Assembly: GCA_016874935.1 (NCBI GenBank)
Contig: VGSS01000001.1
Span: 21,823-85,822 of the forward strand
Origin: Deltaproteobacteria bacterium
Lineage (GTDB): Bacteria > Desulfobacterota > BSN033 > UBA1163
Direction: 5' to 3'
Length of the DNA stretch: 64,000 nt
Position numbers and translations under genes: made by a program. Under the pieces are notes generated by a model, which worked only from the letters and a program-made list of their open reading frames with translations, did not search any database and was not told where the DNA came from. Positions 1 to 64,000 of this stretch are shown one piece after another; within the stretch, counting starts at the first letter, position 1; the number at the start of each line of letters is the position of its first letter.

Positions 1-314
1 TAGATCAATTGGGTTCCAAAGAGGAATTTCCCAAAGTAGAAAGCAGGAGCGGCTATTTCAGATCCTGTAGAAAAGAGGATATCCGGTCTCTCTCTCAAAA
101 GGATCATAAATGTTTTTACGACCCCCTTTATAAAAGCCAACGGACCTCTGAAGATGTTTTCCACATAATAGGCGCCTTTCTGATCTTTCGTGGTCACCTC
201 TCGATAGGTCAATAAAAATTTCGGGTAGTCTTCAAAGGCGTCCCACAATTGAAGCATCTCCGTATAATGTCCTCCTGCTGAACAGATGAGTCCAATCTTT
301 TTACGTTTTTTCAT
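1..314 (-). CDS. Partial Alg14/PssD-like oligosaccharide-biosynthesis glycosyltransferase subunit (N-terminal part; gene runs off the window start)
   Basis: Reverse-strand translation from ATG at 312-314 gives MKKRKKIGLICSAGGHYTEMLQLW..., matching the GSGGH..EM N-terminal motif of Alg14/PssD-type proteins. The listed plus-strand ORF 9..215 is rejected as a shadow. Confidence 0.5.
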   Translation of the reverse strand, partial: MKKRKKIGLICSAGGHYTEMLQLWDAFEDYPKFLLTYREVTTKDQKGAYYVENIFRGPLAFIKGVVKTFMILLRERPDILFSTGSEIAAPAFYFGKFLFGTQLI

Positions 315-341
315 CTTCTTTTCGCTGGATGAAGCCACTTC

Positions 342-1364
342 TCAATCTCTTAAAGAAATCTCTTTTGCGCTGATGCCGAAACGTTTAAACCAGCTATAAA
401 TTTCTTCATTGGAAACTTTCCTCAATGCCTTTAACATTTTTCTTTTTTTCCACATCCTGGGAAGACCTTGCAATCCAGATCCGTAAGCTTTCAATAATAT
501 CCCGATCAAATGCCATGGAGAATAGATTTGGGTAAATTTTCCGGCTGCCCCCCTGTGGGTAAGCGCACCATAGGCCTGAAAGAAAAAACGCCAGACGGTA
601 AAAAAGGGGGTTAAGAGAAGAAGGGGCAAAGGGAAATATTTAATGGTAATCCAGAAACGATTTCTCTCAACATAAAAAGCCTTGAAGGGCGAATGCTGCC
701 CTCCGGTCCCGGAGTTTTTATGATAGAGGATGGCTTTAGGAACATAAAGACATTTCCAGCCTGCCAATCGAGCGCGGATTCCAATCTCAGCATCATCCGC
801 ATAGGCGAAAAAATCTTCGTCAAATAGCCCAATCTCATTAAATACCTTTCTTCGATACATGGCCCCGCAGCCCGGAGGAAAGAAGATCTCTTCCATCAGC
901 TCAAACTGACCCAGATCCTGTTCAAATTGACCCTTTGCCCGACTCAATCCATCCCAGTAAATAAGCTCCCCCACTGCCTCAATCTGGTCTCTTTTGTAAT
1001 AAGAATAGATTTTAGATCCCCACATTCCAACCCGGGGGTTCGCATCAATCGTTTTGACCAATTCTTCGAGCCAGAAAGGGCTGGTCCATGTGTCATTATT
1101 CAAAAGAACGATGTACTCTCCTCTCGCGGCTCGAATACCAACGTTATTGCCTCCTGTGAAGCCAAGATTGATCTCGTTTCGGATGATTTGAACGAATTCT
1201 CCGTATCGCTCCCGAACGAACTCTACTGACCCGTCTGTCGACCCATTATCCACCAGGATGGTTTCAAAATCGGAATAGGTCTGATCCTTCAGAGAATCGA
1301 GACATTCCTGAAGAAACCGCTTCCCATTCCAGTTGGGGATGATGACAGACAGCAGGGGCTTCAT
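342..1364 (-). CDS. Family 2 glycosyltransferase
   Basis: N-terminal VIIPNWNG...DNGSTDGS and DxD-type motifs typical of GT2 (GT-A fold). Confidence 0.85.
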   Translation of the reverse strand: MKPLLSVIIPNWNGKRFLQECLDSLKDQTYSDFETILVDNGSTDGSVEFVRERYGEFVQIIRNEINLGFTGGNNVGIRAARGEYIVLLNNDTWTSPFWLEELVKTIDANPRVGMWGSKIYSYYKRDQIEAVGELIYWDGLSRAKGQFEQDLGQFELMEEIFFPPGCGAMYRRKVFNEIGLFDEDFFAYADDAEIGIRARLAGWKCLYVPKAILYHKNSGTGGQHSPFKAFYVERNRFWITIKYFPLPLLLLTPFFTVWRFFFQAYGALTHRGAAGKFTQIYSPWHLIGILLKAYGSGLQGLPRMWKKRKMLKALRKVSNEEIYSWFKRFGISAKEISLRD

Positions 1365-1371
1365 CTTCTCC

Positions 1372-2211
1372 TCATCTCAAGCCAAGGATCTGATCCACCC
1401 TTGCAAACTTGAAATGGTTTAAAAGGAACTCCAATTTTTTCAGGGCGGAATGAATTCCATAATAGGAGATTAAACGATTGGTAAAAGAAAGCTTCAACCT
1501 CGGTGTCCCTTCATAACCTTCCCAGGGATGAAAATAGAAAAGAAAGGGTTGTTTTCGATTGATTCGTTTCAGTCCCCAATGAAGAAATGAAAGGGGAAAG
1601 ATTCTTAAATAGAACCCTCCGGCAATGGGGATTTTAAACTTCCATAACGTCAGCGGAGGCGTTGGAAATTCCATGAGGGGGCTGGATCGGTCCTCTTTCC
1701 TGACATCTTTCAAAGAGATCCGGTAGGGTTGCATCGGCGCTCCGCTCACCCCGTAGAGAGGATTTAATTTTACCGGAAAGATACTGGCGTCGTATTGATG
1801 ACCGAAATCCACAAGAACTCTGAGGGCCCACTTCGTCCGATTGTCGAGAGAGAAACAGGGGGCCCGAAACCCCTTGATCACCACCTTTTCAAGAATTCCC
1901 TCCATGACGGAATGGAAACGCCTCAACTCTTCCCTTAAGCTGTCTTCGTTTAGCCTCCATAAGGGCTGATGCGAAAATCCGTGACATCCTATTTCATGAC
2001 CTCTCTCAAAAATTGCACGAACCAGTTCGGGATGACGCTCGGCAACCTCCCCAACAATAAAAAAAGTTCCTTTTGTCTGATAACGATCTAACAGGTCAAG
2101 AACTTGTTGGGTGGCTTCGGGCGCCTGAAATATGGGAGGCCTTTGTCCCTCCAGCAATTCAGAGTGAAACCATTCTTCTAAATCAATCGACAATGCATTG
2201 ATTTTTTCCAT
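1372..2211 (-). CDS. Polysaccharide deacetylase (NodB/CE4 family)
   Basis: HGFSHQPL motif and overall NodB-homology pattern. Confidence 0.8.
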   Translation of the reverse strand: MEKINALSIDLEEWFHSELLEGQRPPIFQAPEATQQVLDLLDRYQTKGTFFIVGEVAERHPELVRAIFERGHEIGCHGFSHQPLWRLNEDSLREELRRFHSVMEGILEKVVIKGFRAPCFSLDNRTKWALRVLVDFGHQYDASIFPVKLNPLYGVSGAPMQPYRISLKDVRKEDRSSPLMEFPTPPLTLWKFKIPIAGGFYLRIFPLSFLHWGLKRINRKQPFLFYFHPWEGYEGTPRLKLSFTNRLISYYGIHSALKKLEFLLNHFKFARVDQILGLR

Positions 2212-2224
2212 CTGGAGATCTTAA

Positions 2225-2420
2225 TCGTTCCAACCATGGAAATTCCCTGAATTTTTTAGGTTAGGGCTACGGTTACGAAGCCCCTGCCTACCGGCAGGCA
2301 GGCGTTTCGGTTACCGGTCATGGTTACGTAAAAAAATTAAAAGACGACAACCGTAGCCTTTTATTACCGATCGGGCGTCTTTACCGTTACTTTTTCACCA
2401 TTACTTTTACGTAATCATAT
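2225..2420. repeat. Intergenic repeat family R4, copy a (ggttacg/cgtaacc-rich element), inverted relative to copies b and c
   Basis: Reverse complement aligns with elements at 42225-42400 and 59540-59695 (ggttacgaagccc...gtttcggttaccgg...ggttacgt...aaccgtagcc). Confidence 0.6.
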
Positions 2421-3485
2421 AACATCCGTATCTCCCCAATTAATATGCCACCTCTTCGGGTTCAATAGCTCCTTATCCTGTTCGTGGGGATAGAGCATGA
2501 ATCGAAATGTTTTTGGACTCCGAAGAAACCCATGCTTCCTCAATAGGCGATAATAGGGATGGGTTTCAGGGACCATGAAACCCAGCAGGTCAACCCCTTC
2601 CTTCTGGCTGTAAGCGATTCCTTTCTTCCCCAGAGCCGTTAAAGCATCCGCATCGATCGCTAACAAGTCCACGATCACAGCGCTATTAAATCCAAGGAGA
2701 TCCACCTTTCTGAGAATGATATAACCCCTCATCTCCCCCTTCTCCATGGCCCTATAAATGATGTAAGTTCGCGTCGGGTGATGAAGGTAACGCCATGTCA
2801 TATAACTCCGGCTCCGAATTCCCATGATGGGATAAAGGGAAATGGCTTTATCCCAAAAATGTTCAAACTGACTATCCAGTTCCCCAACTTTTTCGATTTC
2901 AATCCTTCCACTTTCTTTTTTTCTTCCCATGGCAAAAAGAAGGTTATATAAAATTCTTGCCAATCCACCGATGAGAAGGCTTAAGGGTAAAAAATGGAGG
3001 TAACGGTTTGCGATGCCGCTAAATCTTATCGGATAGACCAGAACCGGAAGGGGCACCACTTCCTTCCAACCAATTTTTTTGAATCCAGAAATGGTCTCCT
3101 TCCGGATGGGATAGGCAGTCATGAGGGAGTTTCCCTCCTCTTTAACACGCCGGATAGCATACCTCCCCATCTCCTCAAAAATCCCTTTTCTCCGATAATC
3201 AGGGGAAACCATCAGGTCAACAGAGAGGGTCCCACGGACAACTTTCCTATGAACAGAAAACTGCCTTGGAAGATCCGCAAAATGACCGATGATCTTATCG
3301 CCATCCTCCACGACATAAATCAGGGCTTTCCTGTCCGGCCCTCCCATGAATTCCCATTGCCAGAATCTTGGATCCAATTTGTCTTTTTCCATCTCGCCGA
3401 AGACAGTCCTTCTGAGAGATAAAACCCCCTTCAGGTCTTTCTCATCCCCCTCCCGAACTTTCCAGCGATGCATCTCATCCTTCAT
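2415..3485 (-). CDS. GNAT/FemAB-like acetyltransferase (about 350 aa)
   Basis: Acyl-CoA N-acyltransferase-like pattern; sits in a polysaccharide locus. Family assignment is approximate. Confidence 0.5.
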   Translation of the reverse strand: MKDEMHRWKVREGDEKDLKGVLSLRRTVFGEMEKDKLDPRFWQWEFMGGPDRKALIYVVEDGDKIIGHFADLPRQFSVHRKVVRGTLSVDLMVSPDYRRKGIFEEMGRYAIRRVKEEGNSLMTAYPIRKETISGFKKIGWKEVVPLPVLVYPIRFSGIANRYLHFLPLSLLIGGLARILYNLLFAMGRKKESGRIEIEKVGELDSQFEHFWDKAISLYPIMGIRSRSYMTWRYLHHPTRTYIIYRAMEKGEMRGYIILRKVDLLGFNSAVIVDLLAIDADALTALGKKGIAYSQKEGVDLLGFMVPETHPYYRLLRKHGFLRSPKTFRFMLYPHEQDKELLNPKRWHINWGDTDVI

Positions 3486-3516
3486 CTTGCTTTGCTTTCC
3501 CTTTGGATACGCCTTT

Positions 3517-4821
3517 TTAGAAAAGTGACCTGTCTCCTTTTCTCTTTTTCCCGCTATAAGGGCGATAAGCCAGGTAGAAATTTATTCCCAACAGGCAGAA
3601 AGCTATTACCCCAACGATAAAGAGGATTTGGATCATGGTCTCGTGGAATAAAGCAATGGCCCCGACTTGAATGATGGTCAGAAGGGATAGGGGATAAAGG
3701 AAGATGTTTTGACGGGTGGCAAGATGATAATAGAGCAAAATGAAAGTCAGGGAAAAGAATGTCATATTGATCGAAAAAAACCTGATCAAAGGACCGCATT
3801 CCGGATAGACCTTTCCGGTAAGCAACTGGGCGATCCGGTCAGTGAAAAGATGAGAGATAAGAATTCCCATGACACAGAAGCTGCCTGCCACCATTAAACT
3901 CCGGATCAAGACCGGAAAGGTCCCCTTATTTTGGGCATCCAGCAAGGAAACTTTCGGAAACATGACCATGACCACCGGAAGGGGAAGAAAGAGGATTATT
4001 TTGCCCACCATTTGAGCAATGGAATAATAACCGGCCTCAATAGGAGTGAAGAGATGTTTGACTAAAATCAAATCAATCTGTGTTAATATCATAAAGCATA
4101 AAAGAGTCATTCCCACGGGGAAAAAAAATCGATAAGCTTCCGAAAGGGACGAAGAGTCGTCCAAGATCAGGGGTGGCTGAGGATGGGCCTCCTCCCCTTC
4201 CTTTCTCATCGAAAACCCTATTAGGATAAGGGAAAGAAAGATCGTGACAAAATATGCGATAGCAATTGACCCCATGGCGCCCAGCACTCCCCATCCTCCG
4301 ACAACCAAAAGGATGCCCACGAACAGTTTAAGCCCTCCATTGAGAAGTAGGTTTACAGTCAATAGTCCAAATTTTTGCAGGCCCTGCAGTCCGCCCCATG
4401 GAATCGGTGCGATCATGGCAAAAAAAAGGATGACCCCCGTAAGGAGGATGACCCCCCGGGAAGAAATCTGGAGAAAGGAGGAAAGAAGGGAACTTCCCAG
4501 GGCTATCGCTAAAAAGAAAAAGAGGGCCACAGCCATCATCACCAAGAGGAAGTGCTTGAGGAAATCTCTTGTCTGCCGGTGTTGGGACTTGGCCTGAAAG
4601 ACAGAAACAAACTTGGTAATGGTGGTTTGAACGGTATTGGCCGGCACCGTGATGAGCATAAAAAGGGCCATCAGGGCATTGAGCTGCCCGTAGTCAACAG
4701 GGGCAAGGTGCCTGACCATAAAAAAATGATAGAGCAAGTTAAACAGGTTGAAGAGACCGATCCCGATGAACATCAGCCCTGTGTTTTTGAAAAACTCGTC
4801 TTTCCACTTCAATAATATCAA
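3517..4821 (-). CDS. Polysaccharide biosynthesis protein / Wzx-like oligosaccharide flippase
   Basis: 434 aa, polytopic membrane protein with 10 or more hydrophobic helices; 4-bp overlap with the neighbouring gene. Confidence 0.7.
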   Translation of the reverse strand: MILLKWKDEFFKNTGLMFIGIGLFNLFNLLYHFFMVRHLAPVDYGQLNALMALFMLITVPANTVQTTITKFVSVFQAKSQHRQTRDFLKHFLLVMMAVALFFFLAIALGSSLLSSFLQISSRGVILLTGVILFFAMIAPIPWGGLQGLQKFGLLTVNLLLNGGLKLFVGILLVVGGWGVLGAMGSIAIAYFVTIFLSLILIGFSMRKEGEEAHPQPPLILDDSSSLSEAYRFFFPVGMTLLCFMILTQIDLILVKHLFTPIEAGYYSIAQMVGKIILFLPLPVVMVMFPKVSLLDAQNKGTFPVLIRSLMVAGSFCVMGILISHLFTDRIAQLLTGKVYPECGPLIRFFSINMTFFSLTFILLYYHLATRQNIFLYPLSLLTIIQVGAIALFHETMIQILFIVGVIAFCLLGINFYLAYRPYSGKKRKGDRSLF

Positions 4822-6362
4822 TCTATCACCTCGTAAATGATCAACTCCTGATCCGCCTTTCTGAATACCTCCTTCAAATCTTTTGATTGAATTAAATCTT
4901 CTGATTGAATGGCCTCGATAAACCCTCGATTTATCTCCCGAGTATTTTTATTGACGAGGATATAGCGAACTCCCTTTGTTTTGGCAAAACGGATAACCTC
5001 GTAATAAGATTCGACAGGGCCTCCGGTTCCGGAAATTTCCTGTTGTAACATGATAAATTCCCGATCCGCATAAAATGTCTCCTGAGGGCTATTGCTCATA
5101 ATGATAGCATCGGGAGGGGTGTTCTGTTTTAACCATACCCCAACTTTTTTCTGAAATGCGCGATGCCCCCTCTCCGGTTTCAAACTCTGCGGCAATTGAA
5201 CTAAAATCACCAAAGCGATAATCAAGAAAATGGCATTTTCTGGGCTGACGATCTTGATTTTCTCCACATATCTTTTCATTTCCAGAATCCCTGCGCCAGC
5301 CCAGAAGAGAGAAAGAGGGATCACCGGAATTGAAAAACGGATGGTGGAGGGCAGAAAGGTCGATAAAGAAAGCAAATGGAAGAGCACCAGGGAGGTCAGG
5401 AATAACTCATAGGCGATACCTTCGCGCCTAATTCTTATTAGCCCGAAAAATAAAATAAGCCACAATGAAAAATGGTAGGCCCTCAGATAGTGGTAGGCCA
5501 CAGGAGGGAAATAGTGAACAATATTTCTGGTCATCCAAATAATTTTTGAATTCTCCTTTTCAGGGCTGCTCTGTTCAACCCCTTTAAAGGGGGTAATCTC
5601 CTCTACGCCCTTTTTAAATAGTTGAGATTGCGCTTCAACAGCCTTCTTGCTAATTAGCCACTGACCTGTTTCCTGGCGGACATAGATAACGTATGGAAGC
5701 CCGAAGATAAATAGGCTCGAAACTAAAACTCCAATGGAAACAAGTGGTTTAAACCACCTCTTTTTAAGAATACCATCGACGGCTATCCAAGCCAGGTAAA
5801 CTAAAATGTAGCCAATCGCTTCCGGTCTTGTGAGATAGGCCAGACCAAGGGAAAATCCTGATAAAACCATTCTCCATACTTTATCCCTTTTCAGTCCTGT
5901 CCAGAAAAAATAAACCGATAGGACCAACAATCCCCAATAAGTGGCCTCGGTGAGCATCATTCCCGAGTAAGTCACCAGGTAGGGATGAAATGTGTAAAAA
6001 AGTGCTGAAAAGATGGCTACTTTTCTACCAACGGCTTCTTTTACTAAATAAAAGAGGGGAATAATAATTATGGTTCCAAAAAAAAGAGAGAGCAATCTTC
6101 CGGACATTTCAACGTGTGTGGTGTCCATCGAAAACAGGGAAATCAAGAAAGGATAAAAAGGGGGGGCAGGTGAAGATAATCCTTTGGTAAAATGATCCTT
6201 TAAAAAATCCCTTGCCACAAAACCATAATGTGCCCCATCGTAGGGAATCCCCTGCGCCATCAGGACGGCATAGAACCTCAGGATAAAGGCCGTTCCAATG
6301 AGAAGGAAGAGGATCTGTCTCTCATTAAGGCTTTTAAAGAAACAAATAATTTTATTGACCAT
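4818..6362 (-). CDS. ArnT/GT39-like membrane glycosyltransferase (lipid-carrier dependent)
   Basis: 514 aa with a multi-TM N-terminal domain and a soluble C-terminal domain. Family assignment is approximate. Confidence 0.5.
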   Translation of the reverse strand: MVNKIICFFKSLNERQILFLLIGTAFILRFYAVLMAQGIPYDGAHYGFVARDFLKDHFTKGLSSPAPPFYPFLISLFSMDTTHVEMSGRLLSLFFGTIIIIPLFYLVKEAVGRKVAIFSALFYTFHPYLVTYSGMMLTEATYWGLLVLSVYFFWTGLKRDKVWRMVLSGFSLGLAYLTRPEAIGYILVYLAWIAVDGILKKRWFKPLVSIGVLVSSLFIFGLPYVIYVRQETGQWLISKKAVEAQSQLFKKGVEEITPFKGVEQSSPEKENSKIIWMTRNIVHYFPPVAYHYLRAYHFSLWLILFFGLIRIRREGIAYELFLTSLVLFHLLSLSTFLPSTIRFSIPVIPLSLFWAGAGILEMKRYVEKIKIVSPENAIFLIIALVILVQLPQSLKPERGHRAFQKKVGVWLKQNTPPDAIIMSNSPQETFYADREFIMLQQEISGTGGPVESYYEVIRFAKTKGVRYILVNKNTREINRGFIEAIQSEDLIQSKDLKEVFRKADQELIIYEVID

Positions 6363-7554
6363 CCATTGCAGCCCTTTTCACCTTCATAAAATGTTTGGTG
6401 ATGACATGAAGAATGATTTCTCCTGCTTTTCCATGCCCAAACAACTCCCTTTCACCTCTAAAGGATTTTCTACTTTCAATCAGTTTCAATCCATTTAAAA
6501 TCTTTCTGGTCCCTGCCCCAATCAATATATTCCATCCGCTTTTGACCGTTTCAACCCACTCAGTTTCATCCCTTAATGTTAAACAAGGAACCTTGAACCA
6601 GTAGGCCTCTTTCTGCACGCCTCCGGAGTCGGTCAGGATGGCCCTGGCATTTTTTTCCAGGGCGATCATATTGAGGTATGAAACGGGTTTAATTAGTTTA
6701 ACCCTATGGTCATCTGGGGAAAGATCGTAGGTTTTCATCATCTTCTTGGTTCTGGGATGAAGAGGAAGGATGATAGGAGCTTTTTTTCCGATCTCATTTA
6801 GGGCTTTCAGAATGGATTTTAGCCTCTTTGGATCATCAGTGTTTTCGGCGCGGTGGAGGGTGGCTAAATAATATTGCGGATTGCGGATTGTGGATTGTGG
6901 ATTGAAAAGATCTAAATCCTTAAGAATCGTTGGCTTCTTTTCAGCTATTTTGGAGTAGTACAGAATCGAATCGAACATTACATCGCCTACGTTTTTGACA
7001 ATCTTTCCTTTCCCATTCCTGACTCCCTCTTTCAATAGATTTTGAACAGCTTGAGTGGTGGGACAGAAGAGAAAGGTGGAGAGATGGTCGGTGAGAAGGC
7101 GGTTGATCTCCTCCGGCATCCTGCGGTTATAACTCCTTAATCCAGCTTCCACATGGGCTATCGGGATATCCAGTTTGGCAGCAGCTAATGCTCCGGCCAG
7201 GGTCGAGTTGGTATCGCCGTAAACAAGAACCGCTCCTGGTTTTTCCTTTTGAAGAACGGCCTCAATTCGTTCAAGCATGATTCCGGTCTGTTTCCCATGG
7301 GACCCCGATCCTACTCCCAGATGGTAATGCGGCTGAGGAAGATCAAGTTCTTCAAAAAAGACCTTATCCATCAGGTAGTCGTAGTGCTGACCGGTGTGGA
7401 CTAAGATTTCTTGAATCTTTTTCTTCTTGTTGGATATTTGAATGGCCCGGCTGACGACAGCGGCTTTAATAAATTGTGGTCTTGCACCAATAACGGTTAC
7501 AATCTTCAAAAAGGGGAAAAAGGGGGACAGGCTACTTTTTTTATTGCTTGCCAT
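6352..7554 (-). CDS. wecB: UDP-N-acetylglucosamine 2-epimerase (non-hydrolysing), WecB/WbpI-like
   Basis: KIVTVIGARPQFIK, HTGQHYDY and GDTNSTLAGALAA motifs. The canonical MKIVTV start would be a TTG at 7507-7509. The ATG at 7552-7554 lies inside a REP palindrome, so the N-terminal residues SSLSPFFPF are REP-encoded. Confidence 0.9.
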   Translation of the reverse strand: MASNKKSSLSPFFPFLKIVTVIGARPQFIKAAVVSRAIQISNKKKKIQEILVHTGQHYDYLMDKVFFEELDLPQPHYHLGVGSGSHGKQTGIMLERIEAVLQKEKPGAVLVYGDTNSTLAGALAAAKLDIPIAHVEAGLRSYNRRMPEEINRLLTDHLSTFLFCPTTQAVQNLLKEGVRNGKGKIVKNVGDVMFDSILYYSKIAEKKPTILKDLDLFNPQSTIRNPQYYLATLHRAENTDDPKRLKSILKALNEIGKKAPIILPLHPRTKKMMKTYDLSPDDHRVKLIKPVSYLNMIALEKNARAILTDSGGVQKEAYWFKVPCLTLRDETEWVETVKSGWNILIGAGTRKILNGLKLIESRKSFRGERELFGHGKAGEIILHVITKHFMKVKRAAMDGQ

Positions 7555-8245
7555 AAATTTTCCTTGGCCTTCCAATTGGCCTAATTGTAGATTCTAATCC
7601 TAAATCTTTGCTTAATTGTAACCTCCAAGACTCATTTCCATATGGAGCCTGTCGAATTACACTTTGTCGAATTCTCTCTAATTCTTTTGCTGTAACCGGC
7701 TCGTTTACATAATCTCCCCAATCTTTAGGTAATTCTAACGGAATGGTATCAATCAAAATACGACTTCTCATTCCCAATGATTCCTGGCTTGACGACCACA
7801 ACCAGTCCTTCGCTGAGTTAACCAACCCCGCTCGCTTTGGATTTCCTTCCACGTAACGCATCACCATCAATAAATGATTGTCCTTTTGAATAAGAAAGCT
7901 CTTATAGCGCCCCTGCCAAACGTGACCTCTTGTTTCATAATGCCGATGATATCGGCGCACATGACTTGTCATTAGCCATTGCATCCATTTGCTTAAATCT
8001 TCAGCGTAATTGGGCATCAAAATTATATGAAAATGGTTTGGCATAAGACAATAAGCAAAAATCTTAACTTCATAACGGGTCTTTGCCTCTTTCACTAATT
8101 CTATAAATGCCTCATAATCTTTGTCTTTATGAAATACTATTTGGCCACCATTTCCTCGATTGATGACATGATATACTGACTCATCAACTAACCCCCTTGA
8201 AATTCTTGGCATTCAAAAAACTCCTTCAAAAAGTAGCCTGTCCCC
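7522..8245 (-). mobile_element. REP-associated tyrosine transposase unit: RAYT gene flanked by inverted REP copies (7522-7540 and 8227-8245)
   Basis: gggggacaggctacttttt at 7522-7540 and its exact reverse complement aaaaagtagcctgtccccc at 8227-8245 bracket the transposase ORF. Confidence 0.75.
7541..8212 (-). CDS. IS200/IS605-family Y1 transposase, RAYT type (REP-associated tyrosine transposase)
   Basis: YHVINRGNGGQ...AYCLMPNHFHIIL motifs (HuH plus catalytic Tyr region) typical of TnpA_IS200/RAYT. Confidence 0.85.
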   Translation of the reverse strand: MPRISRGLVDESVYHVINRGNGGQIVFHKDKDYEAFIELVKEAKTRYEVKIFAYCLMPNHFHIILMPNYAEDLSKWMQWLMTSHVRRYHRHYETRGHVWQGRYKSFLIQKDNHLLMVMRYVEGNPKRAGLVNSAKDWLWSSSQESLGMRSRILIDTIPLELPKDWGDYVNEPVTAKELERIRQSVIRQAPYGNESWRLQLSKDLGLESTIRPIGRPRKIYGKQ

Positions 8246-8255
8246 CTTTTTTTTC

Positions 8256-8837
8256 TTAAATCAGTCTCACTCCAGTGGAATCTTTTTTGTATCGCTTGCC
8301 GCAGGCTTTGCATGTAGCTTTTCTGGATCGGAAGATAATTTCTTCAGCACACTGGCATACCCATCCCTTGACTTTACCCGGATTCCCATAGACCAGAGCA
8401 TAATCCGGAACATCCTTGGTCACCACGGAAGCGGCTCCGATAAAGGCATACTCTCCAATCGTATTACCGCAGACAATCGTTGCATTGGCTCCAATCGTAG
8501 CCCCTCTTTTTACAAGTGTTCGCCGGAATTCCTTCTTCCTCGATATAAAACTCCGGGGGTTAAAGACATTGGTAAAGACCATGGAGGGACCGCAGAAGAC
8601 ATCATCTTCCAGAACCACGCTATCGTAAAGGGAGACATTGTTTTGAATCTTGATGTTATTCCCCAGGATAGCGCCGGACGCAATAAACGCATTCTGCCCG
8701 ATGATGCAATTCTTCCCGATCTTCGCCCCGGACATGACATGAGAAAAATGCCAGACCTGGGTCCCTTCACCAATCTCAGCGGGATCATCTGCCACCGCTG
8801 TCGGATGAATGAAATATTTTATTTTCATTTTATTCAT
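8256..8837 (-). CDS. Hexapeptide-repeat sugar N-acetyltransferase, WbpD/WlbB-like
   Basis: VWHFSHV...[28 protein letters not shown] pattern typical of WbpD/WlbB. Probable ATG start at MNKMKIKY (8837) with a GGTGGGGG Shine-Dalgarno sequence. The C-terminal tail has a CxC..CxxC arrangement. Confidence 0.7.
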
Positions 8838-8930
8838 CTCGCCCCCACCCTTCCCCATCAGAGATTGCATTGCAGATCCATTCATCCCTCGAGAACCTCA
8901 GGACGAACGGTTTTTCCCAAAATGTATAGA

Positions 8931-9932
8931 TTATAGGCTTATCGGAACACCATTCTTTTTCAAAGACTCCTGAGCGGCAACGAGGATCTTCACCACTTCA
9001 AGCCCATCCTCTCCCCCGGTTTTCGGTTTCTCCCTCGATTCGATACATCGGATAAAATGTTCTGCTTCGGCCCGCAGGGGTTCCACCATCTTGATATTCG
9101 GGATAGTAATATCCCCAAACCTCAGACTTAAATATTCCCCATAAGAATCATAAGATAGACTACCTACCCCTTTATCATAAATCTTCAATTTCTCAGATGC
9201 CTCCATATCATCGAAGACGACCATCTTTTTCGACCCTACGATCGTGATCTTCCTCGCCTTGTGGGGGTCCAACCAGCTCAAATGGACATTGGCCATTTTC
9301 CCATCGGAGAAGTAAAGGCTGAGGAAGACCACATCTTCGATATTCTTCTGGATGTAGCTTTCTCCATGAGCTGAGACCACAGCCGGTTTTTCATTGAGGA
9401 GCTTGAGAATAACGGAGAGGTCATGAGGAGCAAATGACCAGAGGGCATTTTCGTCCTGACGAATGATGCCAAGATTGACCCGCTGTGTATAGACGTAGTG
9501 GATTCTTCCCAGTTCTTCGGAAACAATCATCTCCTTCAATCGATCAACGACCGGATGGTATATCAGGAGGTGGCCGACCATGAGAATACGGCTTTTCTCT
9601 TCGGCGATCCTCACCAATTCGTCCGCATCCCTCACATTAAGAGCCAATGGCTTTTCGACCAGCACATCCTTGCCTGCTACCAAAGCCTCCCTGGCTAATG
9701 GGAAATGGGAAATAGCAGAAGAAGTGATGACCATTCCTTTCACCTCCGAATCTCGAAGAATAGGGCCAATCTCTTCCACCATTGTTGACTGGGGATAGGA
9801 CTTTTGAAGAACAGACAACTTAGATGGGTCCGTATCACAGATATATTTTAGTCGGACTTTTGGAATTTCAGAAAATACCCGGATATGATTCTTTCCCCAC
9901 GCCCCGGCTCCCGCCACCGCAATGCCAACCAT
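8931..9932 (-). CDS. Gfo/Idh/MocA-family NAD-dependent sugar oxidoreductase (WbpB-like)
   Basis: N-terminal Rossmann motif GIAVAGAGAWGKNH. Probable start MVGIAVAG at 9932, preceded by a GGGGAGG ribosome-binding site. Confidence 0.8.
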   Translation of the reverse strand: MVGIAVAGAGAWGKNHIRVFSEIPKVRLKYICDTDPSKLSVLQKSYPQSTMVEEIGPILRDSEVKGMVITSSAISHFPLAREALVAGKDVLVEKPLALNVRDADELVRIAEEKSRILMVGHLLIYHPVVDRLKEMIVSEELGRIHYVYTQRVNLGIIRQDENALWSFAPHDLSVILKLLNEKPAVVSAHGESYIQKNIEDVVFLSLYFSDGKMANVHLSWLDPHKARKITIVGSKKMVVFDDMEASEKLKIYDKGVGSLSYDSYGEYLSLRFGDITIPNIKMVEPLRAEAEHFIRCIESREKPKTGGEDGLEVVKILVAAQESLKKNGVPISL

Positions 9933-9989
9933 AGAACCTCCCCTTAAAAACCATTGCAAAATGGACAATTAGCAATGATCAATTAGCAG

Positions 9990-10110
9990 TTAATTAGAGT
10001 CTGTTTATAAATGCACTTTTTATGTCATGCCAGACTTGATCCGGCATCCAGACGTCGTCCCGACGAAAGTCGGGAACCATCTTAAAAGAGCTGGATTCCG
10101 GCCTTCGCCG
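9990..10110. repeat. Intergenic palindromic repeat, family R6 (tgtcat..ccggcatccagacgtcgtcccgacgaaagtcggga..ccggaatgac)
   Basis: Shares the ccagacgtcgtccc core and attccggc/gccggaat arms with copies at 51795-51950 and 57715-57790. Confidence 0.55.
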
Positions 10111-10204
10111 GAATGACGACCTTTTGAAAAATCTTTAGTTTATGGACAGACTCTAATTAAAAACATTTTGCAATGCTAATTTTGCAATGACTATTTTTCA
10201 ACGA

Positions 10205-11143
10205 TTATTTTAAACCCATTCCTTCAGGACATCCTTTGAGGTGCCACCAAAGTAGATAAGCATAAGTTGCCAATTTAATTCTCCATTTTTTTACTGCAAA
10301 ACCTGTCAGGATGCAAGCAATAACCATAGAAAGAAATTCAAACCCCAATTTAATCAGCAGTCCGATCAGAAGAACAAACCATTGCCGGAACCCTCTATTC
10401 TTTTTAAAAAATTGGTAGCGGGAGTGGTAATACTCGACCTTTGCCCTCTTTTTATCCTTCTCGGCACTCTTCCCTTGAAAATGATAAACTTCAGCTTGAG
10501 GCACGTGATAGACCTTCCATCCTGCTTTCTTCATCCGATAACACCAATCCGTCTCTTCTAAAAAGAGGAAGTAATCCTCATCTAACAACCCCACCTGCTC
10601 CATGGCCGCCCGCCTGACCATCATACAGGCGCCAATGACCGAATCCACCTCAACAGGATCACGATAGTCCCTGCCCTTCCCCGGAAATGTTTTCGGGAAA
10701 AACCATCTTAAAAGGCTTTTATTGAGCAGTTCTGTAGCCATGGATGGGAAATTGGCAATCGAGTTCTGTTTCGATCCATCGGAGTTGAGAAGCTGAACGC
10801 CCGCTACGCTTGCTGTTGGATAGCTATCCATAAAAGCCATCAGGGTTTCAATGGACCCTTGCTTCAGCCGTGTATCCGGGTTCAGGAGGAGAAAATATCT
10901 TCCTCTCGATAGCTTCAGGGCCTGATTATTAGCCCTGGCATATCCGAGGTTCAACGAATTGTGGATAAGGATCGCTTCAGGAAATTCTGCCCTCACCGCT
11001 TCTTCGCTTCCATCAATCGATCCGTTATCAACGACCAAGATTTCCCATGAATGTTCTTCTCTTTTCTGGAAAAGGGATTCCATACAATTAAGAAGATCAT
11101 CTTTAGTATTCCAATTGACAATAATAATGGATAGAGATATCAC
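10205..11143 (-). CDS. Family 2 glycosyltransferase
   Basis: SIIIVNWNTKD...DNGSIDGS and DxD motifs; C-terminal TM helix. Confidence 0.8.
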   Translation of the reverse strand: MISLSIIIVNWNTKDDLLNCMESLFQKREEHSWEILVVDNGSIDGSEEAVRAEFPEAILIHNSLNLGYARANNQALKLSRGRYFLLLNPDTRLKQGSIETLMAFMDSYPTASVAGVQLLNSDGSKQNSIANFPSMATELLNKSLLRWFFPKTFPGKGRDYRDPVEVDSVIGACMMVRRAAMEQVGLLDEDYFLFLEETDWCYRMKKAGWKVYHVPQAEVYHFQGKSAEKDKKRAKVEYYHSRYQFFKKNRGFRQWFVLLIGLLIKLGFEFLSMVIACILTGFAVKKWRIKLATYAYLLWWHLKGCPEGMGLK

Positions 11144-11174
11144 AGCTTTAACAACTCTACATTTTAGATTTTTT

Positions 11175-11882
11175 CTACAAATGCTTTGCTATAAATATCA
11201 GAATCTGACCTTCCAAGATAGTGTCGGAGACGAAATAAGGGTCCATTGGAAATATCTTTTTTGTCTTTTTCCTAACAAGCCATTTGATGAATGGATAGAT
11301 ACTCTTCCACTTTTTAACCTTCTTATTTGTTTCGACCCTACATATTTTAAATCCACATTTTTCAAGAATTAATTTCATTTCCGCATAGAAGATAGGATTG
11401 ATATGCTGTTGATAATAAACTTCCGTTTTATTTCTCTCCTCCGGCAGAAGAGGATCATAATATTCGAAGAAATCAAGATAGCCATAAAATAAAAATTTTA
11501 ACCTCGATTTTATTGTCATCACATTGGGTGTCGTAATAACCAGATAACCATCTCGCCTGACAAGTCTTGCAAATTCTTTTATCAAATGATGAGGGTTCTC
11601 TATATGTTCGATCCCCTCGACACAAACCACATAATCGAATGTGCCGTCTTTAAAGGGAAAAGATTTATTCAAATCGAATTGAATACATCTCCCGTTCCTG
11701 TATAGAATGTTTTCTCTTTGAATATCTCCTAGAAATAATTTAAACCCAAGTGCTTCAATATCTTCTGATAACGCCCCTTGCCCTGAAGGTGCATCGAGAA
11801 TAGTCCCTCTCATGAATTCCTTCACGCATTCGGACACCTTCTCATGAACACCCTTCCCGGAATATCTCCTTAGGGATTCCAT
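11175..11882 (-). CDS. Class I SAM-dependent methyltransferase
   Basis: ILDAPSGQGALS (motif I) and FDYVVCVEGIEH pattern. Confidence 0.75.
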   Translation of the reverse strand: MESLRRYSGKGVHEKVSECVKEFMRGTILDAPSGQGALSEDIEALGFKLFLGDIQRENILYRNGRCIQFDLNKSFPFKDGTFDYVVCVEGIEHIENPHHLIKEFARLVRRDGYLVITTPNVMTIKSRLKFLFYGYLDFFEYYDPLLPEERNKTEVYYQQHINPIFYAEMKLILEKCGFKICRVETNKKVKKWKSIYPFIKWLVRKKTKKIFPMDPYFVSDTILEGQILIFIAKHL

Positions 11883-11966
11883 TCAAGGGACCCTTTCGCC
11901 GGACTTGAACTATCTGTTTTGCTCTTTCGAGCCATGACTATCTGCAAATCAAATGACCCTCTCTCT

Positions 11967-13598
11967 TCAAAACGACTCCTCCTTAACCACCCCATGGGGA
12001 GAGACATAGACGATTCCTCTTTCCCTGCTTTTCTGGAGGAGCCTTCGAAGAAAGGGTTTCCCCTTCTTCAACGGCGGCTTAAAATCACCATACTCGTTAA
12101 AAAATCTCATGCGATCGGTTCTTGTGATCGTTTTGGGAACAGAGGTGTTGAGTTGGAGAAGATTTTTCATTAATCGTTTCTCATCCACATTGACATCCAG
12201 CCGGGTATCTTCGAGGTCGAGAAGGTAAAACTCCCATCGGTCTCCGCTCTTCTGCACCAGGATATTGCAGGCCTTCATGTCCTGATGGTAGATCCCCTTC
12301 TGATGAAGAGAAGATAGCCAACGGGCAAACGCTTTGACAAATGCCCTTTTCTTCTCCCTCTTCTCTAAATCGCTTAAAATATACCGGTCCATCTCAAGCC
12401 CATCCCGAAGGGCCTCCATAAACAAAAAACTTTCCCTTCTCCCCGACCAGCCTCTTCTCTCCAAAAGGGCCAGGGGGGTAATCGAAGAAACCCCTCTAAC
12501 TTTTAATCCATTTCCTCCGACCCACGCCCGAATTCCCTTCGAAGGGAGAAGATATCGACTCCACCGCCCTCCGCCATAAGAATAGATGAACTGTTTGACA
12601 TAAATATCTTTGTCTCCGCGCTTTAAGTAAGAAACTCTGCTTTTTGTATCTTTTTTGATCAATTCGCATGGCTCTCGGCTGGAGATCCGGAGGTGTTCTT
12701 CTACCCCCTGGATTACCTCTTCGAGGTCAAATTCCCTTCGGCGGTAGACGATTCGATCATTCTTTTTAACGACGGAGAACTCTGTGCTCTCTTTCAGGCA
12801 TCGTTTCGTTCTGCTCCGCCACTGCCTCTTCTGGAGGCGATCCATTGAAGAGTGGATTTTCATAAGATATTTTTTTTTCTTTTGCGAGGAGATTGAAACT
12901 CCTCCAAAATATCGGTCGAGAAACCTCAAATGCTCTTTCTCCCCCCAGATGGACCTTAAGGAGTGAAAGAGGTGGGACAGGTTCCATAATCTCTGATTTA
13001 GGGAGAGAGAACGGAGGAGTCTGGCGCGATGCAAATCGACAAGAAAGAAGGATTCTCCATTCCACAAGAAGTTGCCTGCGTGGAGGTCCTGGTGAAGCAA
13101 TCCCGATGCATGCATTCTTATTATCGTTTTAACCAGTTCCGCCGAAACCTTTTCATCCTTCAGTAGATCGGCGATTTCTGTCAATGAAACTCCTGATTCA
13201 ACGGCCTCCGACAGATAATAACTTTCTTTTACTAGACCACGATGAATCCGCTCTATCCACCCAAGGGGTTTGGGGATATTAAGTTTTCGCTTCTTCAGTT
13301 GATAGGCAACAAACCATTCTTTCCTCCCTTTTGAGGGAAAAACCAGATATTTCAATAATGCCATCCATCCTTTGGTTCGATCCCTTTTTAAAAAAATGCT
13401 CTTTCCGTTGGAGAGGGGATGGATAGCCGCCCATCGAAGCATTGATTTCTTGACCACCTTTCCTTCCATCTTTTGAACGGAAGAAAGTGGATCCTTAAAA
13501 TAAGCGGCGGGGAGAAGATTCCATACTTCTTCTTCCAACCATCCTTTGATATCGCCTTGAACTATTTTTTTATAAGAGGATATGGTCGTCTCCTTCAT
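11967..13598 (-). CDS. Tandem-domain lipopolysaccharide kinase (Kdo/WaaP/InaA family), two kinase-like domains fused
   Basis: Two catalytic-loop signatures: HQDLHAGNFLW..LVDLHRAR in the N-terminal half and YHQDMKACNILV...LLDLEDTR in the C-terminal half. At 543 aa it is about twice the normal family size. Confidence 0.7.
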   Translation of the reverse strand: MKETTISSYKKIVQGDIKGWLEEEVWNLLPAAYFKDPLSSVQKMEGKVVKKSMLRWAAIHPLSNGKSIFLKRDRTKGWMALLKYLVFPSKGRKEWFVAYQLKKRKLNIPKPLGWIERIHRGLVKESYYLSEAVESGVSLTEIADLLKDEKVSAELVKTIIRMHASGLLHQDLHAGNFLWNGESFFLVDLHRARLLRSLSLNQRLWNLSHLFHSLRSIWGEKEHLRFLDRYFGGVSISSQKKKKYLMKIHSSMDRLQKRQWRSRTKRCLKESTEFSVVKKNDRIVYRRREFDLEEVIQGVEEHLRISSREPCELIKKDTKSRVSYLKRGDKDIYVKQFIYSYGGGRWSRYLLPSKGIRAWVGGNGLKVRGVSSITPLALLERRGWSGRRESFLFMEALRDGLEMDRYILSDLEKREKKRAFVKAFARWLSSLHQKGIYHQDMKACNILVQKSGDRWEFYLLDLEDTRLDVNVDEKRLMKNLLQLNTSVPKTITRTDRMRFFNEYGDFKPPLKKGKPFLRRLLQKSRERGIVYVSPHGVVKEESF

Positions 13599-13689
13599 AT
13601 TTCATTTTCAAGATTAAAAATGATGGGCACTTGCTCCATTTAATATGGCAACCTTCTTTGCACCCGTCTCAATTTGATCCCTTACAACC

Positions 13690-14706
13690 TCAAATTTTCT
13701 CTGTCGCCCCCATAAGGGTTGATAAAAGGCGGGGGGCATTGGCCTCAATAGAATAATTTCTTTCCACAATCTCCCTTCCCTTAAGTCCCATTTCTTTTCT
13801 CAGTTCCCTTTCATGAATCAATTTCAAAAGACGATCCTCCCATTGAGCCTCATTTTGGGCCCAAAAACCATTCACCCCATCCTTTACAATCTCTCTGTTG
13901 ACTCCAACCGGTGTGCAGACCGCTGGAATACCTACACTGTTGTACTGAAGAATTTTCAAACCGCATTTTCCTTTTGACCAGAGATCATCTGCGAGAGGCA
14001 TTACACCAATATCAAAACTTTTAAGATCTTCCACCTCTTCTGCCAAGGACCATTTTTTCTTAATGATAGGCACGTTGGCAGAATCTATAAATTCGCTACA
14101 CACTATTTTAAGTTGGATATTAATTTGTTTTTTAAAGATATTTTCAAAGATTGGAATGAGGTTCCTTAAAAATCCTAAACCACTCCTGCTCCCAAACCAA
14201 CCAATGGTAATTGGCTTTGAGTGGTCAAAATCTTTTTTTAAAGTATATTGAGACAGATCGATAGAGGTAGGGATGATTACAACATTTGAATTATATGGAA
14301 GAGCCTCTGATTTCAAAAACTGATTTCCCGCGATCACCCCATCCACCCGTCTCATCATCAAGGCGAACTTTATCCTCCTCGAAAAGGAGTAAGGATTTTT
14401 CGATCTGGGGCTCCGGTACATAATAGCATCGTCAAAATCATAGATTATTTTTTTTGCCTTCTGCCGAATATACAAAAACTCTATCGGCGAAAAAAGTTTT
14501 CTTTGGATAAAAATGATGTCATACCCCCCTACCGTATTACAAAAACTCCATTTATCCAGGAACTTGTGTTTAAATAAATGAGTCGAAACATCCATGCCCA
14601 TTCTTTTTAGATAAGGGATAAATTGAAGTACGCGGTAGCGACAGCTGGGAGCTTCCGGATCATGAATCAAAAAGGCAATCTTCGTCATCTCTCCTAAGTC
14701 CTTCAT
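13690..14706 (-). CDS. Glycosyltransferase (GT-B fold, GT4/GT1-like)
   Basis: C-terminal GT-B nucleotide-binding pattern (…GIPAVCTPVGVNREIV…). Confidence 0.65.
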   Translation of the reverse strand: MKDLGEMTKIAFLIHDPEAPSCRYRVLQFIPYLKRMGMDVSTHLFKHKFLDKWSFCNTVGGYDIIFIQRKLFSPIEFLYIRQKAKKIIYDFDDAIMYRSPRSKNPYSFSRRIKFALMMRRVDGVIAGNQFLKSEALPYNSNVVIIPTSIDLSQYTLKKDFDHSKPITIGWFGSRSGLGFLRNLIPIFENIFKKQINIQLKIVCSEFIDSANVPIIKKKWSLAEEVEDLKSFDIGVMPLADDLWSKGKCGLKILQYNSVGIPAVCTPVGVNREIVKDGVNGFWAQNEAQWEDRLLKLIHERELRKEMGLKGREIVERNYSIEANAPRLLSTLMGATEKI

Positions 14707-14788
14707 TAAAGCTTTCGAGCCGCCAATAAGATAGGTTTTGCAAAATCGATTGAAAAAAAACGAAAAAAGGGAGTACAGAGGTAAATTT

Positions 14789-14914
14789 TCATGACGTATG
14801 TATAGATGGATTGGTATCTTTATCTCCTTCCTTTTTAAAATAGATTATGTATCGAAGTATGCGATAATGAGAGCTGGGAGCCTCTGGACCATAAATCAAG
14901 AAAGGGACCTTCAT
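14789..14914 (-). pseudogene. Duplicated 5' fragment (about 41 codons) of a glycosyltransferase gene paralogous to 13690..14706
   Basis: Translates to MKVPFLIYGPEAPSSHYRILRYIIYFKKEGDKDTNPSIHTS, compared with MTKIAFLIHDPEAPSCRYRVLQFIPYLKRMGMDVSTHLF at the start of the upstream gene. It is too short for the ORF track. Confidence 0.45.
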
Positions 14915-14917
14915 TTG

Positions 14918-16021
14918 TCAAACCATTTCTCCCATAAATTTTAAAAGATGCTCTTTTGTTATCTTTAAGGTGTAATGTTTGGCTACCCCAAGACCATTTT
15001 TGATACAATTTTCTCTCAACCCTTTGTCCTCCATAAATGCCAGAATCCCCTCAACTATTTTATCAGGCCTATGGGTCGGGACAAAATAAGCAAAATCCAT
15101 CTTCTCATCGAAATTTTTATAACTCGATATTTCAGTAAGTATGGAAGGCGCCCCGGAAGCAAGCGCCTCCATCGCTGGTAAACCAAACCCTTCAACTTCA
15201 AGGGAAGAAGAGATAAAGATATCGGTGTTTCGATAAAGGTTTGCCATCTCTTTTTCGGATAGTGCTTCATAGAATCTATCAACAATCTTCCCCTCTAACT
15301 CTTTTCTGGAGGGGGGAATAGGGGATACTCTCGTCAGGTCTACTTTGACCCCTTTATCTTTCAGCAATTTTATCGCATGGAGAGTATCCTGTATACCTTT
15401 GAAACCTACCTGCATCGAACCTACCGATAAAATTTTAATATTCCCGTTTTCTCCCCAAACTCTTTTTTCGTCATGATAGAAAATCCTATGATCTATCCCA
15501 TTCTGTATTAAATGACATTTCTGCCTATATTTCTTTTCTATTAGTTCCACAAGATGTTTTGACACAGCAGCTTTAACTGTTGGGAGCGCATAAATAGATT
15601 CAACCCTCTTGATCTTCCTCTTCGATTTCAGGACATTTAAATATTGCCTAATGCTGGAGTGAATCCCTCCCTTTAAATACTTCTCTTGTATAAATTCTTT
15701 TTTAATTCTTGCCATATACTTTATGGGTTCGTAACCTTGGCAAAGGTGAACTACTTTTCTCCTCTTATGTTTAAAGAGATATTCCACGTCACGAATGGTG
15801 GTTCCAACGAATAGGTCACACTCTGGAACATCGTCCAGAGGGTCGCTCCTCGAAATCGTCAATGCCTCGGCCCATTCTCCATACACATCCAGTTTTCCTT
15901 CAATTTTTCTCGTTAGGAGCACTGCTTCATACCCCATCTCTCTTAAGAGGGTTAAATGTTGTAAAACAACCTTGATTCCACCTGAAGTGCCGATATGGCC
16001 CATAAAATACCCTATTTTCAT
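14918..16021 (-). CDS. Family 4 glycosyltransferase (GT-B)
   Basis: GT4-like C-terminal EGFGLPAMEALASG motif. Confidence 0.75.
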   Translation of the reverse strand: MKIGYFMGHIGTSGGIKVVLQHLTLLREMGYEAVLLTRKIEGKLDVYGEWAEALTISRSDPLDDVPECDLFVGTTIRDVEYLFKHKRRKVVHLCQGYEPIKYMARIKKEFIQEKYLKGGIHSSIRQYLNVLKSKRKIKRVESIYALPTVKAAVSKHLVELIEKKYRQKCHLIQNGIDHRIFYHDEKRVWGENGNIKILSVGSMQVGFKGIQDTLHAIKLLKDKGVKVDLTRVSPIPPSRKELEGKIVDRFYEALSEKEMANLYRNTDIFISSSLEVEGFGLPAMEALASGAPSILTEISSYKNFDEKMDFAYFVPTHRPDKIVEGILAFMEDKGLRENCIKNGLGVAKHYTLKITKEHLLKFMGEMV

Positions 16022-16037
16022 TCGAAACGCCTTGCCT

Positions 16038-17240
16038 TTACTTCGACCGCCGCGACCATTGGCCCTGTTGGGCCACGGGCGTATTGAGAAACTCTTTTAG
16101 AACTCTATCCATCCCAATAAAATTTATTTTATTTGAATGCATCTCTGCTTTCATCCTTCCCGAATGTGAAGCCTCATGCCTCATGTCCTCTTTAAAAAAA
16201 TATCTGATGGCCATTTTCAATTCTTCCAAATCTTTTATTGTTTTTATGATCAAACCATCTTTTCCATGATTCAGAATCCCACTCGCACCAGTGGAAGAGG
16301 TGGTAATCACCGGCAGTCCGCTGGCGAGGGCTTCGAGCACGGTGAGTGAAAATGCATCATAAAAAGCAGGGTGGATAAAAAGGTCTGCGGCGCCATAATA
16401 TTTCTCGGGTTCCTTCGTTGAACCCGCAAAAATGATCTCCGAAGAAATTCCCGTCTTCTTTATCAAACGAAGGTAAGGGCCTTTTCGATCTCTACCTAAA
16501 ATGAGAAGTTTGAAGGGAGGGTGATCTTCTTTCTTAATGTCCGCTAACGCCTTGAGGAGGTGCTCCAGCCCTTTCATCCTGAAATTGTTGGAGACAAAAA
16601 GCATCACAAAATCGTCCCCGATTCCGAATCGTTCTCTGATGTCTTCTCGATATTGGCGGTTCCGGGGATGAAAGCGTTCAATATCGACCCCATTGTAAAG
16701 GACCTCAATCTTATTCTCTGGAATGTCATACCAGCGAATGATGTCCTGTTTCACCATGTCGGAGATAGCTACGATCTTATGGAATCTCTTCTTTTTGTAA
16801 GGAGCATTTTCGATCCAGCCACTCACCCACTGTTTAGGGCTAAGCACTCTTCCCAGTAGTTTTATCGTCCATAGAATCGGGTTGTCATAAGCCTTGAGGC
16901 TTCGCCAGAACCATGCCCAATGGACCCCACCGTGGGGTTGAATCACGTCGGCCTCCAGGGTATTTCCAACCCCCAGTGTGACATCGTAATCTCCTCTTTT
17001 CATCTCTCTCGTTGCCTTAATGGCAAAAGAGAGAAGACGGAGACTCTTGGGGAATGGAAGCGTCTTTACTCGATGGAGATGGATTCCCTGGGCCTCTTCG
17101 TCCCAATGCTCCGCATAGACATGGACTTCGTGGCCTTCCTTAGCCATCCAGATGCAGAGGTCAACGATATACCTTTCGGCTCCCCCCTTTCTTCTGGAAA
17201 AACTTGGAATGGCCGTTGCGAACTTCATTATTTCTTCCAC
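16038..17240 (-). CDS. Family 4 glycosyltransferase (GT-B)
   Basis: FSLTVLEALASGLPVITT motif. Confidence 0.8.
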   Translation of the reverse strand: MEEIMKFATAIPSFSRRKGGAERYIVDLCIWMAKEGHEVHVYAEHWDEEAQGIHLHRVKTLPFPKSLRLLSFAIKATREMKRGDYDVTLGVGNTLEADVIQPHGGVHWAWFWRSLKAYDNPILWTIKLLGRVLSPKQWVSGWIENAPYKKKRFHKIVAISDMVKQDIIRWYDIPENKIEVLYNGVDIERFHPRNRQYREDIRERFGIGDDFVMLFVSNNFRMKGLEHLLKALADIKKEDHPPFKLLILGRDRKGPYLRLIKKTGISSEIIFAGSTKEPEKYYGAADLFIHPAFYDAFSLTVLEALASGLPVITTSSTGASGILNHGKDGLIIKTIKDLEELKMAIRYFFKEDMRHEASHSGRMKAEMHSNKINFIGMDRVLKEFLNTPVAQQGQWSRRSK

Positions 17241-18394
17241 CTGCCAAGCTTGATCATGGCCTCATAAAATTTCTCAACCTCATCCGCTTGGCGGTCCAAT
17301 CGAAACCCCTGGTGGGCCTTCTCGTAGGCGGCTTCACCCATCTTTCTTCTCAACGTCGGATCTCTTAGGAGTTGAAGGGCAGCCTCAGCTAGGCCTTCAG
17401 AAGTATCCTCCACCACAAAACCCGAAACCCCATCTTCGACCAGTTCAGGCAAGATCCCTCGATCGGCCACAATGGTAGGTTTTCCCATGGCCATGGCCTC
17501 CCTCAGGGCTCTCGCTGTTCCATCCGAACCCGCCATCAGGAAAACAAATATATCCATACAGGCCAATGTATCAAGATAGTCTCCCGTCTGATATCCTCCG
17601 AGAACCACCCACGGCTCGATACTTAACCTTTTCATCGGTTCTACGACGCTCTCATTCATCTGGCTCGAACGGCCCACCAGAAGCACCTTGATCCTCGGAA
17701 ATTCTTTAACGATCCTTTTGACTGCCTCTAAAAAGACCTCTGTCCTCCGATATTTCTGGAACCGTGCCACCATTCCGATGACGATCTCATCCTTTCCAAT
17801 CCCGAACATGGACCTCATGTCCTTGAATTCTCTCTCAGGACGGTATCGGTCCAGATCTAAAGCAGGGTTAACCTTGCCGACTCTATCAAGTGGAAGTCCG
17901 AAATGTTCCGCATTTTCCCTTCTCGCCCTTTCGGAGAAGGTGATCATTCCGTCGGTCAGTTTCGAAATGAGAAGACGATTCCCGGGGTGGGGGCTTATCG
18001 AATCCCGTTTATGATCCGTCCGTATTACAACGACAGAAGTATTTGACCTTCTGGCGGCAACTCCCCCCAGGATATGGTCGTGAGATTGGTGGACATTGAG
18101 CACATCCACCTTTTCCGCGCGAAGGTAATTGGTCAGGTTCAAAATATCAGAGAGATTATCCCTGATCGAGGAGGGGGAATAAAATTTCAGGGGGCGATTT
18201 AAGCGAAACCGGTCTGTTGCACAAACACTTCTTTCCAGAACCCTTTTTTCTAAACTATCCTCGACAGGAAGCGGAGACTTTCGGTAAGCGAGCGTTACAT
18301 CATGGCCTCTTCTCTCCAATTCTTTACATAAACTTACAATCGGTTCTGAGGGCCCTGTCCATTTCCAGTCACTGAAGAGGTGGAGGATCTTCAA
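17228..18394 (-). CDS. Family 4 glycosyltransferase (GT-B)
   Basis: GT4 architecture with ALREAMAMGKPTIV motif. Confidence 0.8.
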   Translation of the reverse strand: MKILHLFSDWKWTGPSEPIVSLCKELERRGHDVTLAYRKSPLPVEDSLEKRVLERSVCATDRFRLNRPLKFYSPSSIRDNLSDILNLTNYLRAEKVDVLNVHQSHDHILGGVAARRSNTSVVVIRTDHKRDSISPHPGNRLLISKLTDGMITFSERARRENAEHFGLPLDRVGKVNPALDLDRYRPEREFKDMRSMFGIGKDEIVIGMVARFQKYRRTEVFLEAVKRIVKEFPRIKVLLVGRSSQMNESVVEPMKRLSIEPWVVLGGYQTGDYLDTLACMDIFVFLMAGSDGTARALREAMAMGKPTIVADRGILPELVEDGVSGFVVEDTSEGLAEAALQLLRDPTLRRKMGEAAYEKAHQGFRLDRQADEVEKFYEAMIKLGRWKK

Positions 18395-19554
18395 TAAAAC
18401 CTCCTCTTCCCTCTATTCGTCCGTCGGTCGGATAAATCATTAAAAAGGCGGATCGCCCCTGCCACTTCATCCATTTCTGATTCGGTAAGTTCGGGGAAGA
18501 GCGGGAGCGAAAGCACCTGTCCAGAAAATCGTTCCGTTATGCGGAAATTCCCTCTTTGACATCCTAAATCTCTGTATGCTTTCTGGAGATGGATCGGGAT
18601 AGGATAGTGGATGAGGGTATCAATCCCCCTTTTTTTTAAAGAGGCATGAAGACCATTTCTTTTCTTTGATCGAATAACGAAGAGATGATAAACATGGCGG
18701 CTTCCTTCCTTCTCGGCCGGACAAACCACCCCTGTTCCTTCAAGCTCCTTCTTGTAGCGATGGGCTTTCGCCCTTCTCTGCTCATTCCATTGATCGAGAT
18801 ACCTCAATTTGACCCGCAGGAGTGCGGCCTGGATTTCATCCAGACGGCTATTCCCCCCCTGAAGGATATGCTCATATTTCTTCTTCTCTCCATAACAACG
18901 AAGAAGCCGGAGTTTCTTATAAAGTTTTTTATCATCCGTGATCACCATCCCGCCGTCTCCGAACCCGCCCAGGTTCTTCGTCGGATAGAAGCTAAAACAG
19001 CCCATTGCTCCGAACGAACCCGCCTTCTTGTTGTTAAACTCCGCGCCGTGGGCCTGGCAGGCATCCTCAATGATATGGAGATTGTATCGATCGGCAATTT
19101 CCATAATCGCTCCCATCTCTGCCGGATGGCCATAGAGATGGACAGGAAGAATCGCTTTGATCCTCTGCCTTTTGCCTGTTGCCCTTCGCCTCTTAAGAAG
19201 GGCCTCAAGGGCATCAGGATCCAGATTGTAAGTCTCCGGTTCAATATCGACAAAGATGGGTTTTGCTCCTGTGAAAGAAATGGCTAAAGCTGAGGCAATA
19301 AATGAATTGGCAACCGTCACAACCTCATCGCCTTCTCCGACACCCGCTGCCTTTAAGGCCAAATAGATCGCATCCGTTCCGGAATTCACCCCAACGCCAT
19401 ATCGAACCCCGCAATAACGGGCAAATTCCTCCTCAAATGTGGAAACCTCTTCGCCGAGAATGAACCGACCTTTTTCAAAGACCCGCCTCGTGGCAGAGAG
19501 GATCTCCTCTTCAATTTCTTTGTATTGCCTTGTCAAATCGATGAAGGGAACCAT
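18391..19554 (-). CDS. DegT/DnrJ/EryC1/StrS-family PLP-dependent sugar aminotransferase (WbpE-like)
   Basis: Full-length match to the sugar aminotransferase pattern (…NSGTDAIYLAL…, FYPTKNLG lysine region). Confidence 0.9.
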   Translation of the reverse strand: MVPFIDLTRQYKEIEEEILSATRRVFEKGRFILGEEVSTFEEEFARYCGVRYGVGVNSGTDAIYLALKAAGVGEGDEVVTVANSFIASALAISFTGAKPIFVDIEPETYNLDPDALEALLKRRRATGKRQRIKAILPVHLYGHPAEMGAIMEIADRYNLHIIEDACQAHGAEFNNKKAGSFGAMGCFSFYPTKNLGGFGDGGMVITDDKKLYKKLRLLRCYGEKKKYEHILQGGNSRLDEIQAALLRVKLRYLDQWNEQRRAKAHRYKKELEGTGVVCPAEKEGSRHVYHLFVIRSKKRNGLHASLKKRGIDTLIHYPIPIHLQKAYRDLGCQRGNFRITERFSGQVLSLPLFPELTESEMDEVAGAIRLFNDLSDRRTNRGKRRFY

Positions 19555-19656
19555 CTTCTAAACCCCATTCCCCGCTTGTCATGCTGAACTTGTTTCAGCA
19601 TCTCATGAGACCCTGAACCGAGTTCAGGGTGACAACTTTTTAATCTTTTTGATGTC

Positions 19657-20655
19657 TTACCCCCAGTACTCCCTCTTATACTTCCTGTAAAACTCGACCG
19701 TCTTTCGAAGGCCTTCTTCAAGAGAGATCTTGGGCGTCCATCCCACGACTTTTCTGGCTTTGGAAATGTCCGCATAATAATCTCCTGGTTCAACCTCTTT
19801 CCGCTCTTTTGTAAATTCGGTGAAGGCCGCCTTCCCCGAGCCGGCGACTTCCACAATCTTCTTGGCCAGATCGATGAAGCTGATGGGAACGCCTGTCCCT
19901 ACATTAAAGACCTCTCCAAAAGCTGTCGGACAAGCAGCTACTTGAAGAAAACAGCCAACAAGATCATCCACATAAAGAAAATCTCTTAAAATATGACCAT
20001 CACCAAAAACGGGAATCAACTCATCATCGATCGCCTTCCGAATAAACCAGTTGAGCACACCATACTCATCGTGGGCCATCTGGTGCCGGGGTCCATAGGT
20101 GTTTGTAATCCTGAGACAGGTCCCGGAGATCTTGTGGACATCGTCGTAGACCAGAACCATCTTTTCCGCAGAGAGATTGGTCACTGCATAGATGCCTTTG
20201 GGATTGGTAGGATGGTCTTCAGCCACGGGAAGTTTTACACTGGCTCCGTATTCCCCTCTTGTCCCAGAAAAGATGACCTTCACCTCCCGGTTATGTTTTC
20301 GACAGGATTCGAGAAGGACGAGCGTTCCCCGGCAGTTGATGTCCAGATCCTGGATGGGGTTCCGGATGCTATCCACATGGTTCACCTGACCGGCCAGATG
20401 AAAGATGAAATCCTGATCTTTCACCAGATAGTCCATCGAATGTTCATCCCGGACATCGCTGAAGTTGATCTGAATGTGATCCATGATCTCCTTCACATTG
20501 AAAAGGTTCCCTCCCAAACGCGGCATCATATTATCGACAATCGTCACCCGTGCTCCCAACTCCACCAACCGCATGGAGAGATTCGATCCGATGAAACCCA
20601 ACCCCCCTGTCACCAGTACCCTCTTTCCTTGAAAGGCTTCCTCATAAGGAGTCAT
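19657..20655 (-). CDS. NAD-dependent epimerase/dehydratase family protein (nucleotide-sugar SDR)
   Basis: VLVTGGLGFIGSNL Rossmann motif and YxxxK. Start chosen at MTPYEE to minimise overlap with the upstream GT2. Confidence 0.85.
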   Translation of the reverse strand: MTPYEEAFQGKRVLVTGGLGFIGSNLSMRLVELGARVTIVDNMMPRLGGNLFNVKEIMDHIQINFSDVRDEHSMDYLVKDQDFIFHLAGQVNHVDSIRNPIQDLDINCRGTLVLLESCRKHNREVKVIFSGTRGEYGASVKLPVAEDHPTNPKGIYAVTNLSAEKMVLVYDDVHKISGTCLRITNTYGPRHQMAHDEYGVLNWFIRKAIDDELIPVFGDGHILRDFLYVDDLVGCFLQVAACPTAFGEVFNVGTGVPISFIDLAKKIVEVAGSGKAAFTEFTKERKEVEPGDYYADISKARKVVGWTPKISLEEGLRKTVEFYRKYKREYWG

Positions 20656-21484
20656 CTTCTCTCTCCTTTTCCGAAATACTGATCTCCCGGAGCTTGGCAT
20701 ATTTGATAAAGACATAAAACATCGTCGAAACGATGATGATCAATCCGGGCAACCCATCCCGGAAACCTGACTTTAAAAGGTATTCCTTGATAAAACGAAA
20801 AGGAGGGTGAAAGAGGAGTTTGAAAAAGCTGAATTTCTCTCCCCTCTGAGCCATATCTTCAGCTGCAATCCGGGAGTATTTATCGATCGTCTGAATCTGA
20901 TCGGAGATATCCCGATAAGTATAATGGAGATACTTGTTCTTTAATACGGAAACTTTCCCACCAACCAAAATCTTGGCATGAAGCCCACCTTCCCACCTCC
21001 CTTTATCCCTTCGATAGAGGCGGATTTCACCGTCCGGATACCATCCCCCATACCGAATCCACTTTCCAAGATAGTAGGTCCGGCGATAGACAAAAAAACC
21101 ATCCACGCCCTCAGCGCTGTCCTTTAACATCCTTCCAATCTCTTCAACCAACTCCAGAGGGACCTCTTCATCGGCGTCAACGAACATGACCCATTCTCTC
21201 GTCGTCAGGTCGGCCGCATACTGATACTGATCGCGATGGCCCTGAAACTCTTTCCGATAGAGTTTGTCCGTATAGCGCTGGCAGACTTCATAAGTTCCGT
21301 CCGTGCTCCCGGAATCAACGACCACCAACTCCTCTGCCCAATCAAGACTCTTAAGACACTGCTCAATGGTGCGACGATTGTTAAAGGTCAGAACGTAGAC
21401 AGAAATGGGAAGTTTACCCCCCGTCCTTCGTCCCTCGTCCCTCGCTCTTCGCCCCCCATTGATCGTCCTTAGTTCATCGTTCAT
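20642..21484 (-). CDS. Family 2 glycosyltransferase (LPS core-type, short form)
   Basis: ISVYVLTFNN...VVVDSGSTDGT and DADE motifs. Confidence 0.75.
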   Translation of the reverse strand: MNDELRTINGGRRARDEGRRTGGKLPISVYVLTFNNRRTIEQCLKSLDWAEELVVVDSGSTDGTYEVCQRYTDKLYRKEFQGHRDQYQYAADLTTREWVMFVDADEEVPLELVEEIGRMLKDSAEGVDGFFVYRRTYYLGKWIRYGGWYPDGEIRLYRRDKGRWEGGLHAKILVGGKVSVLKNKYLHYTYRDISDQIQTIDKYSRIAAEDMAQRGEKFSFFKLLFHPPFRFIKEYLLKSGFRDGLPGLIIIVSTMFYVFIKYAKLREISISEKEREDDSL

Positions 21485-21489
21485 CGTTC

Positions 21490-22557
21490 CTATTGACGCC
21501 CCTCCAATTTCTTACTGACGACCTCTTCCACCTCATCCACGGAAATCAGTTCCATGCACCGGTGGTCAGTAGGGCAGACTCTTTTTAAGCACGGGCTACA
21601 TGGAACGTCTCTTTTCACGACCACATGGCCATCTCCCCAGGGTCCTGTGGCAACTGGATCCGTTGAGCCGAAGATGGCCACAACCGGAGTCCCCACTGCC
21701 GAAGCCATATGCATCGTTCCGGTATCATTTGTCACCAAAAGGCAGCACCGTTCCAGAAGAGCGGCCAGTTGAAGGAGACGGGTCTTTCCCGTAAAATCGA
21801 CTCCTCCGCCCCCTAAATTCTTCAAGATTCGTTCAGCCATGCCCCGCTCTTCCTCTCTCCCGAAAATAAGTGCAGTCGCTTTCCATTTATTGGAAAGCCT
21901 TTCCCCCAGTTCGGCAAATCGATCGGGGGGCCAGCATTTGGCCAACCCGTATGCGGCTCCCGGATTAATGCCAATGATAGGCCTCCCATCCAGAAGACCC
22001 AATTCATCAAGTTTCTTTTTAGCCCACTCTCGCTCCTCCTCGCCAAGAAAGAGTCGGGGGGAAGGAATGCTTCCCAAATGCCCCAAAGGCTCCATCAGCC
22101 TTCGATAATAATGGACACGATGAAGACGAAGAACCTCTCCCTTCCGCTCAATTTCATGCGTGAGAAAGGGGGACCGCCCCTCATCCTGATAACCAATCCG
22201 AATCGGAATCCCGGCCAGATAGATCTGAAATGCTGAACGGAAAGACCTGGGGAAAATAATGGCCAGATCGAACTTCCTCTTCTTCATAGAGCGGCTGACC
22301 TGCACATCTTCCCAGATGGATCCAATCCCACTCTTCTTTTTAAAAGGAATTATTTCATCCACACAGGGAAATGTCTTCCATAGATCAACGAGATGATTTG
22401 GAACAAGGACGGTCAGGCGAGAGTGAGGAAACAATTCTTTTACCCCCTGGACCGAGGGAAAGGTGAGGATTGTGTCCCCCACCCAGTTCACCCCTCGCAC
22501 TAAGATCCGGTTTATTTTGCTAAATTCTGGATCCAGAGTTTTATCTCTTATAAACAT
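21490..22557 (-). CDS. ADP-heptose:LPS heptosyltransferase (GT9; WaaF/WaaC-like)
   Basis: RILVRGVNWVGDTIL N-terminus and C-terminal GTMHMASAVGTPVVAIFG. Confidence 0.8.
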   Translation of the reverse strand: MFIRDKTLDPEFSKINRILVRGVNWVGDTILTFPSVQGVKELFPHSRLTVLVPNHLVDLWKTFPCVDEIIPFKKKSGIGSIWEDVQVSRSMKKRKFDLAIIFPRSFRSAFQIYLAGIPIRIGYQDEGRSPFLTHEIERKGEVLRLHRVHYYRRLMEPLGHLGSIPSPRLFLGEEEREWAKKKLDELGLLDGRPIIGINPGAAYGLAKCWPPDRFAELGERLSNKWKATALIFGREEERGMAERILKNLGGGGVDFTGKTRLLQLAALLERCCLLVTNDTGTMHMASAVGTPVVAIFGSTDPVATGPWGDGHVVVKRDVPCSPCLKRVCPTDHRCMELISVDEVEEVVSKKLEGRQ

Positions 22558-22615
22558 AAAAAACTATTAAATTCACCCATCGAAGTCAATACCACCAACT
22601 AAAAAAGGGGAAAAA

Positions 22616-22684
22616 GGGGACAGGCTACTTTTTGATTTTTTCTTTTGCAATTTTTCTTCACATTTAAAAAGTAGCCTGTCCCCT
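22616..22684. repeat. REP doublet (inverted pair of the same REP as at the RAYT gene)
   Basis: ggggacaggctactttt ... aaaagtagcctgtcccc. The right arm encodes the last residues KRGQATF and the stop codon of the downstream GT9 gene. Confidence 0.7.
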
Positions 22685-23740
22685 TTTTTCTGCTAAAACC
22701 TCTCTTGTTGCCTTAAAAACGTCGTCAACTGCGATTTCCTTCAGGCACTTGAGCTCTTTGCAGGAGCGGTCACGGCACGGATTACATCCTACATTTTTAA
22801 TGACTTTTTTATGAGGTCCAAATGGCCCATTGATTACTGGATCGGTCGGACCATAAATGACCACTACGGGAATTCCCATCAAGGAGGCGACATGCATTGG
22901 ACCCGTATCTCCCCCAATATAGAGATCGCAGCGCCTGTATACCTCCCCCAATTGTGTGAGGGAGATGGTGTGGGGGCCGAGCACGGAAGATTCTTTCATC
23001 CTCCTCTGAATCATCTTTACCCATTCCAGTTCACCCGGACCCCAGGTGAAGAGCACCGTTGCCTTCAGTTCATGAACAAGCTGGTCTGCCAGTTGAGCGT
23101 ATTTATCGGGCAGCCACCTTTTATAGAGTGTCTTCGGGCTGGTTCCGGGATGGATCGCAATGGAAGGGCTCTTAAGCGGAGGGAAGAGTTGATTAAAAAA
23201 AGAATTCACATACCCCCGGTCCTCAGCCGGGATAAAGAGTGGATAATCCTCAGGCTGAACCTCTAAACCCATTCCCTTCAGGAGATAAAAATTTCTCTCA
23301 AATCGACTGATCCTCTCTTTCGGAAGCTTCACTTTCTTATTCGAAAACAGGAAATTTCCTTCCTTGCTCGACCTTCGATCATATCCGATCCGTTGAGGAG
23401 AACCGGAGAGAAAAGAGAGGAGGCCGCTCTTCAGAATACCGTGAAAATCGAGGACCAGATCAAATTTCTTCCTCCGGAGGGATTGAATAAATGTTCGAAC
23501 CTCTCCGATCGTCCTCCACCCTTTAAGAGCCCTGATTCCTTCGGACCACCTTTGTCTTGGAAAGAGGATAACCTCTTCAACTTCCGGCTGGCTTTCTACA
23601 AGGGCTTTCGAGGTTTCTTCAACAATCCAGGTGATGGAGGCGGATGGGAAGTTTTTCTTTATAGCCTTTACCGCAGGAAGCGTTCGGATCACATCCCCCA
23701 CGGCGCTTAGCCTCAAAACTAAAATTTTCTGATTATCCAT
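22664..23740 (-). CDS. ADP-heptose:LPS heptosyltransferase (GT9; WaaC/WaaF-like)
   Basis: KILVLRLSAVGDVIRTLPA and GDTGPMHVASLMGIPVVVIYG motifs. Probable start at MDNQKIL. Confidence 0.8.
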   Translation of the reverse strand: MDNQKILVLRLSAVGDVIRTLPAVKAIKKNFPSASITWIVEETSKALVESQPEVEEVILFPRQRWSEGIRALKGWRTIGEVRTFIQSLRRKKFDLVLDFHGILKSGLLSFLSGSPQRIGYDRRSSKEGNFLFSNKKVKLPKERISRFERNFYLLKGMGLEVQPEDYPLFIPAEDRGYVNSFFNQLFPPLKSPSIAIHPGTSPKTLYKRWLPDKYAQLADQLVHELKATVLFTWGPGELEWVKMIQRRMKESSVLGPHTISLTQLGEVYRRCDLYIGGDTGPMHVASLMGIPVVVIYGPTDPVINGPFGPHKKVIKNVGCNPCRDRSCKELKCLKEIAVDDVFKATREVLAEKRGQATF

Positions 23741-23910
23741 TACGAAAACATTATCCCATTCCCGTTTAATTTTCAATAGGAAAAACAATGAGATGCCCTA
23801 TCCCCTCGCCCCCTTTTTGCTGAAGCCCTGCTAATAGGCAGGTAGGTTGGAGGGGATTTAAAGAAGTTATTTTTTATGTAACACAGAAATAGATGTTGTT
23901 TAGAATTGAG

Positions 23911-24318
23911 TCATAACTTTCCGGCGAGACAATTCAAATACTTCTCGGGAAGGCTTTTCGTTTTCCCATTAGAATCGACACATATATGCTGGGACTCTCC
24001 CTCAGCGATCACTTCCTCCCTGTCTTCACGGAGGACCTGGTACCCGAAAGTGATCATCCGTTTATTCAAGCGCTTTAGCCGGGTCCGGATGACAATGGTT
24101 TCGTCATATTTAGCGGAATTTCGGTATCTGCAATGGACATCGGAGACAACCAGTCGATACCCCAATGCCTCCAGGTCCGCATACCGGAATCCTTTTTTCC
24201 GACAAAACTCTGACCTTCCAACCTCAAACCAGACCAGGTAATTGGCATAATAGGCCACTCCCATCTGGTCCGTCTCGGCATATCTTACCCGAATCTCAAC
24301 ATCCACAACATCCTTCAT
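23911..24318 (-). CDS. YbgC/4HBT-family acyl-CoA thioesterase (hotdog fold)
   Basis: VRYAETDQMGVAYYANYLVWFEVGR motif. Probable start at MKDVVDVEI. Confidence 0.7.
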   Translation of the reverse strand: MKDVVDVEIRVRYAETDQMGVAYYANYLVWFEVGRSEFCRKKGFRYADLEALGYRLVVSDVHCRYRNSAKYDETIVIRTRLKRLNKRMITFGYQVLREDREEVIAEGESQHICVDSNGKTKSLPEKYLNCLAGKL

Positions 24319-24365
24319 CACAATATCTCTTTCGAATAGTCCTAATGACATTATATTTGAATGAT

Positions 24366-24392
24366 TTATAAACTGATTACTGATCACTGATT
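24366..24392. repeat. Heptanucleotide tandem repeat ACTGATY, about 3.5 copies
   Basis: actgatt actgatc actgatt actg, upstream of the thioesterase start. The same unit recurs at 51989-52035. Confidence 0.6.
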
Positions 24393-24448
24393 ACTGTCTC
24401 TTCTTTATAGTTTCCCTATCTCCCCATTACCCCATCTCCCCATACTTC

Positions 24449-25324
24449 CTATAGAGCTCTCAAATACTCAGGTCTCAGCAAGGCCGGATCCTTCTTCTTG
24501 AGGACTTCCCGGATCCGTCTTAAGGCCTCTTCTTTTTCCTCCGGGAGCTGGATGCGGAGGGGAAGGTAGTTTGAAGCGTGATTGGATGCAAAAAAGCAAC
24601 GGGTCATATGACTATTCTCTATCATTGTCTCAAGTTCCTGGATTAACCCAAAGGGCGTGGGCAGGATCAATTCCCCCGTCTCGATCTCGTGAGCAATCGG
24701 AGTCCCGGGAACAATCATCAGTGAAAGCGCTCCTACATAGTCGGGGTCCATCTCGGAAAGGACCTTTGCCGTATCTTTCGCATGAACCTGACTATGCTCC
24801 ACTCCTCCGATGCCCAGAATGACTGTGACGGAGAGGAGGATTCCGGATTCCTTTACTCTTTTCCCGGCACGAATCAGTTGTTCAATGGTGGCATTCTTCT
24901 TAATTCGTTTCAATACTTCTGGGTTCCCGGATTCCAACCCCAGATAGATGATTCCTAAACCTAATTCTTTAAGGGCTTCCAGTTCCTCTACACCCTTTCT
25001 AAGAATATCTTTTGCATTGGCGTAGATCCCAACTCTTTCGAGCCCTCTCCATTTTTCTTTTAGATAGGATAATACCCGGATGAGTTCTTTCTGGGGAATG
25101 ATCAGGGCATCTCCATCGGCCAGAAAGACCCTTTTGACCCGAGGAGAATAGGAACTGATTTCATCAATATCCTCCTTGATCTCCTCAAATCTTTTGATTC
25201 GGAAGGTCTTCTCCCGATAGGCTCCACAAAAGGTGCATCGGTTATAAGAACAGCCCACGGTCACCTGGAGGATCAGGCTCTCCGCCTCACTGGGTGGCCG
25301 GAAGATCATCCCTTCATATTTCAT
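24449..25324 (-). CDS. Radical SAM domain protein, function unknown
   Basis: CSYNRCTFCG (CxxxCxxC) cluster near the N-terminus, and glycine-rich SAM-binding motifs. Confidence 0.75.
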   Translation of the reverse strand: MKYEGMIFRPPSEAESLILQVTVGCSYNRCTFCGAYREKTFRIKRFEEIKEDIDEISSYSPRVKRVFLADGDALIIPQKELIRVLSYLKEKWRGLERVGIYANAKDILRKGVEELEALKELGLGIIYLGLESGNPEVLKRIKKNATIEQLIRAGKRVKESGILLSVTVILGIGGVEHSQVHAKDTAKVLSEMDPDYVGALSLMIVPGTPIAHEIETGELILPTPFGLIQELETMIENSHMTRCFFASNHASNYLPLRIQLPEEKEEALRRIREVLKKKDPALLRPEYLRAL

Positions 25325-25428
25325 TTCGAATACCTCTCGTATTCACGAATGACTCGAATGTAAACGAATGTCACGAGCTGAACAATCTCCATTTATGGTA
25401 ATATTAGTGTAATTCGTTATCATTTGTC

Positions 25429-25734
25429 TTATTCCTTTTTATCCTCCGGGAGATCGAACTGATAAATGATCTCTCCCTCTTTGACCATTCCAAGCTCCTT
25501 CCGGGCAATCTCCTCGATGTAGCGTTTTTCATATTGAAGCCGTCTCACCTCTTCCTTCAGCCTTTGGTTCTCCTCCTCCATTTTTATATTCATCTCTTTA
25601 ATCCTCGCCAATTCCTTCTGCAACCGGAGGAGGTGAAGGATTCCCTTATCTCCAAAGAAGGTAAAGAACCCGAAAATAAGGAGGAGGCAGAGGAGCAAAA
25701 GAAAGAGATGCTTCTTGCGCACGTTGATGGCCAT
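25429..25734 (-). CDS. ftsB: Septum formation initiator FtsB/DivIC-family protein
   Basis: Single N-terminal TM helix followed by a coiled coil (LRLQKELARIKEMNIKMEEENQRLKEEVRRLQ). Start taken at MAINVRKK. Confidence 0.65.
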   Translation of the reverse strand: MAINVRKKHLFLLLLCLLLIFGFFTFFGDKGILHLLRLQKELARIKEMNIKMEEENQRLKEEVRRLQYEKRYIEEIARKELGMVKEGEIIYQFDLPEDKKE

Positions 25735-25739
25735 GGGTC

Positions 25740-26573
25740 CTACTGAAGTTTGAATTTGATGGGGATCGTCCCCCACTGTTCCGATTGGGCCTGATCCCTT
25801 GGGAGAGGAGCAAATCGCCACTGTTTCAGGTACTGTCCCGCAATCCGTTCCAGCTCCGTCTCCCCTTTAAGGGCAGGGATGACCCGGTCCACCATCCCAT
25901 TCGGTAAAACCCAGATCGTCATCTCAATTTCCGCTTCCACCTTCACCTTGACTTGGGGAGGCGACGGCCTTTCTAAAATTTTTCGTGACACCAGGGGGCC
26001 CTTGATCCCCAGTTGAAGGTTCTCATCCAGAACTTTCTCTGGCAAGGGCTTCTCTTTGGCAACAAGGAGCATTCTCTCGGCAATCTTCTCGGCGGCTCTG
26101 TCTCTCATCTTCTCTATTTTAGAAGCCTCTTTGATCGATGGGACAGGAGGTTCCGGAAGCAACTGGTCCTCTTTCTTTCCTAAATATTCTTTTAATTCTC
26201 TTTCCAGTTCCTTAAACTCCGGAGTATTCCTGATAGCCTTCATCCTCTCTTCATCTGTGGCGGCTTCTATCTTTTTCGGTCTGGGATATTCAGGGGCAAG
26301 AGACCTCCAGTCCTGTTGCGCGCTCGCTTCCTCCATCTTCTTCAGGATCACTTCCTCCCGGATTCTCTTCTCTTCCAGGGGAACCTCATCCCTTCTTTTC
26401 AATCCCAGAGTCCTTCCGGCCTCTTTGGTCAGGGATCGCCATCCCTGTTCGAGAGTAAATTGCACCGAAGGGATAAAAAGGAACGCCCATACAAAAATCC
26501 CCACTGCAATGATCAGGAGGCCGATCAGCAAGAGGAGTCTTTTTTTTCGGACTCGCTTCATCTCTTTTTTCAT
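25740..26573 (-). CDS. TonB-family protein (TM anchor, Pro/Glu/Lys-rich linker, TonB C-terminal domain)
   Basis: C-terminal ...TIWVLPNGMVDRV.IPA.KGETELERIAGQYLKQWRFAP...IPIKF resembles the TonB C-terminal fold. Start taken at MKKEMKRV, abutting the TPR gene stop. Confidence 0.55.
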   Translation of the reverse strand: MKKEMKRVRKKRLLLLIGLLIIAVGIFVWAFLFIPSVQFTLEQGWRSLTKEAGRTLGLKRRDEVPLEEKRIREEVILKKMEEASAQQDWRSLAPEYPRPKKIEAATDEERMKAIRNTPEFKELERELKEYLGKKEDQLLPEPPVPSIKEASKIEKMRDRAAEKIAERMLLVAKEKPLPEKVLDENLQLGIKGPLVSRKILERPSPPQVKVKVEAEIEMTIWVLPNGMVDRVIPALKGETELERIAGQYLKQWRFAPLPRDQAQSEQWGTIPIKFKLQ

Positions 26574-29500
26574 TGACGGGTTGTTCCCTCCCGAATCTGA
26601 TCGAGCATCCTCCTGGCCAGCCGGCGTTTTTCTTCCCGGCTCGCCATCCCAAGGAGTTTCTGATAGACCTGCCTCGCCTCCGCCCATCTCTTCTCCTCCA
26701 TATAGAGCGCTCCCAATTTCAGCAGAGCTTCCTCCACCAGCTCCGAAAGATGAGGGTAGAGGTAGAGGATCTTTGAAAATTGGAGGATGGCTGCTTCCCT
26801 GTTTCCCGCCTCTGCATAAGCCTCTCCCAACTTGAACTGGGCCTGGCTGGAAATTCTTTCTTCGGGACTTCGCAAGGCGGTCGAGAAAGAGGTAATGGCA
26901 TCCTGAAATCTCTTAAGGGTGAGATGGATAAATCCCGCTCTCAAATAGGCTTCAAACCGGGCCTCATCGTGAGGAAATTTTTCGATAAACTCCTTCAAAA
27001 TCTTTTCCGCTTCGTCAACCTTTCCCAGATTCCGATAGGCCTCCTCCATCCCCAGGGCGCTTCTCTTCGCTGGCGGCATTTGAGGGTGGTTCTTCATCAC
27101 CCATTCGAATCGTTCCAGTGCCTTGGGGTAGGCCTTGAGAAGAAGATGGAGCTCCCCCGCTTCGAGATGGGCCTCGATCAGGAGATGGCTTTTCGGATGG
27201 TTTTTAATGAATCTCTCCATCTCGTCCGAAGCCTCCATCCATCGTTTCTCTGACTTCAAAAGGAGGGCGAGGCGAAATTGCGCCTCCCCTGCCCATTCGC
27301 TCTGAGGGTAGAGTCGAACCGCTTCCTGATAAGTTCTTAAAGCCCTCTCCGTCATCCGGGATTGTTGGTAATATTCTCCCAATTGCATCAGCGCCTGACC
27401 CGTTAGGGGATGTTGGGGATAGCGCTTCAGAAAAGCTTCCGCCCGGGAGATGAAGGGTTCATACCTCTTCTCCTGAAAAAGGGAGAGGAGGATTCCATAA
27501 TCAGCTTCCGGCGCCTCCTTTGATTTGCCATGCTCCCTGATCAGCTGTTGATAGGCCTGAATGGCATTCCCGTACTGTTTGAGATTATAGAAACCATCGC
27601 CTATTTTTAACAGCGAGGAGACGACGAAAGGGCTTTCGGGGTATTGCCGGATGAGCCGCTGGAACTCTTCGATGGCCTTTTGAAAATCCTTTTTCCGGAA
27701 GTGGGACCAACCCGTCCAGTATTGAGCTTCGTCACGATAGGAACTCGAGGGGAAAGCCTCCCTCAACCCTTGAAAATGATTCAATGCCTCATCGAACCGC
27801 TCCTCCCTGTAAGCGATCCATCCCAGAAGATAATAACCCTTCTCCTTCCCCTCTTCTTCAGGCGAGTGAATCAGGCTCATCAAATGGGTTTTTGCCTGAT
27901 CATAATTGTTCTGGTTTAAATAACACTGGCCGATCAAAAGGGAGATGGGAGGGGTGGATCGATGATGGGGAAATTCGGCCGCAATTTTGAGAAAGTAATG
28001 ATTGGCCTCCTTCCACTCCTTTCTCTGAAAATGGTGCCACCCCAGATTGGTCAATCCCATGGGGTAGAGGGCAGGATCTCCTTTTAATTGATCCACATAT
28101 CTGACGCCATTTCGGTAATCCTCTTTCAGCAGGTGGCTCTCCGCCAGCCAGTACAAGACCTCGTTCTTCTCCGGGTGGTCGGGAAATTCCCTGAGAAGCC
28201 TTTCCCAGTATCCGATGGCTTCACCGTAATTTTTCAATAAGAAATGACCATATCCCAGCCTCGAATAGACCCGTTCTTCAAAATGCGCTCTCCTCTTCGA
28301 CCACAACACCTGCCGATAGGCGCCGATGGCGCCGGCATAATCCTTCTGATTGAAAAGGGATTCCCCTAACATAAAGTAGGCCCATTCCTGAAGGTCATTC
28401 TCAGGAAACGTCCTCAGGAACTGTTGGAAGGTGACAACGGCGTGGAGATATTCTTTTTTCTTAAAGTGGTATCGCCCGATATCGAAGAGGCTCTGCTCGG
28501 TCCAGGGCGAGGGAAGAAACTGGGAGAGGAATCTCTGATAGAATTGAATCGCCTTTTCTATCTCATCACTCCCCAGGTAACTCCTCAAAATTCCCCAGAA
28601 GATGGGATCAGACAGTTTTGTGCGGGGGAAGTTCAAAAGGATCTCTTCGAACGTCTTCCTTCCCCCGGTATAATCTCCAAGAGAGACCTGGCTCCAGGCC
28701 AGGGCATATCGGCCGCTCTCCTCTAACGGATGTCTGGGGTAGCGCCTTAAAAAGTTTCTGAAAAGTGTAACGGCCTCTTCATACTTCTGGAGCCTGAAGG
28801 TGTTGACGCCCATCAGATACTCTGCCTCCGGTCGCCATATCCCTTCAGGATGTTTCTTGAGATGAGTGTCAATCTCCTTGATCGACTCTGAATATCGCCC
28901 CAGGTGGTAAAGGCAGTATCCCGACCAGAAGAGAGAGGACTGGGCAATGGAGAGAACGGGATTCTTTTCGTAAGCCAGACGGAAGAATCGACTTCCCTCC
29001 TCATAGACTCCCTTCATCAGTTGAATCCATCCGCAGGAATAGAGGGCATAAGGGGTGAATTCACTGTCGGGATATTCTTCGACCACTTTCTTAAATAAGG
29101 AGAAAGCTTCTTCTGCCTTTTCCTGATGAAACTTTGCCTCTCCCATCCAGTAGATCGCAGAGCCTTTCAATAAGCTCTCCGGGTGTTCATCGACCAACCG
29201 CCGAAAAAGTTGTAAGGCATCCTCATAATTCCCCTGGAGATAGTGATGTCTTCCCCTTTCGTAAAAGGCCCTATCTCCGCTGGTCATCCCTCTCGTGAGC
29301 CTGCTCGTGTAAGCACAGCCGGGTTGGGTGGTGGATGGGCTCATCTTCTTCATCGGCCCGATCTGGTCTTCTCTCAGATCGAACGAGCCTGCGGAGGGCT
29401 CCTCTTTAATCCCCTGGGCCGAAATGATGGGAAGAGAAACTTCTCTCTCTTCCGTCCATTTCGTCTCCTCTTTGCCTAAAAAAATAATTTCAGGCGCTCG

Positions 29501-29602
29501 AATCCGACCCCGGCTCTGATCCTGACCTTTGAGGATAGAGAAAGAGAAGGTTAGGGAGAGGAGAAGAAGGAGGCTGAGAATCTTCGCTAACTTATTGAAC
29601 AT
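26570..29602 (-). CDS. Large secreted tetratricopeptide-repeat protein (1010 aa)
   Basis: N-terminal signal peptide, then many TPR-like A/Y/W-rich 34-residue repeats (…AYxxxGxxYxxxxxYxxA…). Confidence 0.8.
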   Translation of the reverse strand: MFNKLAKILSLLLLLSLTFSFSILKGQDQSRGRIRAPEIIFLGKEETKWTEEREVSLPIISAQGIKEEPSAGSFDLREDQIGPMKKMSPSTTQPGCAYTSRLTRGMTSGDRAFYERGRHHYLQGNYEDALQLFRRLVDEHPESLLKGSAIYWMGEAKFHQEKAEEAFSLFKKVVEEYPDSEFTPYALYSCGWIQLMKGVYEEGSRFFRLAYEKNPVLSIAQSSLFWSGYCLYHLGRYSESIKEIDTHLKKHPEGIWRPEAEYLMGVNTFRLQKYEEAVTLFRNFLRRYPRHPLEESGRYALAWSQVSLGDYTGGRKTFEEILLNFPRTKLSDPIFWGILRSYLGSDEIEKAIQFYQRFLSQFLPSPWTEQSLFDIGRYHFKKKEYLHAVVTFQQFLRTFPENDLQEWAYFMLGESLFNQKDYAGAIGAYRQVLWSKRRAHFEERVYSRLGYGHFLLKNYGEAIGYWERLLREFPDHPEKNEVLYWLAESHLLKEDYRNGVRYVDQLKGDPALYPMGLTNLGWHHFQRKEWKEANHYFLKIAAEFPHHRSTPPISLLIGQCYLNQNNYDQAKTHLMSLIHSPEEEGKEKGYYLLGWIAYREERFDEALNHFQGLREAFPSSSYRDEAQYWTGWSHFRKKDFQKAIEEFQRLIRQYPESPFVVSSLLKIGDGFYNLKQYGNAIQAYQQLIREHGKSKEAPEADYGILLSLFQEKRYEPFISRAEAFLKRYPQHPLTGQALMQLGEYYQQSRMTERALRTYQEAVRLYPQSEWAGEAQFRLALLLKSEKRWMEASDEMERFIKNHPKSHLLIEAHLEAGELHLLLKAYPKALERFEWVMKNHPQMPPAKRSALGMEEAYRNLGKVDEAEKILKEFIEKFPHDEARFEAYLRAGFIHLTLKRFQDAITSFSTALRSPEERISSQAQFKLGEAYAEAGNREAAILQFSKILYLYPHLSELVEEALLKLGALYMEEKRWAEARQVYQKLLGMASREEKRRLARRMLDQIREGTTRQ

Positions 29603-29814
29603 GGCATCACTCTATTTTTTAACCTATCAGAAAGATTGAAGGATTGTCAACCCTTCGGTTCCTGTCGGCCAAAGATCGGAAGGCTTACTCAGGGTTGACC
29701 CTGAGCGCAATTTCATCTCTCTCACCTTCGTCTTTCCTATGTTGAGCAGGATTTCGATTTTGTCGAAGGGGCAAGAATTGACAAGCATTTTATGAATATG
29801 ATAACCTTTTTTTA

Positions 29815-30555
29815 ATGAAGACAAAAGCCTATTTTATATTCGTATGGATCATACTTTTCGCTTTTTCTGCCGGATGTGGGGGGGACAGGAGGAGTTCAAC
29901 ATCGGACTCCAGGAGGGATTTCAAAACCATGCGTGAAAAGATGGTTGAAACACAGATTAAAAGCCGTGGGGTGAAGGATGAAAGAGTGCTCTCTGCCATG
30001 CTCAAGGTAGAACGTCATTGTTTCGTCCCGAAAGAATATGAATCCCAAGCCTATGCGGATCAACCCCTGCCCATCGGAGAGGGGCAGACTATCTCCCAGC
30101 CCTACATCGTTGCCTTGATGACGGAGTTGTTGGGTCTTAAGGGAGAAGAAAAGGTTCTGGAGGTCGGAACAGGATCAGGGTACCAGGCTGCCATTTTAGC
30201 GGAATTGGCCAAGGAGGTTTATACGATCGAGATTGTTGAGACCCTTGCTTCCTCTGCAAAGAATCTGCTCTTCGAACAGGGGTATCGGAACATCCAGGTG
30301 AAGGCAGGGGATGGCTATTTGGGGTGGCCTGAGGCTGCTCCTTTTGATGCGATCATCGTCACCTGTGCGCCTGACCACATCCCGAAACCTCTCCTGGATC
30401 AATTAAAGGAAGGCGGACGAATGGTCGTCCCTGTGGGAGCTCATTCTCAGGAATTAAAAAGGATCGTCAAAAGATCCGGAAAGATAGAGACGACGGATAT
30501 CACCCCCGTCCTCTTCGTCCCCATGACCGGCGAAGGCGTGAAGCAGAAGAAGTGA
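29815..30555 (+). CDS. pcm: Protein-L-isoaspartate O-methyltransferase with an N-terminal signal/lipoprotein-like extension
   Basis: TISQPYIVALMTELL...VLEVGTGSGYQAAILAEL motifs. The canonical core begins at MREKMVETQ (29929). The upstream 38 aa contain a hydrophobic helix plus FSAGC. Confidence 0.85.
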   Translation: MKTKAYFIFVWIILFAFSAGCGGDRRSSTSDSRRDFKTMREKMVETQIKSRGVKDERVLSAMLKVERHCFVPKEYESQAYADQPLPIGEGQTISQPYIVALMTELLGLKGEEKVLEVGTGSGYQAAILAELAKEVYTIEIVETLASSAKNLLFEQGYRNIQVKAGDGYLGWPEAAPFDAIIVTCAPDHIPKPLLDQLKEGGRMVVPVGAHSQELKRIVKRSGKIETTDITPVLFVPMTGEGVKQKK

Positions 30556-31200
30556 ACTACCACCAGCTACAAGATGGTGGATTCTCTACCGGCTGAAGTC
30601 GGCTAAAGAAAAACAGACCAGCACAGAAATTCTCGCGAGGGAAAACCTGAAAAACCTGCACACAGTGTGCATACTAAGGTCTTCGCCTAAAGGTGAGGGT
30701 TTTCCTCCCCGAGTGAGACAATAACTTTTATTTATAAATAAGGGATTGTATTTAGTTCTTCCTGAAACATGCAAGATTGCACTCTGTCCCGAATTTGAAG
30801 ACTTCAAACAGATACCTTCAGTCTCATCAAAGTGAAGATATTGGCAAGATATGCTCAGGTTTTTTAGTTTGATGCTACACCGGGGTTAAATCATTGCTTA
30901 CCCAACCATTACTGAAGAGTAAGTTTATCACCTTGGGGCAAGGCAATCCTGAATCACCAATCCCTTAAGTTTCCCAAAGAGAATCCACTTTTCCTTTTGA
31001 AATCAATCTTTAAACCCTATCTTGTTTGCCTCAATTTTACACAAATCTGAGTGACTTTTTTACCAAAAACCACAATTATTGTACGTTTTTCTAAAAAAGA
31101 AGGCTGGATGAATCAGACAGGGCAGGGACGATCTCAAGCTACAGCCACCGCAGACGATTCAGGATCTAAGAAATATAGGAGATGACTGGATATCATCTTT

Positions 31201-31236
31201 ACCCCATTAGAAAGTTTTCAACTTTCTAATGGGGTT
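31201..31236. promoter_or_regulatory. Perfect 15-bp stem hairpin (accccattagaaagtt tcaa aactttctaatggggt) in an ORF-free AT-rich region
   Basis: Inverted repeat read directly from the sequence; the RNA or regulatory role is unknown. Confidence 0.3.
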
Positions 31237-31651
31237 TGCGGAAACCCAGGGGAAAATGTCGGGGGGCTATGCACAACATAAACATATTGCTCCCTCCATA
31301 TCTCTGCTTAGAAGCGGGAATTGAAGAGGTATGAGGTATGTTAGGGGTAAAACCTGCTGTTTTTGGTCAGATTTGGACCAGGACCATTGATGTTAATATA
31401 AAATTACTCTTTAATTTGTAATTTAAATATTAAGTAGTTACGCATATGCGCTATGCTCTCTGCGCCATGCTTTTATTGTGGCACAGGAAATGCTAAAAAG
31501 ATTGCCATAATTTTCTTTTTTTGATATATTGGGTCAAATTCCAGTGGGGGGGGAGATCTCATGGATATTCTCAACAGAAGTCTATTCTTAAAAAGGAATG
31601 GTTTTTTGTTTTTGCGCTATGCACTTTGCGCTATGCGGGAGGTTGGTAGTC

Positions 31652-31834
31652 ATGCCAGCGATTGCACCGATCGAAGATTTAAAAGCTGCTCAAAAAGAAC
31701 TCTTAGAAACGTCGGATATTAATGATTTGAAAAAAGTTTTTAAGAAATATCGGCGTATTGGATGGAAAAATATCTGCAAGCTTTGGCTCGAAGAAGCTAC
31801 ACCAGAAAAATTGAAAGGCGAGGTAGGTGGATGA
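31652..31834 (+). CDS. Small hypothetical protein (60 aa), translationally coupled to the downstream ORF6N gene
   Basis: GGGAGG ribosome-binding site 9 nt upstream of the ATG. Its stop overlaps the ORF6N start (ATGA). No recognisable family. Confidence 0.4.
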   Translation: MPAIAPIEDLKAAQKELLETSDINDLKKVFKKYRRIGWKNICKLWLEEATPEKLKGEVGG

Positions 31835-32562
31835 ACGATAAAACATCCCAAGACGGATCTCTAATTCCGGCTGAACGTATCGAACGATCAATACTACTGA
31901 TTCGTCGGCAGAAGGTGATGCTTGATCGTGACCTGGCACAATTATACGGTGTCGAAACACGTGCCTTAAACCAAGCAGTCCGCAGGAATATAGAGCGGTT
32001 TCCCGAGGATTTTATGTTTCGTTTAACCCGCGAAGAGATATTTAGGATATCACAATTTGTGACATCCTCGGCCCACCTTGGGATCGAGACACTGAAATTT
32101 TCAAAGAATGTAAGGCTATTTACAGAGCATGGAGTTGCAATGCTATCCAGTGTTTTGAATAGTCCCAGAGCTGTTCAAGTCAATATTCAGATCATGCGGA
32201 CATTTGCAAAACTACGAGAGATTATATCTCTGAATAAAGATTTAGCCAGGAGATTGGATGAACTCGAAAAGAAATATGATGCCCAGTTTAAAATTGTTTT
32301 CGATGCCATCCGTCAGCTAATGGCATCCCCGGAGCCTGGATCAGCACCACCCAAGAGGCGAATTGGATTCCTTGTTGAGGAACCTAAAGTTCCTTATATC
32401 ACGAGAACGAAAAAGAAATCACATGACTGGCTTAGGGGTCAGGTCTCAACATTCAACATTCATCATGATGCCAACATTTGCACAATTCCATTTTGTCAAA
32501 TGTTGAGATCTGACCCTTTTTCTTTTCTTTTTCTTTTACAGGCGTGCCATATTGGGACGTAG
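31833..32562 (+). CDS. ORF6N-domain (KilA-N-like DNA-binding) protein
   Basis: LIRRQKVMLDRDLAQLYGVETRALNQAVRRNIERFPEDFMFRLTREE matches the ORF6N domain consensus. Confidence 0.7.
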
Positions 32563-32645
32563 TCGATTTGATAGAGTTCCCGGGCGAACCAGAGCCACTA
32601 TGGATCAGAAGCGGCGAAGGCCCCTTAGATTGGATTCCGAAGCCA

Positions 32646-33020
32646 TTAGTCAATTTTACCAATAAATTCCTTGGTGGCTCTCATATAGGCTTTAACAGCT
32701 TCTACGTCATAAATAAGCCCTCTATAATATCCAGCAATATGCAAAGCGTCATAGAGCTTCTCAAACTCCCTTAAAACCTTGCCATCGCGGACTACTAAAT
32801 ACTTCTGCAATGCCTTTCTATATGCATCTACTGACTTAGGAAGCTCTTTCTTCATTAACCCTTTTTTGATCAAATATTCATTAATAGCTTCTAAAATCGC
32901 AAGGTAAGCCGTTGCAAACGCTTCCCGCACAGGCTTAATATCTGTGTAGGTATTATCTTCTACGGGAACAGATTTTAATATCTCTTTTGCATTATTTAAA
33001 TATCGCAAGGCTTCTCTCAT
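32646..33020 (-). CDS. DUF5618-like small helical protein
   Basis: About 124 aa with the pattern EALRYLNNAKEILK...AYLAILEAINEYL...VDAYRKAL...LHIAGYYRG. Family assignment is from memory and should be confirmed by a profile search. Confidence 0.45.
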   Translation of the reverse strand: MREALRYLNNAKEILKSVPVEDNTYTDIKPVREAFATAYLAILEAINEYLIKKGLMKKELPKSVDAYRKALQKYLVVRDGKVLREFEKLYDALHIAGYYRGLIYDVEAVKAYMRATKEFIGKID

Positions 33021-33138
33021 TTGTAATTCCCCTCTCTATATCTATGGGAGATTTGCTTGTTCCTCCCATTCCCAATTTAAATCTAATCAAAAAAGGCATG
33101 GCTGTCAAATTTAAAACCGTTTTGGACATGAACCTCAA

Positions 33139-34488
33139 CTACTTTCCTTTTTCCATTTTCTTTTTTCTCCAGGCTTCGAGCCTCTCCTTGATCTCCTTCT
33201 CGAAACCTTGGTCGGTTGGGTGGTAGTAAATCTTTCCTTTCAGATTCTCAGGAAGGTATTCCTCTTCGATGAAATGATCCGGATAATCATGGGGATATTT
33301 ATAGTCCTTTCCATAACCCAGGGCCTCCATCAGAGAGGTGGGAGCATTCCGGATATGGAGCGGAACAGGCATGTTCTCAAGCTCCCGGACATCCTTCTGC
33401 ACTCCCTGAAATGCCGCATAAAGGGAATTTGATTTAGGAGCGGTTGCTAGATAGACAGCCGCCTGGGCAAGGGCCAGATTCCCCTCAGGTTGGCCGATGA
33501 AGTGAAAGGCTTGCATTGCAGAAACCGCCACTTGTAAAGCCTGGGGGTCTGCATTTCCTACATCTTCTGAAGCGAACCGGATCATCCGCCTCGCAATATA
33601 GAGGGGATCCTCTCCAGCCTCTAACATCCTTCCCAGCCAGTAGAGGGCCGCATCCGGATCACTCCCTCTCAGGCTCTTGTGGAAAGCGGAGATCAGATTA
33701 TAATGCTCCTCCCCAGACTTGTCATAAAGAAAGGTCTTTCTCTGGAGGACTTCCTCAAGATTTCTCGTGGTGATTTTACGGATCCCGTTTGGATCGGGCG
33801 GAGTGGTGATCACAATCATTTCCAGGGTGTTCAGACCGACTCGTGCATCGCCGTTGACCATTCGTGAGATCCTTTTAATTACCTCATCCTCAACCTCGGT
33901 TAGATACTGACCTAATCCCCTCTCCTGATCGCTCAATGCCCGGTTTAAAATGACCTCGATCTCTTCTTCGGTCAAAGCGCGGAGGGTAAAAACCTTAGCC
34001 CTGGAAAGCAGCGGTGAAATCACTTCAAAGGATGGGTTTTCCGTAGTTGCACCGATGAGGATGATTGTTCCTTTCTCGACATGGGGCAGGAAAGCGTCCT
34101 GTTGGGCCTTGTTGAACCGGTGGATTTCATCGACAAAGAGGATCGTCCTTCTCTTCCGGTACTTCCACTCCTCCCCCGCTTCGTGGACGACTTCCCTAAT
34201 CTCTTTCACACCGGAGAGCACGGCGCTGAAGGCGGTGAAATGACCGCTTGTGACGGACGCTATGAGCATTGCCAGGGTCGTCTTCCCTGACCCAGGCGGA
34301 CCCCAGAGAATCATGGAAGGAATGTGATCCGATTCAATGGCCTGACGAAGGACTTTGCCGGGCCCCAGAAGATGATCCTGGCCCACGAACTCTTCCAGCT
34401 TTTTCGGCCTCAACCGATCAGCCAGGGGAGCCTCTCTCTTGGAAAATTCCTTTCCTTTTCTCTCAAAAAGATCGGTCTGTTTTTTCAT
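33139..34488 (-). CDS. rarA: Replication-associated recombination protein A (RarA/MgsA AAA+ ATPase)
   Basis: Walker A GPPGSGKTT, Walker B VDEIHRFNKAQQDA, sensor motifs, and a C-terminal MgsA domain. Confidence 0.9.
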   Translation of the reverse strand: MKKQTDLFERKGKEFSKREAPLADRLRPKKLEEFVGQDHLLGPGKVLRQAIESDHIPSMILWGPPGSGKTTLAMLIASVTSGHFTAFSAVLSGVKEIREVVHEAGEEWKYRKRRTILFVDEIHRFNKAQQDAFLPHVEKGTIILIGATTENPSFEVISPLLSRAKVFTLRALTEEEIEVILNRALSDQERGLGQYLTEVEDEVIKRISRMVNGDARVGLNTLEMIVITTPPDPNGIRKITTRNLEEVLQRKTFLYDKSGEEHYNLISAFHKSLRGSDPDAALYWLGRMLEAGEDPLYIARRMIRFASEDVGNADPQALQVAVSAMQAFHFIGQPEGNLALAQAAVYLATAPKSNSLYAAFQGVQKDVRELENMPVPLHIRNAPTSLMEALGYGKDYKYPHDYPDHFIEEEYLPENLKGKIYYHPTDQGFEKEIKERLEAWRKKKMEKGK

Positions 34489-34511
34489 AGGATTTCGCTA
34501 TGCGCTCTGCG

Positions 34512-35324
34512 CTATGCGTTATTTGTCTCGCGTATCGCTTGAAGCATCTGCTCGTGGATCAGCCCATTGGATGCGACCAGAAGTCCTCCAGAATAGATAT
34601 CGAAAGGCCCCCCCTTTGGATCGGTCACCTTCCCCCCGGCCTCAATGACGATGAGGTTCGCTGCGGCCACATCCCAGGGTTGTAGCCTTAACTCCCAGAA
34701 GCCATCAAATCGCCCTGCTCCCACATAGCAGAGGTCGATGGCCGTAGAACCAGGTCTGCGAATGGCAAAGGTTTGTCTGATGAATTGATGAAAATAGCGA
34801 AGATAGTATTCTGGACGCTCCTGAACATCGTAAGGGAAACCGGTAGCAAGAAAACTCCTCTTCAATTGACTGGTTTGAGAGACAGAGATTCTCTTTTCAT
34901 TCAGAAACGCTCCTTCTCCTTTTTGGGCGACGAAGAGCTCTTCGAAGAGGGGGATGTATACCACTCCCAGGATCACTTCTCCGTCTTTCTCCAGGCCAAT
35001 GGAGACGGAAAAAAAAGGAAAACCCCGGTAATAGTTTGTCGTCCCGTCGAGTGGATCGATGATCCATCTCCAGGGAGACCCCTTCTCCTTAAAAGGACTC
35101 TCCTCTGTCAGGATGTCGTGGTCAGGGAAGGCATGATGAATCGCCTTCTGGATGGCCTGATCACAGAGCCGGTCCACTTCGGTTACCGGATTAAATTCTC
35201 CCTTAAAGGTGATGGACTGGGGCTGACCAAAGCGAGCCCTCTGGATCTTACCCGCCTCTTTGGCCGCTGTGATAGCCACCTCGAAATAGTGTTTATTCTC
35301 TTTCATCATTCTCCCCTTGATCAC
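34512..35324 (-). CDS. suhB: Inositol monophosphatase family protein (SuhB-like)
   Basis: DPLDGTTNY and WDVAAANLIV.EAGG motifs. Confidence 0.85.
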   Translation of the reverse strand: MIKGRMMKENKHYFEVAITAAKEAGKIQRARFGQPQSITFKGEFNPVTEVDRLCDQAIQKAIHHAFPDHDILTEESPFKEKGSPWRWIIDPLDGTTNYYRGFPFFSVSIGLEKDGEVILGVVYIPLFEELFVAQKGEGAFLNEKRISVSQTSQLKRSFLATGFPYDVQERPEYYLRYFHQFIRQTFAIRRPGSTAIDLCYVGAGRFDGFWELRLQPWDVAAANLIVIEAGGKVTDPKGGPFDIYSGGLLVASNGLIHEQMLQAIRETNNA

Positions 35325-35394
35325 CCTGATTTGACAACCTCATGGTTCAGACTATATGATACAAAGAAAATCAAGTCAATCATAAGCCCAATCC

Positions 35395-35548
35395 TCCCCT
35401 GCGGTGGAAACTGTGTCGTAATAGGGGAAACTAAAAAAATGTCATGCCGAACTTGTTTCGGCATCTAATCATTCCAAGAACTTACGAGACCCTGAAACAA
35501 GTTCAGGGTGACAAATTAGTAATTACGACACAGTCTCGTGGGGAGAGG
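35395..35548. repeat. MITE-like palindromic element, family R2, copy a
   Basis: Terminal inverted repeats ggaaactgtgtcgtaatagggg / agtaattacgacacagtctcgtgggg. Internal hairpins tgtcatgccgaacttgtttcggcatc and gaccctgaaacaagttcagggtgaca. Confidence 0.7.
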
Positions 35549-35569
35549 GAGGACGATGAGGAACGCCAG

Positions 35570-35971
35570 ATGAAATTCGTATCCGATGGAGGCTGTTTTG
35601 TGTGCGGCGAAAAGAATCCGCACGGATTAAAAATTAAGTTTCAGGTCGACCGGGATAAACAGAACATCCACACCACCTTCACTGTTGAGCCAACCTATCA
35701 GGGCTGGGATGGAATCGTTCACGGAGGAATCATCTGCACCCTCTTAGATGAGGCTATGGCCAATCTGGTTTATGAATTGGGCATGAATGCAATTGCGGCG
35801 TCCCTGGAGGTCAGATTCAAAAAACCGGCTCCAACCCTTCAACCTCTTATGGTCTATGGAGAAATCACGGAGGTGCATAAGAAATTGGTTAAGGCAAAGG
35901 CAAGCGTCACGAGGGAGGATGGAACGGTATTGGCCACGGGAATCTCCACCTTTGTCAGGCAGAGTCCGTAA
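35570..35971 (+). CDS. PaaI/4HBT-family hotdog thioesterase
   Basis: GIVHGGIICTLLDEAMA motif. True start at MKFVSDGG. The ORF-track N-terminal extension is read through repeat R2-a. Confidence 0.75.
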   Translation: MKFVSDGGCFVCGEKNPHGLKIKFQVDRDKQNIHTTFTVEPTYQGWDGIVHGGIICTLLDEAMANLVYELGMNAIAASLEVRFKKPAPTLQPLMVYGEITEVHKKLVKAKASVTREDGTVLATGISTFVRQSP

Positions 35972-35976
35972 AAACT

Positions 35977-36819
35977 TTATCCTGGTTGAAGAACCTTCAA
36001 AAAATTCAATCCTAAAATTTTTTTGCGATCCTCAATGGAAAGACCTGATTCCTCCAGTTCCTGAAAATATCTCGGAGGCCGAACCAGTGGAAAGTCCGAT
36101 CCGAAAATAATCTTCTCCGCGCCCACGATCTCGCTCACAATTCGATAGATCCTCTTCGAGTAAAGGAAGGGAGAGGCGGCTGTATCGTAATAGACATTCG
36201 CCATTGCCTTCTTCACCTCAGGCATTAACTCATAGAAGGGGAGCCCTCCTCCCCAGTGAGCCAGTAGAATCGGAAGAGATGGAAAGGTGAGGGCGAACTG
36301 GTAGAAAACCTCCAGAGGAGTTCCTCCTTTGCCGGGATAGGAATGACCGAGATGCTCATTGGCATGGAGAAGGATGGGAATCTTCTGATTCTCCATCTCT
36401 TGAAAAATCGGCCTCATCGATTCAATATCCTGAGCGGTCATCTCTCGATCGTAGAAAGCGATCTCTCCCACTCCCTTTGCTCCATTCTTTATCCTTCGAT
36501 CCAGTTCCATGGCAGACCATTCCGGATCTGAAAAGAGAAGAAGAATGAAAACGATCAACCGATGGGGATAGCGCGAGGCAGAATCAATCAGGTATTGATT
36601 ATGAAGAGCGCAGAGCTCTTTTTCTTCCCAGGGAAAACCGCAGATCACGGACTGCTCGATCCCGGCCTCATCCATTGAGGCAATCAACTCCTCTGCTCCG
36701 ACGAGCCTGGCTTTGGGATTTTTATAAACGGAAGAAAACCCTCTGTCCCTTAAACAGAAGGCCTCCCTATTCTTTTTCACCTCGTCAGGAAAGATATGGG
36801 TATGACAGTCGACGATCAT
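35977..36819 (-). CDS. Amidohydrolase-family (TIM-barrel metal-dependent hydrolase) protein
   Basis: N-terminal IVDCHTHIF metal-binding motif. Confidence 0.7.
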   Translation of the reverse strand: MIVDCHTHIFPDEVKKNREAFCLRDRGFSSVYKNPKARLVGAEELIASMDEAGIEQSVICGFPWEEKELCALHNQYLIDSASRYPHRLIVFILLLFSDPEWSAMELDRRIKNGAKGVGEIAFYDREMTAQDIESMRPIFQEMENQKIPILLHANEHLGHSYPGKGGTPLEVFYQFALTFPSLPILLAHWGGGLPFYELMPEVKKAMANVYYDTAASPFLYSKRIYRIVSEIVGAEKIIFGSDFPLVRPPRYFQELEESGLSIEDRKKILGLNFLKVLQPG

Positions 36820-36899
36820 GGCCTGCCCTTCCTCACTTTAGTCCCTTATGAATGAAATTGTGCGCGAAATGGTAACAAAGTTATTTTAGATTGAGCGGA

Positions 36900-37065
36900 T
36901 TTTAAATCCGAAGCACGAAATCCGAAATTCGAAACAATCTCAAATGACCAAATTTCAAATGTTCAAAATAGATAAAAGTTTAAGAAATTTGAATTTTGAA
37001 AATTCGAATTTGTTTCGGATTTCGATATTCGGATTTCGAATTTTATCAACCCCCAAAGCCTGTTT
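36900..37065. repeat. AT-rich palindromic element, family R3, copy 1 (cgaaatccgaaa ... ttcggatttcg arms)
   Basis: Arms cacgaaatccgaaattcgaaac and gtttcggatttcgatattcggatttcg flank an AT-rich spacer. A near-identical element is at 58285-58415. Confidence 0.65.
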
Positions 37066-37083
37066 GGTTCCGGCTATGCCGGG

Positions 37084-37653
37084 TTAGGGTTTCCCTTTGG
37101 TAAAACCATAATGGCCGAGGGGTTTCCCGAGGTTCCAGTATTCCCGCGCCCCCGGGCAGTAGGCCAGTGGAAGGGCTTTCAGGATATCGATCCGGCCCCT
37201 TTCCTTCTGCACTTCCTCTTTCACATGGAGGGCAACGATCTCGCCGAGAAAAAAATCGTGGCTTCCGAGAGAGATGATCTGTTTGACTTCACACTCCATT
37301 TGAACCGGACATTCGTCGATCAATGGGGCCTTCACCTTCTCCGCTGGAACAGCTTTCCATCCCGTCAGATCAAATTTATTCGTCTCTCTTCCTGAGACCA
37401 CCCCGCAGGCATCAACCCCTCTGACCATCTCCTCCGAGGGAAGATTAACCACAAATTCCCCAATCCCTTTGATGCATTGATGCGAATATCGTTCCGGCCT
37501 GATTGAAATGCCGATCATGGGAGGTTCGGAATTGACCACTCCTGCCCAGGCCAGCGTGATGATATTGGGTTTTTCTTTTCCATCCACGCAGGTGACCAAG
37601 ACGACCGGTGTTGGAAAGAGTAAGGTCGTAGGTGGAAGGCTCTTTCGTCCCAT
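37084..37653 (-). CDS. Flavin reductase-like (FMN-binding split-barrel) protein
   Basis: LLFPTPVVLVTCVDG...NIITLAWAGVV...PPMIGISIRP pattern. Confidence 0.75.
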   Translation of the reverse strand: MGRKSLPPTTLLFPTPVVLVTCVDGKEKPNIITLAWAGVVNSEPPMIGISIRPERYSHQCIKGIGEFVVNLPSEEMVRGVDACGVVSGRETNKFDLTGWKAVPAEKVKAPLIDECPVQMECEVKQIISLGSHDFFLGEIVALHVKEEVQKERGRIDILKALPLAYCPGAREYWNLGKPLGHYGFTKGKP

Positions 37654-37681
37654 TCCTCTCCTCCCTCAGGGTACCCGCCTT

Positions 37682-38290
37682 CTATAGAAAAAGGCTCACA
37701 TCCCCCTTCCCTTTTCTGATGACTTTGGGGAATTCATCGGTGAGATCAATGATGCTCGAATGCTCCGCAACGATCGCTCCGCCGTCGATGACGAGATCGA
37801 GCTGCTTGACAAAGTGTTCTTCAATTTCAGAGGGATCGTTGTAAAGGCTTTCGTCAGGCTTATAGACGCTAGTGCTGATGATCGGATGCCCCAATTCCCG
37901 TACAAGGCTGAGACAGATTTTATTGTCGGGGATGCGAATGCCGACTGTATTTTGCTTCGTCATGGCAATCTTGGGGACAAATTTGGTTGCGGTCAAAACA
38001 AAGGTATAGGGCCCTGGAAGCAGCCTTTTCATCATCTTGTAGGCATAATTGGAAACATGGGCATAGCGGCTGATGTCCTTTAGGTCGGAGCAGATGAAAC
38101 TGAGCGGTTTCTTCGCCTCCATCTTCTTCAATCGATGAATCTTCCGGATTGCTTCCTGGTTGAAGAGATCACAACCCAAACCATAGACCGTGTCGGTGGG
38201 ATACCCGATGATTCCTCCCTGTTCCAGTGCTTCAATCACCTTCCGGACCAGCCTCAACTGCGGATTTTTAGGATTGATGGCAAGGATCAT
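37682..38290 (-). CDS. tsaC: L-threonylcarbamoyladenylate synthase (TsaC/YrdC family)
   Basis: GGIIGYPTDTVYGLGCD motif. Start at MILAINPK. Confidence 0.8.
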   Translation of the reverse strand: MILAINPKNPQLRLVRKVIEALEQGGIIGYPTDTVYGLGCDLFNQEAIRKIHRLKKMEAKKPLSFICSDLKDISRYAHVSNYAYKMMKRLLPGPYTFVLTATKFVPKIAMTKQNTVGIRIPDNKICLSLVRELGHPIISTSVYKPDESLYNDPSEIEEHFVKQLDLVIDGGAIVAEHSSIIDLTDEFPKVIRKGKGDVSLFL

Positions 38291-38294
38291 AATC

Positions 38295-39212
38295 TCAACT
38301 CTCCCTCTCCAGTTCGATGATGCGCACCCCATTGATGAACCGCTGGTTAAAATAAGGGGTGTCCAGACGGTCCACCCTCACTTCTTTGCCTCGGTAGGAG
38401 GCGTGGACGAATTCATTGTTGCCGATATAGATTCCCACATGCGAACCATTCGCCCGGCGTGTCTTGAAGAAGACGATATCGCCCTCCTCCAACTCTTCTC
38501 TCCCAACTTTTTTACCGATGTGCAACTGCTCCCGGGCGGTTCTGGGGAGCTGAACATTAAAAATTCCAAAGATCTTTTTCACGAAGGCGGAACAATCCAG
38601 TCCCTTGAGTGTGGAACCGCCCAGCCGGTAAGGAACTCCTAAAAAGGTTTTAACCACTCTTACGAAGAGACTCCTCTCATCGGGGTCTCTCCATTTTCCC
38701 AGAGGCTCCGGGATCGTTTGATTCTCGCCCTGGGCTTGCTGGTTCTCTTTAACCTCCTCCGCATCACCGGGCTCCTCTACCTCTTCTGTTCTCGTGTCCC
38801 CCTGTTTCAGCAGGATGAGTCGTTGGCCTGTCTTGAGGCCGTCCGTCCGGAGCTGGTTTAACCTCTTGATCTCCTCAACTGAAAGGCCCGCCCTTTTCGA
38901 AATCGTATAGAGACTGTCTCCCTGTTTCACAATGTAGGGTTCCGTTTCGGACGAAACTTTCTGGGCTGTCTTCCCGGCCGGTCTCTTTTTCGGATTCGGG
39001 ATGAGGAGAACCTGTTTCGGTTTGAGATGACTTCCGTCCAGCCCGTTCGCCTTTTTTAAAGCTTCAACAGAGATACCATACGATCTCGAAATCATGTAAA
39101 GAGAATCACCGGATTTGACTGTGTAATGCTCTTCGGTCGATCCATTGTGAGGGCAGGCCAACACGAACAGGACGACCAGCATCACCCCCGAAAAGCCTAA
39201 CCGTCCCACCAT
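38295..39212 (-). CDS. Secreted LysM-LysM-NlpC/P60 (C40) peptidoglycan peptidase
   Basis: Two LysM modules (YTVKSGDSLYMIS.., YIVKQGDSLYTIS..) and a C-terminal NlpC/P60 domain with the catalytic Cys in GLDCSAFV. Confidence 0.85.
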   Translation of the reverse strand: MVGRLGFSGVMLVVLFVLACPHNGSTEEHYTVKSGDSLYMISRSYGISVEALKKANGLDGSHLKPKQVLLIPNPKKRPAGKTAQKVSSETEPYIVKQGDSLYTISKRAGLSVEEIKRLNQLRTDGLKTGQRLILLKQGDTRTEEVEEPGDAEEVKENQQAQGENQTIPEPLGKWRDPDERSLFVRVVKTFLGVPYRLGGSTLKGLDCSAFVKKIFGIFNVQLPRTAREQLHIGKKVGREELEEGDIVFFKTRRANGSHVGIYIGNNEFVHASYRGKEVRVDRLDTPYFNQRFINGVRIIELERES

Positions 39213-39262
39213 AAATCCCCCCCTTTCCTGTTGATAGACATCACTTCCCTGTTGAAGATATG

Positions 39263-39347
39263 GGAATTCACCCCGTTAGAAATAATGCCCCGCTCGGCTT
39301 CGAGTCCCGCTATAGCGGGACTGGAATTTCTAACGGGGTAAATCGAA
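39263..39347. promoter_or_regulatory. Nested palindrome: outer 13-bp inverted repeat ccccgttagaaat/atttctaacgggg enclosing a perfect 18-bp palindrome gtcccgctatagcgggac
   Basis: Read directly from the sequence. It lies between the anti-sigma 3' end and the NlpC/P60 5' end. Candidate terminator or operator. Confidence 0.4.
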
Positions 39348-39417
39348 AAGGATCAGATTGGATGAGTAGATAATGCTATTTTATACAAGGATTGTTTCGA
39401 TAAGTCAACCAGATTGA

Positions 39418-40374
39418 TCACTCCAGGACGAGGCGAATGCGGATGAAAAGCGTACCTTCTTTAAGGCCCGCTGATTTCGAAGGTTCTTTTCCCTTCTCTT
39501 CAACCTCCTTGCTCTTTGCTCCCGCGACAAGGTTTAAATCATCCTTCATCTCTTTTTGAACGGTGGCTCTGGGGGCCCAAGGAGGGAACCTGACCTGGGC
39601 CAATTCTTTTTCAAACTCCGCATAGGAAGAGGTAGGCAAAGAGGTCAGGAGGACATCTCCATCTTCTCTGACCACTTCTCCTCCCAATTGTTTTGCCAAC
39701 TCCTGAAGCCGGGAGACAGCTTTCTTCCGATCACTGATTTTCAGGGTAATTTCCCTGTCTGGCTTTTTAGCAAGAGACATCATGGCTGTTCCAGCCTTCT
39801 CGCTCTCTCTCCTCTTCTCTTCCACGGGAGGGGCTTCTGCTTTTGCCATCTCTTCTTTGAGCGAAGGAGCAGGCGGATGGATCTTCTTCTCATCGGCCAC
39901 AGAAGATTTTGTCTCTGCCCTATATTTCTCAGGATAGATAGCGAGAGGAGGCGGAGAAATGGACTCTACCTCTTTCTTTTGGACCTCTGATTGCGGAACC
40001 TCAGGTTTTTCAACAGCCCTCTTCTGAAGCATCTCAAAGGGCGTCATTTTCGTAAGATAAAGGGCTAAAAAAACGATCATCACCATGGCCGCAGCCTGGA
40101 TAGGGATCTTCATGGAACGGAAGAACCGTTCCCCTCCCCGCCTTCCTTTCCCCTTTCGTTCCTCCCGTTTCTTCTGTATCTCTGAGACAAATCCTTTGGG
40201 CACATCCTCTTCTTCGATTGTGTGAAGCCAGTGGATCATCCGGTTGAACTGTTCCCACTCTTTTTGACAATCCTGGCAGGAACCAAGATGTTCTCTGAGC
40301 CTCTCCTCTTCCGACGGCTTCAATCCCCCTTCAAGGAAGGAGGAGAATTGGTCGCGCACCTTATCGCAATCCAT
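39418..40374 (-). CDS. Anti-sigma factor (N-terminal zf-HC2 zinc-finger, TM helix, Pro/Glu/Lys-rich periplasmic region)
   Basis: MDCDKVRDQFSSFLEGGL...HLGSCQDCQKEW zinc-binding motif. GAAGGAG ribosome-binding site 7 nt before the ATG at 40374. It is directly downstream of the ECF sigma gene. Confidence 0.75.
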   Translation of the reverse strand: MDCDKVRDQFSSFLEGGLKPSEEERLREHLGSCQDCQKEWEQFNRMIHWLHTIEEEDVPKGFVSEIQKKREERKGKGRRGGERFFRSMKIPIQAAAMVMIVFLALYLTKMTPFEMLQKRAVEKPEVPQSEVQKKEVESISPPPLAIYPEKYRAETKSSVADEKKIHPPAPSLKEEMAKAEAPPVEEKRRESEKAGTAMMSLAKKPDREITLKISDRKKAVSRLQELAKQLGGEVVREDGDVLLTSLPTSSYAEFEKELAQVRFPPWAPRATVQKEMKDDLNLVAGAKSKEVEEKGKEPSKSAGLKEGTLFIRIRLVLE

Positions 40375-40391
40375 CGACTTTGCTCCTTCAA

Positions 40392-40982
40392 TCAATGAAC
40401 GGATCTCTCCAAAATCCCTTTCAGGTCCATTCTGGCCCTGTGAAGTCTTGACTTGATCGTCCCTTCAGGAAGAGAAAGCAGCTTCCCTATCTCTTCATAT
40501 GAGTACCCCTGGAGGTCCCTTAATACGATCATCTCTCTCTGATCCTCCTTCAATTTTAACAGCCCCTTCTGGACAAACTCCCGGATCATCTTTTTTTCGA
40601 AGAGGGTTTCCGGATTACCGGAAGGATCATAGACCGGCCTTTCCATCTCTCCATCCTCTGTTCCGATGGGATCGTTCAACGAGTCCGTTTTGAAATAGTG
40701 TCTTCGCTTCAAATATTTCCAGCGGTTTCGGCAATGGTTCAAGGTCATCTGCGTCAGCCAGGGCTCAAATTTGACCTCTTCCCTCAAATCCTTAATCGAC
40801 TCCAGGACGGAGAGAAAGACCTCCTGGGACAACTCCTTCGCCTCCTCCCTGTTCCCCAACATCCGAAAGGCGATATTAAAAACCTTCTTCTGGTAAGCGA
40901 GGACGATCTCCGCAAAAGCGCTCTCGTCTCCTGCCTTACAATTCTCAATCACCTCTTTCTGAACCTTCGGAGAACGCTCCAT
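40392..40982 (-). CDS. ECF-subfamily RNA polymerase sigma-70 factor
   Basis: Region 2 (…FEPWLTQMTLNHCRNRWKYLKRR…) and region 4 (…SYEEIGKLLSLPEGTIKSRLHRAR…). Confidence 0.85.
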   Translation of the reverse strand: MERSPKVQKEVIENCKAGDESAFAEIVLAYQKKVFNIAFRMLGNREEAKELSQEVFLSVLESIKDLREEVKFEPWLTQMTLNHCRNRWKYLKRRHYFKTDSLNDPIGTEDGEMERPVYDPSGNPETLFEKKMIREFVQKGLLKLKEDQREMIVLRDLQGYSYEEIGKLLSLPEGTIKSRLHRARMDLKGILERSVH

Positions 40983-41077
40983 TAAAAATCCGTATGTCCC
41001 CTTTTATATAGACAACGAAAGGATGGATAAAGTTCCGGGAAAATTCCCCAAGAAAATATATTCGACTAATTATTTCC

Positions 41078-41262
41078 TCCCCCCTTGAGACTGTGTCGTA
41101 AAGGGAAAAACAGAGAAAAATGTCACGCTGAACCTTGTGCTGAACTTAATTCAGTATTGTTTCAGCATCTAATAGAATCCAATACTTACGAGACCCTGAA
41201 ATAAATTCAGGGTGACCAAATAATAATTACGACACAGTCCCCTTGTGGGGGGGATTAAGGTG
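41078..41262. repeat. MITE-like palindromic element, family R2, copy b (with an extra nested hairpin module)
   Basis: Terminal inverted repeats cccccttgagactgtgtcgtaa / attacgacacagtccccttgtggggg. Internal gctgaac/gttcagc and gaccctgaaataaattcagggtgac hairpins. Confidence 0.7.
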
Positions 41263-41272
41263 GGGGGATGAA

Positions 41273-42220
41273 TCAGAACCTTTCCTCTTTTAAAAATTTT
41301 AGCAGTTTGATCAACTTCTGGTCCCGCTCTTTCAAAACATCTGCAATATTCTTCGAGGTATAGTCATAAAACCCTCTTCCTGACTTGACTCCGAAATATC
41401 CTTTCTTCACCAACTGGCTCAGGGTTTTAGGACTTCTCTCTTTTGAGACCAGATGGATGGACGGGTTTCTCTCAAAGGCGAGGGCCAGATCCAGCCCGGT
41501 ATAGTCATAGCGTTGAACCACTCCAACGACAGGGATTCTGATTCCGAGACTGCCCTTCACTGCCCTGTCGATCTCCTCCGCTGTGGCATATCCTCCATCC
41601 AGGAGGAAGAAGATCTCCCTTGCCATGGCCCTCTGAAGGCGATTGACAATATATCCAGGAATGAACTTCTTCATCACGACCGGCGTCTTACCCAATTTCA
41701 GGAAGATTTCTTTCACTCTTTTGATTGTCACCTCGGATGTCTTAGGCCCCCTGACCAGATCGACCAGAGGGATGAGGTGGGGCGGAGCATACCAGTGGCA
41801 GATCAACATCTTTTCGGGACGGATTTTTTTTGTCAGCCGAAAGATATTGAGATAGGAAGTATTGCTGGTGAAGATCGTCCGCTCAGGGCAGAGGCGATTC
41901 AGGGTCTGAAAAAGTTCTTTCTTCGCTTTCGGATTTTCGGATATTGCCTCAACAACCAGGTCAGCCTTCTGCGCCACATCGAGGGAAGTGGAGGGATGGA
42001 TTCGACCCAAAATCTTTGGAATCGATCTCGCCTCGATCATCTTCGCATTTTTCAGAGTCCGAAGATTGGCTTGAATCAGCTTGAGACTTTTTCCGAGAAT
42101 GTCGTCATGAACATCCACCAGATCGACTTCATACCCGCCCTGTGCAAAAACCAGTCCAATCGAGTGGCCCATGGTCCCCGCACCGACAACCAACACCCTT
42201 CTGATCCGATCAATAGTCAT
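41273..42220 (-). CDS. 3-hydroxyacyl-CoA / 3-hydroxybutyryl-CoA dehydrogenase family protein
   Basis: VLVVGAGTMGHSIGLVFAQGGYEV NAD-binding motif and the C-terminal 3HCDH domain pattern. Confidence 0.8.
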   Translation of the reverse strand: MTIDRIRRVLVVGAGTMGHSIGLVFAQGGYEVDLVDVHDDILGKSLKLIQANLRTLKNAKMIEARSIPKILGRIHPSTSLDVAQKADLVVEAISENPKAKKELFQTLNRLCPERTIFTSNTSYLNIFRLTKKIRPEKMLICHWYAPPHLIPLVDLVRGPKTSEVTIKRVKEIFLKLGKTPVVMKKFIPGYIVNRLQRAMAREIFFLLDGGYATAEEIDRAVKGSLGIRIPVVGVVQRYDYTGLDLALAFERNPSIHLVSKERSPKTLSQLVKKGYFGVKSGRGFYDYTSKNIADVLKERDQKLIKLLKFLKEERF

Positions 42221-42224
42221 TACT

Positions 42225-42400
42225 TAGAAAATAAAAGTCTAACGGTAAAGGTAACGATACCCGTTTCGTTAATAAAAGGCTACGTTTATCGTAATTTAAT
42301 TCTTTACACGTAACCGTAACCGGAAGTCGATGCGGGCCTCCTAACCCTAACCGTGACCTACGGACCATTTTCATGGTTCGTGAGTGGCCTAACGGCCATG
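42225..42400. repeat. Intergenic repeat family R4, copy b; begins immediately upstream of the 3-HADH start codon
   Basis: aaaataaaagtctaacggtaaaggtaacgatacccgtttcgttaataaaaggctacgtttatcgtaat..cgtaaccgtaaccgg; near-identical to 59540-59695. Confidence 0.65.
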
Positions 42401-42543
42401 TGCAATTACTTTCCCCATTATGTTTCTCTCAAATACTAACCAAAGATATCTGAAATATCCCCTCACCCCCTCCTTCTCCCCTGGAGGGCATATGCGCTAA
42501 CTTTGCTCTCCCCCCTCTTTCAAGGGAAGGAACTTACTTAACT

Positions 42544-42698
42544 CCTCCCCCTTCAGAGACTGTGTCGTAATAAGGGAATTGATAAAAATGTCATCCTGAA
42601 CTTGTTTCAGGATCTAATTAATTCAACCAATTGCGAGACCCTGAAATAAATTCAGGGTGACAAAATAGTAATTACGACACAGCCTCTCAAGGGGGAGG
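42544..42698. repeat. MITE-like palindromic element, family R2, copy c
   Basis: Terminal inverted repeats ccccttcagagactgtgtcgtaata / tagtaattacgacacagcctctcaaggggg. Hairpins tgtcatcctgaacttgtttcaggatc and gaccctgaaataaattcagggtgaca. Confidence 0.75.
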
Positions 42699-42750
42699 TT
42701 GGGAGGGGGATGGGATTGCAGCTCCTGAACTACCAACCAAATCTTCTCCC

Positions 42751-43086
42751 TTACCGATTCCATCTCCTGCAAAATTTCGTTGTTCCAGAATCGGAGAACG
42801 CGAAAACCAGCCGCCTGTAGTTTTTGTGTACGATTCTCATCATATACTGCCCGCTGTCCATGTTGCCCCCATCCACCTCAATGACCATTCTGTTTTCCAG
42901 GCAGACAAAATCGAGGATGTAATCACCAAATGGATGCTGACGGCGAAATTTCAAACCGGAAATCTGACGACCTCGCAGAAGATGCCACAAAACCTTTTCC
43001 GCGTCAGACATGTTGCTACGTAACACCCGCTGTAGTTTGCCCGAAGGTATCTTCTTGTTTGTCTGGCCGATCACAATCTCCCCCAT
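42751..43086 (-). pseudogene. DUF559 (Vsr/PD-(D/E)xK-like endonuclease-domain) gene, with an apparent -1 frameshift in a homopolymer
   Basis: N-terminal part ...AEKVLWHLLRGRQISGLKFRRQHPFGDYILDFVCLENRMVIEVDGG is in frame. The conserved continuation QHGQRAVYDENRTQKLQAAGFRVLRFWNNEILQEMESV is in the adjacent frame. The switch is at the C5 run at 42866-42870 (G5 on the coding strand; G6 would restore the frame). Confidence 0.65.
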
Positions 43087-43099
43087 CCCCTCCCCACTC

Positions 43100-43275
43100 C
43101 TCCCCTTGAAGAGACTGTGTCGTGATTACTATTTTGTCATCCTGAACTTGGTTCAGGATCTCGTAACTATTTAATTCTATTAGATGCCGAAACAATACTG
43201 AATTAAGTTCAGCACAAGGTTCGGCATGACAATTTTTATAATTTCCCCTATTACGACACAGCCTTGAAGGGGAGG
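43100..43275. repeat. MITE-like palindromic element, family R2, copy d
   Basis: Terminal inverted repeats ccccttgaagagactgtgtcgt / acgacacagccttgaagggg. Internal tgtcatcctgaacttggttcaggatc plus gccgaa/ttcggc hairpins. Confidence 0.7.
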
Positions 43276-43285
43276 GAATATTAAG

Positions 43286-43852
43286 TTAGCGCTTAAGCCC
43301 CAGTGGGGAGAGGGGGCCAAAGATCTTTAAATACTTCTTCGCCTTCTCATAAGCCTCAACCCACTGTTCTCTGGACCGCCTCATCGCCTCCTCGTCCAGT
43401 TGCTTGACAACCTTGCCCGGAATCCCGAGAACGAGCGACCCTTCGGGAACCTTCATCCCAGGAGGCACAACACTTCCGCTCCCGATGACCGAATTCTTCC
43501 CCACCTCTGCTCCGTCCAGCACAATGGCTCCGATTCCAACAACCGCCCCTTCCCTGACAATACATCCGTGGAGGATGACCCCGTGACTGATCAATACGTC
43601 CCGCTCAATGATGACTGGCCGGCCCGTCGGAGACTCGATCAAAACTTTATCGAGAATGACTGAACGCTCTCCCACAACGATTCGATCGCTATCCGCCCTC
43701 AAAAGCGCAAAGGGCCAGATGCTCACCTCTTTCTTTAGGATGATCTCTCCGATCAGCCTCGCCGAGGGATCGATGAATACGGTTTCATCAAATTGGGGAG
43801 ATTTTCCTTCAAAAGGAGTGATTGGATCAAAGTTGATTAAATGGGATGACAT
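43286..43852 (-). CDS. Gamma-carbonic-anhydrase-family / hexapeptide-repeat protein (PaaY/YrdA-like)
   Basis: Left-handed beta-helix hexapeptide repeats with the His ligand pattern (…VLISHGVILHGCIV…). Confidence 0.75.
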   Translation of the reverse strand: MSSHLINFDPITPFEGKSPQFDETVFIDPSARLIGEIILKKEVSIWPFALLRADSDRIVVGERSVILDKVLIESPTGRPVIIERDVLISHGVILHGCIVREGAVVGIGAIVLDGAEVGKNSVIGSGSVVPPGMKVPEGSLVLGIPGKVVKQLDEEAMRRSREQWVEAYEKAKKYLKIFGPLSPLGLKR

Positions 43853-43888
43853 TGGCTTGCTCCTTCGAGTGAGAAATCGTTCGCTATT

Positions 43889-45079
43889 TTATTCCCGTTC
43901 AAAGATGGCTGCAATGCCCAGTCCGCCGCCGCCGCAGATCGATTCGAGGCCGAATCGACTGCCCCGCCGTTTCATCTCATGAAGGAGGGTAACCAGCACC
44001 CTCGTTCCAGTGCAGGCAATGGGATGGCCAAGTGAGATGCCGGAGCCGTTTACATTGATCCTGAGATAGTCCCTCCCGGAAAGGTTCAACAGCTTCAGAT
44101 CTGCCAGAACCTGTGCGGCGAAAGCCTCCTGAATTTCGATTAAATCCATCTGATCGATCTTCAACCCTGTCCTCTCCAGGACTTTCTTGACAGCGAGGTC
44201 CACTGCCCGATAGGTGTATCGTGGGTCCACACCCGCAACGGCAAACTCCCTGATTGAGGCCAGAGGCTTCAACCCCAATGCCTCAGATTTCTCTTCAGTC
44301 GTGATGACGCAGACTGCAGCACCATCGTTTTCGGAGGAGGAATTCCCTGCCGTGCAGACCCCTCCTAAGACGGGTTGAAGTCTCGATAGCTGCTCAAAGG
44401 TCGTATCCTGCCTTGGCGTCTCATCCCGGTCAAATAACATCACATCTTTTTTCTCTTGAGGGATGGGAACAGCCACGATCTCCTCCTTAAACCTGCTTGA
44501 TTCCATGGCATCGCATGCCTTCCGGTGGCTCTCTAAAGCCCAGCGGTCGCAATCCTCCCTTGAAATCCCCTCCTCCTTTGCCGCTGTTTCTGCCCAGGAC
44601 ATCATCGTTGGCAGGACTCCATATCTCTCTTCAGGCTGGGACATCACCCTTGCCCGTTGAATCCGGTCATAGAGTGGAATGCCCCACCGGGAAAGGTCCC
44701 CATGACCTTTCGGCATTCCCTTTTTGCCGCCGATCCCCCATTTGATTTCACCCGGAAGGTAGAACTCCGCACTGCTCATGCTCTCCACGCCGCCTGCCAC
44801 CACAATCTCCGCATGGCCCGACTGGACAGCCATGGCTGCAGAGCAGATCACATCCAGTCCGGTGCAACAGCGCCGGTCCAGTGTGATTCCGGGAATCGAT
44901 TCCGGCCATCCTGCTTTGAGAAGCGACATCCGGGCGATATTCACATACTCTCCATTCTGGTAGGCCTGACCCAGGATGACCTCGTCAACCTGACCCGGAT
45001 CCAATCCGGCTCTTCTGACAACTTCATTCAGGACCAGGGCTCCCAGATCATAAGCAGGAATGTCTTTCAACATTCCCAT
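43889..45079 (-). CDS. Acetyl-CoA C-acyltransferase (thiolase)
   Basis: Thiolase N- and C-terminal domain motifs (…RRCCTGLDVICSAAMAV…, …NVNGSGISLGHPIACTGTR…, CGGGGLG). Confidence 0.9.
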   Translation of the reverse strand: MGMLKDIPAYDLGALVLNEVVRRAGLDPGQVDEVILGQAYQNGEYVNIARMSLLKAGWPESIPGITLDRRCCTGLDVICSAAMAVQSGHAEIVVAGGVESMSSAEFYLPGEIKWGIGGKKGMPKGHGDLSRWGIPLYDRIQRARVMSQPEERYGVLPTMMSWAETAAKEEGISREDCDRWALESHRKACDAMESSRFKEEIVAVPIPQEKKDVMLFDRDETPRQDTTFEQLSRLQPVLGGVCTAGNSSSENDGAAVCVITTEEKSEALGLKPLASIREFAVAGVDPRYTYRAVDLAVKKVLERTGLKIDQMDLIEIQEAFAAQVLADLKLLNLSGRDYLRINVNGSGISLGHPIACTGTRVLVTLLHEMKRRGSRFGLESICGGGGLGIAAIFERE

Positions 45080-45148
45080 ATACCTTCCGATCGGGGTGCG
45101 AACCGCACTGACGATGACTGCTTTTTTCAGAGGATCCTCCTTTAGAGT

Positions 45149-47008
45149 TTATTCTGAACGATGCCAGAACTTCTGAAGAAGAATGACCGCGGTCAGAAGT
45201 CCAAGACCGACCAGATCGGTCCATAGTCCTGGGTTAATGAGGCAGATGGCTCCGGCGACGAGCATCGCCCTTTCCAACAAGGTTGCTTCTTTCAATAACC
45301 ATCCCATCAATCCGGCGGAGAGAAGCACCACACCGATCGATGCGGAAACGATGGTCGTTACAATGCTGGTGGGAGAGCCGATGAGCAACAGGGAAGGACC
45401 GTAGACGAACATGAAGGGAACGATGAACCCCGTTGCGCCCGCTTTCATTGCGGCCAGACCTGTCTTCCAGATATTCGACCCGCTGATGCCTGCGGCCGCA
45501 TAGACTGCCATGGCAACCGGTGGCGTAATCGCGGAGATGATGGCGAAATAGAAGACAAAGAGATGGGCCGCAATCACCGGCACACCCAATTTGATCAAGG
45601 CAGGAATGAGCAGGGCCGCCTGAACAATATAGGCCGCTGTCGTGGGAAGTCCCATACCGAGAATAATCCCCGCAATCATCGTAAAGATGAGAGCAGGAGC
45701 AAGGGAGTCGCCAGCGATGAAAAGGATCAGGCTGGTAAATTTAAGTCCCAACCCTGTCAGGTTAATCACACCCACTACAATCCCTGCGCAGGCGCAGGCA
45801 GCGGCAACAGGAAGCATATTCCTTGCCCCAAGCTCAAGGGCTTCCAGGATCTTCCTCAACCCCATGCGGGTCTCTGTCCTCAGGAGAGAAACAACCAGTG
45901 TAGCAACGATGGCATAGATGCAGGCATACATCGGCGTATACCCTGCCAGCATGAAGAAGATAATTACAATCAGGGGAACGAAGAGATGGCCTTTCGTGAC
46001 AATGACCCAGTTCAGGACCGGTCTCTCCGACTTGGGGATGCCCAGTAATCCCGTTTTGCTTGCTTCAAAATGGATGGCCATAAAAAGGGCAAGATAATAA
46101 AGAAGAGCCGGGATCAAAGCATGTTTACATATTTGGAGGTAAGAAATCCCCGTATATTCAGCGATGACAAATGCGGCCGCGCCCATGACCGGTGGCATGA
46201 TCTGCCCTCCGGTAGAAGCTGTTGCTTCTACGGCAGCGGCAAAATCATGTTTGAACCCCGTTCTTTTCATCAGGGGAATGGTCAACCAGCCATCGACCAT
46301 CACATTGGCCACCGCACTTCCGGAGATCGTTCCGAAGAGAGAGCTCGATACCACAGAGATCTTCCCCGGCCCTCCCTTTGCGCCGCCTACCAGAGAGGTG
46401 GCAAAGTCCATAAAAAATTTCCCTGTGCCTGACTGCTCTAAAAAAGCGCCGAAGATGACAAAAAGGATCACATAGGTGGCAGAAACTCCGAGCGGGATGC
46501 CAAAAATCCCCTCCGTGGTTAAATAGAGCTGGTCAATCAGGGTCTCAATCGTAAAACCCGTATGGCGCATCAATCCCGGCAGGTAATTTCCGAAAAGGGC
46601 ATAAAGGAGAAATACCGATGCGGTAATGGGCAGGGCCAGCCCGATCGTCCTTCTCGCCGCCTCAAGCAGGATCAAAGTCAAAACTATACCCATGGTGAGA
46701 TCCCATGCGCTGACAGGATGGACATATGGATAGCGTGTTACGATATATTCATAATTGAGAAAGATGTAGCCCAGAGACAAGAGGATCAGAAGAATGAGGA
46801 TGAGGTTGCAAAATATCTTTCCATTCTTCTGTTTTTCTCCGCTGGTGATGCCCGCCAGAACGATCAGAACAAGGGTGAAGAGGAGATGGATGGAACGGTG
46901 CATCATTGCCTCCGGGGCGCCAAAGGCTCCTGCATAGAGATGGTAGGCTGACATGAGAACAGCGATTACCCACGTCACCTTTTTCACAATGCGAATAAAA
47001 TGTTCCAT
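45149..47008 (-). CDS. TRAP transporter fused permease (TAXI-type 4TM/12TM fusion)
   Basis: 619-aa polytopic membrane protein. Strong similarity to its paralogue at 49428..51290. Confidence 0.85.
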   Translation of the reverse strand: MEHFIRIVKKVTWVIAVLMSAYHLYAGAFGAPEAMMHRSIHLLFTLVLIVLAGITSGEKQKNGKIFCNLILILLILLSLGYIFLNYEYIVTRYPYVHPVSAWDLTMGIVLTLILLEAARRTIGLALPITASVFLLYALFGNYLPGLMRHTGFTIETLIDQLYLTTEGIFGIPLGVSATYVILFVIFGAFLEQSGTGKFFMDFATSLVGGAKGGPGKISVVSSSLFGTISGSAVANVMVDGWLTIPLMKRTGFKHDFAAAVEATASTGGQIMPPVMGAAAFVIAEYTGISYLQICKHALIPALLYYLALFMAIHFEASKTGLLGIPKSERPVLNWVIVTKGHLFVPLIVIIFFMLAGYTPMYACIYAIVATLVVSLLRTETRMGLRKILEALELGARNMLPVAAACACAGIVVGVINLTGLGLKFTSLILFIAGDSLAPALIFTMIAGIILGMGLPTTAAYIVQAALLIPALIKLGVPVIAAHLFVFYFAIISAITPPVAMAVYAAAGISGSNIWKTGLAAMKAGATGFIVPFMFVYGPSLLLIGSPTSIVTTIVSASIGVVLLSAGLMGWLLKEATLLERAMLVAGAICLINPGLWTDLVGLGLLTAVILLQKFWHRSE

Positions 47009-47097
47009 GTTTTTCCCCTATAGAAAAGGCGGGAATGGCCCCATTCCCGCCTCATACGGTTTTGATACAACGCAGTGGAAAAATGACCGGAGGCCCC

Positions 47098-48057
47098 TTA
47101 TTTAATGACCCCTTTTTCTTTATAATATTTTAGGGCACCGGGATGAAAAGGAACGCCAATGTCAAGGGCAAGGTCTTTGACGGTTACCCCTTTCATGTCT
47201 TTGACGACATCGGCCAATCGTTCTACATTCTCAGAAAGGACCTTCGTGATATTATAAACCAGTGGCTCTGGCAATTTTGCGCTGACCACCAGGTGGGTGA
47301 AGTATCCTACGGTGATCGTATCGTAATTGACACCCGGGTAAGTTCCTGAAGGGATGATCCGTTTCAGGTAGCCCACATTCATCTTCTGGAGTTCCCTGAT
47401 CTTATCCTCAGGAAGGGAGAGAAGCCTGATCTTCTTGGTGGTTGCCAGATCCAATATGGAAGAAGCAGGAATAGTTGTTCCCAGGAGATACCCCTGTGCA
47501 TGGCCGTCCTTCATCAGGGAGACGGCATCCGCATAACTTACATGGTTCACCTTTGTCATGTCCTTGTAGGAGAGGCCATGAATCTGGAGAACCTGTTGAG
47601 CCAGCAGTTCCCCTGTATGGCCTTTGGGTCCCGGACAGATTCCTTTTCCCTTAAGGTCTGCAGGCGATTTGATCCCCGAGTCTTCGAGGACGACCATCTG
47701 AAAATATTGAGGGTAAAGGTTGGCTAATTGCATAACATTCTTAGTGGGTGCCTTGAACGGTTCTCTTCCTGCAACCCCATCCACGCTGGAGGACGAATTT
47801 CCAAAACCGATATCCGCCTTGCCCTCCTGGACACCAACCACATTGGCCATGCCCCCACCCGGTGAAACGGAAACCGTTGTTCCCGGAATATTCTTCTGGA
47901 TCAACTCCGCAATGGCGCCACCCAGTGGAACCCACGATCCTCCCATTGGTCCGGTCATCATCTTCAAATCAACCTTCTCCTGGCCAATGGCCAAAAAGGG
48001 AGACATCAAAAAGACAATCATTCCAAACCCTAAACAAACTATTCTCTTCATCTTCAT
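47098..48057 (-). CDS. TAXI-family TRAP transporter solute-binding protein
   Basis: Signal peptide; TAXI/Imp family pattern (…GGGMANVVGVQEGKADIGFGNSSS…). Confidence 0.8.
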   Translation of the reverse strand: MKMKRIVCLGFGMIVFLMSPFLAIGQEKVDLKMMTGPMGGSWVPLGGAIAELIQKNIPGTTVSVSPGGGMANVVGVQEGKADIGFGNSSSSVDGVAGREPFKAPTKNVMQLANLYPQYFQMVVLEDSGIKSPADLKGKGICPGPKGHTGELLAQQVLQIHGLSYKDMTKVNHVSYADAVSLMKDGHAQGYLLGTTIPASSILDLATTKKIRLLSLPEDKIRELQKMNVGYLKRIIPSGTYPGVNYDTITVGYFTHLVVSAKLPEPLVYNITKVLSENVERLADVVKDMKGVTVKDLALDIGVPFHPGALKYYKEKGVIK

Positions 48058-48282
48058 TGCCAGCCTCCTTTATCTTGGATTGGATGTCCATCCAATAACA
48101 ATAAATTGCCCTTCATGTCAAGAAGTTTCAAAGAGATTTCTAAAAAGAAGAAATCTCTGATTACACCGATTAGAATTCGATTGCACAGATTAGAAATGCA
48201 TGGATGACAATCTTGTAAAAAGTCCCAATCTGTCACCCTGAACTTGTTTCAGGGTCTCTGTTTTATATAGCTCTCTCAATGT

Positions 48283-49377
48283 TTAAGGAACGATCACTAC
48301 TTTTATGGGGTCTTCTCCTTCGATCTCTCCTCCTGCTACTCTGATTGCTTTTTCAGCTTCTTCGAGAGGAAACCGGTGGGTTACCATCTTCTCAAGAGGA
48401 TATTTCCTTGATTCGGCCAGGCGGATCGCCGGGAGGACCGACTGAAAATCATGGCTGAAGGCGCCCTGCACTCTCACCTCCTTGTAAACGATCTTATCGA
48501 GGACTAAAGGAATTTCTCGATCCATACCATAAAGTCCGGGGAGGATGACTGTCCCTTTCTTCTTCACCAGATCGATGGCTGTGATCGCTCCTTTCGGGCT
48601 TCCAGTCACATCCATGACAAGGTCAGCCATCCTTCCTTCTGCGATCTCTCTCACCCTTTCGACCGGATCACCCTTCTCGATATCGATCATCTCATCCGCT
48701 CCAAAGGTCTTTGCCAGTTCGAATCGAATCCTATCCTTTGTCATTCCAGTCACGATCACTTTCTCTGCGCCCGCCTCCCTGGCTATGATCACGCCTGCAA
48801 GCCCCTGCTGTCCCGGCCCCTCAATCACAATGATACCCCCTTGCCTTAGTCCCCCGATCACCTGAACCCACCGAATCGCATTCCCAAGGACCGCACAGAC
48901 CAGAATTCCGACTTCAGGTAGAAGGTCCTGTGAGACCTTATGAACCATCGCCCTTGGAGGAAGATAGAGATATTCGCTATAAGCGCCCCAGAGGTGCGGC
49001 GGATCTTTACAGGAGATCATCGACCCGTAGGTGAACATCTTCTCACAGTGGATATAATCTCCCTGCTTGCAATGGAAACATTCTCCGCATCCAAAGGCAT
49101 ACTCAACGATCGCCCGGTCCCCCTCTTTCAGGTTCCATCTTTGAGATGCCTCCTTCCCGACCTCGACGACCGTCCCGAAAATCTCATGGCCCATAATAAT
49201 GGGATAGGGTCGAGGAGCACGTGTGGCCTTTCCCCTGTACATGCCCACATCCGAACCACAGACTCCAACCATCTCCACCTTGAGGAGTCCCTCTTCCGTT
49301 CCGATCGAAGGAAGTGGAAACTCCCTCAATACCATTCTTCCGGGTGCTTCGAGAACCATTGCTCTGGAGGTCTTCAT
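48283..49377 (-). CDS. Zinc-dependent alcohol/polyol dehydrogenase (MDR family)
   Basis: GVCGSDVGMYRG, GHEIFG and C..C..C structural-zinc motifs; GxGxxG in the Rossmann region. Confidence 0.8.
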   Translation of the reverse strand: MKTSRAMVLEAPGRMVLREFPLPSIGTEEGLLKVEMVGVCGSDVGMYRGKATRAPRPYPIIMGHEIFGTVVEVGKEASQRWNLKEGDRAIVEYAFGCGECFHCKQGDYIHCEKMFTYGSMISCKDPPHLWGAYSEYLYLPPRAMVHKVSQDLLPEVGILVCAVLGNAIRWVQVIGGLRQGGIIVIEGPGQQGLAGVIIAREAGAEKVIVTGMTKDRIRFELAKTFGADEMIDIEKGDPVERVREIAEGRMADLVMDVTGSPKGAITAIDLVKKKGTVILPGLYGMDREIPLVLDKIVYKEVRVQGAFSHDFQSVLPAIRLAESRKYPLEKMVTHRFPLEEAEKAIRVAGGEIEGEDPIKVVIVP

Positions 49378-49427
49378 CGCTTCTCGTCCATTAAAATTTT
49401 TTCTTAACTGCTAATTCGAAAAATGTT

Positions 49428-51290
49428 TCATCCTTTCTTGTTTCTCATCCTTTGCAGGAGAAAGATGGCAACGAGAATACCCCCTCCGAGAATATCTGAG
49501 ACAATGCCCGGTTTGATCAGGGTAAAAGCCGCAATGAAGAGCAGTAGCCTTGAGACCCAGTTCAATTTGCTGATCATATGGCCCTGAATGGCTGAGCCAA
49601 GAGCCAGGCATCCGATGATGGCTGTCAGGAATGCGGAGAGAATATGAAGCAGGTCTCCTTTCCAGATGAGAACAGGATAATAGACGAAGAGAAAGGGAAT
49701 GAAATAGGCAATGGCCGCAAGTCTCATGGCTAAAAATGCGGTGGCAAAGGGAGGAGATCCGGCGATTCCTGCTCCGGCATAGGCGGTCAGGGCCTCCGGA
49801 GGTGTGATGGTCGAGAGGCAGGCATAATAAAAAACGAACAGGTGAGCGGCTAAAGGATCAACGCCCAACTTGATCAGAACCGGTCCTCCTAAGATCACCG
49901 TGAGGATGTAGGCGGCAGAAGTGGTCAAACCAAGGCCCATGATCATTGAGGTGAACATAACGGCGATCAACGCTAAGATGAGTTCTCCCTTACATGCTTC
50001 GATCACAAGGGTGGAGAACTTCAATCCAAGGCCAGTCTGCGTAACCACGCCGATGATGATTCCAGCGCAGGCGCAGGCTAAAGCCACCTCCCTCGATATC
50101 ATCGCCCCTTGTTTAAGGGCTGAAATAAATTTTTTAAAACCGATCCTTGTCTCCCTCCTGAAAAAACTGATTCCCATGACCGCCCAGATCGACCAGAACC
50201 CTGCCTTCATAGGCGAATACCCGATGACAAGGAGGTAAACGAGAAGAAAAGCAGGCAGGACGAGATGTCCCTTCTGGAAAATCACCTTTTTCAGCCTGGG
50301 CAACTGCTCCTTCGGGATTCCTTTTAGGTCCAGTTTTAATGCCTCGAGATGAACCATATAAAAGAGGGCGAAGTAGTAGAGGATTGCAGGGATCATGGCC
50401 CCAAGACAGACCCGGATATAGGGAATTCCAAGCATATCCGCCATGATAAAAGCCGCGGCTCCCATCACCGGCGGCATGAACTGGCCTCCGGTCGATGCCA
50501 CCGCCTCCACAGCCCCTGCAAACTTAGGCTCATATCCGATCTTCTTCATCAGAGGGATCGTGAAGGAGCCCGTGCTCACCACATTCGCCACCGAACTTCC
50601 TGAGATCGTCCCGAAGAAACCGCTGCTGACAATCGCCATTTTGGCAGGGCCTCCCCTCCAGTTTCCGGTGAGGGCATTAGCAAAATCGATGAAAAACTCC
50701 CCTGTCCCGGAAGCAACGAGAAAGGCTGCAAAGAGGACGAAGATGAAGATGAAACTTGCGGAGACGCCGAGTGGAACGGTGAAGAGCCCCTCTGTAGTGA
50801 CAAACTGATAGGCTATAAAACTTTCCAGATCCACGCCCTTATGCCCCCACAATCCCGGGATTCGATCCCCAAGAAGGGCATAAAGGATCCCCACAAGGGC
50901 GATGATGGGAAGCGACCACCCCAGAGACCTTCTCGTTGCTTCGAGGACGAGAAGGATGAGGATCCCGCCCATGATCAGATCGTATGTTGTCGTGGCACCC
51001 CCTCTCATGACGATTTCTCTGAATTGCAAAACGAGATAGACAACGCTTGCCAGACTGAGGAAGAATAGAAAAAAATCCCACAGGGTGGAGAGTTTCGACT
51101 GGGCGACCTTCTCCGGGTCCTTTCCTCCCATCGTCGGAAAAGTCAGAAAGATGAGGAGGAGGGCGAAGAGGAGATGGATGGAACGCTGGACAATGGCGGA
51201 GAAGAGTCCGAATTGGGCCGTATAGAGATGGAAGATTGACATCCCAATGGCGGTTAGGGTGATGAGGTGACTTTTTCGAATAAGTCCCAT
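49428..51290 (-). CDS. TRAP transporter fused permease (TAXI-type), paralogue 2
   Basis: 620-aa polytopic protein with conserved blocks shared with 45149..47008. Confidence 0.85.
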   Translation of the reverse strand: MGLIRKSHLITLTAIGMSIFHLYTAQFGLFSAIVQRSIHLLFALLLIFLTFPTMGGKDPEKVAQSKLSTLWDFFLFFLSLASVVYLVLQFREIVMRGGATTTYDLIMGGILILLVLEATRRSLGWSLPIIALVGILYALLGDRIPGLWGHKGVDLESFIAYQFVTTEGLFTVPLGVSASFIFIFVLFAAFLVASGTGEFFIDFANALTGNWRGGPAKMAIVSSGFFGTISGSSVANVVSTGSFTIPLMKKIGYEPKFAGAVEAVASTGGQFMPPVMGAAAFIMADMLGIPYIRVCLGAMIPAILYYFALFYMVHLEALKLDLKGIPKEQLPRLKKVIFQKGHLVLPAFLLVYLLVIGYSPMKAGFWSIWAVMGISFFRRETRIGFKKFISALKQGAMISREVALACACAGIIIGVVTQTGLGLKFSTLVIEACKGELILALIAVMFTSMIMGLGLTTSAAYILTVILGGPVLIKLGVDPLAAHLFVFYYACLSTITPPEALTAYAGAGIAGSPPFATAFLAMRLAAIAYFIPFLFVYYPVLIWKGDLLHILSAFLTAIIGCLALGSAIQGHMISKLNWVSRLLLFIAAFTLIKPGIVSDILGGGILVAIFLLQRMRNKKG

Positions 51291-51787
51291 AGAACCATCC
51301 TCTTCTTCAGTTTGATCTCTACGATCTCGAACGGTTCGATCCCATCCGAGAGATGAAAGGTTTCACCTTTGAAGATGAGCTTATGATTGGCCAGATCTCT
51401 CGACCCCATCATGAACTGAATCTTCTTCCTCGCCTCATTGATATCCCTTAACTCTCCCACACCATCCGCTCGGAGATGGAAATTGGGATAGGCAAATCCT
51501 CCGCCATTGAGATGGGATTGAAAGGTCATATCCCTCAGAACAATTTTCGCTCTGTGTTCGATCTCATAATTCTCCTGGAGAAAGGCCCGGTCATAGGAGT
51601 GTAAAAACCGGATGCTGAACCTGTCCCCTGAAGAGACCGGCAGTGAGAGAAAGGCGTCGGGCCTGCCCTCGCTTGAAACCTCCAACCGATAGGCAGGCCA
51701 CAACGCCCAGAATAGGAGTCCGATCAGGCTCACAACGACCGCAATCTTAGAAATAACTGGTGTAGTGAATCTCACGCTTCTTTCCAT
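51254..51787 (-). CDS. DUF1850-like small membrane-anchored protein commonly co-encoded with TAXI-TRAP permeases
   Basis: N-terminal TM helix, about 175 aa, immediately upstream of the TRAP permease. Family call is from memory. Confidence 0.5.
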   Translation of the reverse strand: MERSVRFTTPVISKIAVVVSLIGLLFWALWPAYRLEVSSEGRPDAFLSLPVSSGDRFSIRFLHSYDRAFLQENYEIEHRAKIVLRDMTFQSHLNGGGFAYPNFHLRADGVGELRDINEARKKIQFMMGSRDLANHKLIFKGETFHLSDGIEPFEIVEIKLKKRMVLWDLFEKVTSSP

Positions 51788-51794
51788 TGAATTT

Positions 51795-51950
51795 GAGTAT
51801 TGTCATTCCCGCCCCGATTTCCATCGGGTAAACTCCAGCGGGAATCCAGACGTCGTCCCTGCGGAAGCAGGGATCTATGACAAAGAAACTGGGTTCCTGT
51901 TTGCACAGGAAACCCTGGATTCCGGATCAAGTCCGGAATGACAAACCGGT
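51795..51950. repeat. Intergenic palindromic repeat, family R6
   Basis: tgtcattcccgc...gcgggaatccagacgtcgtccctgcggaagcagggatc ... ggattccggatcaagtccggaatgaca. Confidence 0.6.
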
Positions 51951-51988
51951 TAAGATTTATGTCGTTATGTATAGGTACGTTATGGTTG

Positions 51989-52035
51989 TGACAAATTACT
52001 GATCACTGATTACTGACTACTGATCACTGATTATT
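51989..52035. repeat. Heptanucleotide tandem repeat ACTGAYY, 5 copies
   Basis: actgatc actgatt actgact actgatc actgatt; lies between the TAXI-2 stop and the DUF1850 start. Confidence 0.65.
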
Positions 52036-52987
52036 TGATAACGCCTCTTTCCTTAAAAAACCGAATCGCGCCCGGGTGAAGCGGAATCGACATCCCTTTG
52101 GTGGCATTGGCCAATGTGATCTCCTTAAACATGGCATGGATGGCATCCAGTTCCGCCTTATGATCGAAGACCGCCTTTACCATCTCATAAGCAAGGTCTC
52201 CGGTGCAATCCTTATGGACGATGAAGAAACCCATCCAGCCCAGAGTATTATGCTCCTTCGCCATTCCCGGATAGGTCCCTGTAGGGATCACCCTTGGAAA
52301 GTAAGCAGGAAATTTCTTATTGATCCTTCCCCCTACTTCAGGCTCAATATCGAGAAACCTGATCTTCTTATAACGGGTCAATTCGACCAGGGTGGGCGCG
52401 GGCGTCCCAAGGGTGACAATTCCCACCTCAATATTTCCATCCTTCATGGCGGCCGTGGCCTCGGTATGGGAGAGGAACTGCTCCTGGATATCGTCATACG
52501 TGATCCCATACTCCTTCAAGACATACCTTGCCATCACCTCTGTCCCGCTCCCGGGGGGTCCCACCGCCACCTTGGGGTTTTTCCCTTTGATGTCGGAAAT
52601 GGTCTTGATCGGAGATTTCTCTTCCACATAGATCTGGATGTCGATGGGGTAGGTTGAAAAGAGCCCCCGGATCTCCTCCACTTTGCCGTCTTTGAACATC
52701 TCCTGCCCATTGAAGGCATAGAAGGCGATGTCCGGCATGGTGAGAGCCAGATCCTGTTTATTCTTCGAAATCGCCCTGATGTTTTCAATCGAGGCTCCGG
52801 AAGGAATGGCCGTAGATGTCACCCCCTTGATATGTTTATTGATAATTCCCGAAACTCCTCCTCCTAAAAGATACCATGTCCCTCCGGTGCTTGCCGTACC
52901 GATGACCAACCGCTTCTCCTGGGCCTGAACAGCGCTCATCGTCACGGTCAATAAAAATACCGCTATTAAAAAAATTGATCGTTTCAT
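52031..52987 (-). CDS. TAXI-family TRAP transporter solute-binding protein, paralogue 2
   Basis: Signal peptide; similar to 47098..48057. Confidence 0.8.
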   Translation of the reverse strand: MKRSIFLIAVFLLTVTMSAVQAQEKRLVIGTASTGGTWYLLGGGVSGIINKHIKGVTSTAIPSGASIENIRAISKNKQDLALTMPDIAFYAFNGQEMFKDGKVEEIRGLFSTYPIDIQIYVEEKSPIKTISDIKGKNPKVAVGPPGSGTEVMARYVLKEYGITYDDIQEQFLSHTEATAAMKDGNIEVGIVTLGTPAPTLVELTRYKKIRFLDIEPEVGGRINKKFPAYFPRVIPTGTYPGMAKEHNTLGWMGFFIVHKDCTGDLAYEMVKAVFDHKAELDAIHAMFKEITLANATKGMSIPLHPGAIRFFKERGVIK

Positions 52988-54519
52988 CGTCCCACTCCTT
53001 TCTTTAAATACCTCTCCCTCAATACGGTTTTAAGAACCTTCCCCGAAGGATTTCTCGGAAGGCTCTCCACAAACGCCACAGACTTAGGCTTCTTGTAACT
53101 GGCAAGATGACTTTTACAGTATTCGATCACCTCCTCCTCTGTCATCGTCTCCCCTCTCTTCAAAACGATGACCGCCCTGACCGATTCTCCCCAGAGGGGA
53201 TCGGGGACTCCGACGACGGCCGCATCCTCAATCTTAGGGTGGCTGTAAAGGATCTCTTCGATCTCACGGGGATAGATATTCTCTCCGCCGCTGACGATCA
53301 TATCCTTCTTCCGGTCAACGATATAGATGAATCCCTCCTCATCCATCCGGGCCAGATCCCCCGTGTGAAGCCATCCGCCCCGGAGGGTCTCCCGTGTGGC
53401 CTCTTTATCTTTATAGTATCCCTTCATCACATTGGGACCACGGCAGATCAACTCCCCGACTTCCTCCACTGGGAGATCCCGATCCTGATCATCCACGATT
53501 CTCACTTCCAGAAAGGGAACAGCCGGCCCCACACATTCCCTTTTCTTCAGAGAGTCCTTCGCCTTGAGGATGGCAATCGAGGGCGTGGCTTCGGTGCACC
53601 CATAGACATCATAAATACCGGAGAGATTGGGAAAGAGTTTCCCCAGCCTCTCTTTTGTTTCATTCGGAAGGATGGAGGCCCCTGTGGTGCATTTGGTGAT
53701 TGAACGGGTGTCATATTTCCCCTCAGGAAGGGAGAGCATCAAATGGTAGGCCGAAGGGGCGCCTGAGATGACCGTCCCCTTCTCCTTTTCAATGATCTCC
53801 ATCACCCTTTCCGGATCAAAATGCCTGATGAGGACGCTGGTCCCGGCCAGCGCCACACGGGTTAGGAAATGGTTATTGAGAGCCGCCGTATGATAGAGGG
53901 GGCCGATGACAATTGAAGTTTCACCCTCCTTCTCCTCCCTTCCCAGAATGGTATTGAAAAGATTCCAGAGGAGATTCTCATGGGTGAGAAGAGCCCCTTT
54001 CGGTTTTCCTGTGGTGCCGGAGGTATACATCAACTGGCATTCCTCCTTTTCAGAGAGGGGGACATCCGGCTCCTGAGAAAGGGAGTCTTTTAAAAAAGTT
54101 TCGTAGTTCAAAATGGAAGAAGAAGCGGACTCCCCGATGGAAAAATAGAACTCCACTTTTTTAAGCCTGGGCCGGATCTTCTCAACAAGCTCTGAAAACT
54201 CCTCTCCATAGATAAAAAAACGGGCGTCGGAATGGTCGAGGATATAGAAAACCTCCTCGGCGGTAAACCGGAAATTGATCGGCGTGAAGACGCCGCCTGA
54301 CTTGGCCGAGGCAAAGAGAATCTCGACAAGGGGGATCGAATTAAAGAGAAGGACAGCGATTTTTTCACCCTTCTCCAGGCCGAGACGGAGCAATCCATTG
54401 GCCAGTTGATTGACGCGACGATTAAACTCCTGATACATCATCCGCTCCCCTTCACAGATGAGCGCGATCCTTTGAGGGAACTTACGGGCAGTAAAAGTAA
54501 GGATTTGTCCGACATCCAT
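52984..54519 (-). CDS. AMP-dependent acyl-CoA synthetase/ligase
   Basis: AMP-binding motif YTSGTTGKPKG, the TGD motif and a C-terminal domain. Confidence 0.85.
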   Translation of the reverse strand: MDVGQILTFTARKFPQRIALICEGERMMYQEFNRRVNQLANGLLRLGLEKGEKIAVLLFNSIPLVEILFASAKSGGVFTPINFRFTAEEVFYILDHSDARFFIYGEEFSELVEKIRPRLKKVEFYFSIGESASSSILNYETFLKDSLSQEPDVPLSEKEECQLMYTSGTTGKPKGALLTHENLLWNLFNTILGREEKEGETSIVIGPLYHTAALNNHFLTRVALAGTSVLIRHFDPERVMEIIEKEKGTVISGAPSAYHLMLSLPEGKYDTRSITKCTTGASILPNETKERLGKLFPNLSGIYDVYGCTEATPSIAILKAKDSLKKRECVGPAVPFLEVRIVDDQDRDLPVEEVGELICRGPNVMKGYYKDKEATRETLRGGWLHTGDLARMDEEGFIYIVDRKKDMIVSGGENIYPREIEEILYSHPKIEDAAVVGVPDPLWGESVRAVIVLKRGETMTEEEVIEYCKSHLASYKKPKSVAFVESLPRNPSGKVLKTVLRERYLKKGVGR

Positions 54520-54840
54520 GGGAATCTTCCTCTAACCCATGCGACTCTACAAAAAATAACTTCATTCGTCAAGCAAGAAAAGATTTAAAAAGTAATGCGT
54601 CAGTTATGGAAGGTTACATAATCCCTGAAAAAATTTATTACCCCCGATAGGCGGGACATTCCTGTCCCGCCTATGTTGGAAGCGGGGTTAGAAAACCCCG
54701 CCTATCCATTCCACCTATTAATAAAATGAAATTACCTCCATGACTGAGGGATTACTTTAAAAACGATTTGATTTTTTGTGGAAAGAGGCTTATAATGGTG
54801 AATAAAAATAAGAAACCTTGGAAAAGGAGGTGATCGGTAG

Positions 54841-55131
54841 ATGAAGAGGGCCATATCTTTGATGTTTTCGTTATTCCTGATCGGCATGCTCATTTCAGCC
54901 CTGACCGGATGTGGAGCGGACATCAAGGCGGAGAATGAGAAGTTGAAAGCGGAGAACACGAGCCTTAAGTCAGACAGCGATAAGCTAAAGCTTGAGGTTC
55001 AGAAGTTGAAAGAAGATATCCAGAAGGGCGCTGAGAAAGAGGCGACCATCACTTCTCTCACCGCAGAGAATGAAGCCTTGAAAAAGCAGGTCGAAGATCT
55101 GAAGTCGCAACTGGCAAAGAAGAAGAAATAG
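54841..55131 (+). CDS. Small coiled-coil lipoprotein (Lpp-like), C-terminal KKKK
   Basis: Lipobox LTGC after a signal helix, then an uninterrupted heptad-like coiled coil, ending ...LAKKKK. AAGGAGG ribosome-binding site. Confidence 0.6.
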   Translation: MKRAISLMFSLFLIGMLISALTGCGADIKAENEKLKAENTSLKSDSDKLKLEVQKLKEDIQKGAEKEATITSLTAENEALKKQVEDLKSQLAKKKK

Positions 55132-55204
55132 CCATCCATCCGTCACAAAAAAGGGAAAACTCAGCAGGTTATGGGTTTTCCCTTTTTTTCCCCCTGTACT
55201 CCTT

Positions 55205-57685
55205 ATGGATAAGAAGAGACGAAGAGCGAAACATCCAAGAAAAAGAAAAGGTAAAAAGGGAGTTGCCTTCTATGTCATCCTCGCCTTTCTCTCCTCCGCC
55301 TTTCTGCTCCTCCTCTCCGGAGGCCTCCTCTTTTTCTATTTCTCCCGACAGCTTCCTGACTTTGCCTCCCTGAAGGAACGAAACCTCAACGCCTACTCCA
55401 TCGTCTATTCGGAAGACGATGAGGTTGTGGGAAAATTCTTGTTGGACAATCGAATCCCGATCACTTACGAGAAAATTCCTAAGCCTCTTATCCAGGCTTT
55501 CCTTGCCGCAGAGGATGCCGAGTTTTTTCAGCACAGGGGAGTCGACTATAAAGGAATCGCTCGCGCCATGTTTAAAAACCTCATCGCCGGGAAGATCGTC
55601 CAGGGGGGCAGCACCATCACCCAGCAGGTGACCAAGACCTTCTTCCTCACCCCCAAGAGAAGTTTCCTCCGAAAATTGAAAGAGGTCGCCTATGCCTTCG
55701 CTCTCGAACGGAATCTGACCAAAGAGGACATCCTTTCTCTCTATCTCAATCATATCTATCTGGGAAACGGCGCCTACGGAATAGAGGCCGCCGCGGAGAG
55801 CTATTTTAATAAACGGGTGGAACAGCTCAATCTTTCAGAGACAGCCCTGCTCGCAGGCCTGGTCAAGGCCCCCAGCCGCTACTCGCCTGTCAATAATCTG
55901 ACCCGTGCAAAAGAGCGGCAGAATTACGTTCTTACCCGGATGGTGGAAGTGGGGTTCATCTCCCAGGAACAGAAAGAGAAAGCCCTCCGGACGCCCCTGA
56001 AGATCCAGTCGAGGGTGAGCGCCTTCTTCAGCAAGGCCCCTTACTTTACGGAGGTCATCCGTCATCAGGTCGAAAGAAAATATGGGAAGGAGAAACTCTA
56101 TAAAGAAGGATTGAGAATCTATACCACTCTCGATCTCAACCTTCAGAAAGCCGCACAGAGATCCATTGAGATGGGCTTGAGGGAGCTGGATAAGAGACAA
56201 GGGTTCAGAGGACCCATTCAGACGCTCACTTCCGATGAGCTGAGGAACCTCACCCAAAGGAAGAGAAGGATACTCCAGCCCCTTTCACCCAATGAAATCT
56301 TCGAGGGAGTGATCCTCTCCAGGGATGACTCTAAAAAACTCTTTACGATCTGGGTGGAGGACCGGAAGGGAACGCTTCCTTATGCTGAGATGACCTGGGC
56401 CCTCCAGATCAAACCCACAGCCCATTTCAGGCCCGGCCAGGTGAAGGCGCTTGGGGATCTGCTTAAAACCGGAGATGTCGTCCAGGTGAGGGTAAAGGAA
56501 CCGGCCAGGAAAGATCAGCCTCTCACCCTCGGATTGGAACAGGAACCTCTTGTCCAGGGAGCCCTGATCTGCACGGATCCGCAAACCGGATATGTGAAAG
56601 CCATGGTGGGCGGGCGTGATTTCAGCGAAAGTCAGTTCAACCGTGCCGTCAATTCTCGCAGGCAGCCGGGTTCTGCCTTTAAGCCCTTTATCTATGCGGC
56701 CGCGATTGAGAAAGGGTATAACCCTTCCACCCTTCTCATGGACTCGCCTGTGGAATATTCGGATTATGACGGAGGACATTACTGGGCTCCGAAAAATTAC
56801 GACAAGAACTTTATGGGCCCCATCACCTTCAGAAACGCCCTCGCCCATTCCAGAAATGTCGTAACGGTCAAAATCCTTGAAGACATCGGCATGGGGTATG
56901 CCCTCAAATTCATTAAAAAGATGGGAATCGAATCTCCGGTCAAACGGGACCTCTCCGTTGCCCTCGGAACCTCTGGAACCTCCATGTTGGAGCTGACCTC
57001 CTCTTTTGCGGTCTTTGCCAACGGGGGAGAGCGCATCAAACCCATCTTCATTAAAAAGATTGTCACCATGAAAGGCGAGGTCCTTGAAGAAAATACCCCT
57101 TATGTCGAATTGGAGGAGCCGGAGGAGGAAGAGGAAGGAGAAGAAAGCATTCCCGCCGCTCCATCTCCTCCTCCCATCAGGAAGGAACGGGTCATCTCTC
57201 CGCAGAATGCTTTTATCATCACCCATCTTCTCGAAGGCGTGGTCCAGCACGGGACTGGTCAGAGGGCAAAGGTTCTCGGGAGGCCCGTAGCCGGAAAGAC
57301 CGGGACTTCCAGCGATTATGCGGATGCCTGGTTTATCGGATATACCCCTTCTCTCCTTGCCGGAGTCTGGGTAGGCTTCGACGACAAGACCTCTCTCGGA
57401 AAGAATGAGACCGGATCGAGAGCCGCCCTTCCCATCTGGATCTCTTTCATGGATCAGGCATTGAGGGATGGACCCGCGGAACCCTTCGGGGTTCCTGAAA
57501 AGATCGTCCTGCTCAGGGTGAATCTCGAAACAGGAACCCCTGCCGATGGAAGTTCTCCGCAGACCATTCTGGAGGCATTTATTGAAGGAACCTTTCCGAA
57601 AGGGAAAGAAGAGCCGGCCTCAGGGGCTCCGATAAGTGGGCGGTCCCTTACAGATCCTTCGCGACCCATCACAACTGGTCCTTAA
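55205..57685 (+). CDS. mrcA: Class A penicillin-binding protein 1A (bifunctional glycosyltransferase/transpeptidase)
   Basis: GT51 motifs EDAEFFQHRGVDYKGIARA and RKLKE; transpeptidase motifs SAFKPFIYAAAIE, SRN and KTGTS. Confidence 0.9.
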   Translation: MDKKRRRAKHPRKRKGKKGVAFYVILAFLSSAFLLLLSGGLLFFYFSRQLPDFASLKERNLNAYSIVYSEDDEVVGKFLLDNRIPITYEKIPKPLIQAFLAAEDAEFFQHRGVDYKGIARAMFKNLIAGKIVQGGSTITQQVTKTFFLTPKRSFLRKLKEVAYAFALERNLTKEDILSLYLNHIYLGNGAYGIEAAAESYFNKRVEQLNLSETALLAGLVKAPSRYSPVNNLTRAKERQNYVLTRMVEVGFISQEQKEKALRTPLKIQSRVSAFFSKAPYFTEVIRHQVERKYGKEKLYKEGLRIYTTLDLNLQKAAQRSIEMGLRELDKRQGFRGPIQTLTSDELRNLTQRKRRILQPLSPNEIFEGVILSRDDSKKLFTIWVEDRKGTLPYAEMTWALQIKPTAHFRPGQVKALGDLLKTGDVVQVRVKEPARKDQPLTLGLEQEPLVQGALICTDPQTGYVKAMVGGRDFSESQFNRAVNSRRQPGSAFKPFIYAAAIEKGYNPSTLLMDSPVEYSDYDGGHYWAPKNYDKNFMGPITFRNALAHSRNVVTVKILEDIGMGYALKFIKKMGIESPVKRDLSVALGTSGTSMLELTSSFAVFANGGERIKPIFIKKIVTMKGEVLEENTPYVELEEPEEEEEGEESIPAAPSPPPIRKERVISPQNAFIITHLLEGVVQHGTGQRAKVLGRPVAGKTGTSSDYADAWFIGYTPSLLAGVWVGFDDKTSLGKNETGSRAALPIWISFMDQALRDGPAEPFGVPEKIVLLRVNLETGTPADGSSPQTILEAFIEGTFPKGKEEPASGAPISGRSLTDPSRPITTGP

Positions 57686-57714
57686 ACTTAAGGGAACCTC
57701 TAATAATTCCCAAT

Positions 57715-57790
57715 TCGTCGCTCCCGCGAAGGCGGGAGTCCAGTAATTTCAAAAGCTTATGGATTCCTGCTTTCGCAGGAATGACATTTT
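57715..57790. repeat. Intergenic palindromic repeat, family R6 (short copy)
   Basis: cgctcccgcgaaggcgggagtccag ... ggattcctgctttcgcaggaatgacat. Confidence 0.55.
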
Positions 57791-57867
57791 TAGAGGTTGC
57801 CTTAAAGGGAACAGGTAAAAGGTTAAAAGGTTCAAGGCAGAAGATTTTTCTTCTCCGAGGAGGATCA

Positions 57868-58278
57868 ATGAAAGACGAAGAACTAAAAGAGATGTTAAAG
57901 AATGGTGAGACAATAGCGGTCGTGGGAATTTCACCCAAAGAGGACAGGCCCAGCTTCAGGGTGGCCGCCTATCTCCAATCGAAGAGCTACCGCATCATAC
58001 CGGTCCGGCCTGACGGCGATACGATCCTCGGTGAAAAAGTCTACCGAAATCTGATGGATATCCCCGAAGGGATGGAAGTTGATGTGGTCGATATCTTCCG
58101 GAAATCGGAGGAGGTTCCTCCCATTGTGGAAGAGGCGATTCGGCGGGGAGCAAAGATCATCTGGATGCAGGAAGGAGTGATCCATCAGAAGGCAGGAGAA
58201 GAGGCCGAGAAGGCTGGCCTGAAAGTGGTGATGGATCGGTGTATGAAGAAAGAACATCAACGACTTTTTGAAACATAA
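57868..58278 (+). CDS. CoA-binding domain protein (YccU-like)
   Basis: IAVVGISPKEDRPSFRV...IIPVRP...VDIFRKSEEVPPIVEEAI pattern. AGGAGG ribosome-binding site before MKDEEL. The ORF-track N-terminal extension runs through an R6 repeat. Confidence 0.75.
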   Translation: MKDEELKEMLKNGETIAVVGISPKEDRPSFRVAAYLQSKSYRIIPVRPDGDTILGEKVYRNLMDIPEGMEVDVVDIFRKSEEVPPIVEEAIRRGAKIIWMQEGVIHQKAGEEAEKAGLKVVMDRCMKKEHQRLFET

Positions 58279-58284
58279 ATTCTA

Positions 58285-58415
58285 ATTTCGAAGCACGAAA
58301 TCCGAAACAAGCACGAATATTCAAAATACCAATTTCCAAACAGATTAAAGTTTAGAATTTTGAAATTCGAATTTCGGATTTGTTTCGAATTTCGATATTC
58401 GGATTTCGGATTTTT
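58285..58415. repeat. AT-rich palindromic element, family R3, copy 2 (between convergent genes)
   Basis: tcgaagcacgaaatccgaaac ... gaaattcgaatttcggatttgtttcgaatttcgatattcggatttcggatttttt; homologous to 36900-37065. Confidence 0.65.
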
Positions 58416-58417
58416 TC

Positions 58418-59527
58418 TTAATACCCCAGGATCGTTCTCCTCCCATTATATCGCTCGATATCGTATTGGGTATTGATATCGACGACATTCAATTTCCCCA
58501 CGGCCTCCTCCAGAGAAACAGCTGTGATCCGGCCATTGCGCAGGCTGACCATCTTTCCGAAATCCTCTTTGGCAATCAGATCCATGGCCGCAATCCCGAA
58601 ATATCTTCCCATCCTGCGGTCATAGGCGCACGGAGCGCCTCCTCTCTGAAGATGGCTCAGGATGATGCTTCGTGTCTCGATCTTTGTGGATTCTGTGATC
58701 TGATCTGCCAGGAATTCTCCGACCCCACCCAGGGCTTTGTGCCCAAAACTATCCACGCCATTCTCTTTTATAATTTCAGAGCCTCCGGCAGGTTTTGCCC
58801 CTTCGGCCGCAACGATGATCTCATACCGGGTCCCTTTTCGATGGCCTTCCATGAGCAACTCGTTCACCCTGTTCACATCGAAATCGTATTCAGGGATGAG
58901 GATGATATAGGCGCCGCTCGACTCTCCTCCTTCCAACGCCAACCAGCCCGCATGCCTTCCCATCGTCTCCACCACGAAAATCCTCCGGTGAGAACCGGCT
59001 GTTGTTCGAAGGCGATCGATCTCTTCGGTGATGACATTGAGGGCGGTCTCAAACCCCAGCGTATAATCGGTTCCTGAGAGGTCTTTATCAATCGTCTTTG
59101 GAATGCCGACGACCTTCACCCCTTCGCGATGGAGTTTATTGGCCACTCCAAGGGTATCCTCGCCGCCGATGGCGATCAAATAATCGATCCGGAACCGTCC
59201 CAGGTTTTCAAGAACGGTTTTTGAGCGATCTTTCTTGGCGTCATAGGGATTCGTTCTCGAAGTGCCGAGATTCGTCCCTCCATAACGATCCCATGTCCTC
59301 ACCATCTCTTCGGTCAGCGTGAACATCCTCGAAACGGGAGGATCCCCATCTCCCTCCGGCTGAACCAACCCCTTCCAGCCATCACGGATTCCAACCACCT
59401 CATGCTGAACCTTCCTCACCCGCTGTAGCCTGTCATCGAGCGCTGTCTTGACCACCCATTTGATCGCTGGATTCAATCCCGCGCAGTCCCCTCCCCCAGT
59501 TAGAACACCAATTCTTTTCTTTTCCAT
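58418..59527 (-). CDS. pfp: 6-phosphofructokinase, signature residues suggest the pyrophosphate-dependent type
   Basis: GVLTGGGDCAGLN, GGEDT (Asp at the position of E. coli Gly104) and PKTIDKD (Lys at the position of Gly124). Confidence 0.8.
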   Translation of the reverse strand: MEKKRIGVLTGGGDCAGLNPAIKWVVKTALDDRLQRVRKVQHEVVGIRDGWKGLVQPEGDGDPPVSRMFTLTEEMVRTWDRYGGTNLGTSRTNPYDAKKDRSKTVLENLGRFRIDYLIAIGGEDTLGVANKLHREGVKVVGIPKTIDKDLSGTDYTLGFETALNVITEEIDRLRTTAGSHRRIFVVETMGRHAGWLALEGGESSGAYIILIPEYDFDVNRVNELLMEGHRKGTRYEIIVAAEGAKPAGGSEIIKENGVDSFGHKALGGVGEFLADQITESTKIETRSIILSHLQRGGAPCAYDRRMGRYFGIAAMDLIAKEDFGKMVSLRNGRITAVSLEEAVGKLNVVDINTQYDIERYNGRRTILGY

Positions 59528-59539
59528 AGCTCCTCCTAC

Positions 59540-59695
59540 CCCAGAAAATAAAAGTCTAATGGTAAGGGTAACGAGGCCCGTATCGTTAATAGAAGGTTAC
59601 GTTTATCGTCTCTTAATTCTTTATACGTTGCCGTAACCGGTAACCGAAACGGGCTTCGTAACCGTAACCCATTTTCTAACCATTTAACCTTTCCT
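59540..59695. repeat. Intergenic repeat family R4, copy c; begins immediately upstream of the PFK start codon
   Basis: aaaataaaagtctaatggtaagggtaacgaggcccgtatcgttaatagaaggttacgtttatcgtc...ccgtaaccggtaaccg. Confidence 0.65.
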
Positions 59696-59700
59696 TTTCT

Positions 59701-60177
59701 TCACGAAATTCTTTTACAATAAGTGATCCGGTCGTTCCCCTCCCAGTAATAATCGGCAATTCTTGCCGCTTCCTGAAATCCTTTTCTTAAATAAAACCCC
59801 TGGGCCTTCTCATAGGAGGGAATGGAAGATGTATCGGCAAGAATCATTCTCCCTTTCAATCCCCTTACTTCCTCCTCCAGATAATCTAAAAGTTCTGATC
59901 CGATCTTCCGTCCCTGAACGCCTGGGTCAATGACAATCCAGTAAAGGTCGAAAGTCCCCTGGGTCATCGGGACAGGACCATAACAGATATACCCCAGCGG
60001 TTGCTCCTGATCGTCCACCGCACAAGCGATTCTGTAATCCTTTTGGCTTTCATTTCCGAGCACAATGTCGATCAACTCTATCGCGACTCCGACCTCTTCG
60101 TCGGTGAAAACGCCCGTCTCGATCACCATCCTCCGGAGCCTCTCCCTGTCCTTTGAAATCAGCGGCCGAATCTTCAT
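59701..60177 (-). CDS. GNAT-family N-acetyltransferase
   Basis: Acetyl-CoA-binding motif Q/R-x-x-G-x-G/A (…VQGRKIGSELL…). Confidence 0.75.
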   Translation of the reverse strand: MKIRPLISKDRERLRRMVIETGVFTDEEVGVAIELIDIVLGNESQKDYRIACAVDDQEQPLGYICYGPVPMTQGTFDLYWIVIDPGVQGRKIGSELLDYLEEEVRGLKGRMILADTSSIPSYEKAQGFYLRKGFQEAARIADYYWEGNDRITYCKRIS

Positions 60178-61631
60178 CGCCCCTTCTCCACCACTTTGAT
60201 CAAACTGTTTGCTGGGACCATCTGGCCAGGAACTCCGCCGTTCAACAAAACCATCTCCTTCATTTTCTCCTTTGGAACCCCAAAAGAACGAAGAGTATTC
60301 TCAAGAGTATCGGAAGTGGTTATGGTTCGGATTCTTATCCGGTCAGGTCTCACATTAATCTTTCTATAATCGGTCAGTTCCCTAAACCGATGCATGGTAT
60401 TTTCGAAGAGACCTCTATGGCCTTGAAATAGCCCAATAGAGGTCAAACCATGAAAGAGATAAATCTTCCTGTCCTTTTCAATGAAATAGGACATCACCCG
60501 CAATACCCCTTTCTGGGTTTGAATATCGGAAATCAGGCGATGAGACGGAAGACCGTTCACCAGAATGGCTTCAGACCTAACCACGAGGGCGCCGGTTTTA
60601 GAGAGGAATGTCCTCGCCGCCTCTCTGGATGAGGGAGCGGTGGTCAAGGAAAAGAGTATGATCGCATCCTCTTTTTCGCTTATCATCTGAACCTGCGAAG
60701 GCCGGTTTTGGATCTTCCATCTGACAGGCACAGGAAATTGAAAACGGAGAACAGGGTGATAAAATATATCATCTTCCACATATCCTTGGAGCGGATCGTC
60801 TCCATATACGAGACCGTCTATCTCTCTTAAATATTCTTCTCGATTCACTTTCGGGTCTTTCAGTTCGTGCCGCTTCTGCCACTCTTTTGCTCTTGACCGC
60901 ACAATCTGAACACGATCTTCCGGACTGGGGTGAGTCGAAAACCAGCCTGGCAGTCCACTCCGATCTGATCCCGGGTTTATCCTTTCCAGTGTTTCAAAAA
61001 AACTAGCCAACTGCGCCGCATCATAGCCCGCCTTGCTCGAATACTCCACCCCTAAATCATCCGCTTCCCTCTCATTATCCCTGCTGAACCTTAGAAAAAG
61101 CATCCCCACACCTAACTGAGCCAGGCTTGTCACAATAGGCGAATCGATAAAGATTGATCCCACTCCTAACCCCAGTTGGGCAAGCTGGGCTTTACTATAC
61201 TGCTGGGCGGAATGGCGCGCCGCTACGTGGCCGATCTCGTGTCCCATCACAGCAGCCAGTTCAGCCTCGCTGTTGAGAACAGCTAAAATCCCCCGGGGAA
61301 AGTAAACATAGCCCCCTGGCACGGCAAAGGCATTGATGACCGAAGCATCGAGGATCTTACAATCGTAGGCCAGTTGTGACCGATGAGAAGCCCTGCCCAG
61401 TTGACGACATATGTTTTTGAGATAGGCGGTTAGTCTCGGATCTTCATAGATGCCGTATTGTTTTACGATCTCAACATCTGTTTCCCTGCCCAAATTGATT
61501 TCATCGCGCTCACTCAAAAGCATCAGTTCCTGTTTGCCGGTGACAGGATTGACCGCGCATGAAGGAATCAAAAAGAGAAAACATAGAAGGCAGAATGAGA
61601 TCTTCATCCATCTCATATTTTTTTCCTCCAT
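60174..61631 (-). CDS. M48-family zinc metallopeptidase with signal peptide and a long C-terminal domain
   Basis: HEIGHVAARH (HExxH) motif with a downstream Glu. Probable start MEEKNMRWMKISF (signal peptide). Confidence 0.8.
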   Translation of the reverse strand: MEEKNMRWMKISFCLLCFLFLIPSCAVNPVTGKQELMLLSERDEINLGRETDVEIVKQYGIYEDPRLTAYLKNICRQLGRASHRSQLAYDCKILDASVINAFAVPGGYVYFPRGILAVLNSEAELAAVMGHEIGHVAARHSAQQYSKAQLAQLGLGVGSIFIDSPIVTSLAQLGVGMLFLRFSRDNEREADDLGVEYSSKAGYDAAQLASFFETLERINPGSDRSGLPGWFSTHPSPEDRVQIVRSRAKEWQKRHELKDPKVNREEYLREIDGLVYGDDPLQGYVEDDIFYHPVLRFQFPVPVRWKIQNRPSQVQMISEKEDAIILFSLTTAPSSREAARTFLSKTGALVVRSEAILVNGLPSHRLISDIQTQKGVLRVMSYFIEKDRKIYLFHGLTSIGLFQGHRGLFENTMHRFRELTDYRKINVRPDRIRIRTITTSDTLENTLRSFGVPKEKMKEMVLLNGGVPGQMVPANSLIKVVEKGR

Positions 61632-61830
61632 GGTCTTTTTTTTCTGATGAAAGTTATTATACACCATATGGGCTATCTGGTAAACTCCTTTGAGTTCGGA
61701 TATAATTACAACGAATATCGCGAATGACATCGAATTTGACAAATGTTATTTAATACTATCAGAATAAACATGCTCTCCATTTTCTTTTATTCGTGATATT
61801 CGATACCATTGGTTTCATTCGATTCTCTTT

Positions 61831-63342
61831 ATGTATCAGAGAGCCAGCGGCATCCTTCTTCACATCACTTCACTCCCCTCGCCTTTTGGAATCGGCGATC
61901 TGGGGCCCTCCGCATATCAATTTGCCGACTTCCTAACTCAAACAAAACAGAGTTACTGGCAGGTCTTACCCCTCAACCCCACGGACGAGGCTTGTGGAAA
62001 TTCTCCTTACGGCAGTCCCTCCGCTTTTGCAGGAAATCCGCTCCTCATCAGCCCAGAGCTTCTCAGGGAGTTCGGTTTTCTCAAAAAGAGGGATATAGAA
62101 GAGATTCCTCCATTTCCGGAAGGGCGCTGTGACTACGCATCTGTCATCTCCTATAAATCAGACTTGCTTTGCCGTGCCTATGACTCTTTTAAAACGGCTG
62201 GAAAACAGAGGGCTGCCTTTGAAACATTCTGCAAGGAGAATGAAGAGTGGCTCGAAGATTTTGCCCTGTTCTTTGTGATTAAAAAACATTTTAAAGGAAA
62301 AGCATGGGGAGAATGGGAAAAGGATCTGAGGAACAGAAATTCCGAATATCTTGAAAGGGTCGGGAATAATCTTCGGGATGAGATCGAGCAGGAGAAGTTT
62401 TATCAGTATCTCTTCTTCAAGCAGTGGCTCTCCCTTAAGGCTTACTGCAATCAAAAGGGTATTCGATTGATCGGAGATATTCCCATCTATGTCAATTATG
62501 ATAGCTCTGATGTATGGACGAATTCCGAGATCTTCAATCTAAATAAGGAGAAGAAACCATTAGGGGTTGCAGGCGTCCCGCCTGACTACTTCAGCAAGAC
62601 CGGCCAGTTCTGGGGAAATCCGACTTTTCGCTGGGATCGTCTCCAAAAGACGGATTACCAATGGTGGTTCCATCGCATTTCCCATAACCTCCGCCTTTTT
62701 GATATTTTGCGTCTTGATCATTTCAGGGGTTTGATCGCCTACTGGGAAATTCCTTCCACGGAGACAACCGCTATGAACGGCAAATGGGTGGAGGCTCCTG
62801 CGGATGATTTTTTGACGGCTCTCCTGAAAAGATTCCCCGTTGACTCTTTCATTGCAGAGGATCTTGGAATCATAACGCCTGATGTGAAAGAAGTGATGGA
62901 TCGGTTCGGCTTTCCGGGCATGCGGGTCCTTCAATTTGCCTTCGGTGAAGACTCACCCAACCATCCCTATCTTCCTCACAACTTTATCTCCAACACCGTT
63001 GTCTATACCGGCACCCATGACAATAATACGATCAGGGGATGGTTCGAAAACGAGATTCATCCGGAGGACAAAAAGAGGGTGTTTCGCTACCTGGGGAGAG
63101 AGGTTTTCTCCGAAGACTTGCCGGCCGAACTCATCCGTCTTGGAATGATGTCCGTGGCCAATATGGTCATCACTCCTTTGCAGGATGTCTTAGGGCTGGG
63201 AGAAGAGACAAGGATGAACCGTCCTTCCACCCTATCGGGGAATTGGGAATGGCGGCTTCTGCCGGACCAGCTCACCTCTTCCTATGCGGAAATGCTTCTT
63301 GAATTGACTAAAATTTATGGGCGATCATGGGAATATCGATAA
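61831..63342 (+). CDS. malQ: 4-alpha-glucanotransferase (amylomaltase, GH77)
   Basis: N-terminal SGILLHITSLPSPFGIGDLG and GH77 catalytic-region motifs (…IGDIPIYV…, …LRLDHFRG…). Confidence 0.9.
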   Translation: MYQRASGILLHITSLPSPFGIGDLGPSAYQFADFLTQTKQSYWQVLPLNPTDEACGNSPYGSPSAFAGNPLLISPELLREFGFLKKRDIEEIPPFPEGRCDYASVISYKSDLLCRAYDSFKTAGKQRAAFETFCKENEEWLEDFALFFVIKKHFKGKAWGEWEKDLRNRNSEYLERVGNNLRDEIEQEKFYQYLFFKQWLSLKAYCNQKGIRLIGDIPIYVNYDSSDVWTNSEIFNLNKEKKPLGVAGVPPDYFSKTGQFWGNPTFRWDRLQKTDYQWWFHRISHNLRLFDILRLDHFRGLIAYWEIPSTETTAMNGKWVEAPADDFLTALLKRFPVDSFIAEDLGIITPDVKEVMDRFGFPGMRVLQFAFGEDSPNHPYLPHNFISNTVVYTGTHDNNTIRGWFENEIHPEDKKRVFRYLGREVFSEDLPAELIRLGMMSVANMVITPLQDVLGLGEETRMNRPSTLSGNWEWRLLPDQLTSSYAEMLLELTKIYGRSWEYR

Positions 63343-63392
63343 TCCTTGATTCCTCCGGCTCAAGAATATAGGGGGTAGGTAAATTGCCTGCT

Positions 63393-63440
63393 GGAGCCGG
63401 CGCGGGGATTTGAACCCCGGACCTACTGATTACGAAAATA
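63393..63440 (-). tRNA. Truncated tRNA gene, 3' portion only (T-arm, acceptor 3' strand and CCA)
   Basis: Reverse complement reads ...aggtccggggttcaaatccccgcgccggctcca. The T-stem cgggg/ccccg, a TTCAAAT loop, the acceptor strand, a discriminator and CCA are present. No complementary 5' acceptor strand or D-arm lies upstream. Confidence 0.4.
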
Positions 63441-63498
63441 TCGCCCACCTTCAATCATTTCAATAAGTTACCGAATTTCCTTAAACAATTTTGAAATC

Positions 63499-63759
63499 AT
63501 GTTACTACAATCTACCCCTGTTTTTCAAGTGGAGGTGGGAAAATCCATCGAAGAAATCGCAGAAGAGCATCGATCACCCGAATCATTGAGTTGCGTAATC
63601 GGGCTTGTGGTCTGCCGGAATGGAGAGTTCTTTGAGAGTTTCGCTGTAGAGTTTCCTCAAGACATCTCGCCCGATGGGATAATGGCTATTCTGCAAGATA
63701 CCGGAATCCAGCTAAAGACCTCATTGAAGTTGTTTGATGAAGAGAAAAAAGGAGAGTGA
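63499..63759 (+). CDS. Hypothetical small protein (86 aa), no recognisable family
   Basis: ORF only; sits right after the tRNA fragment. Confidence 0.2.
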   Translation: MLLQSTPVFQVEVGKSIEEIAEEHRSPESLSCVIGLVVCRNGEFFESFAVEFPQDISPDGIMAILQDTGIQLKTSLKLFDEEKKGE

Positions 63760-64000
63760 CATTAAATGTAGTGTCTTCAGATTGAGAGGGAAATATTTCC
63801 AAGAGGACCGTTATAAACCAGAATGCAACGTGCCAAAATATTCCTCCCGATTAGGGCGACGATATTCTGGTTCCTCAATTCACTTCCTAATACCGCATTC
63901 AAACTTAGGATAATCGTAGTTCCAGGAAAGGCCAATTTTATGGGGAAAAGTTCTTGGGCCGCTTGCCCTTGAGGTGTAAACACGGTCGATACTCCAACCG

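Follow-up and report, generated by a model that had tools for sequence, protein, structure and literature searches.

What kind of element is the transposase-like gene that lies between inverted repeats in this surface-polysaccharide operon, and do its repeats supply coding sequence to neighbouring genes? An earlier note on the same DNA read it as a RAYT with flanking REP palindromes, inserted inside an LPS gene cluster, whose repeats encode the N-terminus of wecB and the C-terminus of a GT9 heptosyltransferase. We use "the window" for the whole 64-kb stretch of DNA that was analysed; its relevant features are listed in Table 1.

Inverted repeats around the transposase gene and a gene-less doublet

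The transposase ORF matches Y1_Tnp (Pfam PF01797, E = 1e-16), and its ATG (8212-8210) stands 8 nt from the GAAGGAG sequence. It is surrounded by a perfect inverted repeat of 24 nt that is 100% complementary. The downstream terminal inverted repeat (TIR) directly follows the stop codon of the transposase gene (7541-7543). The upstream TIR starts 2 nt past the TAA of the hexapeptide-transferase gene (8256-8258); the A-run at 8246-8253 reaches that TAA through G8254, a distance of 1 nt from the A-run. Within these repeats, the exact inverted copies of GGGGGACAGGCTACTTTTT that had been reported around the transposase are indeed found at 7522-7540 (+) and 8228-8246 (-), the latter replacing the earlier placement of the right arm at 8227-8245. 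The second doublet without a transposase was also confirmed (22611-22688), and carries GGGGGACAGGCTACTTTTT with one mismatch at 22615-22633 (+) and 22666-22684 (-). These four copies compare with 0.03 expected from shuffles, and no further copies of the repeat were found in the 64-kb window. Two occurrences of GGGGACAG, at 29881 and 51621, were rejected as chance matches in which the rest of the repeat is missing, and the motif GGGGWSAS is not enriched in the window (24 vs 22.5 expected).

Table 1. Positions of the features at the transposase locus and at the gene-less doublet, numbered from the first letter of the window
Feature	Position	Strand	Remarks
TIRYT gene	7541-8212	minus	223-aa HUH/Y1 tyrosine transposase-like protein; PF01797
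Transposase Shine-Dalgarno GAAGGAG	8221-8227	minus	read from the sequence; putative function
Upstream TIR of the TIRtron	8228-8251	minus	gene strand AAAAAGGGGGACAGGCTACTTTTT
Downstream TIR	7517-7540	plus	gene strand AAAAAGTAGCCTGTCCCCCTTTTT; predicted to be translated in wecB as KKSSLSPF
9-nt tandem duplication at outer TIR end	7508-7516	plus	AAAAAGGGG; gene strand CCCCTTTTT; Tandem Repeats Finder
wecB/wbpI-like UDP-sugar 2-epimerase gene	6352-7554	minus	PF02350, TIGR00236; 400 aa from ATG 7554-7552
Gene-less TIR doublet, left arm	22611-22633	plus	AAAAAGGGGACAGGCTACTTTTT
Doublet spacer (loop), 32 nt	22634-22665		similar spacer in the orthologous doublet of L217
Doublet right arm	22666-22688	minus	read on this strand, gives the GT9 residues (K)RGQATF and their TAA stop
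GT9 heptosyltransferase-I-like gene	22664-23740	minus	358 aa from MDNQK; called product P0241

A partial copy of the 9-nt duplication, AAAAAAGGGG, is present at 22601-22610, just before the left arm of the doublet. The duplication at the downstream TIR is missing from the related loci L002, L006, L218, L219 and L220. The occurrence of the same duplication in two separate copies here and not in the relatives' orthologous copies is a hint of ongoing homogenising. We considered whether the spacer of the doublet came from the inner ends of the transposase element by simple deletion, but dropped this origin since no resemblance was seen by eye. A full-text literature search for the repeat sequence returned unrelated human primers only.

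Taken together with the comparisons below, we consider it probable that 7517-8251 is a TIRtron, i.e., a single-copy, vertically inherited gene for a TIR-associated Y1 tyrosine transposase (TIRYT) within its cognate TIRs of the form A5-GGGG(G)ACAGGCTAC-T5 with GGGG facing outward, and that two units of this repeat form a dimer, without the gene, at 22611-22688. The dimer would be analogous to a REPIN or a MITE.

Repeat sequence at the ends of wecB and of the GT9 gene

Two start codons have been called for wecB: JGI chose the ATG, from which the first 14 nt of wecB coincide with the end of the transposase gene, and NCBI/PGAP chose a TTG at 7509-7507 (P0121) that yields a protein of 385 aa. This disagreement matters for annotation. 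Read on the minus strand from the ATG, the product is MASNKKSSLSPFFPF, then a leucine (the TTG codon), then KIVTVIGARPQFIK; the 9-nt duplication adds three in-frame codons to this leader. The sequence AAGGA (7561-7565) lies 6 nt upstream of the ATG as a candidate ribosome-binding site. The 26 nt that precede the TTG contain only pyrimidines except for the GTAG motif, and thus offer no Shine-Dalgarno sequence for a TTG start.

Comparison with relatives bears on the choice. About 90% of WecB homologues begin with MKIVT, and this is the N-terminus of those without the repeat, whereas the repeat-bearing fused loci have an N-terminus of the NKKSSLSPF... type. In unfused relatives, the repeat is followed by a Shine-Dalgarno sequence and an ATG, and the repeat occurs in all three frames. 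In fused relatives, by contrast, it is always in the KKSSLSPF frame. Across six fused lineages, CCAAGGAAAATTTATG is invariant, as is the ATG with AAGGA 6 nt upstream, and the ATG and Lys2 are separated by 39, 42 or 48 nt, always in frame. Finally, the codon at the canonical wecB start is TTT in L002 and L218 and TTA in L220, which leaves these three lineages without another usable start. The comparison thus favours the ATG start of wecB with translation read through the repeat, in agreement with the claim that the repeat encodes the N-terminus.

Alternatively, the repeat might not be translated: wecB would start at the TTG, its upstream open frame would be incidental, and the GT9 ending would be nothing more than normal C-terminal variation. 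The TTG stands exactly at the canonical Met position and was PGAP's choice, so that the leader may be untranslated in this particular genome, and many N-terminal REP "insertions" are annotation artefacts (Di Nocera et al., PMC3733652). However, the lack of a Shine-Dalgarno sequence before the TTG, the invariant ATG and AAGGA with a frame kept across three leader lengths, the lineages with no start codon at the canonical position, the frame bias of the fused loci and a GT9 stop codon that itself lies inside the repeat all speak against it, and we regard this alternative as unlikely. For the preferred reading, translation from the ATG, we propose that a deletion in this sub-lineage removed the spacer, ribosome-binding site and ATG that stand between the downstream repeat and wecB in more distant relatives. 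After this loss of its own start, wecB would be translated from the ATG in the last transposase codons, with AAGGA as its Shine-Dalgarno sequence, and would thereby have gained MASNKKSSLSPFFPF. wecB would then be a small but unusually well-supported case of a gene that lost its own start and borrowed one inside a transposase gene.

The second gene is affected at its other end. The GT9 ORF ends in ...AEKRGQATF*, and its TAA (22666-22664) falls within the A-run belonging to the doublet's right arm. Among the 120 GT9 homologues in the matches listed, most have a tail of the (S/L)(I/V/L)T type, typically ...SITA, and the ending EKRGQA(T/V)F was found in three, at repeat-bearing loci only. In relatives, the orthologous doublet is present at the GT9 gene of L217, decayed in L214 and absent from L215. 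The empty site of L215 is too diverged downstream of GT9 to place the insertion point of the doublet. As judged from these homologues, the last GT9 residues and the stop codon are derived from the TIR, as had been proposed for KRGQATF and the stop; the repeat dimer would have replaced the ancestral ending ...SITA* with ...AEKRGQATF*. Identical wecB or GT9 termini in homologues without the repeat, which the earlier note had named as its refutation, were not seen; the termini of such homologues differ.

Class of the transposase and of its repeats

The protein possesses a HUH/Y1 core with the motifs that define subclass 2.1 in Table 1 of Quentin et al. (2018; PMC6006769): NH[YF]H or NHVH, W[EQ] and Y-x-x-x-N-P. 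Its HFH occupies residues 60-62 (8027-8035), and the YVEGNP motif starts at Tyr120 (7853-7855). In an alignment of 43 homologues, H60, H62, Y120 and N124 are invariant, and the segments PNHFHII (H60, F61, H62), VWQGR (W99, Q100) and YVEGNP (Y120...N124, P125) are invariant or nearly so. The same alignment reveals a conserved tail of ~80 aa (W165, R187, P190, G192, W196 and G214-R215-P216). This C-terminal tail is predicted to be helical over residues ~160-205, with three helices in the model, and a search for Pfam HTH or DnaA_C matches at E <= 0.001 returned none. The median length in subclass 2.1 is 238 aa, and a conserved tail, HTH-like in many cases, extends the C-terminus of its members (PMC6006769). 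These protein motifs and the GGGGWSAS repeat, along with a length in the range of ~220-240 aa and a C-terminal tail, fit the TIRYT class, which corresponds to TnpA-Y1 subclass 2.1 and to RAYT group 1, and the transposase is probably a member of it. The TIRYT/TIRtron class was described by Di Nocera, De Gregorio & Rocco (2013), with TIRs that start with GGGGWSAS (PMC3733652). Here, this motif is represented by GGGGACAG at the outer end of the repeats that flank the gene, and the gene-less dimer in the window, together with many dimers in other genomes, matches the dispersal of TIRs as singles, dimers or groups in moderate numbers. We found nothing relevant on the function of TIRYTs or subclass 2.1 in the post-2018 literature.

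The closest competing assignment is a classical REPtron, in which a RAYT of the TnpArep type recognises single REP stem-loops with GTAG at their foot and these spread as REPINs. Several observations are consistent with it. E. coli TnpArep (4ER8) is the sole PDB sequence match to the protein and also the best Foldseek match (E = 8.9e-8) of its AF2 model (pLDDT 84), so that the predicted Y1/HUH fold is closest to TnpArep and the earlier reading as an IS200-like tyrosine transposase holds at the level of the RAYT superclass of HUH/Y1 proteins. The top NCBIfam model is REP_Tyr_transpos (NF047646), every unit contains GTAG/CTAC, the doublets are REPIN-like, and the gene is chromosomal, single or low copy and vertically inherited, as in REPtrons. 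Nevertheless, the match to REP_Tyr_transpos is a near miss under the curated equivalog cut-off (77.8 vs 80 bits). Among the GTAG-guide residues of the E. coli protein (W94, Q95, E100, H101, R104), WQ alone is kept; E100, H101 and R104 are replaced, the aligned segment being VWQGRYKSFLIQ here vs IWQPRFWEHAIR, and subclass 2.1 is known to differ from TnpArep at these positions (PMC6006769). The flanks are likewise not the stable imperfect palindromes with 5' GT[AG]G at the stem foot that REPs form. A single unit folds weakly (-1.3 to -1.9 kcal/mol), with a stem of A5:T5 only, and its GTAG faces inward on the arm, beside the doublet loop. Subclass 2.1/TIRYT is defined by NH[YF]H, the C-terminal tail and GGGGWSAS, and the survey of Quentin et al. 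(2018; PMC6006769) found no REPs for it. These results make a REPtron improbable, and the label of a RAYT with REP palindromes gives way to that of a TIRYT with TIRs.

Residency of the gene in the operon

The TIRYT gene was found in one genomic context in 8/8 contigs. In relatives it occupies the same slot as here, between a hexapeptide acetyltransferase (wbpD-like) gene and wecB. With TIRYT proteins at 70-91% identity, the genes beside them have diverged to 67-85% identity, and this shared position argues for long residency. We therefore do not retain the view of a recent insertion inside the LPS cluster, although the description as domesticated stands: in these comparisons the TIRYT gene is a single-copy, vertically inherited long-term resident and behaves as domesticated. 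Searches of plasmids and phages returned no close copies (best 33% and 26% identical), and since all of these homologues are distant there is no evidence for a current mobile vehicle.

These data bear on the idea of an active insertion sequence, IS200/IS605-like or of a new TIR-bounded type, that recently entered the LPS cluster and left the doublet as its MITE. Terminal inverted repeats do surround the transposase ORF, the ends of MITE-like doublets are oriented in the same way, and group 1 is the most IS-like of the RAYT groups (Bertels et al. 2017, PMC5581495). Against this stand the single context, the slot held while the neighbours diverged, the lack of close plasmid or phage copies and an element packed into the operon with overlapping signals. 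In addition, the IS200 model NF033573 scores 16.3 bits for a cut-off of 55, no tnpB ORF was found near the transposase among the window ORFs, and there are no subterminal hairpins. An active insertion sequence is accordingly very improbable.

Conservation and dispersal of the repeat

We found the 13-nt core of the repeat exactly preserved beside TIRYT homologues down to ~62% identity; the core is unchanged among relatives and the flanking sequence varies. Of the first ~50 metagenome homologues (62-91% identity), the majority have the exact core 19-31 nt ahead of the ATG, and it flanks most of the homologues in this range on both sides. It lies farther from the ATG in about ten metagenome homologues and is replaced by a variant core in a few. 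Variant repeats change on both arms together (e.g., GGGGTCAGGCTAC / GTAGCCTGACCCC). Among genome homologues at 48-62% identity, the exact 18-mer still flanks the gene. At least 120 genome stretches, spread over many phyla and with isolates included, carry this 18-mer, where our own estimate of the chance expectation is ~17. The consensus of the repeat is A5-core-T5. Among the matches listed, 68 doublets face outward and 2 inward, and the majority of repeat copies stand between genes or at gene 3' ends. The association of protein and repeat thus extends across dozens of loci, with matching two-arm changes in divergent lineages, and the sequences collected indicate dispersal as outward-facing doublets in many phyla.

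The arms of the doublet pair over 23 bp (as RNA, -37.9 kcal/mol and z = -4.7; as DNA, ~-23 kcal/mol and z ~-7) into a hairpin followed by a U-run, which may act as an operon terminator or an mRNA stabiliser. A terminator scan around the doublet with a loop limit of 3-8 nt made no prediction because the 32-nt loop exceeds this limit, and no Rfam family reached its gathering threshold in the whole 64-kb window. That the repeats are only operon RNA elements (terminators, attenuators or stabilisers), independent of a Y1 protein that is adjacent by coincidence, would agree with this hairpin and with the intergenic or 3' position of most copies, but it is scarcely credible given that most of ~60 loci with the repeat, drawn from many phyla, have it on either side of the Y1 gene at comparable distances, that both arms change as the protein diverges and that terminator function alone does not explain an 18-mer conserved across phyla.

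Under the TIRtron reading, the TIRYT would nick and rejoin single-stranded DNA at the repeats in the manner of TnpArep and IS608 TnpA, and doublets could thereby be spread and homogenised in trans. The comparative basis for an action of the protein on the repeat is the co-variation of the two and the presence or absence of the doublet at one orthologous site. Tentatively, A5-GGGGACAGGCTAC-T5 might even be the near-universal site of one TIRYT clade, nearly unchanged from Bacillota to Desulfobacterota, Nitrospirota, Acidobacteriota and Campylobacterota, whose enzyme still copies and homogenises outward-facing doublets in trans, although we hold this to be somewhat less probable than its converse. 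If true, a single fixed recognition sequence, in contrast to the lineage-specific REPs, would serve a REPIN-like system that is pan-bacterial, and hosts would have turned the ends of the repeat into operon signals, one of them a new start of wecB translation.

Comparison with known systems

Intragenic and terminal REPs (Di Nocera et al. 2013) and the Rickettsia RPEs resemble the present repeat as short palindromic repeats that give host genes in-frame residues or stops. The ends of ORFs hold more than 10% of REPs, with TAG stop codons contributed by GTAG repeats (PMC3733652). The N-terminal case described here differs in that it comes with a comparative series, from unfused loci with Shine-Dalgarno sequence and ATG to fused loci without another start, and in that the new start codon would lie inside the transposase gene.

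The IS200/IS605 transposases (IS608, ISDra2) have the HUH/Y1 catalytic fold in common with this protein (Foldseek E ~1e-3), and single-strand cut-and-join is presumed for both. However, IS200 TnpA is ~150 aa long with a Y...Q motif, has subterminal hairpins, is multi-copy and is often accompanied by tnpB, none of which applies to this 223-aa protein with Y...NP.

The E. coli REPtron (RAYT group 2, subclass 2.2; REP/BIME/REPIN) provides the closest solved structure. Both systems have one domesticated Y1 gene between inverted short repeats together with gene-less inverted doublets, and in both the repeats lie at gene 3' ends and are able to supply stop codons. In contrast, each REP is a GC-rich hairpin with GTAG at its foot, whereas the single unit here does not fold. 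The residues with which TnpArep reads GTAG are not conserved in the present protein, and REP sequences vary between genera whereas the present repeat is nearly constant across phyla. The name used previously, a RAYT with REP hairpins, was thus likely a mislabel that can now be corrected.

With the TIRYT/TIRtron system (PMC3733652; PMC6006769; PMC5581495) there is no difference in kind. The likeness covers the Y1/HUH protein of ~220-240 aa with NH[YF]H, WQ, Y..xNP and probably the extra C-terminal tail, flanking TIRs that start with GGGGWSAS in place of REP hairpins, dispersal of repeats as singles and dimers in moderate numbers, and a low-copy, mostly chromosomal gene with a very wide phyletic spread. 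Quentin et al. (PMC6006769) reported no repeats around subclass 2.1 genes, whereas repeats are obvious here.

To our knowledge, the TIRYT class is the largest RAYT-like group, and we know of no biochemistry on it. The present element is a clear and well-documented example of this already described but poorly studied class. It adds a core that is near-invariant across phyla (13 nt with A5/T5 flanks), a strong outward-facing bias of the doublets, a long-conserved gene position inside a surface-polysaccharide operon and a repeat that was probably captured as a translated wecB leader. With its fixed sequence, its geometry relative to the gene and the preferred orientation of its doublets, the repeat constitutes a ready substrate for in vitro tests of what a TIRYT does.

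Repeat copies in the window

Two exact inverted copies of GGGGGACAGGCTACTTTTT flank the open reading frame of the TIRYT (HUH/Y1 transposase) gene, as the earlier note had reported with its second interval off by one base, and they lie within perfect 24-nt terminal inverted repeats (TIRs), AAAAAGGGGGACAGGCTACTTTTT. The second, transposase-less doublet that it had described was also recovered, as two copies with one mismatch. These four matches compare with 0.03 expected in shuffled sequence, and the repeat's 12-nt core does not occur again within the 64-kb window. Two extra GGGGACAG sites in the window were rejected as chance matches.

A partial duplication of the outer repeat end, 9-10 nt long and reading AAAAAGGGG before AAAAAGGGG(G)ACAGG, is shared by the downstream arm of the TIRtron (the TIRYT gene with its TIRs) and one doublet arm; it is absent from the orthologous copies of relatives (L002, L006 and L218-L220 for the TIRtron arm, L217 for the doublet arm). 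Gene conversion or concerted evolution between the copies could account for this, as could two independent slippage events.

Coordinates of the repeat copies and associated features in the window
Feature	Position	Strand	Remark
TIRYT open reading frame	7541-8212	-	223 codons, between TIR arms
TIR arms	7517-7540 / 8228-8251		24 nt, perfect
GGGGGACAGGCTACTTTTT	7522-7540	+	exact
GGGGGACAGGCTACTTTTT	8228-8246	-	exact
GGGGGACAGGCTACTTTTT, doublet	22615-22633	+	one mismatch
GGGGGACAGGCTACTTTTT, doublet	22666-22684	-	one mismatch
Partial duplication, TIRtron arm	7508-7516
Partial duplication, doublet arm	22601-22610
wecB region with conflicting start annotations	6352-7575
Heptanucleotide tandem repeat in wecB	6873-6904		ATTGCGG, 4.6 copies, 96% matches
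GT9 heptosyltransferase gene	22664-23740	-	3' end at doublet

Association of the repeat with the transposase

The identical TIRYT protein was found on eight contigs, with the same neighbours in all. Among 80 metagenome loci retrieved with TIRYT homologues, most homologues at 62%-91% identity carry GGGGACAGGCTAC without mismatch ahead of the ATG (19-31 nt away as a rule) and exact GTAGCCTGTCCCC downstream (usually 5-25 nt past the end of the protein match). Repeat variants arise in homologues below ~60% identity; several are altered jointly on both arms (GGGGTCAGGCTAC with GTAGCCTGACCCC; AGGGACAGGCAAC with GGTGCCTGTCCCT), and self-complementary GGGGACAGTCCCC forms also appear among these both-arm variants.

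A search for the 18-mer GGGGACAGGCTACTTTTT, with each species represented by one genome, yielded at least 120 stretches against a chance expectation that we estimate at ~17. The hosts belong to Bacillota (including Desulfoscipio geothermicus DSM 3669), Desulfobacterota (including Citrifermentans bremense R1, with at least four loci, and Geomonas paludis), Aminicenantes and other Acidobacteriota, Nitrospirota, Myxococcota, Campylobacterota, Elusimicrobia, Omnitrophota, Planctomycetota, Chloroflexota and others. A TIRYT homologue (48-62% identical) adjoins the 18-mer in eight of the at least 120 stretches listed, two of which have it on both sides of the homologue, as in the window. The core is A-rich on one side, with A at positions -2 and -3 in 95-99% of copies, and followed by T5 on the other. 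Among the matches listed, neighbouring copies point their GGGG ends outward in 68 pairs versus 2 pairs otherwise, and paired cores are separated by 14-143 nt and oriented like those around the TIRYT gene. The plasmid and phage collections held no close TIRYT homologue (best 33% and 26% identical). A 4.6-kb contig of a Candidatus Woesearchaeota MAG (L020, CAYTYH010000043.1) has one exact 18-mer at its end; misbinning could explain this, as could a rare occurrence in archaea.

Residence in the operon

The earlier note's wording, a transposase inserted inside the LPS gene cluster, suggests a recent event, which the relatives contradict. Those with TIRYTs 70-91% identical keep the order GT2, GFO/MocA oxidoreductase, hexapeptide acetyltransferase, TIRYT, wecB, PMT_2, and their neighbouring proteins are 67-85% identical, on a par with TIRYT. 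The TIRYT gene is no recent arrival. Alignments of the relatives show invariant repeat cores next to variable coding positions. In the window, the TAA of the upstream gene precedes the repeat's A-run by 1 nt, and in L002 the two overlap; GAAGGAG stands 8 nt ahead of the TIRYT ATG, and the downstream repeat starts directly after the TIRYT stop codon. Several wecB homologues are named UDP-GlcNAc3NAcA epimerase in databases, which, together with the flanking oxidoreductase and acetyltransferase, suggests a putative WbpB/WbpD/WbpI-type pathway for the cluster.

Gene ends at the repeat

Public annotations conflict over the start of wecB: the JGI gene caller uses an ATG inside the transposase gene (400 aa) and NCBI a TTG (385 aa, P0121). 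About 100 of 120 WecB homologues begin M(K/V)KI(V/A)T(I/V)VGARPQFIK, and about 10 carry a leader containing KKSSLSPF, one reading frame of the repeat. At more distant TIRYT-wecB loci (TIRYT 70-75% identical), 6-19 nt, with a purine-rich SD-like stretch in most, separate the repeat from the canonical ATG downstream; in relation to wecB the repeat takes up each of the three frames there, as non-coding DNA would be expected to do. In the window's clade, spacer and ATG are gone and the repeat's T-run abuts Lys2. We aligned six lineages of this clade at the TIRYT/wecB junction. CCAAGGAAAATTTATG, with AAGGA 6 nt before the ATG inside TIRYT's last codons, is invariant, and the distance from ATG to Lys2 (39, 42 or 48 nt) is a multiple of three in all six; the window's additional 9 nt, a tandem duplication of CCCCTTTTT, leave the frame intact. 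The canonical Met position reads TTG in the window and L219, TTT in L002 and L218, and TTA in L220, so three lineages are without any start there; L006 has an ATG one codon later. The stretch upstream of the window's TTG is pyrimidine-rich, without SD-like sequence. We therefore favour the ATG with reasonable confidence, in which case the repeat would be translated as MASNKKSSLSPFFPF. The KKSSLSPF leaders and the in-frame ATG agree with the earlier proposal that the repeat encodes the wecB N-terminus.

Within wecB, the ATTGCGG tandem repeat encodes a loop, NPQSTIRNPQ, hypervariable in length and sequence among homologues, some of which have far longer PNSELRT-like runs. A change in copy number of this 7-nt unit could shift the reading frame of a surface-polysaccharide gene.

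Most of the 120 listed GT9 homologues end at 354 aa in an (S/L)(I/V/L)T-type tail, typically ...KE(I/V)LSITA, and the window's GT9 and two others (84% and 74% identical) end in ...EKRGQA(T/V)F. The 74% relative (L217) has an orthologous doublet with a similar spacer, the doublet of the 84% relative (L214) is decayed, and an 86% relative (L215) ends ...SITA* and lacks a doublet there. The repeat has therefore supplied the stop codon together with the last six to seven residues, as previously claimed; identical termini lacking the repeat would have spoken against this, and most homologues have SITA-type tails instead. Across the genome stretches listed, long open frames share their 3' end with 28 of 225 cores (12%); TAG within GTAG or TAA of TTTTTAA repeatedly serves as the stop. 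Di Nocera et al. (2013, PMC3733652) had described GTAG repeats as a frequent source of stop codons and terminal residues, so repeat-supplied gene ends were already known.

Unrelated tails recur in place of ...SITA (...TPHPTLPLKGGGR..., ...RDKKRDLECHS, ...EKEDRPPLKC) in P0251, P0255, P0262, P0267, P0273, P0279, P0303, P0316, P0324 and P0327; short repeats of other kinds seem to have a hotspot at the GT9 3' end.

Likely function

Folding calculations give the doublet a 23-bp stem with a trailing U-run (-37.9 kcal/mol as RNA, z = -4.7; about -23 kcal/mol as DNA, z about -7). Lying between two co-directional heptosyltransferase genes, the doublet may act as a terminator or stabiliser. TnpArep and IS608 TnpA suggest by analogy that TIRYT acts on single-stranded DNA at the repeats, probably cutting and rejoining it and spreading doublets in trans. 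It is conceivable, if somewhat doubtful, that the system is REPIN-like, pan-bacterial and still active, its recognition sequence being fixed.

Comparison with known transposase families

The TIRYT protein matches Pfam Y1_Tnp (E = 1e-16). Its best NCBIfam match, REP-associated tyrosine transposase, narrowly misses the curated cut-off (77.8 versus 80 bits), and the IS200 model scores 16 against 55. E. coli TnpArep (4ER8) is the sole match in a PDB sequence search and the top fold match (E = 8.9e-8, TM 0.74 on target) of the predicted structure (AlphaFold, 43 homologues in input, mean pLDDT 83.9), ahead of the IS200, IS608 and ISDra2 transposases. Invariant residues across the 43 homologues include the HUH motif NHFH (H60/H62), W99-Q100 and Y120-x-x-x-N124-P125. 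TIRYT shares the NH[YF]H, WQ and Y...NP motifs of TnpA-Y1 subclass 2.1 (Quentin et al. 2018, PMC6006769), and its length and conserved ~80-residue C-terminal tail are broadly compatible with that subclass. For those authors, subclass 2.1 corresponds to Bertels' RAYT group 1 and, provisionally, to the TIRYTs of Di Nocera et al. 2013.

A true hairpin form of the outer repeat motif is evidently possible: a compact palindrome, AAAAGGGGACAGATTTCAAGTCTGTCCCCTTTT, made solely of the outer GGGGACAG part, lies in the intergenic region after the GT9 gene of doublet-less L215 (~2790-2825), and self-complementary GGGGACAGTCCCC flanks some divergent TIRYT loci (L168, L188, L213).

The earlier description, a RAYT with REP palindromes, stands for the superfamily but not for the repeat type. 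The single unit is not a REP: as single-stranded DNA, a lone 24-nt unit barely folds (-1.3 to -1.9 kcal/mol, via its A5:T5 ends). Di Nocera et al. (PMC3733652) described RAYT-like genes with terminal inverted repeats replacing REPs, naming the genes TIRYTs and the units TIRtrons; GGGGWSAS is common to many of these repeats, some of which are dispersed as singles or dimers, and the window's outer end, GGGGACAG, fits it exactly. Quentin et al. (PMC6006769) found no REPs around subclass 2.1 genes, in which the GTAG-reading residues of TnpArep are not conserved; nor are they in the window's TIRYT (VWQGRYKSFLIQ aligned to IWQPRFWEHAIR). Because of this repeat type, outer end, motif set and lack of GTAG-reading residues, the correct label is TIRYT/TIRtron, a relative of RAYT/REP rather than a strict-sense member. 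The class is known, and the window adds a well-documented new example of modest interest.

Follow-up and report, generated by a model that had tools for sequence, protein, structure and literature searches.

A layered accessory islet, probably not one system, between the convergent rarA and pcm genes of a deltaproteobacterial genome

The segment between pcm and rarA in the window (the whole 64,000-nucleotide stretch analysed here) raises the question of whether its 1.1 kb without open reading frames (ORFs), its small ORF coupled to an ORF6N gene and its DUF5618 gene form a single system or have separate histories. All the features described in a sequence-only reading of this DNA are present, with minor corrections (the arms of one hairpin are 16 nt long, not 15, and the small ORF encodes 60 aa, not 61). 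The AT-rich island is among them: 30556-33138 has 40.4% GC, against 50.1% (26570-30555) and 48.8% (33139-37000) in the flanks and 47.4% in the window, and 31381-31440 drops to 18.3%. For equal-size windows the GC standard deviation is 3.1%, and 15 of 615 reach the low value of the island; the GC minimum of the window lies elsewhere, at ~13.2-15.8 kb.

The genes on either side were identified with Pfam by a PCMT domain (E=1.6e-68) and by MgsA_C/RarA (E=7.6e-76). The order 4HBT-suhB-rarA/pcm-TPR is kept in nine related MAGs (RarA identity 80-84%), and the rarA/pcm gap ranges across relatives from about 10 bp up to 3.6 kb, with unrelated cargo. The two genes are convergent and about 10-90 bp apart in loci L007, L010, L011 and L013; the gap is 300 bp in L009, 890 bp in L005, 1440 bp in L022 and 3646 bp in L008, where it holds a sugar-transferase-like ORF (judged by inspection, not Pfam). 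Because gap length and cargo differ among relatives, the segment is best described as an islet that varies among genomes and lies at a hot spot of insertion. The suspicion of foreign or variable DNA is thereby upheld, since relatives keep rarA and pcm convergent with a short gap or different cargo. The segment is genuine accessory DNA, though of a fairly ordinary kind. As the relatives are distant (RarA ~80-84%), the preference for insertion here over loss elsewhere rests on parsimony and composition.

With moderate confidence, we regard the segment not as one system but as a small accessory islet, built up in layers where the 3' ends of rarA and pcm converge. Its first and older layer would be DUF5618, a gene of HEPN fold that has a promoter of its own and was inherited beside rarA within a subclade:

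32646..33020, minus strand: DUF5618 gene, 124 aa, HEPN-like helical fold, monocistronic
33080..33108, minus strand: promoter-like site of DUF5618, TTGACA-17-TAGATT, score 10/12

The DUF5618 gene (PF18498, E=4.4e-37) converges on the ORF6N gene (31831..32562, plus strand), as had been described. Its upstream region to 33113, promoter included, shares 78% nucleotide identity with loci L176-179, and the adjacency of rarA and DUF5618 recurs there and in L006 with other cargo and without ORF6N. No ORF6N was found near DUF5618 in L180 or L181 (the L181 contig ends at the gene), and DUF5618 is missing from 91 of 91 small-ORF loci. Thus, the idea that the three proteins represent a single operon type or system is not supported, and DUF5618 appears to be independent of the ORF6N operon and an older resident beside rarA. 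Unlike the HEPN proteins of HEPN/MNT toxin-antitoxin (TA) and abortive-infection systems, DUF5618 lacks the canonical R-x(4-6)-H motif, its invariant residues being, by inspection, R84...H94-x5-R100; it also differs from HEPN/MNT systems in being monocistronic, with no adjacent MNT partner in the window.

Debris and mini-elements would make up a further layer, the third, which occupies the "ORF-free" 1.1 kb with a 175-nt repeated insertion, an ARPP-1 stump and a palindromic repeat that stems from the ends of GIY-YIG mini-elements:

30556..30730, no strand: 175-nt repeated element with three hairpins, between the pcm stop codon and conserved pcm-downstream sequence
30731..30767, no strand: ancestral pcm-downstream intergenic DNA, 86% identical to L008 10451-10415, a segment adjoining the pcm stop of that locus
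31077..31165, plus strand: ARPP-1 (PF20208) pseudogene stump, last ~25 codons, found by blastn and tblastn against L097
31201..31235, no strand: perfect palindrome ACCCCATTAGAAAGTT/AACTTTCTAATGGGGT with a 16-bp stem, a REP-like minimal member of a dispersed repeat family
31290..31446, plus strand: conserved non-coding blocks 5' of the small-ORF unit, with the 18% GC segment among them

The stretch 30556-31651 indeed has no credible ORF (none exceeds 73 aa on either strand), and it carries no coding signal because its tblastx matches to related loci are equal in all frames. The earlier picture of an ncRNA-sized gap, as a single gene, gives way to a mosaic of five or more repeated or remnant blocks unrelated to one another; the conserved control region of the ORF6N operon also lies in this stretch. 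The 175-nt element is 88.6% identical to L131 2526-2701, in another context of the same metagenome, and is read as a clean insertion because in L008 the sequence TTTATAA..GGGATTGTATTT directly follows the pcm stop. Within this element, the palindrome that had been placed near 30655 is found as TGCACACAGTGTGCA at 30658-30672. Farther along, 31101-31165 is 87.7% identical by blastn to the 3' end of a gene in L097 whose 326-aa product is an ARPP-1 protein (E=1.2e-97), and tblastn matches the stump to residues 300-320 of that protein at 54% identity; 31077..31165 is the end of a deleted ARPP-1 gene. Beyond it, 31290-31381 is 80% identical to L149 2213-2296, and from 31378 on there is 86% identity to L097 4672-4883, the AT-rich part being near-identical.

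The perfect hairpin reported at 31201-31236 ends at 31235; its arms (31201-31216 and 31220-31235) are 100% complementary around a 3-nt loop, and its DNA fold z-score is -7.5. The short form also occurs in L131 (1-40) and L167, and a second copy of the repeat in the window spans 70 nt (39270-39339). In L086, a 267-nt arm-to-arm version carries an 86-aa GIY-YIG gene (E=2.5e-17), and the same spacing is seen in L100, L151, L168 and L173. Small elements that encode GIY-YIG proteins have the arms of this family as their terminal inverted repeats. Like REP/MITE repeats, the family is dispersed and has conserved inverted arms, with interiors from 3 to about 255 nt, whereas its long members encode the 86-aa GIY-YIG nuclease and no transposase. 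We know of no described palindromic repeat family with a GIY-YIG interior, and a literature search on such a family returned nothing relevant.

The second layer would be a two-gene operon for the 60-aa protein and ORF6N:

31447..31470, plus strand: heptamer direct-repeat run 1 (GCGCTAT GCTCTCT GCGCCAT GC)
31502..31530, plus strand: sigma-70-type promoter TTGCCA-17-TATATT with an extended -10 TG, score 10/12, followed by the G-rich leader GGGTCAAATTCCAGTGGGGGGGG
31582..31613, plus strand: weak intrinsic-terminator-like hairpin and T-run within the leader, a possible attenuator
31613..31636, plus strand: heptamer direct-repeat run 2 (GCGCTAT GCACTTT GCGCTAT GC), directly 5' of the ribosome-binding site
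31652..31834, plus strand: gene of an unannotated, strongly conserved family, encoding a helical protein of 60 aa
31831..32562, plus strand: ORF6N (KilA-N-like) protein, 243 aa, its start overlapping the small-ORF stop (ATGA)
32434..32537, no strand: bidirectional intrinsic terminator common to the convergent ORF6N and DUF5618 genes, with a 20-bp stem flanked by A-rich sequence 5' and T-rich sequence 3'

The promoter at 31502-31530, together with the G-rich leader, leaky terminator, heptamer run and ribosome-binding site that come after it, most likely drives the 60-aa protein. The promoter and G-rich box are conserved at other loci, in 12 distinct sequences, and the leader hairpin is the sole consensus structure in 10 related leaders, where three pairs have two-sided changes; in the window, this terminator stem is degraded to 6 bp. 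A conserved promoter, a G-rich 5' segment and a terminator predict an RNA of about 75-90 nt, and the hairpins of the 175-nt element are kept in two diverged copies through G-U changes, so that the ORF-free 1.1 kb might encode one or more functional ncRNAs, such as a long regulatory RNA or riboswitch for the operon. This is very improbable, as compensatory pairs are absent outside the terminator (the 175-nt element, with two copies only, has three one-sided G-U pair changes and none that compensate), the fold z-scores are only -2.1 to -2.3 (-2.3 on either strand for that element) and the blocks of the stretch, a gene stump included, have separate histories. Rfam, which had been proposed as a check, gave only chance eukaryotic matches for the stretch at E<=1, none for the 175-nt element and none in related loci at E<=0.1.

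Heptamer runs number three in the window, with 0 expected, and their density is 0.94 per 10 kb in small-ORF loci versus 0.01 per 10 kb in distant rarA loci. Strict matching places a run no more than 70 nt from the ATG in 12 of 77 small-ORF copies (0.3% of random windows), and a tolerance of up to two mismatches does so in 24 of 77 (0.9%); runs near the small-ORF ATG are thus enriched 35-50 fold, and they always end 17-21 nt before it. They are present in only about a third of the copies, and the suhB-rarA spacer also holds a run, far from any small ORF.

The small ORF has the good ribosome-binding site claimed for it (GGGAGG at 31637-31642), and its stop overlaps the ORF6N start at 31831-31834; because of this ATGA coupling, also correctly described, the two proteins are probably co-translated. 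Its family comprises 758 cluster representatives (E<=0.01), mostly of 59 aa and 75-96% identical, with dN/dS about 0.06 and dS about 1.5; the third-position entropy is 1.10 versus 0.41 and 0.25. Judged by these sequence statistics, the small ORF is a real gene under strong protein-level selection. The protein had no match in Pfam, NCBIfam, PHROG or PADLOC, and a profile search of 1.84 billion representatives recovered nothing but small members of its own family. In the AF2 model (pLDDT 85) the chain forms four short helices, and a fold search with it gave no significant match.

At other loci, the small ORF usually precedes varied defence, TA or mobile genes, which Pfam identifies as DDE transposase, Eco57I/MmeI-type restriction-modification (RM), Fic, DUF1016/YhcG, MazG-like, SNF2, AAA_14, C5 methylase, RadC, AAA_21, PBECR2, AbiEi and MNT-type transferase. 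A role as obligate partner of ORF6N is not supported, since ORF6N is directly downstream in only 16 of 71 copies. One of four ORF6N homologues chosen independently of the small ORF is coupled to it, and the other three lack it, one of them keeping a relic of its 3' end. The 60-aa protein thus seems to be a portable accessory gene that precedes diverse defence, TA and mobile genes.

Related arrays hold up to 22 same-strand genes (L182, 13.6 kb), and in L095 the junction repeats, every 1.4-1.7 kb, consist of heptamer runs and intact or degenerate small-ORF copies, with inter-unit similarity stopping at the last codons of the small ORF. The small-ORF unit could on these grounds be a stray cassette of an integron-like or cassette-exchange array, the runs and the small ORF being its recombination site. 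However, none of the arrays seen contains an integrase, including 20 kb around L182, attC-like R''/R' cores were not identified (without a dedicated attC model), the DUF5618 gene of the window is on the opposite strand and a pure recombination site would not need strong protein-level selection, which makes this origin quite unlikely.

Within the layered islet, our best guess is that the 60-aa protein gates or modulates the gene behind it, and it may be a small autoregulator acting on the heptamer repeats, like the controller (C) proteins of RM systems. The analogy with C proteins and autoregulated TA operons, a functional one only, is that a very small helical protein comes first in the operon, preceded at a set spacing by short direct repeats, and that the same putative transcript continues into a cargo gene that could be harmful. 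Unlike C proteins of the HTH type, the 60-aa protein has no sequence or fold similarity to them, and its putative operator is limited to the fraction of copies given above.

The ORF6N protein (PF10543, E=1.4e-30; both proposed domain assignments were thus recovered) would likely be an effector or sensor acting through DNA binding. Over its first ~165 residues it matches three profiles of PADLOC PDC-S05 (E=2.2e-50, 2e-49 and 8e-37). The earlier suggestion of a regulatory, TA or defence module therefore survives insofar as ORF6N belongs to a candidate defence class, and is not supported as one three-protein system. The same tight arrangement with the small ORF is found in L150, L165, L168 and L200 (ORF6N identity 64-81%). 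Homologues stop at 189-199 aa, and the last ~40 codons in the window form an atypical tail through the terminator; because the normal stop is lost and this tail runs through the terminator, the copy may be decaying. The terminator itself (RNA fold -44 kcal/mol, z-score -5.05) is strong and would close both the operon and DUF5618.

One PDC-S05 representative, a protein with a Virulence_RhuM domain, lowered T7 and T5 plating in E. coli by about 1000-fold (bioRxiv 10.1101/2024.09.26.614923). Like this single-gene ORF6N/RhuM-type class, which is enriched in defence islands, the ORF6N of the window matches the profiles, and related copies have TIR, Fic, Mrr, CBASS and RM genes as neighbours in defence/TA islands; an anti-phage activity may be envisaged. 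In contrast to the tested protein, it lacks Virulence_RhuM (only ORF6N was found in Pfam at E<=0.1) and has the abnormal 40-aa C-terminal tail, and it is coupled to a 60-aa gene that PDC-S05 does not include.

The segment had also been suspected of being a phage or integrated-element remnant. Phages typically carry ORF6N/KilA-N proteins, the N-terminal domain matches PHROG anti-repressor families (best match "anti-repressor", E=6e-28), and the segment combines low GC content with gene stumps and repeats, as would suit a prophage or integrative element with ORF6N as its anti-repressor. Yet the gene is chromosomal and outside any phage context, its viral relatives are only 38-56% identical and share the domain only, the small ORF has no relatives among 2.9 million IMG/VR contigs, the related copies sit in chromosomal defence/TA arrays and not in prophages, and the islet lacks an integrase, att duplication, tRNA and phage structural gene. 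Such an origin is highly improbable.

A type II TA pair, with the 60-aa protein as both antitoxin and autorepressor and ORF6N as toxin, is unlikely. It would fit a small upstream gene overlapping a larger one by ATGA, operator-like direct repeats beside the ribosome-binding site, related copies among BrnT/BrnA, HigB, PIN, HicAB and MNT cassettes, and a small gene that, as with promiscuous antitoxins, lies ahead of many toxin-like genes (Fic, PBECR2, PIN). The pairing is, however, not obligate, as the ORF6N counts above indicate: close ORF6N homologues occur by themselves in L199, L202 and L182, and the small ORF stands alone beside housekeeping genes, e.g., RNase D in L131, and beside SDR-like and RluA-like ORFs (by inspection of sequences). 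It also precedes non-toxin cargo (transposases, methylases, RM enzymes), and ORF6N is a DNA-binding domain without known toxic activity.

In the layered reading that we prefer, the 3' ends of rarA and pcm would be a hot spot where DNA is gained and lost in this uncultured Thermodesulfobacteriota/Deltaproteobacteria lineage.

The islet at 30556-33138, between the convergent pcm and rarA genes, is in itself nothing unusual: it is a flexible islet of the typical sort, sited at a hot spot, with one candidate defence gene of the PADLOC class PDC-S05 and one HEPN-like orphan. Its features are listed below; L-numbers, here and later, denote related loci on other contigs or genomes.

29815-30555, + strand, pcm (PCMT, E=1.6e-68)
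30556-30730, 175-nt element, inserted exactly after the pcm stop and ahead of the sequence that in L008 adjoins that stop directly
31077-31165, ARPP-1 stump, the last ~25 codons of a gene that is intact in L097
31201-31235, hairpin of a dispersed palindromic family
31290-31650, conserved small-ORF upstream region, with blocks in common with L149 and L097
31652-31834, + strand, small ORF
31831-32562, + strand, ORF6N gene
32646-33020, - strand, DUF5618 gene
33139-34488, - strand, rarA (MgsA_C, E=7.6e-76)

The low GC content that the sequence-only reading had reported is borne out: the islet has 40.4% against 49-50% in the flanks and a window mean of 47.4%, and of 615 equally long windows only 15 reach so low a value. 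The 60 nt at 31381-31440 have 18.3%. Further low-GC stretches (37-40%, below the islet) occur at ~11000-12000 and ~13200-15800 of the window and may be additional accessory DNA. The contig, VGSS01000001.1, originates from freshwater-lake metagenomes, is carried by the JGI samples 3300020603 and 3300020074, and its MAG is labelled Deltaproteobacteria. A RarA scan of 185,579 species genomes yielded nine relatives of 80-84% identity, in all of which 4HBT-suhB-rarA is convergent with pcm-TPR. The gap between the two genes, measured between their stop codons, differs as follows.

Distance between the rarA and pcm stop codons in related loci
L007, L010, L011, L013: about 10-90 bp
L009: 300 bp
L005: 890 bp
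L022: 1440 bp
L008: 3646 bp, unrelated cargo including, by reading of the sequence, a sugar-transferase-like ORF

Because this distance varies so widely, the 2583 bp of the window are one among many alternative fillings. Direct evidence for repeated insertion at the junction is provided by L006 (1869-2700), in which a duplicate of the rarA 3' end (2296-2380) lies beyond an inserted 114-aa coiled-coil ORF; the same locus has a DUF5618 gene beside rarA, truncated by an IS fragment that reads as IS30-type transposase-like. A prophage remnant is a less well supported account of the islet, since integrase, att repeats and phage structural or replication genes are absent among the ORFs of 30556-33138 and the small ORF has no match in the viral collections (IMG/VR). 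No tRNA genes were found in the window.

The first 1.1 kb (30556-31651) is indeed free of any ORF longer than 73 aa, and tblastx gave no frame-specific signal in the gap apart from the ARPP-1 stump. Its interpretation as a long ncRNA did not hold up: the stretch is a mosaic of separate blocks, none of which matches an Rfam family. The cmscan of 30400-33300 gave best scores of 19-22 bits against gathering thresholds of 37-75, from eukaryotic families throughout, and Rfam found nothing in the related loci L085, L095 and L100. A functional long ncRNA is therefore less well supported, as alifold backs the terminator hairpin of the leader alone; for the same reason a single structured RNA spanning that leader was rejected.

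The 175-nt element is 88.6% identical to a copy in L131, another contig of the same sample. It folds with moderate stability only, one-sided G-U changes distinguish the two copies, and viral collections hold no match to it. The palindrome noticed earlier in this part was found at 30658-30672. For an antisense RNA across the element, a sigma-70 promoter was weighed by eye and rejected because its -35 matches at only 3/6 positions and the scan made no call.

In the small-ORF upstream region, 12 sequences conserve a strong promoter (with extended -10) and, behind it, a G-rich box; a terminator-like hairpin and two heptamer runs (31447-31470 and 31613-31636) are also present. Just past the first run, at 31479-31494, is a sigma-54-like box, TGGCAC-N5-ATGC; L097 conserves it, and L149, L142 and L146 do so more loosely. 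The same heptamer direct repeat (CGCTATG, three to four times) also fills the short suhB-rarA spacer of the window (34495-34517), L010 (5951-5977) and L005 (~967), far from any small ORF.

The remaining block is the hairpin at 31201-31235, which is perfect (DNA fold z-score -7.5) as had been claimed, with arms of 16 nt and not 15. These arms correspond to ACCCCGTTAGAAAT/ATTTCTAACGGGGT, the inverted ends of a family of dispersed elements, the ACCCCGTTAGAAA elements. Because a second copy of 70 nt, ACCCCGTTAGAAAT...ATTTCTAACGGGGT, occupies an intergenic site far from the islet (39270-39339), the family is a dispersed genomic repeat; other copies occur in L086, L088-95, L100, L103, L131, L150, L151, L166-168 and L173. 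Multiple dispersed copies and conserved inverted termini are shared with MITE/REP-type repeats. In many loci the arms are 82-110 nt apart, and copies with a spacing of 267 nt (elements of roughly 280 nt; L086 6630-6917, L100 833-1111, L151 43-321, L168 and L173) carry an 86-aa GIY-YIG gene, the last codons of which fall inside the terminal repeat. The long members of this family encode a GIY-YIG nuclease and no known transposase. We know of no mobile element of this form, and a literature search on GIY-YIG palindromic mini-elements returned nothing.

Elements with the ends ACCCCGTTAGAAAT/ATTTCTAACGGGGT and an arm-to-arm spacing of 82-87 nt also split two paralogous ORF6N genes, both at the codon AFT|E(H/Q)G, in L095 (1046-1139 and 2340-2438; also in L088-94 and L109). 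Precise removal of the L095 inserts would restore the reading frame, and a possible 2-3-nt duplication, AC(C/G), flanks them; the interruptions could represent site-specific insertion or an intron-like feature. In the same locus, copies of the small ORF are broken after codon ~42 (...WKNVC) by inserts of 95-115 nt (181-275, 3313-3424 and 4732-4846), which start with GGAGCCCC, finish with GGGGCA(A/G) and have no match in Rfam. In the library, the match of many representatives is confined to residues 1-42 or 30-59, so such splitting of the small ORF is common.

The assignment of the convergent gene to DUF5618 was correct (PF18498, 127.4 bits against a gathering cut-off of 33, E=4.4e-37). The protein matches PDB 3mfn (E=1.5e-11) and has the HEPN helical-bundle fold. 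By inspection of the sequence, the catalytic R-x(4-6)-H of HEPN RNases is absent from its conserved positions, and the invariant columns include H94 and R100 (H-x5-R), with R84 nearly invariant. In HEPN/MNT toxin-antitoxin systems the MNT partner adjoins the HEPN gene, whereas the window gene has no adjacent co-oriented MNT partner, nor any ORF between it and rarA or the terminator. The family is large (2137 matches) and tightly conserved, a TTGACA-17-TAGATT site lies upstream of the gene, and a literature search on DUF5618 gave no papers.

Over 32652-33113, a stretch that takes in the promoter region, the window shows 78% identity to the locus of L176-179, where the order is rarA, DUF5618, a DUF6036 nucleotidyltransferase with an 87-aa gene, and pcm. 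In L176 these three genes (the HEPN-fold DUF5618, the nucleotidyltransferase and the 87-aa gene) occupy 4001-5331. The arrangement is possibly a HEPN/nucleotidyltransferase module, and the window would then retain the HEPN-like half alone; the nucleotidyltransferase stands behind DUF5618 in L176-179 only. Two other loci, L180 and L181, have DUF5618 in different contexts with no ORF6N nearby, the L181 contig stopping at the gene. DUF5618 is a separate, older layer of the islet, and the new three-protein system that had been proposed is contradicted by its absence from all 91 small-ORF loci and by its occurrence elsewhere without ORF6N.

ORF6N is a DNA-binding domain. Its recognition in the coupled gene is secure (PF10543, residues 20-108, E=1.4e-30, 105.9 bits where the gathering threshold is 27.8), and the protein matches three PDC-S05 models of PADLOC (PDLC04856, E=2.2e-50; PDLC04869, E=2.3e-49; PDLC04849, E=8.4e-37) as well as "anti-repressor" families of PHROG. 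A sequence search of solved structures gave nothing significant, and the literature on ORF6N offered incidental mentions only. One PDC-S05 representative is reported to have lowered the plating of T7 and T5 about 1000-fold (bioRxiv 10.1101/2024.09.26.614923). That protein has a Virulence_RhuM domain, which the window protein lacks, since a Pfam scan at E<=0.1 lists ORF6N alone. Close homologues are 189-199 aa long, and the window copy runs about 40 codons further, through a terminator at 32434-32518 (20-bp stem, z-score -5.05, A-rich and T-rich flanks) that is common to both convergent genes, ORF6N and DUF5618. A palindrome, TCACAATTTGTGA with variants, lies over the conserved SQ(F/I)VTS motif at 32046-32068 of the window and recurs in L095 (677-700, 731-748 and 987-1003) and in the repeat family D4 of L085. 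Near-identical palindromes occur in non-coding DNA upstream of the array ORF6N genes; this may be an operator mimicking the coding sequence.

The small ORF and its GGGAGG ribosome-binding site are as described before, except that the product has 60 aa, not 61, and the stop codon shares the ATGA at 31831-31834 with the start of ORF6N, as claimed. Homologues number 758 at cluster level, nearly all of 59 aa and 75-96% identical, and none of these clusters has a match in Pfam, NCBIfam, PHROG or PADLOC. A profile search of 1.84 billion representatives recovered the family itself, fragments and one outlier of 5768 aa, and no known family. Among 85 distinct copies the entropy of third codon positions is 1.10, against 0.41 and 0.25 at the other two, and dN/dS is about 0.06 at a dS of about 1.5. 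The small ORF is an old, strongly constrained protein gene rather than a conserved DNA element.

Neighbours were counted over distinct copies, 71 with enough sequence downstream and 64 for the upstream side. ORF6N directly follows the small ORF in 16 of the 71, within 6 nt in seven of the 16, and precedes it in 15 of the 64. Where another gene comes next, it mostly lies on the same strand at a distance of 25-150 nt, and its identity is highly varied. By Pfam, this cargo includes DDE transposase, Eco57I/MmeI-type RM, N6 methylase, Fic, DUF1016/YhcG, MazG-like, SNF2+NOV_C, AAA_14/DUF4143, C5 methylase, RadC, AAA_21, RNase D, XRE HTH, PBECR2, AbiEi and MNT-type transferase. Four ORF6N homologues, 81-86% identical and picked without regard to the small ORF, show the converse side. 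In L200, purA and a cystatin-like gene flank a two-gene islet made up of a coupled 59-aa gene and ORF6N; in L201 only a relic of the small ORF is left, its last ~20 nt; the terminator and repeats persist in L199; and L202 keeps none of these. The coupled pair is thus found in the window, L150, L165, L168 and L200, the last being one of the four independent picks. Because of these loci and the downstream counts, the pair is recurrent and is inherited as a unit over considerable divergence, yet neither gene requires the other. A type II toxin-antitoxin pair, which the ATGA overlap of two small adjacent genes would suggest, is less well supported given this inconsistent co-occurrence and the lack of any match of ORF6N to toxin families.

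Several small-ORF loci are same-strand arrays rich in toxin-antitoxin and defence genes. The largest described here, L182 3793-17453, has 22 same-strand genes over 13.6 kb between tctC and a Fer4_16 gene, among them MNT, BrnTA, DUF1016, two ORF6N, DUF433/PIN, the small ORF, TIR, AEP-like, Mrr and Fic genes. A similar array lies beside tctCBA in L088-92. The repeated junctions of the arrays in L085/L182 and L088-95 recall integron cassettes; this reading is also less well supported, as no integrase was seen, including in the 20 kb around the L182 array. The window has a single unit.

The anatomy of the pair is consistent with a two-gene operon whose conserved promoter is followed by a leaky terminator and, just 5' of the ribosome-binding site, a repeat run. 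The small protein would gate its downstream cargo at the level of expression or of activity, and ORF6N, a candidate defence or regulatory protein of PDC-S05 type, would act by binding DNA. A wider proposal, to which we assign a low likelihood, is that the small protein and its leader (promoter, G-rich box, terminator and heptamer repeats) form an unrecognised portable "front-end" module which, in uncultured Thermodesulfobacteriota-like bacteria, would precede dozens of defence, toxin and mobile genes that are unrelated to one another. Such a module would either control cargo expression or serve as a homology anchor for swapping cargo between islands, a cassette exchange distinct from integrons, with ORF6N as its commonest cargo and the GIY-YIG mini-elements parasitising both genes.

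Overall, the observations of the sequence-only reading were confirmed and its interpretation stands in part, with neither a new three-protein system nor a long ncRNA left standing for this window. What is worth following up is the unannotated small-protein family, together with the mini-elements that interrupt the small ORF and ORF6N elsewhere. This family of 59-aa proteins, with hundreds of near-identical members repeatedly in front of defence or toxin genes and subject to very strong purifying selection, is possibly more useful than the islet, and experiments on it would be inexpensive. It could mark defence islands in poorly studied anaerobes and, if the small protein regulates or mobilises its cargo, it would show how such islands are assembled.

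Follow-up and report, generated by a model that had tools for sequence, protein, structure and literature searches.

Three repeat sites near a small-ORF/ORF6N cassette and rarA are probably short GCGCTAT heptanucleotide arrays

The window, by which we refer to the whole stretch of 64,000 nucleotides analysed here from a Deltaproteobacteria bacterium, contains a cassette consisting of a small ORF and a gene for an ORF6N-domain protein, and the genes suhB and rarA on the opposite strand. Three sites in this region, here called S1, S2 and S3, carry the repeats that are the subject of this study. The features are located as follows.

31448 to 31475, + strand: S1, heptamer array GCGCTAT GCTCTCT GCGCCAT GCTTTTA
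31502 to 31530, + strand: sigma-70-like promoter module, TTGCCA-17-TATATT, with a TG extension
31573 to 31610, + strand: terminator-like hairpin and U-run just upstream of S2, a conserved cassette-boundary module
31614 to 31641, + strand: S2, heptamer array GCGCTAT GCACTTT GCGCTAT GCGGGAG
31652 to 31834, + strand: small ORF of 60 amino acids (MPAIAPIEDL...), overlapping the ORF6N start (ATGA)
31831 to 32562, + strand: ORF6N-domain protein of 243 amino acids, anti-repressor-like
34486 to 34514, - strand: rarA start codon (34486-34488) and suhB stop codon (34512-34514), which bracket S3
34495 to 34522, + strand: S3, heptamer array TCGCTAT GCGCTCT GCGCTAT GCGTTAT

An earlier note on this DNA had described paired direct repeats at the three sites, and its coordinates and quoted sequences were correct. 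The pairs are real: the pattern CGCTATGC-N5-GCGCYATGC has exact matches at 31449-31470, 31615-31636 and 34496-34517, all on the + strand, as compared with 0.03 matches expected in the window, and none of 100 shuffles contained at least three matches. For GCGCTATGC with at most one mismatch, 15 matches were identified in the window versus 4.2 expected. The motif pairs at S1 to S3 are non-random. The interpretation of the pairs as a dedicated 9-mer unit did not hold, since the 14-nt spacing corresponds to two 7-nt units. When read in 7-nt phase, each site is a tandem array of 3 to 4 units with the consensus G-C-N-C-Y-N-T (GCGCTAT). The middle unit has diverged in S1 and in S2, and because these sites contain only 3 units, the heptamer reading there draws on family context. 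All three sites lie between genes or border on a stop codon, and no homology among them was found beyond approximately 24 nt. A dispersed repeat of the REP or MITE type was rejected, since S1 to S3 share only this short stretch, with no inverted partner in the window region. No credible match to Rfam was obtained for positions 29500 to 36000 at E<=1, and at the gathering threshold the search of 14 array loci returned one tRNA and nothing else.

S1 is preceded by a 10-bp palindrome, CGCATATGCG (31441-31450). Its left flank and array were 88.9% identical over 36 nt to the small-ORF leader array of locus L226, and S1 probably represents a remnant cassette leader. The last unit of S2 merges with the Shine-Dalgarno sequence GGGAGG of the small ORF, the ATG of which is at 31652, in agreement with the overlap with the ribosome-binding site already noticed, and the terminator-like hairpin with its U-run is located directly upstream. 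Leader arrays homologous to S2 were found in L226, L237, L246 and L256. S3, which had been assigned to the promoter region of rarA, is instead an array with the suhB stop codon inside it, 23 nt from the rarA start. The stop codon, CTA at 34512-34514 and thus TAG on the - strand, is supplied by the array, which fills the 23-nt spacer between the suhB stop and the rarA start (34488).

Tandem periodicity was scored as at least 17 of 21 matches at a given lag, with shuffles as the control. Within the window, strong periodicity of this kind was confined to lag 7, with five segments of four unit types; at this threshold, lags 4 to 6 and 8 to 12 gave no segments, nor did the shuffles. S3 was one of the five segments; the other four, identified by the same lag-7 test, are listed here.

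6870 to 6908, no strand assigned: heptamer array, CGGATTG, 5 units
21417 to 21490, no strand assigned: heptamer array, TCCYTCG and CGTTCAT units
24372 to 24399, no strand assigned: heptamer array, ACTGATY, 4 units (TNACTGA type)
51994 to 52033, no strand assigned: heptamer array, ACTGATY, 5 to 6 units (TNACTGA type)

The same preference was observed in 514 kb of rarA loci, where 20 arrays were counted at lag 7, as compared with 8 at lag 6 and 5 at each of lags 8 and 9; lags 5 and 10 to 13 had none, and the 25 arrays at lag 4 were scored at a looser threshold than the other lags. TAACTGA itself was present in locus L169.

Arrays of 3 to 15 GCGCTAT units were identified in more than 100 species genomes among the matches listed, the hosts being MAGs of uncultured Deltaproteobacteria/Desulfobacterota-like bacteria, Nitrospirota, Planctomycetota and Omnitrophota. 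About half of the matches listed were labelled Deltaproteobacteria or Desulfobacterota, proportions that may be biased. Among these matches, three or more in-phase heptamer units were present in 111 of the 125 arrays, usually 4 to 5 and up to 15, and the spacers in the genome-scan arrays were GCTAT, GCCAT, TCTAT, CCTAT or TCTCT. According to a crude longest-ORF map, approximately 65% of the family arrays listed were intergenic. All four gene-orientation contexts were about equally frequent among the matches listed, with arrays at 3' ends as often as at 5' ends, and the downstream genes were diverse and unrelated; 20 of the 35 listed arrays in the TAG-bearing orientation abutted or overlapped the upstream stop codon. 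Both direct and inverted array arrangements occur. The repeats in the window thus belong to a larger generic repeat family with arrays in many genomes, which is what the earlier note had named as evidence against its own reading. A composite element was observed in Syntrophobacteria-like MAGs and is absent at this locus. No GCGCTAT-repeat strings were found in the literature searched, and the unit appears not to have been described previously.

The suhB-rarA spacer contained an array of 7- to 8-nt units in most of 24 relatives (78% to 87% RarA identity), with orthologous arrays in L126, L129, L130 and L133. The spacer units formed a series of one-step drift, from CATAGCG to CATAGGG, GATAGGG and GTTAGGG and then to the octamer GATAGGGA, and GGGGATA/GATAGGG units were present in the rarA relatives. 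Copy number also differed, with 4 units in L129 and 2 in L133. Such drift in sequence and copy number at an orthologous spacer is unlike a fixed operator. The 80 rarA loci examined, several of which retain the array, contained neither ORF6N nor the small ORF. Between rarA and pcm lies a hot spot for insertions, where the spacer ranges from 9 bp to 4.2 kb. We infer that the suhB-rarA spacer carried S3 ancestrally, and that S1 and S2 arrived with the inserted small-ORF/ORF6N cassette, the 5' leader of which is a hot spot for the GCGCTAT repeat.

The small ORF had 758 homologs at E<=0.001, and the best 120 of the 758 were 76% to 100% identical. The protein is highly conserved and basic around RRIGWKN, and searches of Pfam and PHROG assigned it to no family. 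Its AF2 model consists entirely of helices, four in number, lacks an N-terminal strand and had no fold match in the PDB below E = 1. The ORF6N protein has a C-terminal extension of about 45 amino acids relative to homologs of 193 to 199 amino acids. A stretch similar to the promoter module was seen by eye in the ORF6N cassette loci L206 to L209; by BLAST, positions 31501-31547 aligned to L208 only, with 81% identity. The terminator-like hairpin motif was present in 10 of the loci L206 to L245. The small ORF also precedes restriction-modification and helicase genes, and the gene arrays are cassette-like and co-oriented, with an order that varies between contigs.

The suggested link between the motif and the cassette was borne out in part of the family, in that approximately 5 to 6 of about 14 distinct small-ORF leader variants carried a GCGCTAT-type array ending 10 to 25 nt before the ATG; the remaining leaders contained a different unit (CTTACGC) or no array. 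L226 contained two leader arrays, of 4 GCGCTAT and 5 CTTACGC units, while L227 and L230 had 2 GCGCTAT units, and L227 had 3 CTTACGC units, in flanks identical to those of L226. Contigs that were otherwise nearly identical thus differed in leader-array length by 14 nt, or two units. Since the five contigs with the exact locus examined here were 100% identical, this copy-number instability was seen at other loci and not in the window's own arrays.

In one proposal, the ORF6N/KilA-N protein encoded next to the repeats would bind them as operators or iterons, autoregulate its operon and also control rarA. In favor of this, ORF6N is a predicted DNA-binding, anti-repressor-like domain, S2 adjoins the ribosome-binding site of the ORF6N operon, and P0025-type ORF6N genes have the sequence GCKCTNT GCGCTAT GCG about 64 nt upstream. 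However, an ORF6N homolog was identified by tblastn, phmmer and jackhmmer in only 1 of 120 array-seeded loci among the matches listed, and this sole copy was a frameshifted pseudogene about 400 nt away, behind a terminator-like hairpin. Conversely, the GCGCTAT array was absent at the ORF6N homologs of L206, L208, L209 and 16 viral loci, and the L207 ORF6N locus retained only a one-unit remnant. The travelling partner of the array is the small ORF rather than ORF6N, S3-type arrays are kept in relatives whose loci are without ORF6N, and the unit drifts at the orthologous suhB-rarA site. With changing copy number, no orientation rule and unrelated neighboring genes as well, the operator or iteron interpretation was not supported by the comparison, and we consider ORF6N as the reader of these sites extremely improbable.

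The arrays might alternatively be cis sites for another heptad-reading trans factor that binds cooperatively and controls the cassette genes, such as the conserved 60-amino-acid protein or a widespread omega/RHH-like or RNA-binding protein. Operators of the omega (inc18)/RHH heptad type consist of tandem 7-bp units, direct and inverted, upstream of genes, and the GCGCTAT arrays likewise occur in both arrangements. The unit is conserved across phyla and placed just before the Shine-Dalgarno sequence in the 5 to 6 leaders mentioned above, and the conservation and basic region of the small protein would suit such a role. In contrast, the model of this protein is not of the RHH type and resembled no DNA-binding fold by structure or family, the small ORF was found in 0 of 120 array-seeded loci among the matches listed, the other small-ORF leaders use CTTACGC or have no array, and the arrays follow no positional or orientation rule, with unstable unit number and sequence. 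We consider such a factor unlikely. An operator specifically of the omega/RHH type was rejected, as there is no adjacent RHH gene and the all-helical small protein matched neither Pfam nor PHROG; in a further difference from omega operators, the GCGCTAT unit changes in sequence between orthologous sites.

At the RNA level, an unstructured sense array 5' of the Shine-Dalgarno sequence could provide a ribosome standby site or translation-modulating platform, a hypothesis also proposed for the TAACTGA repeats (PMC4679880). S2 and many other arrays end 7 to 25 nt before the Shine-Dalgarno-ATG region in the sense orientation, and the predicted fold of the leader RNA leaves S2 unpaired, immediately downstream of a stable hairpin. 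However, S3, like about half of all arrays, runs antisense to its neighboring genes or lies 3' of them, rarA has its array in antisense and no Shine-Dalgarno sequence, there is neither covariation nor structure in support, and the leader fold has a z-score of -0.63. We consider this explanation quite unlikely.

The arrays could also be short homology tracts at cassette boundaries that mediate the shuffling, insertion or deletion of defence/TA-type cassettes, as a functional analogue of attC or of minisatellite-driven exchange. Array flanks indeed reassort, the left flank of L246 being that of L236 and the right flank of L237:2538 also that of L236. Furthermore, the arrays are located between a terminator and the Shine-Dalgarno sequence of the next cassette, cassette order differs among contigs, and a 40-nt hairpin is situated between units in L246 relative to L256. 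On the other hand, no recombinase was linked to the arrays, whose 21 to 35 bp do not exceed the length of homology usually required for recombination; most arrays in the 120 genomes among the matches listed are flanked by ordinary housekeeping genes, and S3 is located in a conserved syntenic spacer. Integron attC sites, which the co-oriented, cassette-like gene arrays bring to mind, are imperfect inverted repeats with RYYYAAC ... GTTRRRY cores and a linked integron integrase, unlike the GCGCTAT arrays, which are direct repeats. We regard a role as recombination junctions as very unlikely.

A broader proposal is that the arrays act in cis as the functional element of a mobile leader module, comprising the small ORF and heading defence/TA-type cassettes in Desulfobacterota-like bacteria, with heptads that would be read by a trans factor, possibly the 60-amino-acid protein, and that would set expression via unit number or serve cassette exchange. 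The cassette genes in this proposal are ORF6N, type IIG restriction-modification, PLD-SNF2 helicase and DUF1016 genes. If true, this would make the arrays a heptamer-based equivalent of the attC sites of integrons, and would give bacterial heptamer repeats their first assigned function; we consider it improbable.

S1 to S3 are most probably short, partly degenerate GCGCTAT arrays of the class of intergenic heptameric simple-sequence repeats. The arrays display the features of heptanucleotide repeats, with at least 3 tandem units, an excess of period 7, a preference for non-coding sequence and copy-number variation in relatives. Slipped-strand mispairing or unequal recombination between units would give rise to the arrays and keep them internally homogeneous, and the identical 9-mers 14 nt apart would represent the slippage register. 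The arrays would grow until they meet selected sequence, and in the TAG-carrying orientation an array could run into a gene and replace its stop codon, as may have happened at suhB. The effect would be generic, in that the unit number would set the length of the unstructured leader between the terminator hairpin and the ribosome-binding site. Since a change in unit number alters leader length, an array could act as an expression rheostat rather than as a sequence-specific operator. Our best guess is that the GCGCTAT arrays are slippage-driven repeats that change leader length. The recurrence of one unit across phyla, and in 5 to 6 of the about 14 leader variants, goes beyond what simple neutral slippage would predict; selection, transfer or binding by a shared factor may play a part.

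Heptamer repeats between genes have been known since the STRR elements of 1990. The GCGCTAT unit is widespread in uncultured anaerobic lineages and recurs in leaders of a conserved small ORF, the first gene of defence-like cassettes, and the copy-number changes between natural contigs offer a modest but concrete place to study expression tuning or cassette exchange. For annotation, short tandem heptamers should not be named operators or iterons from a local view alone.

The GCGCTAT repeats are of the same kind as STRR, TAACTGA and GGGAATC, a known kind with a new unit. Precedents are the STRR, TAACTGA, GGGAATC/GGGGAYT and Geobacter families, and heptamers have been described as the most abundant class of long SSRs, with slippage as the proposed cause (PMC4679880, PMC4692102, PMC2700814, PMC2651432). 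Like Xanthomonas GGGAATC, Nostoc GGGGAYT and cyanobacterial STRR, which are without assigned function, the GCGCTAT repeats form short, strongly intergenic tandem arrays of 7-nt units, flanked by the same gene pairs in related species with variable length and sequence, and inverted array pairs occur (PMC4692102). Comparable units, GGGGATA/GATAGGG, were even seen in the rarA relatives. In contrast to the Xanthomonas, Nostoc and cyanobacterial repeats, the GCGCTAT unit is not rich in G and is unable to form a G-quadruplex, the arrays are short (3 to 5 units) and degenerate, and the hosts are uncultured MAGs. Several multicopy families of 3 to 5 tandem 7- to 8-nt repeats, often paired on opposite strands and considered putative global regulator sites, are likewise present in a Deltaproteobacteria-type genome, that of Geobacter metallireducens, although GCGCTAT is not among the families given in the part of that account available (GGACCGG, MTYCTGA, GTTGCTYN and TCTCCGTS; Aklujkar 2009). 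In Haemophilus influenzae, the 7-nt promoter repeats of hmw1A/hmw2A vary in copy number among strains and modulate expression, as phase or rheostat variation (PMC2651432). Those arrays comprise 13 to 38 units in a host-adapted pathogen, whereas for the arrays here an effect on expression is a prediction by analogy; in both cases a heptanucleotide SSR is located upstream of a gene, and here copy number changes by two units between near-identical contigs. The TAACTGA repeats of marine Beggiatoaceae, cyanobacteria and Bacteroidetes (MacGregor 2015) differ in unit and in their forward-orientation bias, which is not seen here, and S2 is followed by a Shine-Dalgarno sequence. In both cases, one heptamer forms intergenic arrays (of 2 to 6 copies for TAACTGA) in distant phyla, many of them just upstream of start codons and with no functional theme among the downstream genes, and the window itself contains TNACTGA-type arrays, at 24372-24399 and 51994-52033.

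The window contained 15 matches to GCGCTATGC with at most 1 mismatch, compared with 4.2 expected. The paired motif described in the earlier note, here written CGCTATGC-N5-GCGCYATGC, matched exactly at 31449-31470, 31615-31636 and 34496-34517, all on the + strand, with 0.03 matches expected in the window and no shuffle reaching 3, and the region reads as that note described. The three sites, referred to as S1, S2 and S3, are located among the following features:

29815-30555, + strand, pcm
30556-31651, non-coding stretch of 1.08 kb
31448-31475, + strand, S1
31614-31641, + strand, S2
31652-31834, + strand, small ORF of 60 aa
31831-32562, + strand, ORF6N
32646-33020, - strand, DUF5618
33139-34488, - strand, rarA
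34495-34522, + strand, S3
34512-35324, - strand, suhB-like

S2 adjoins the Shine-Dalgarno sequence of the small ORF. S3 fills the 23-nt spacer between suhB and rarA and also contains the suhB stop codon, and it is therefore not located in the promoter region of rarA, where it had previously been placed. When the sites were aligned with 50-nt flanks, about 24 bases were conserved and no extended element was common to the three, which ruled out an extended repeat or MITE at these sites. An Rfam scan of the S1-S3 region gave nothing relevant, and a tRNA scan of the window gave no hits. All 5 of the contigs carrying the window's own locus were 100% identical.

The pair pattern was also searched in one genome per species, which gave at least 120 loci; the source genome was not among the matches listed. 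The N5 spacer in the listed matches was nearly always GCTAT, GCCAT, TCTAT, CCTAT, TCTCT or similar, and the true unit is therefore a heptamer. Three or more units in 7-nt phase were present in 111 of the 125 arrays among these matches, usually 4 to 5 and up to 15. Tallies over the same matches gave the consensus G-C-N-C-Y-N-T, with mostly G at position 3 and mostly A at position 6, the commonest unit being GCGCTAT. About 14 listed matches had non-heptamer spacers and look like chance matches; most came from high-GC genomes and lay within coding sequence. The sites in heptamer register are:

S1: GCGCTAT GCTCTCT GCGCCAT GCTTTTA
S2: GCGCTAT GCACTTT GCGCTAT GCGGGAG
S3: TCGCTAT GCGCTCT GCGCTAT GCGTTAT

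According to the record titles, about half of the first 80 listed loci were from MAGs labelled Deltaproteobacteria, Desulfobacterota or Syntrophobacterales, and others were from Nitrospirota, Planctomycetota/PVC, Omnitrophota, Gemmatimonadota, Bacteroidota relatives and one cyanobacterium. About 65% of the listed arrays were intergenic on a crude longest-ORF map, and all four orientations of the flanking genes were about equally frequent. As at suhB, the stop codon of the upstream gene was abutted or overlapped by 20 of the 35 listed arrays in the TAG orientation. A three-frame stop insulator was rejected as a general rule, since neither strand of two other heptamer units of the window contains a stop codon and since the family shows no orientation bias. 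The genes starting just 3' of sense-oriented listed arrays had varied functions, judged by eye from their N-termini (likely HypC, RuvA and TruA; an ABC ATPase, oxidoreductases and membrane proteins). Many of the listed arrays had an inverted array 10 to 40 nt away; the motif search of the window found no inverted partner near S1-S3.

In Syntrophobacteria-like MAGs (L008, L021, L025, L030, L047, L066, L113 and L118; alignment A2), the array is part of a composite element that occurs in multiple copies and includes a hairpin and a T-run. The order is an inverted heptamer array (GCGCARAGC or GTAAACGGT units), a spacer, CGCTATG CGCCATG CGCTATG CTCTATG CG, the hairpin ACCTGGCCCnAAGGACCAGG and TTTT. 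It may represent a MITE or a gene for a small RNA, and had no Rfam match. Rfam scans of 14 array loci gave nothing relevant.

Period 7 was not confined to the GCGCTAT family. In a sliding self-match test of the window at lags 4 to 12, with at least 17 of 21 matches required per lag, lag 7 was the sole lag with segments, five in total; lags 4-6 and 8-12 gave none, nor did the shuffles. The segments, and one further array, were:

6870-6908, heptamer array CGGATTG, lag-7 test
21417-21452, continuing to 21490, heptamer array TCCYTCG/CGTTCAT, lag-7 test
24372-24399, heptamer array ACTGATY (TNACTGA), lag-7 test
51994-52033, heptamer array ACTGATY (TNACTGA), lag-7 test
34495-34522, S3, the fifth lag-7 segment
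32445-32465, heptamer array CTCAACA/TTCAACA

Most of the arrays other than S3 lie between co-oriented minus-strand genes. The array at 6870-6908 falls within a predicted ORF (6352-7575) that could represent two separate genes. The rarA loci of relatives, 514 kb in total, contained 20 arrays at lag 7, of many unit types including TAACTGA, compared with 8 at lag 6, 5 each at lags 8 and 9, and none at lags 5 and 10-13; lag 4 gave 25 arrays, but at a looser threshold of 10/12 matches. The ACTGATY arrays of the window are one base off the TAACTGA repeats of Beggiatoaceae, cyanobacteria and Bacteroidetes, and GATAACT/TAACTGA itself was carried by one relative (L169, 2270-2338). Heptamer arrays are a general feature of the source genome and its relatives.

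We fetched 80 rarA loci from metagenomes and compared the suhB-rarA spacer in the 24 loci with 78% to 87% RarA identity. Most of these contained a tandem array with a unit of 7 to 8 nt in the spacer. On the rarA strand the units can be ordered as a drift series of single steps, apart from one unrelated unit:

CATAGCG: window, L126
CATAGGG: L129, L133
GATAGGG: L131, L136
GTTAGGG: L132, L135, L139
octamer GATAGGGA: L137, L140, L143, L145, L147
CAATGAC (unrelated): L142

Copy number also differed, with 4 units in L129 and 2 in L133. Usually, suhB terminates at the first TAG that the array places in frame. In the closest relative, L126, the orthologous array (395-425) was decayed and had no TAGs, and the suhB frame apparently continues across it to a TGA, with an ATGA overlap with the rarA start. 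Array persistence with drift in unit sequence and number has likewise been described for the GGGAATC repeats of Xanthomonas (PMC4692102), and it is not the behaviour of a fixed operator.

Leader modules of the window around S1 and S2 are found again in the cassette loci (contigs with the small ORF or ORF6N). These are the terminator-like hairpin (31573-31610), the 5' end of the small ORF and, by eye and with a BLAST match to L208 only, a promoter-like stretch resembling TTGCCA-17-TATATT (31502-31530). It was also noted that this sigma-70-like module and the U-run hairpin recur in the ORF6N cassette contigs (L206-L245), and that in the window they are just about 45 nt apart, as if a cassette between them had been deleted. 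The leader RNA is predicted to fold into the U-run hairpin, with S2 remaining single-stranded; the overall z-score was -0.63.

Visual grouping of the 19 distinct 90-nt sequences 5' of small-ORF homologues gave roughly 14 independent leader variants. In 5 or 6 of these (window, L226:2307, L237:2538, L246, L256 and, as a one-unit remnant, L207), a GCGCTAT-type array terminated in GCG 10 to 25 nt before the ATG; CTTACGC heptamers took its place in one variant, and the remaining variants had no array. Compared with L226, the GCGCTAT arrays of L227 and L230 were shorter by exactly 14 nt, or two units, between identical flanks, and the CTTACGC array also differed between L226 and L227, again with identical flanks. 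Left and right flanks were reassorted around the array among variants. A 40-nt hairpin (CCTGTCCTCCGTAGTCCCGCAAGACCGGACGTAGGAGGAT) was located between two heptamer units in L246 (~1120-1200) and absent in L256 (~1150-1200); in L207, L236 and L237 it stands 5' of the position of the array. The left flank and array of S1 matched the L226 leader with 88.9% identity over 36 nt, and from this similarity S1 is probably a remnant leader. A sigma-54-like -24/-12 element (TGGCACAGGAAATGCT, 31479-31494) is located 9 nt 3' of S1, and TGGCAC-N5-WTGCW had a single match in the window (TGGCAC-N5-ATGCT; 0.04 expected). A sigma-54 UAS reading of S1 was set aside, since enhancer sites usually lie farther away than 9 nt and no EBP gene was seen nearby.

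The earlier note had placed two of the sites upstream of the small-ORF/ORF6N operon and had read the 9-mer pairs as a likely operator or iteron, with the adjacent ORF6N protein as candidate binder. An association with the cassette leader holds up, but the constant partner of the array is the small ORF, not ORF6N. None of the 120 listed array-seeded loci contained the small ORF, yet the array occurs in 5 or 6 of the roughly 14 leader variants, and it is therefore enriched in the cassette leader and not specific to it. ORF6N was found at 1 of the 120 listed loci (L072), as a frameshifted copy separated from the array by about 400 nt and a terminator-like hairpin, and no GCGCTAT array was found at the ORF6N loci L206, L208 and L209 or at 16 viral ORF6N loci (IMG/VR; 38% to 56% identical). 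Together with the drift in the suhB-rarA spacer, this leaves the operator interpretation not supported. The small protein itself had no family in Pfam or PHROG. Its AF2 model (pLDDT 77) has four short helices and no strand, so that it is not a ribbon-helix-helix protein; a PDB fold search with the model gave no match below E = 1, and a sequence-profile search of PDB gave only matches judged spurious. These results gave no support for a known DNA-binding fold.

In relatives (L127-L148), rarA and pcm are convergent neighbours with a spacer of 9 bp to 4.2 kb, which makes the junction an insertion hot spot. The window's insert (30556-32640 region) comprises DUF5618, the cassette and the 1.08 kb of non-coding DNA, which had no Rfam match; neither the small ORF nor ORF6N was present in any of the 80 rarA loci of relatives. 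More than 8000 ORF6N homologues were identified, the best being 80% to 88% identical and 193 to 199 aa long, compared with which the window protein has a C-terminal extension of about 45 aa. ORF6N also matched phage anti-repressor PHROGs. An inverted repeat with 18-bp arms (GGGTCAGGTCTCAACATT ... AATGTTGAGATCTGACCC, 32430-32520) lies inside the 3' end of the frame, and the longer frame points to loss of a stop codon or insertion of a hairpin element. The small ORF had 758 homologues at E<=0.001, the best 120 of which were 76% to 100% identical, one being an exact copy encoded by a MAG that NCBI labels Deltaproteobacteria bacterium (locus tag FJ130_00265). The protein (MPAIAPIEDL...RRIGWKN...; window 31652-31834, L206-L274) represents a very conserved, unannotated family. 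Both genes occur in co-oriented cassette-like arrays with HicAB, MNT/HEPN, DUF1016, GIY-YIG and BrnTA genes. The small ORF heads diverse defence/TA-type genes, preceding type IIG restriction-modification genes and PLD-SNF2 helicases as well as ORF6N and DUF1016, usually with an overlapping 'ttgaaaggtgagg..ATG' junction to the next gene.

S1, S2 and S3 are heptanucleotide simple-sequence repeats. They fall into 7-nt register, tandem periodicity is specific to period 7, the unit is widely distributed, the array of an orthologous spacer drifts, and copy number in related arrays changes by two units. A string search of the literature for the GCGCTAT repeat found no paper. The arrays may arise by slippage or unequal exchange and would expand up to selected boundaries. 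Neutral slippage does not fully explain why one unit recurs across phyla and in the small-ORF leader; a factor that reads the heptads might also be involved, or the arrays might take part in cassette exchange. The sites are of the same kind as STRR elements, the TAACTGA repeats (PMC4679880), the GGGAATC/GGGGAYT repeats (PMC4692102) and the Geobacter metallireducens repeat families (PMC2700814). None of these four has an assigned function, and polymerase slippage has been proposed as their source. By analogy with the 7-nt repeats of H. influenzae hmw (PMC2651432), the array could possibly have a length-dependent effect on expression.
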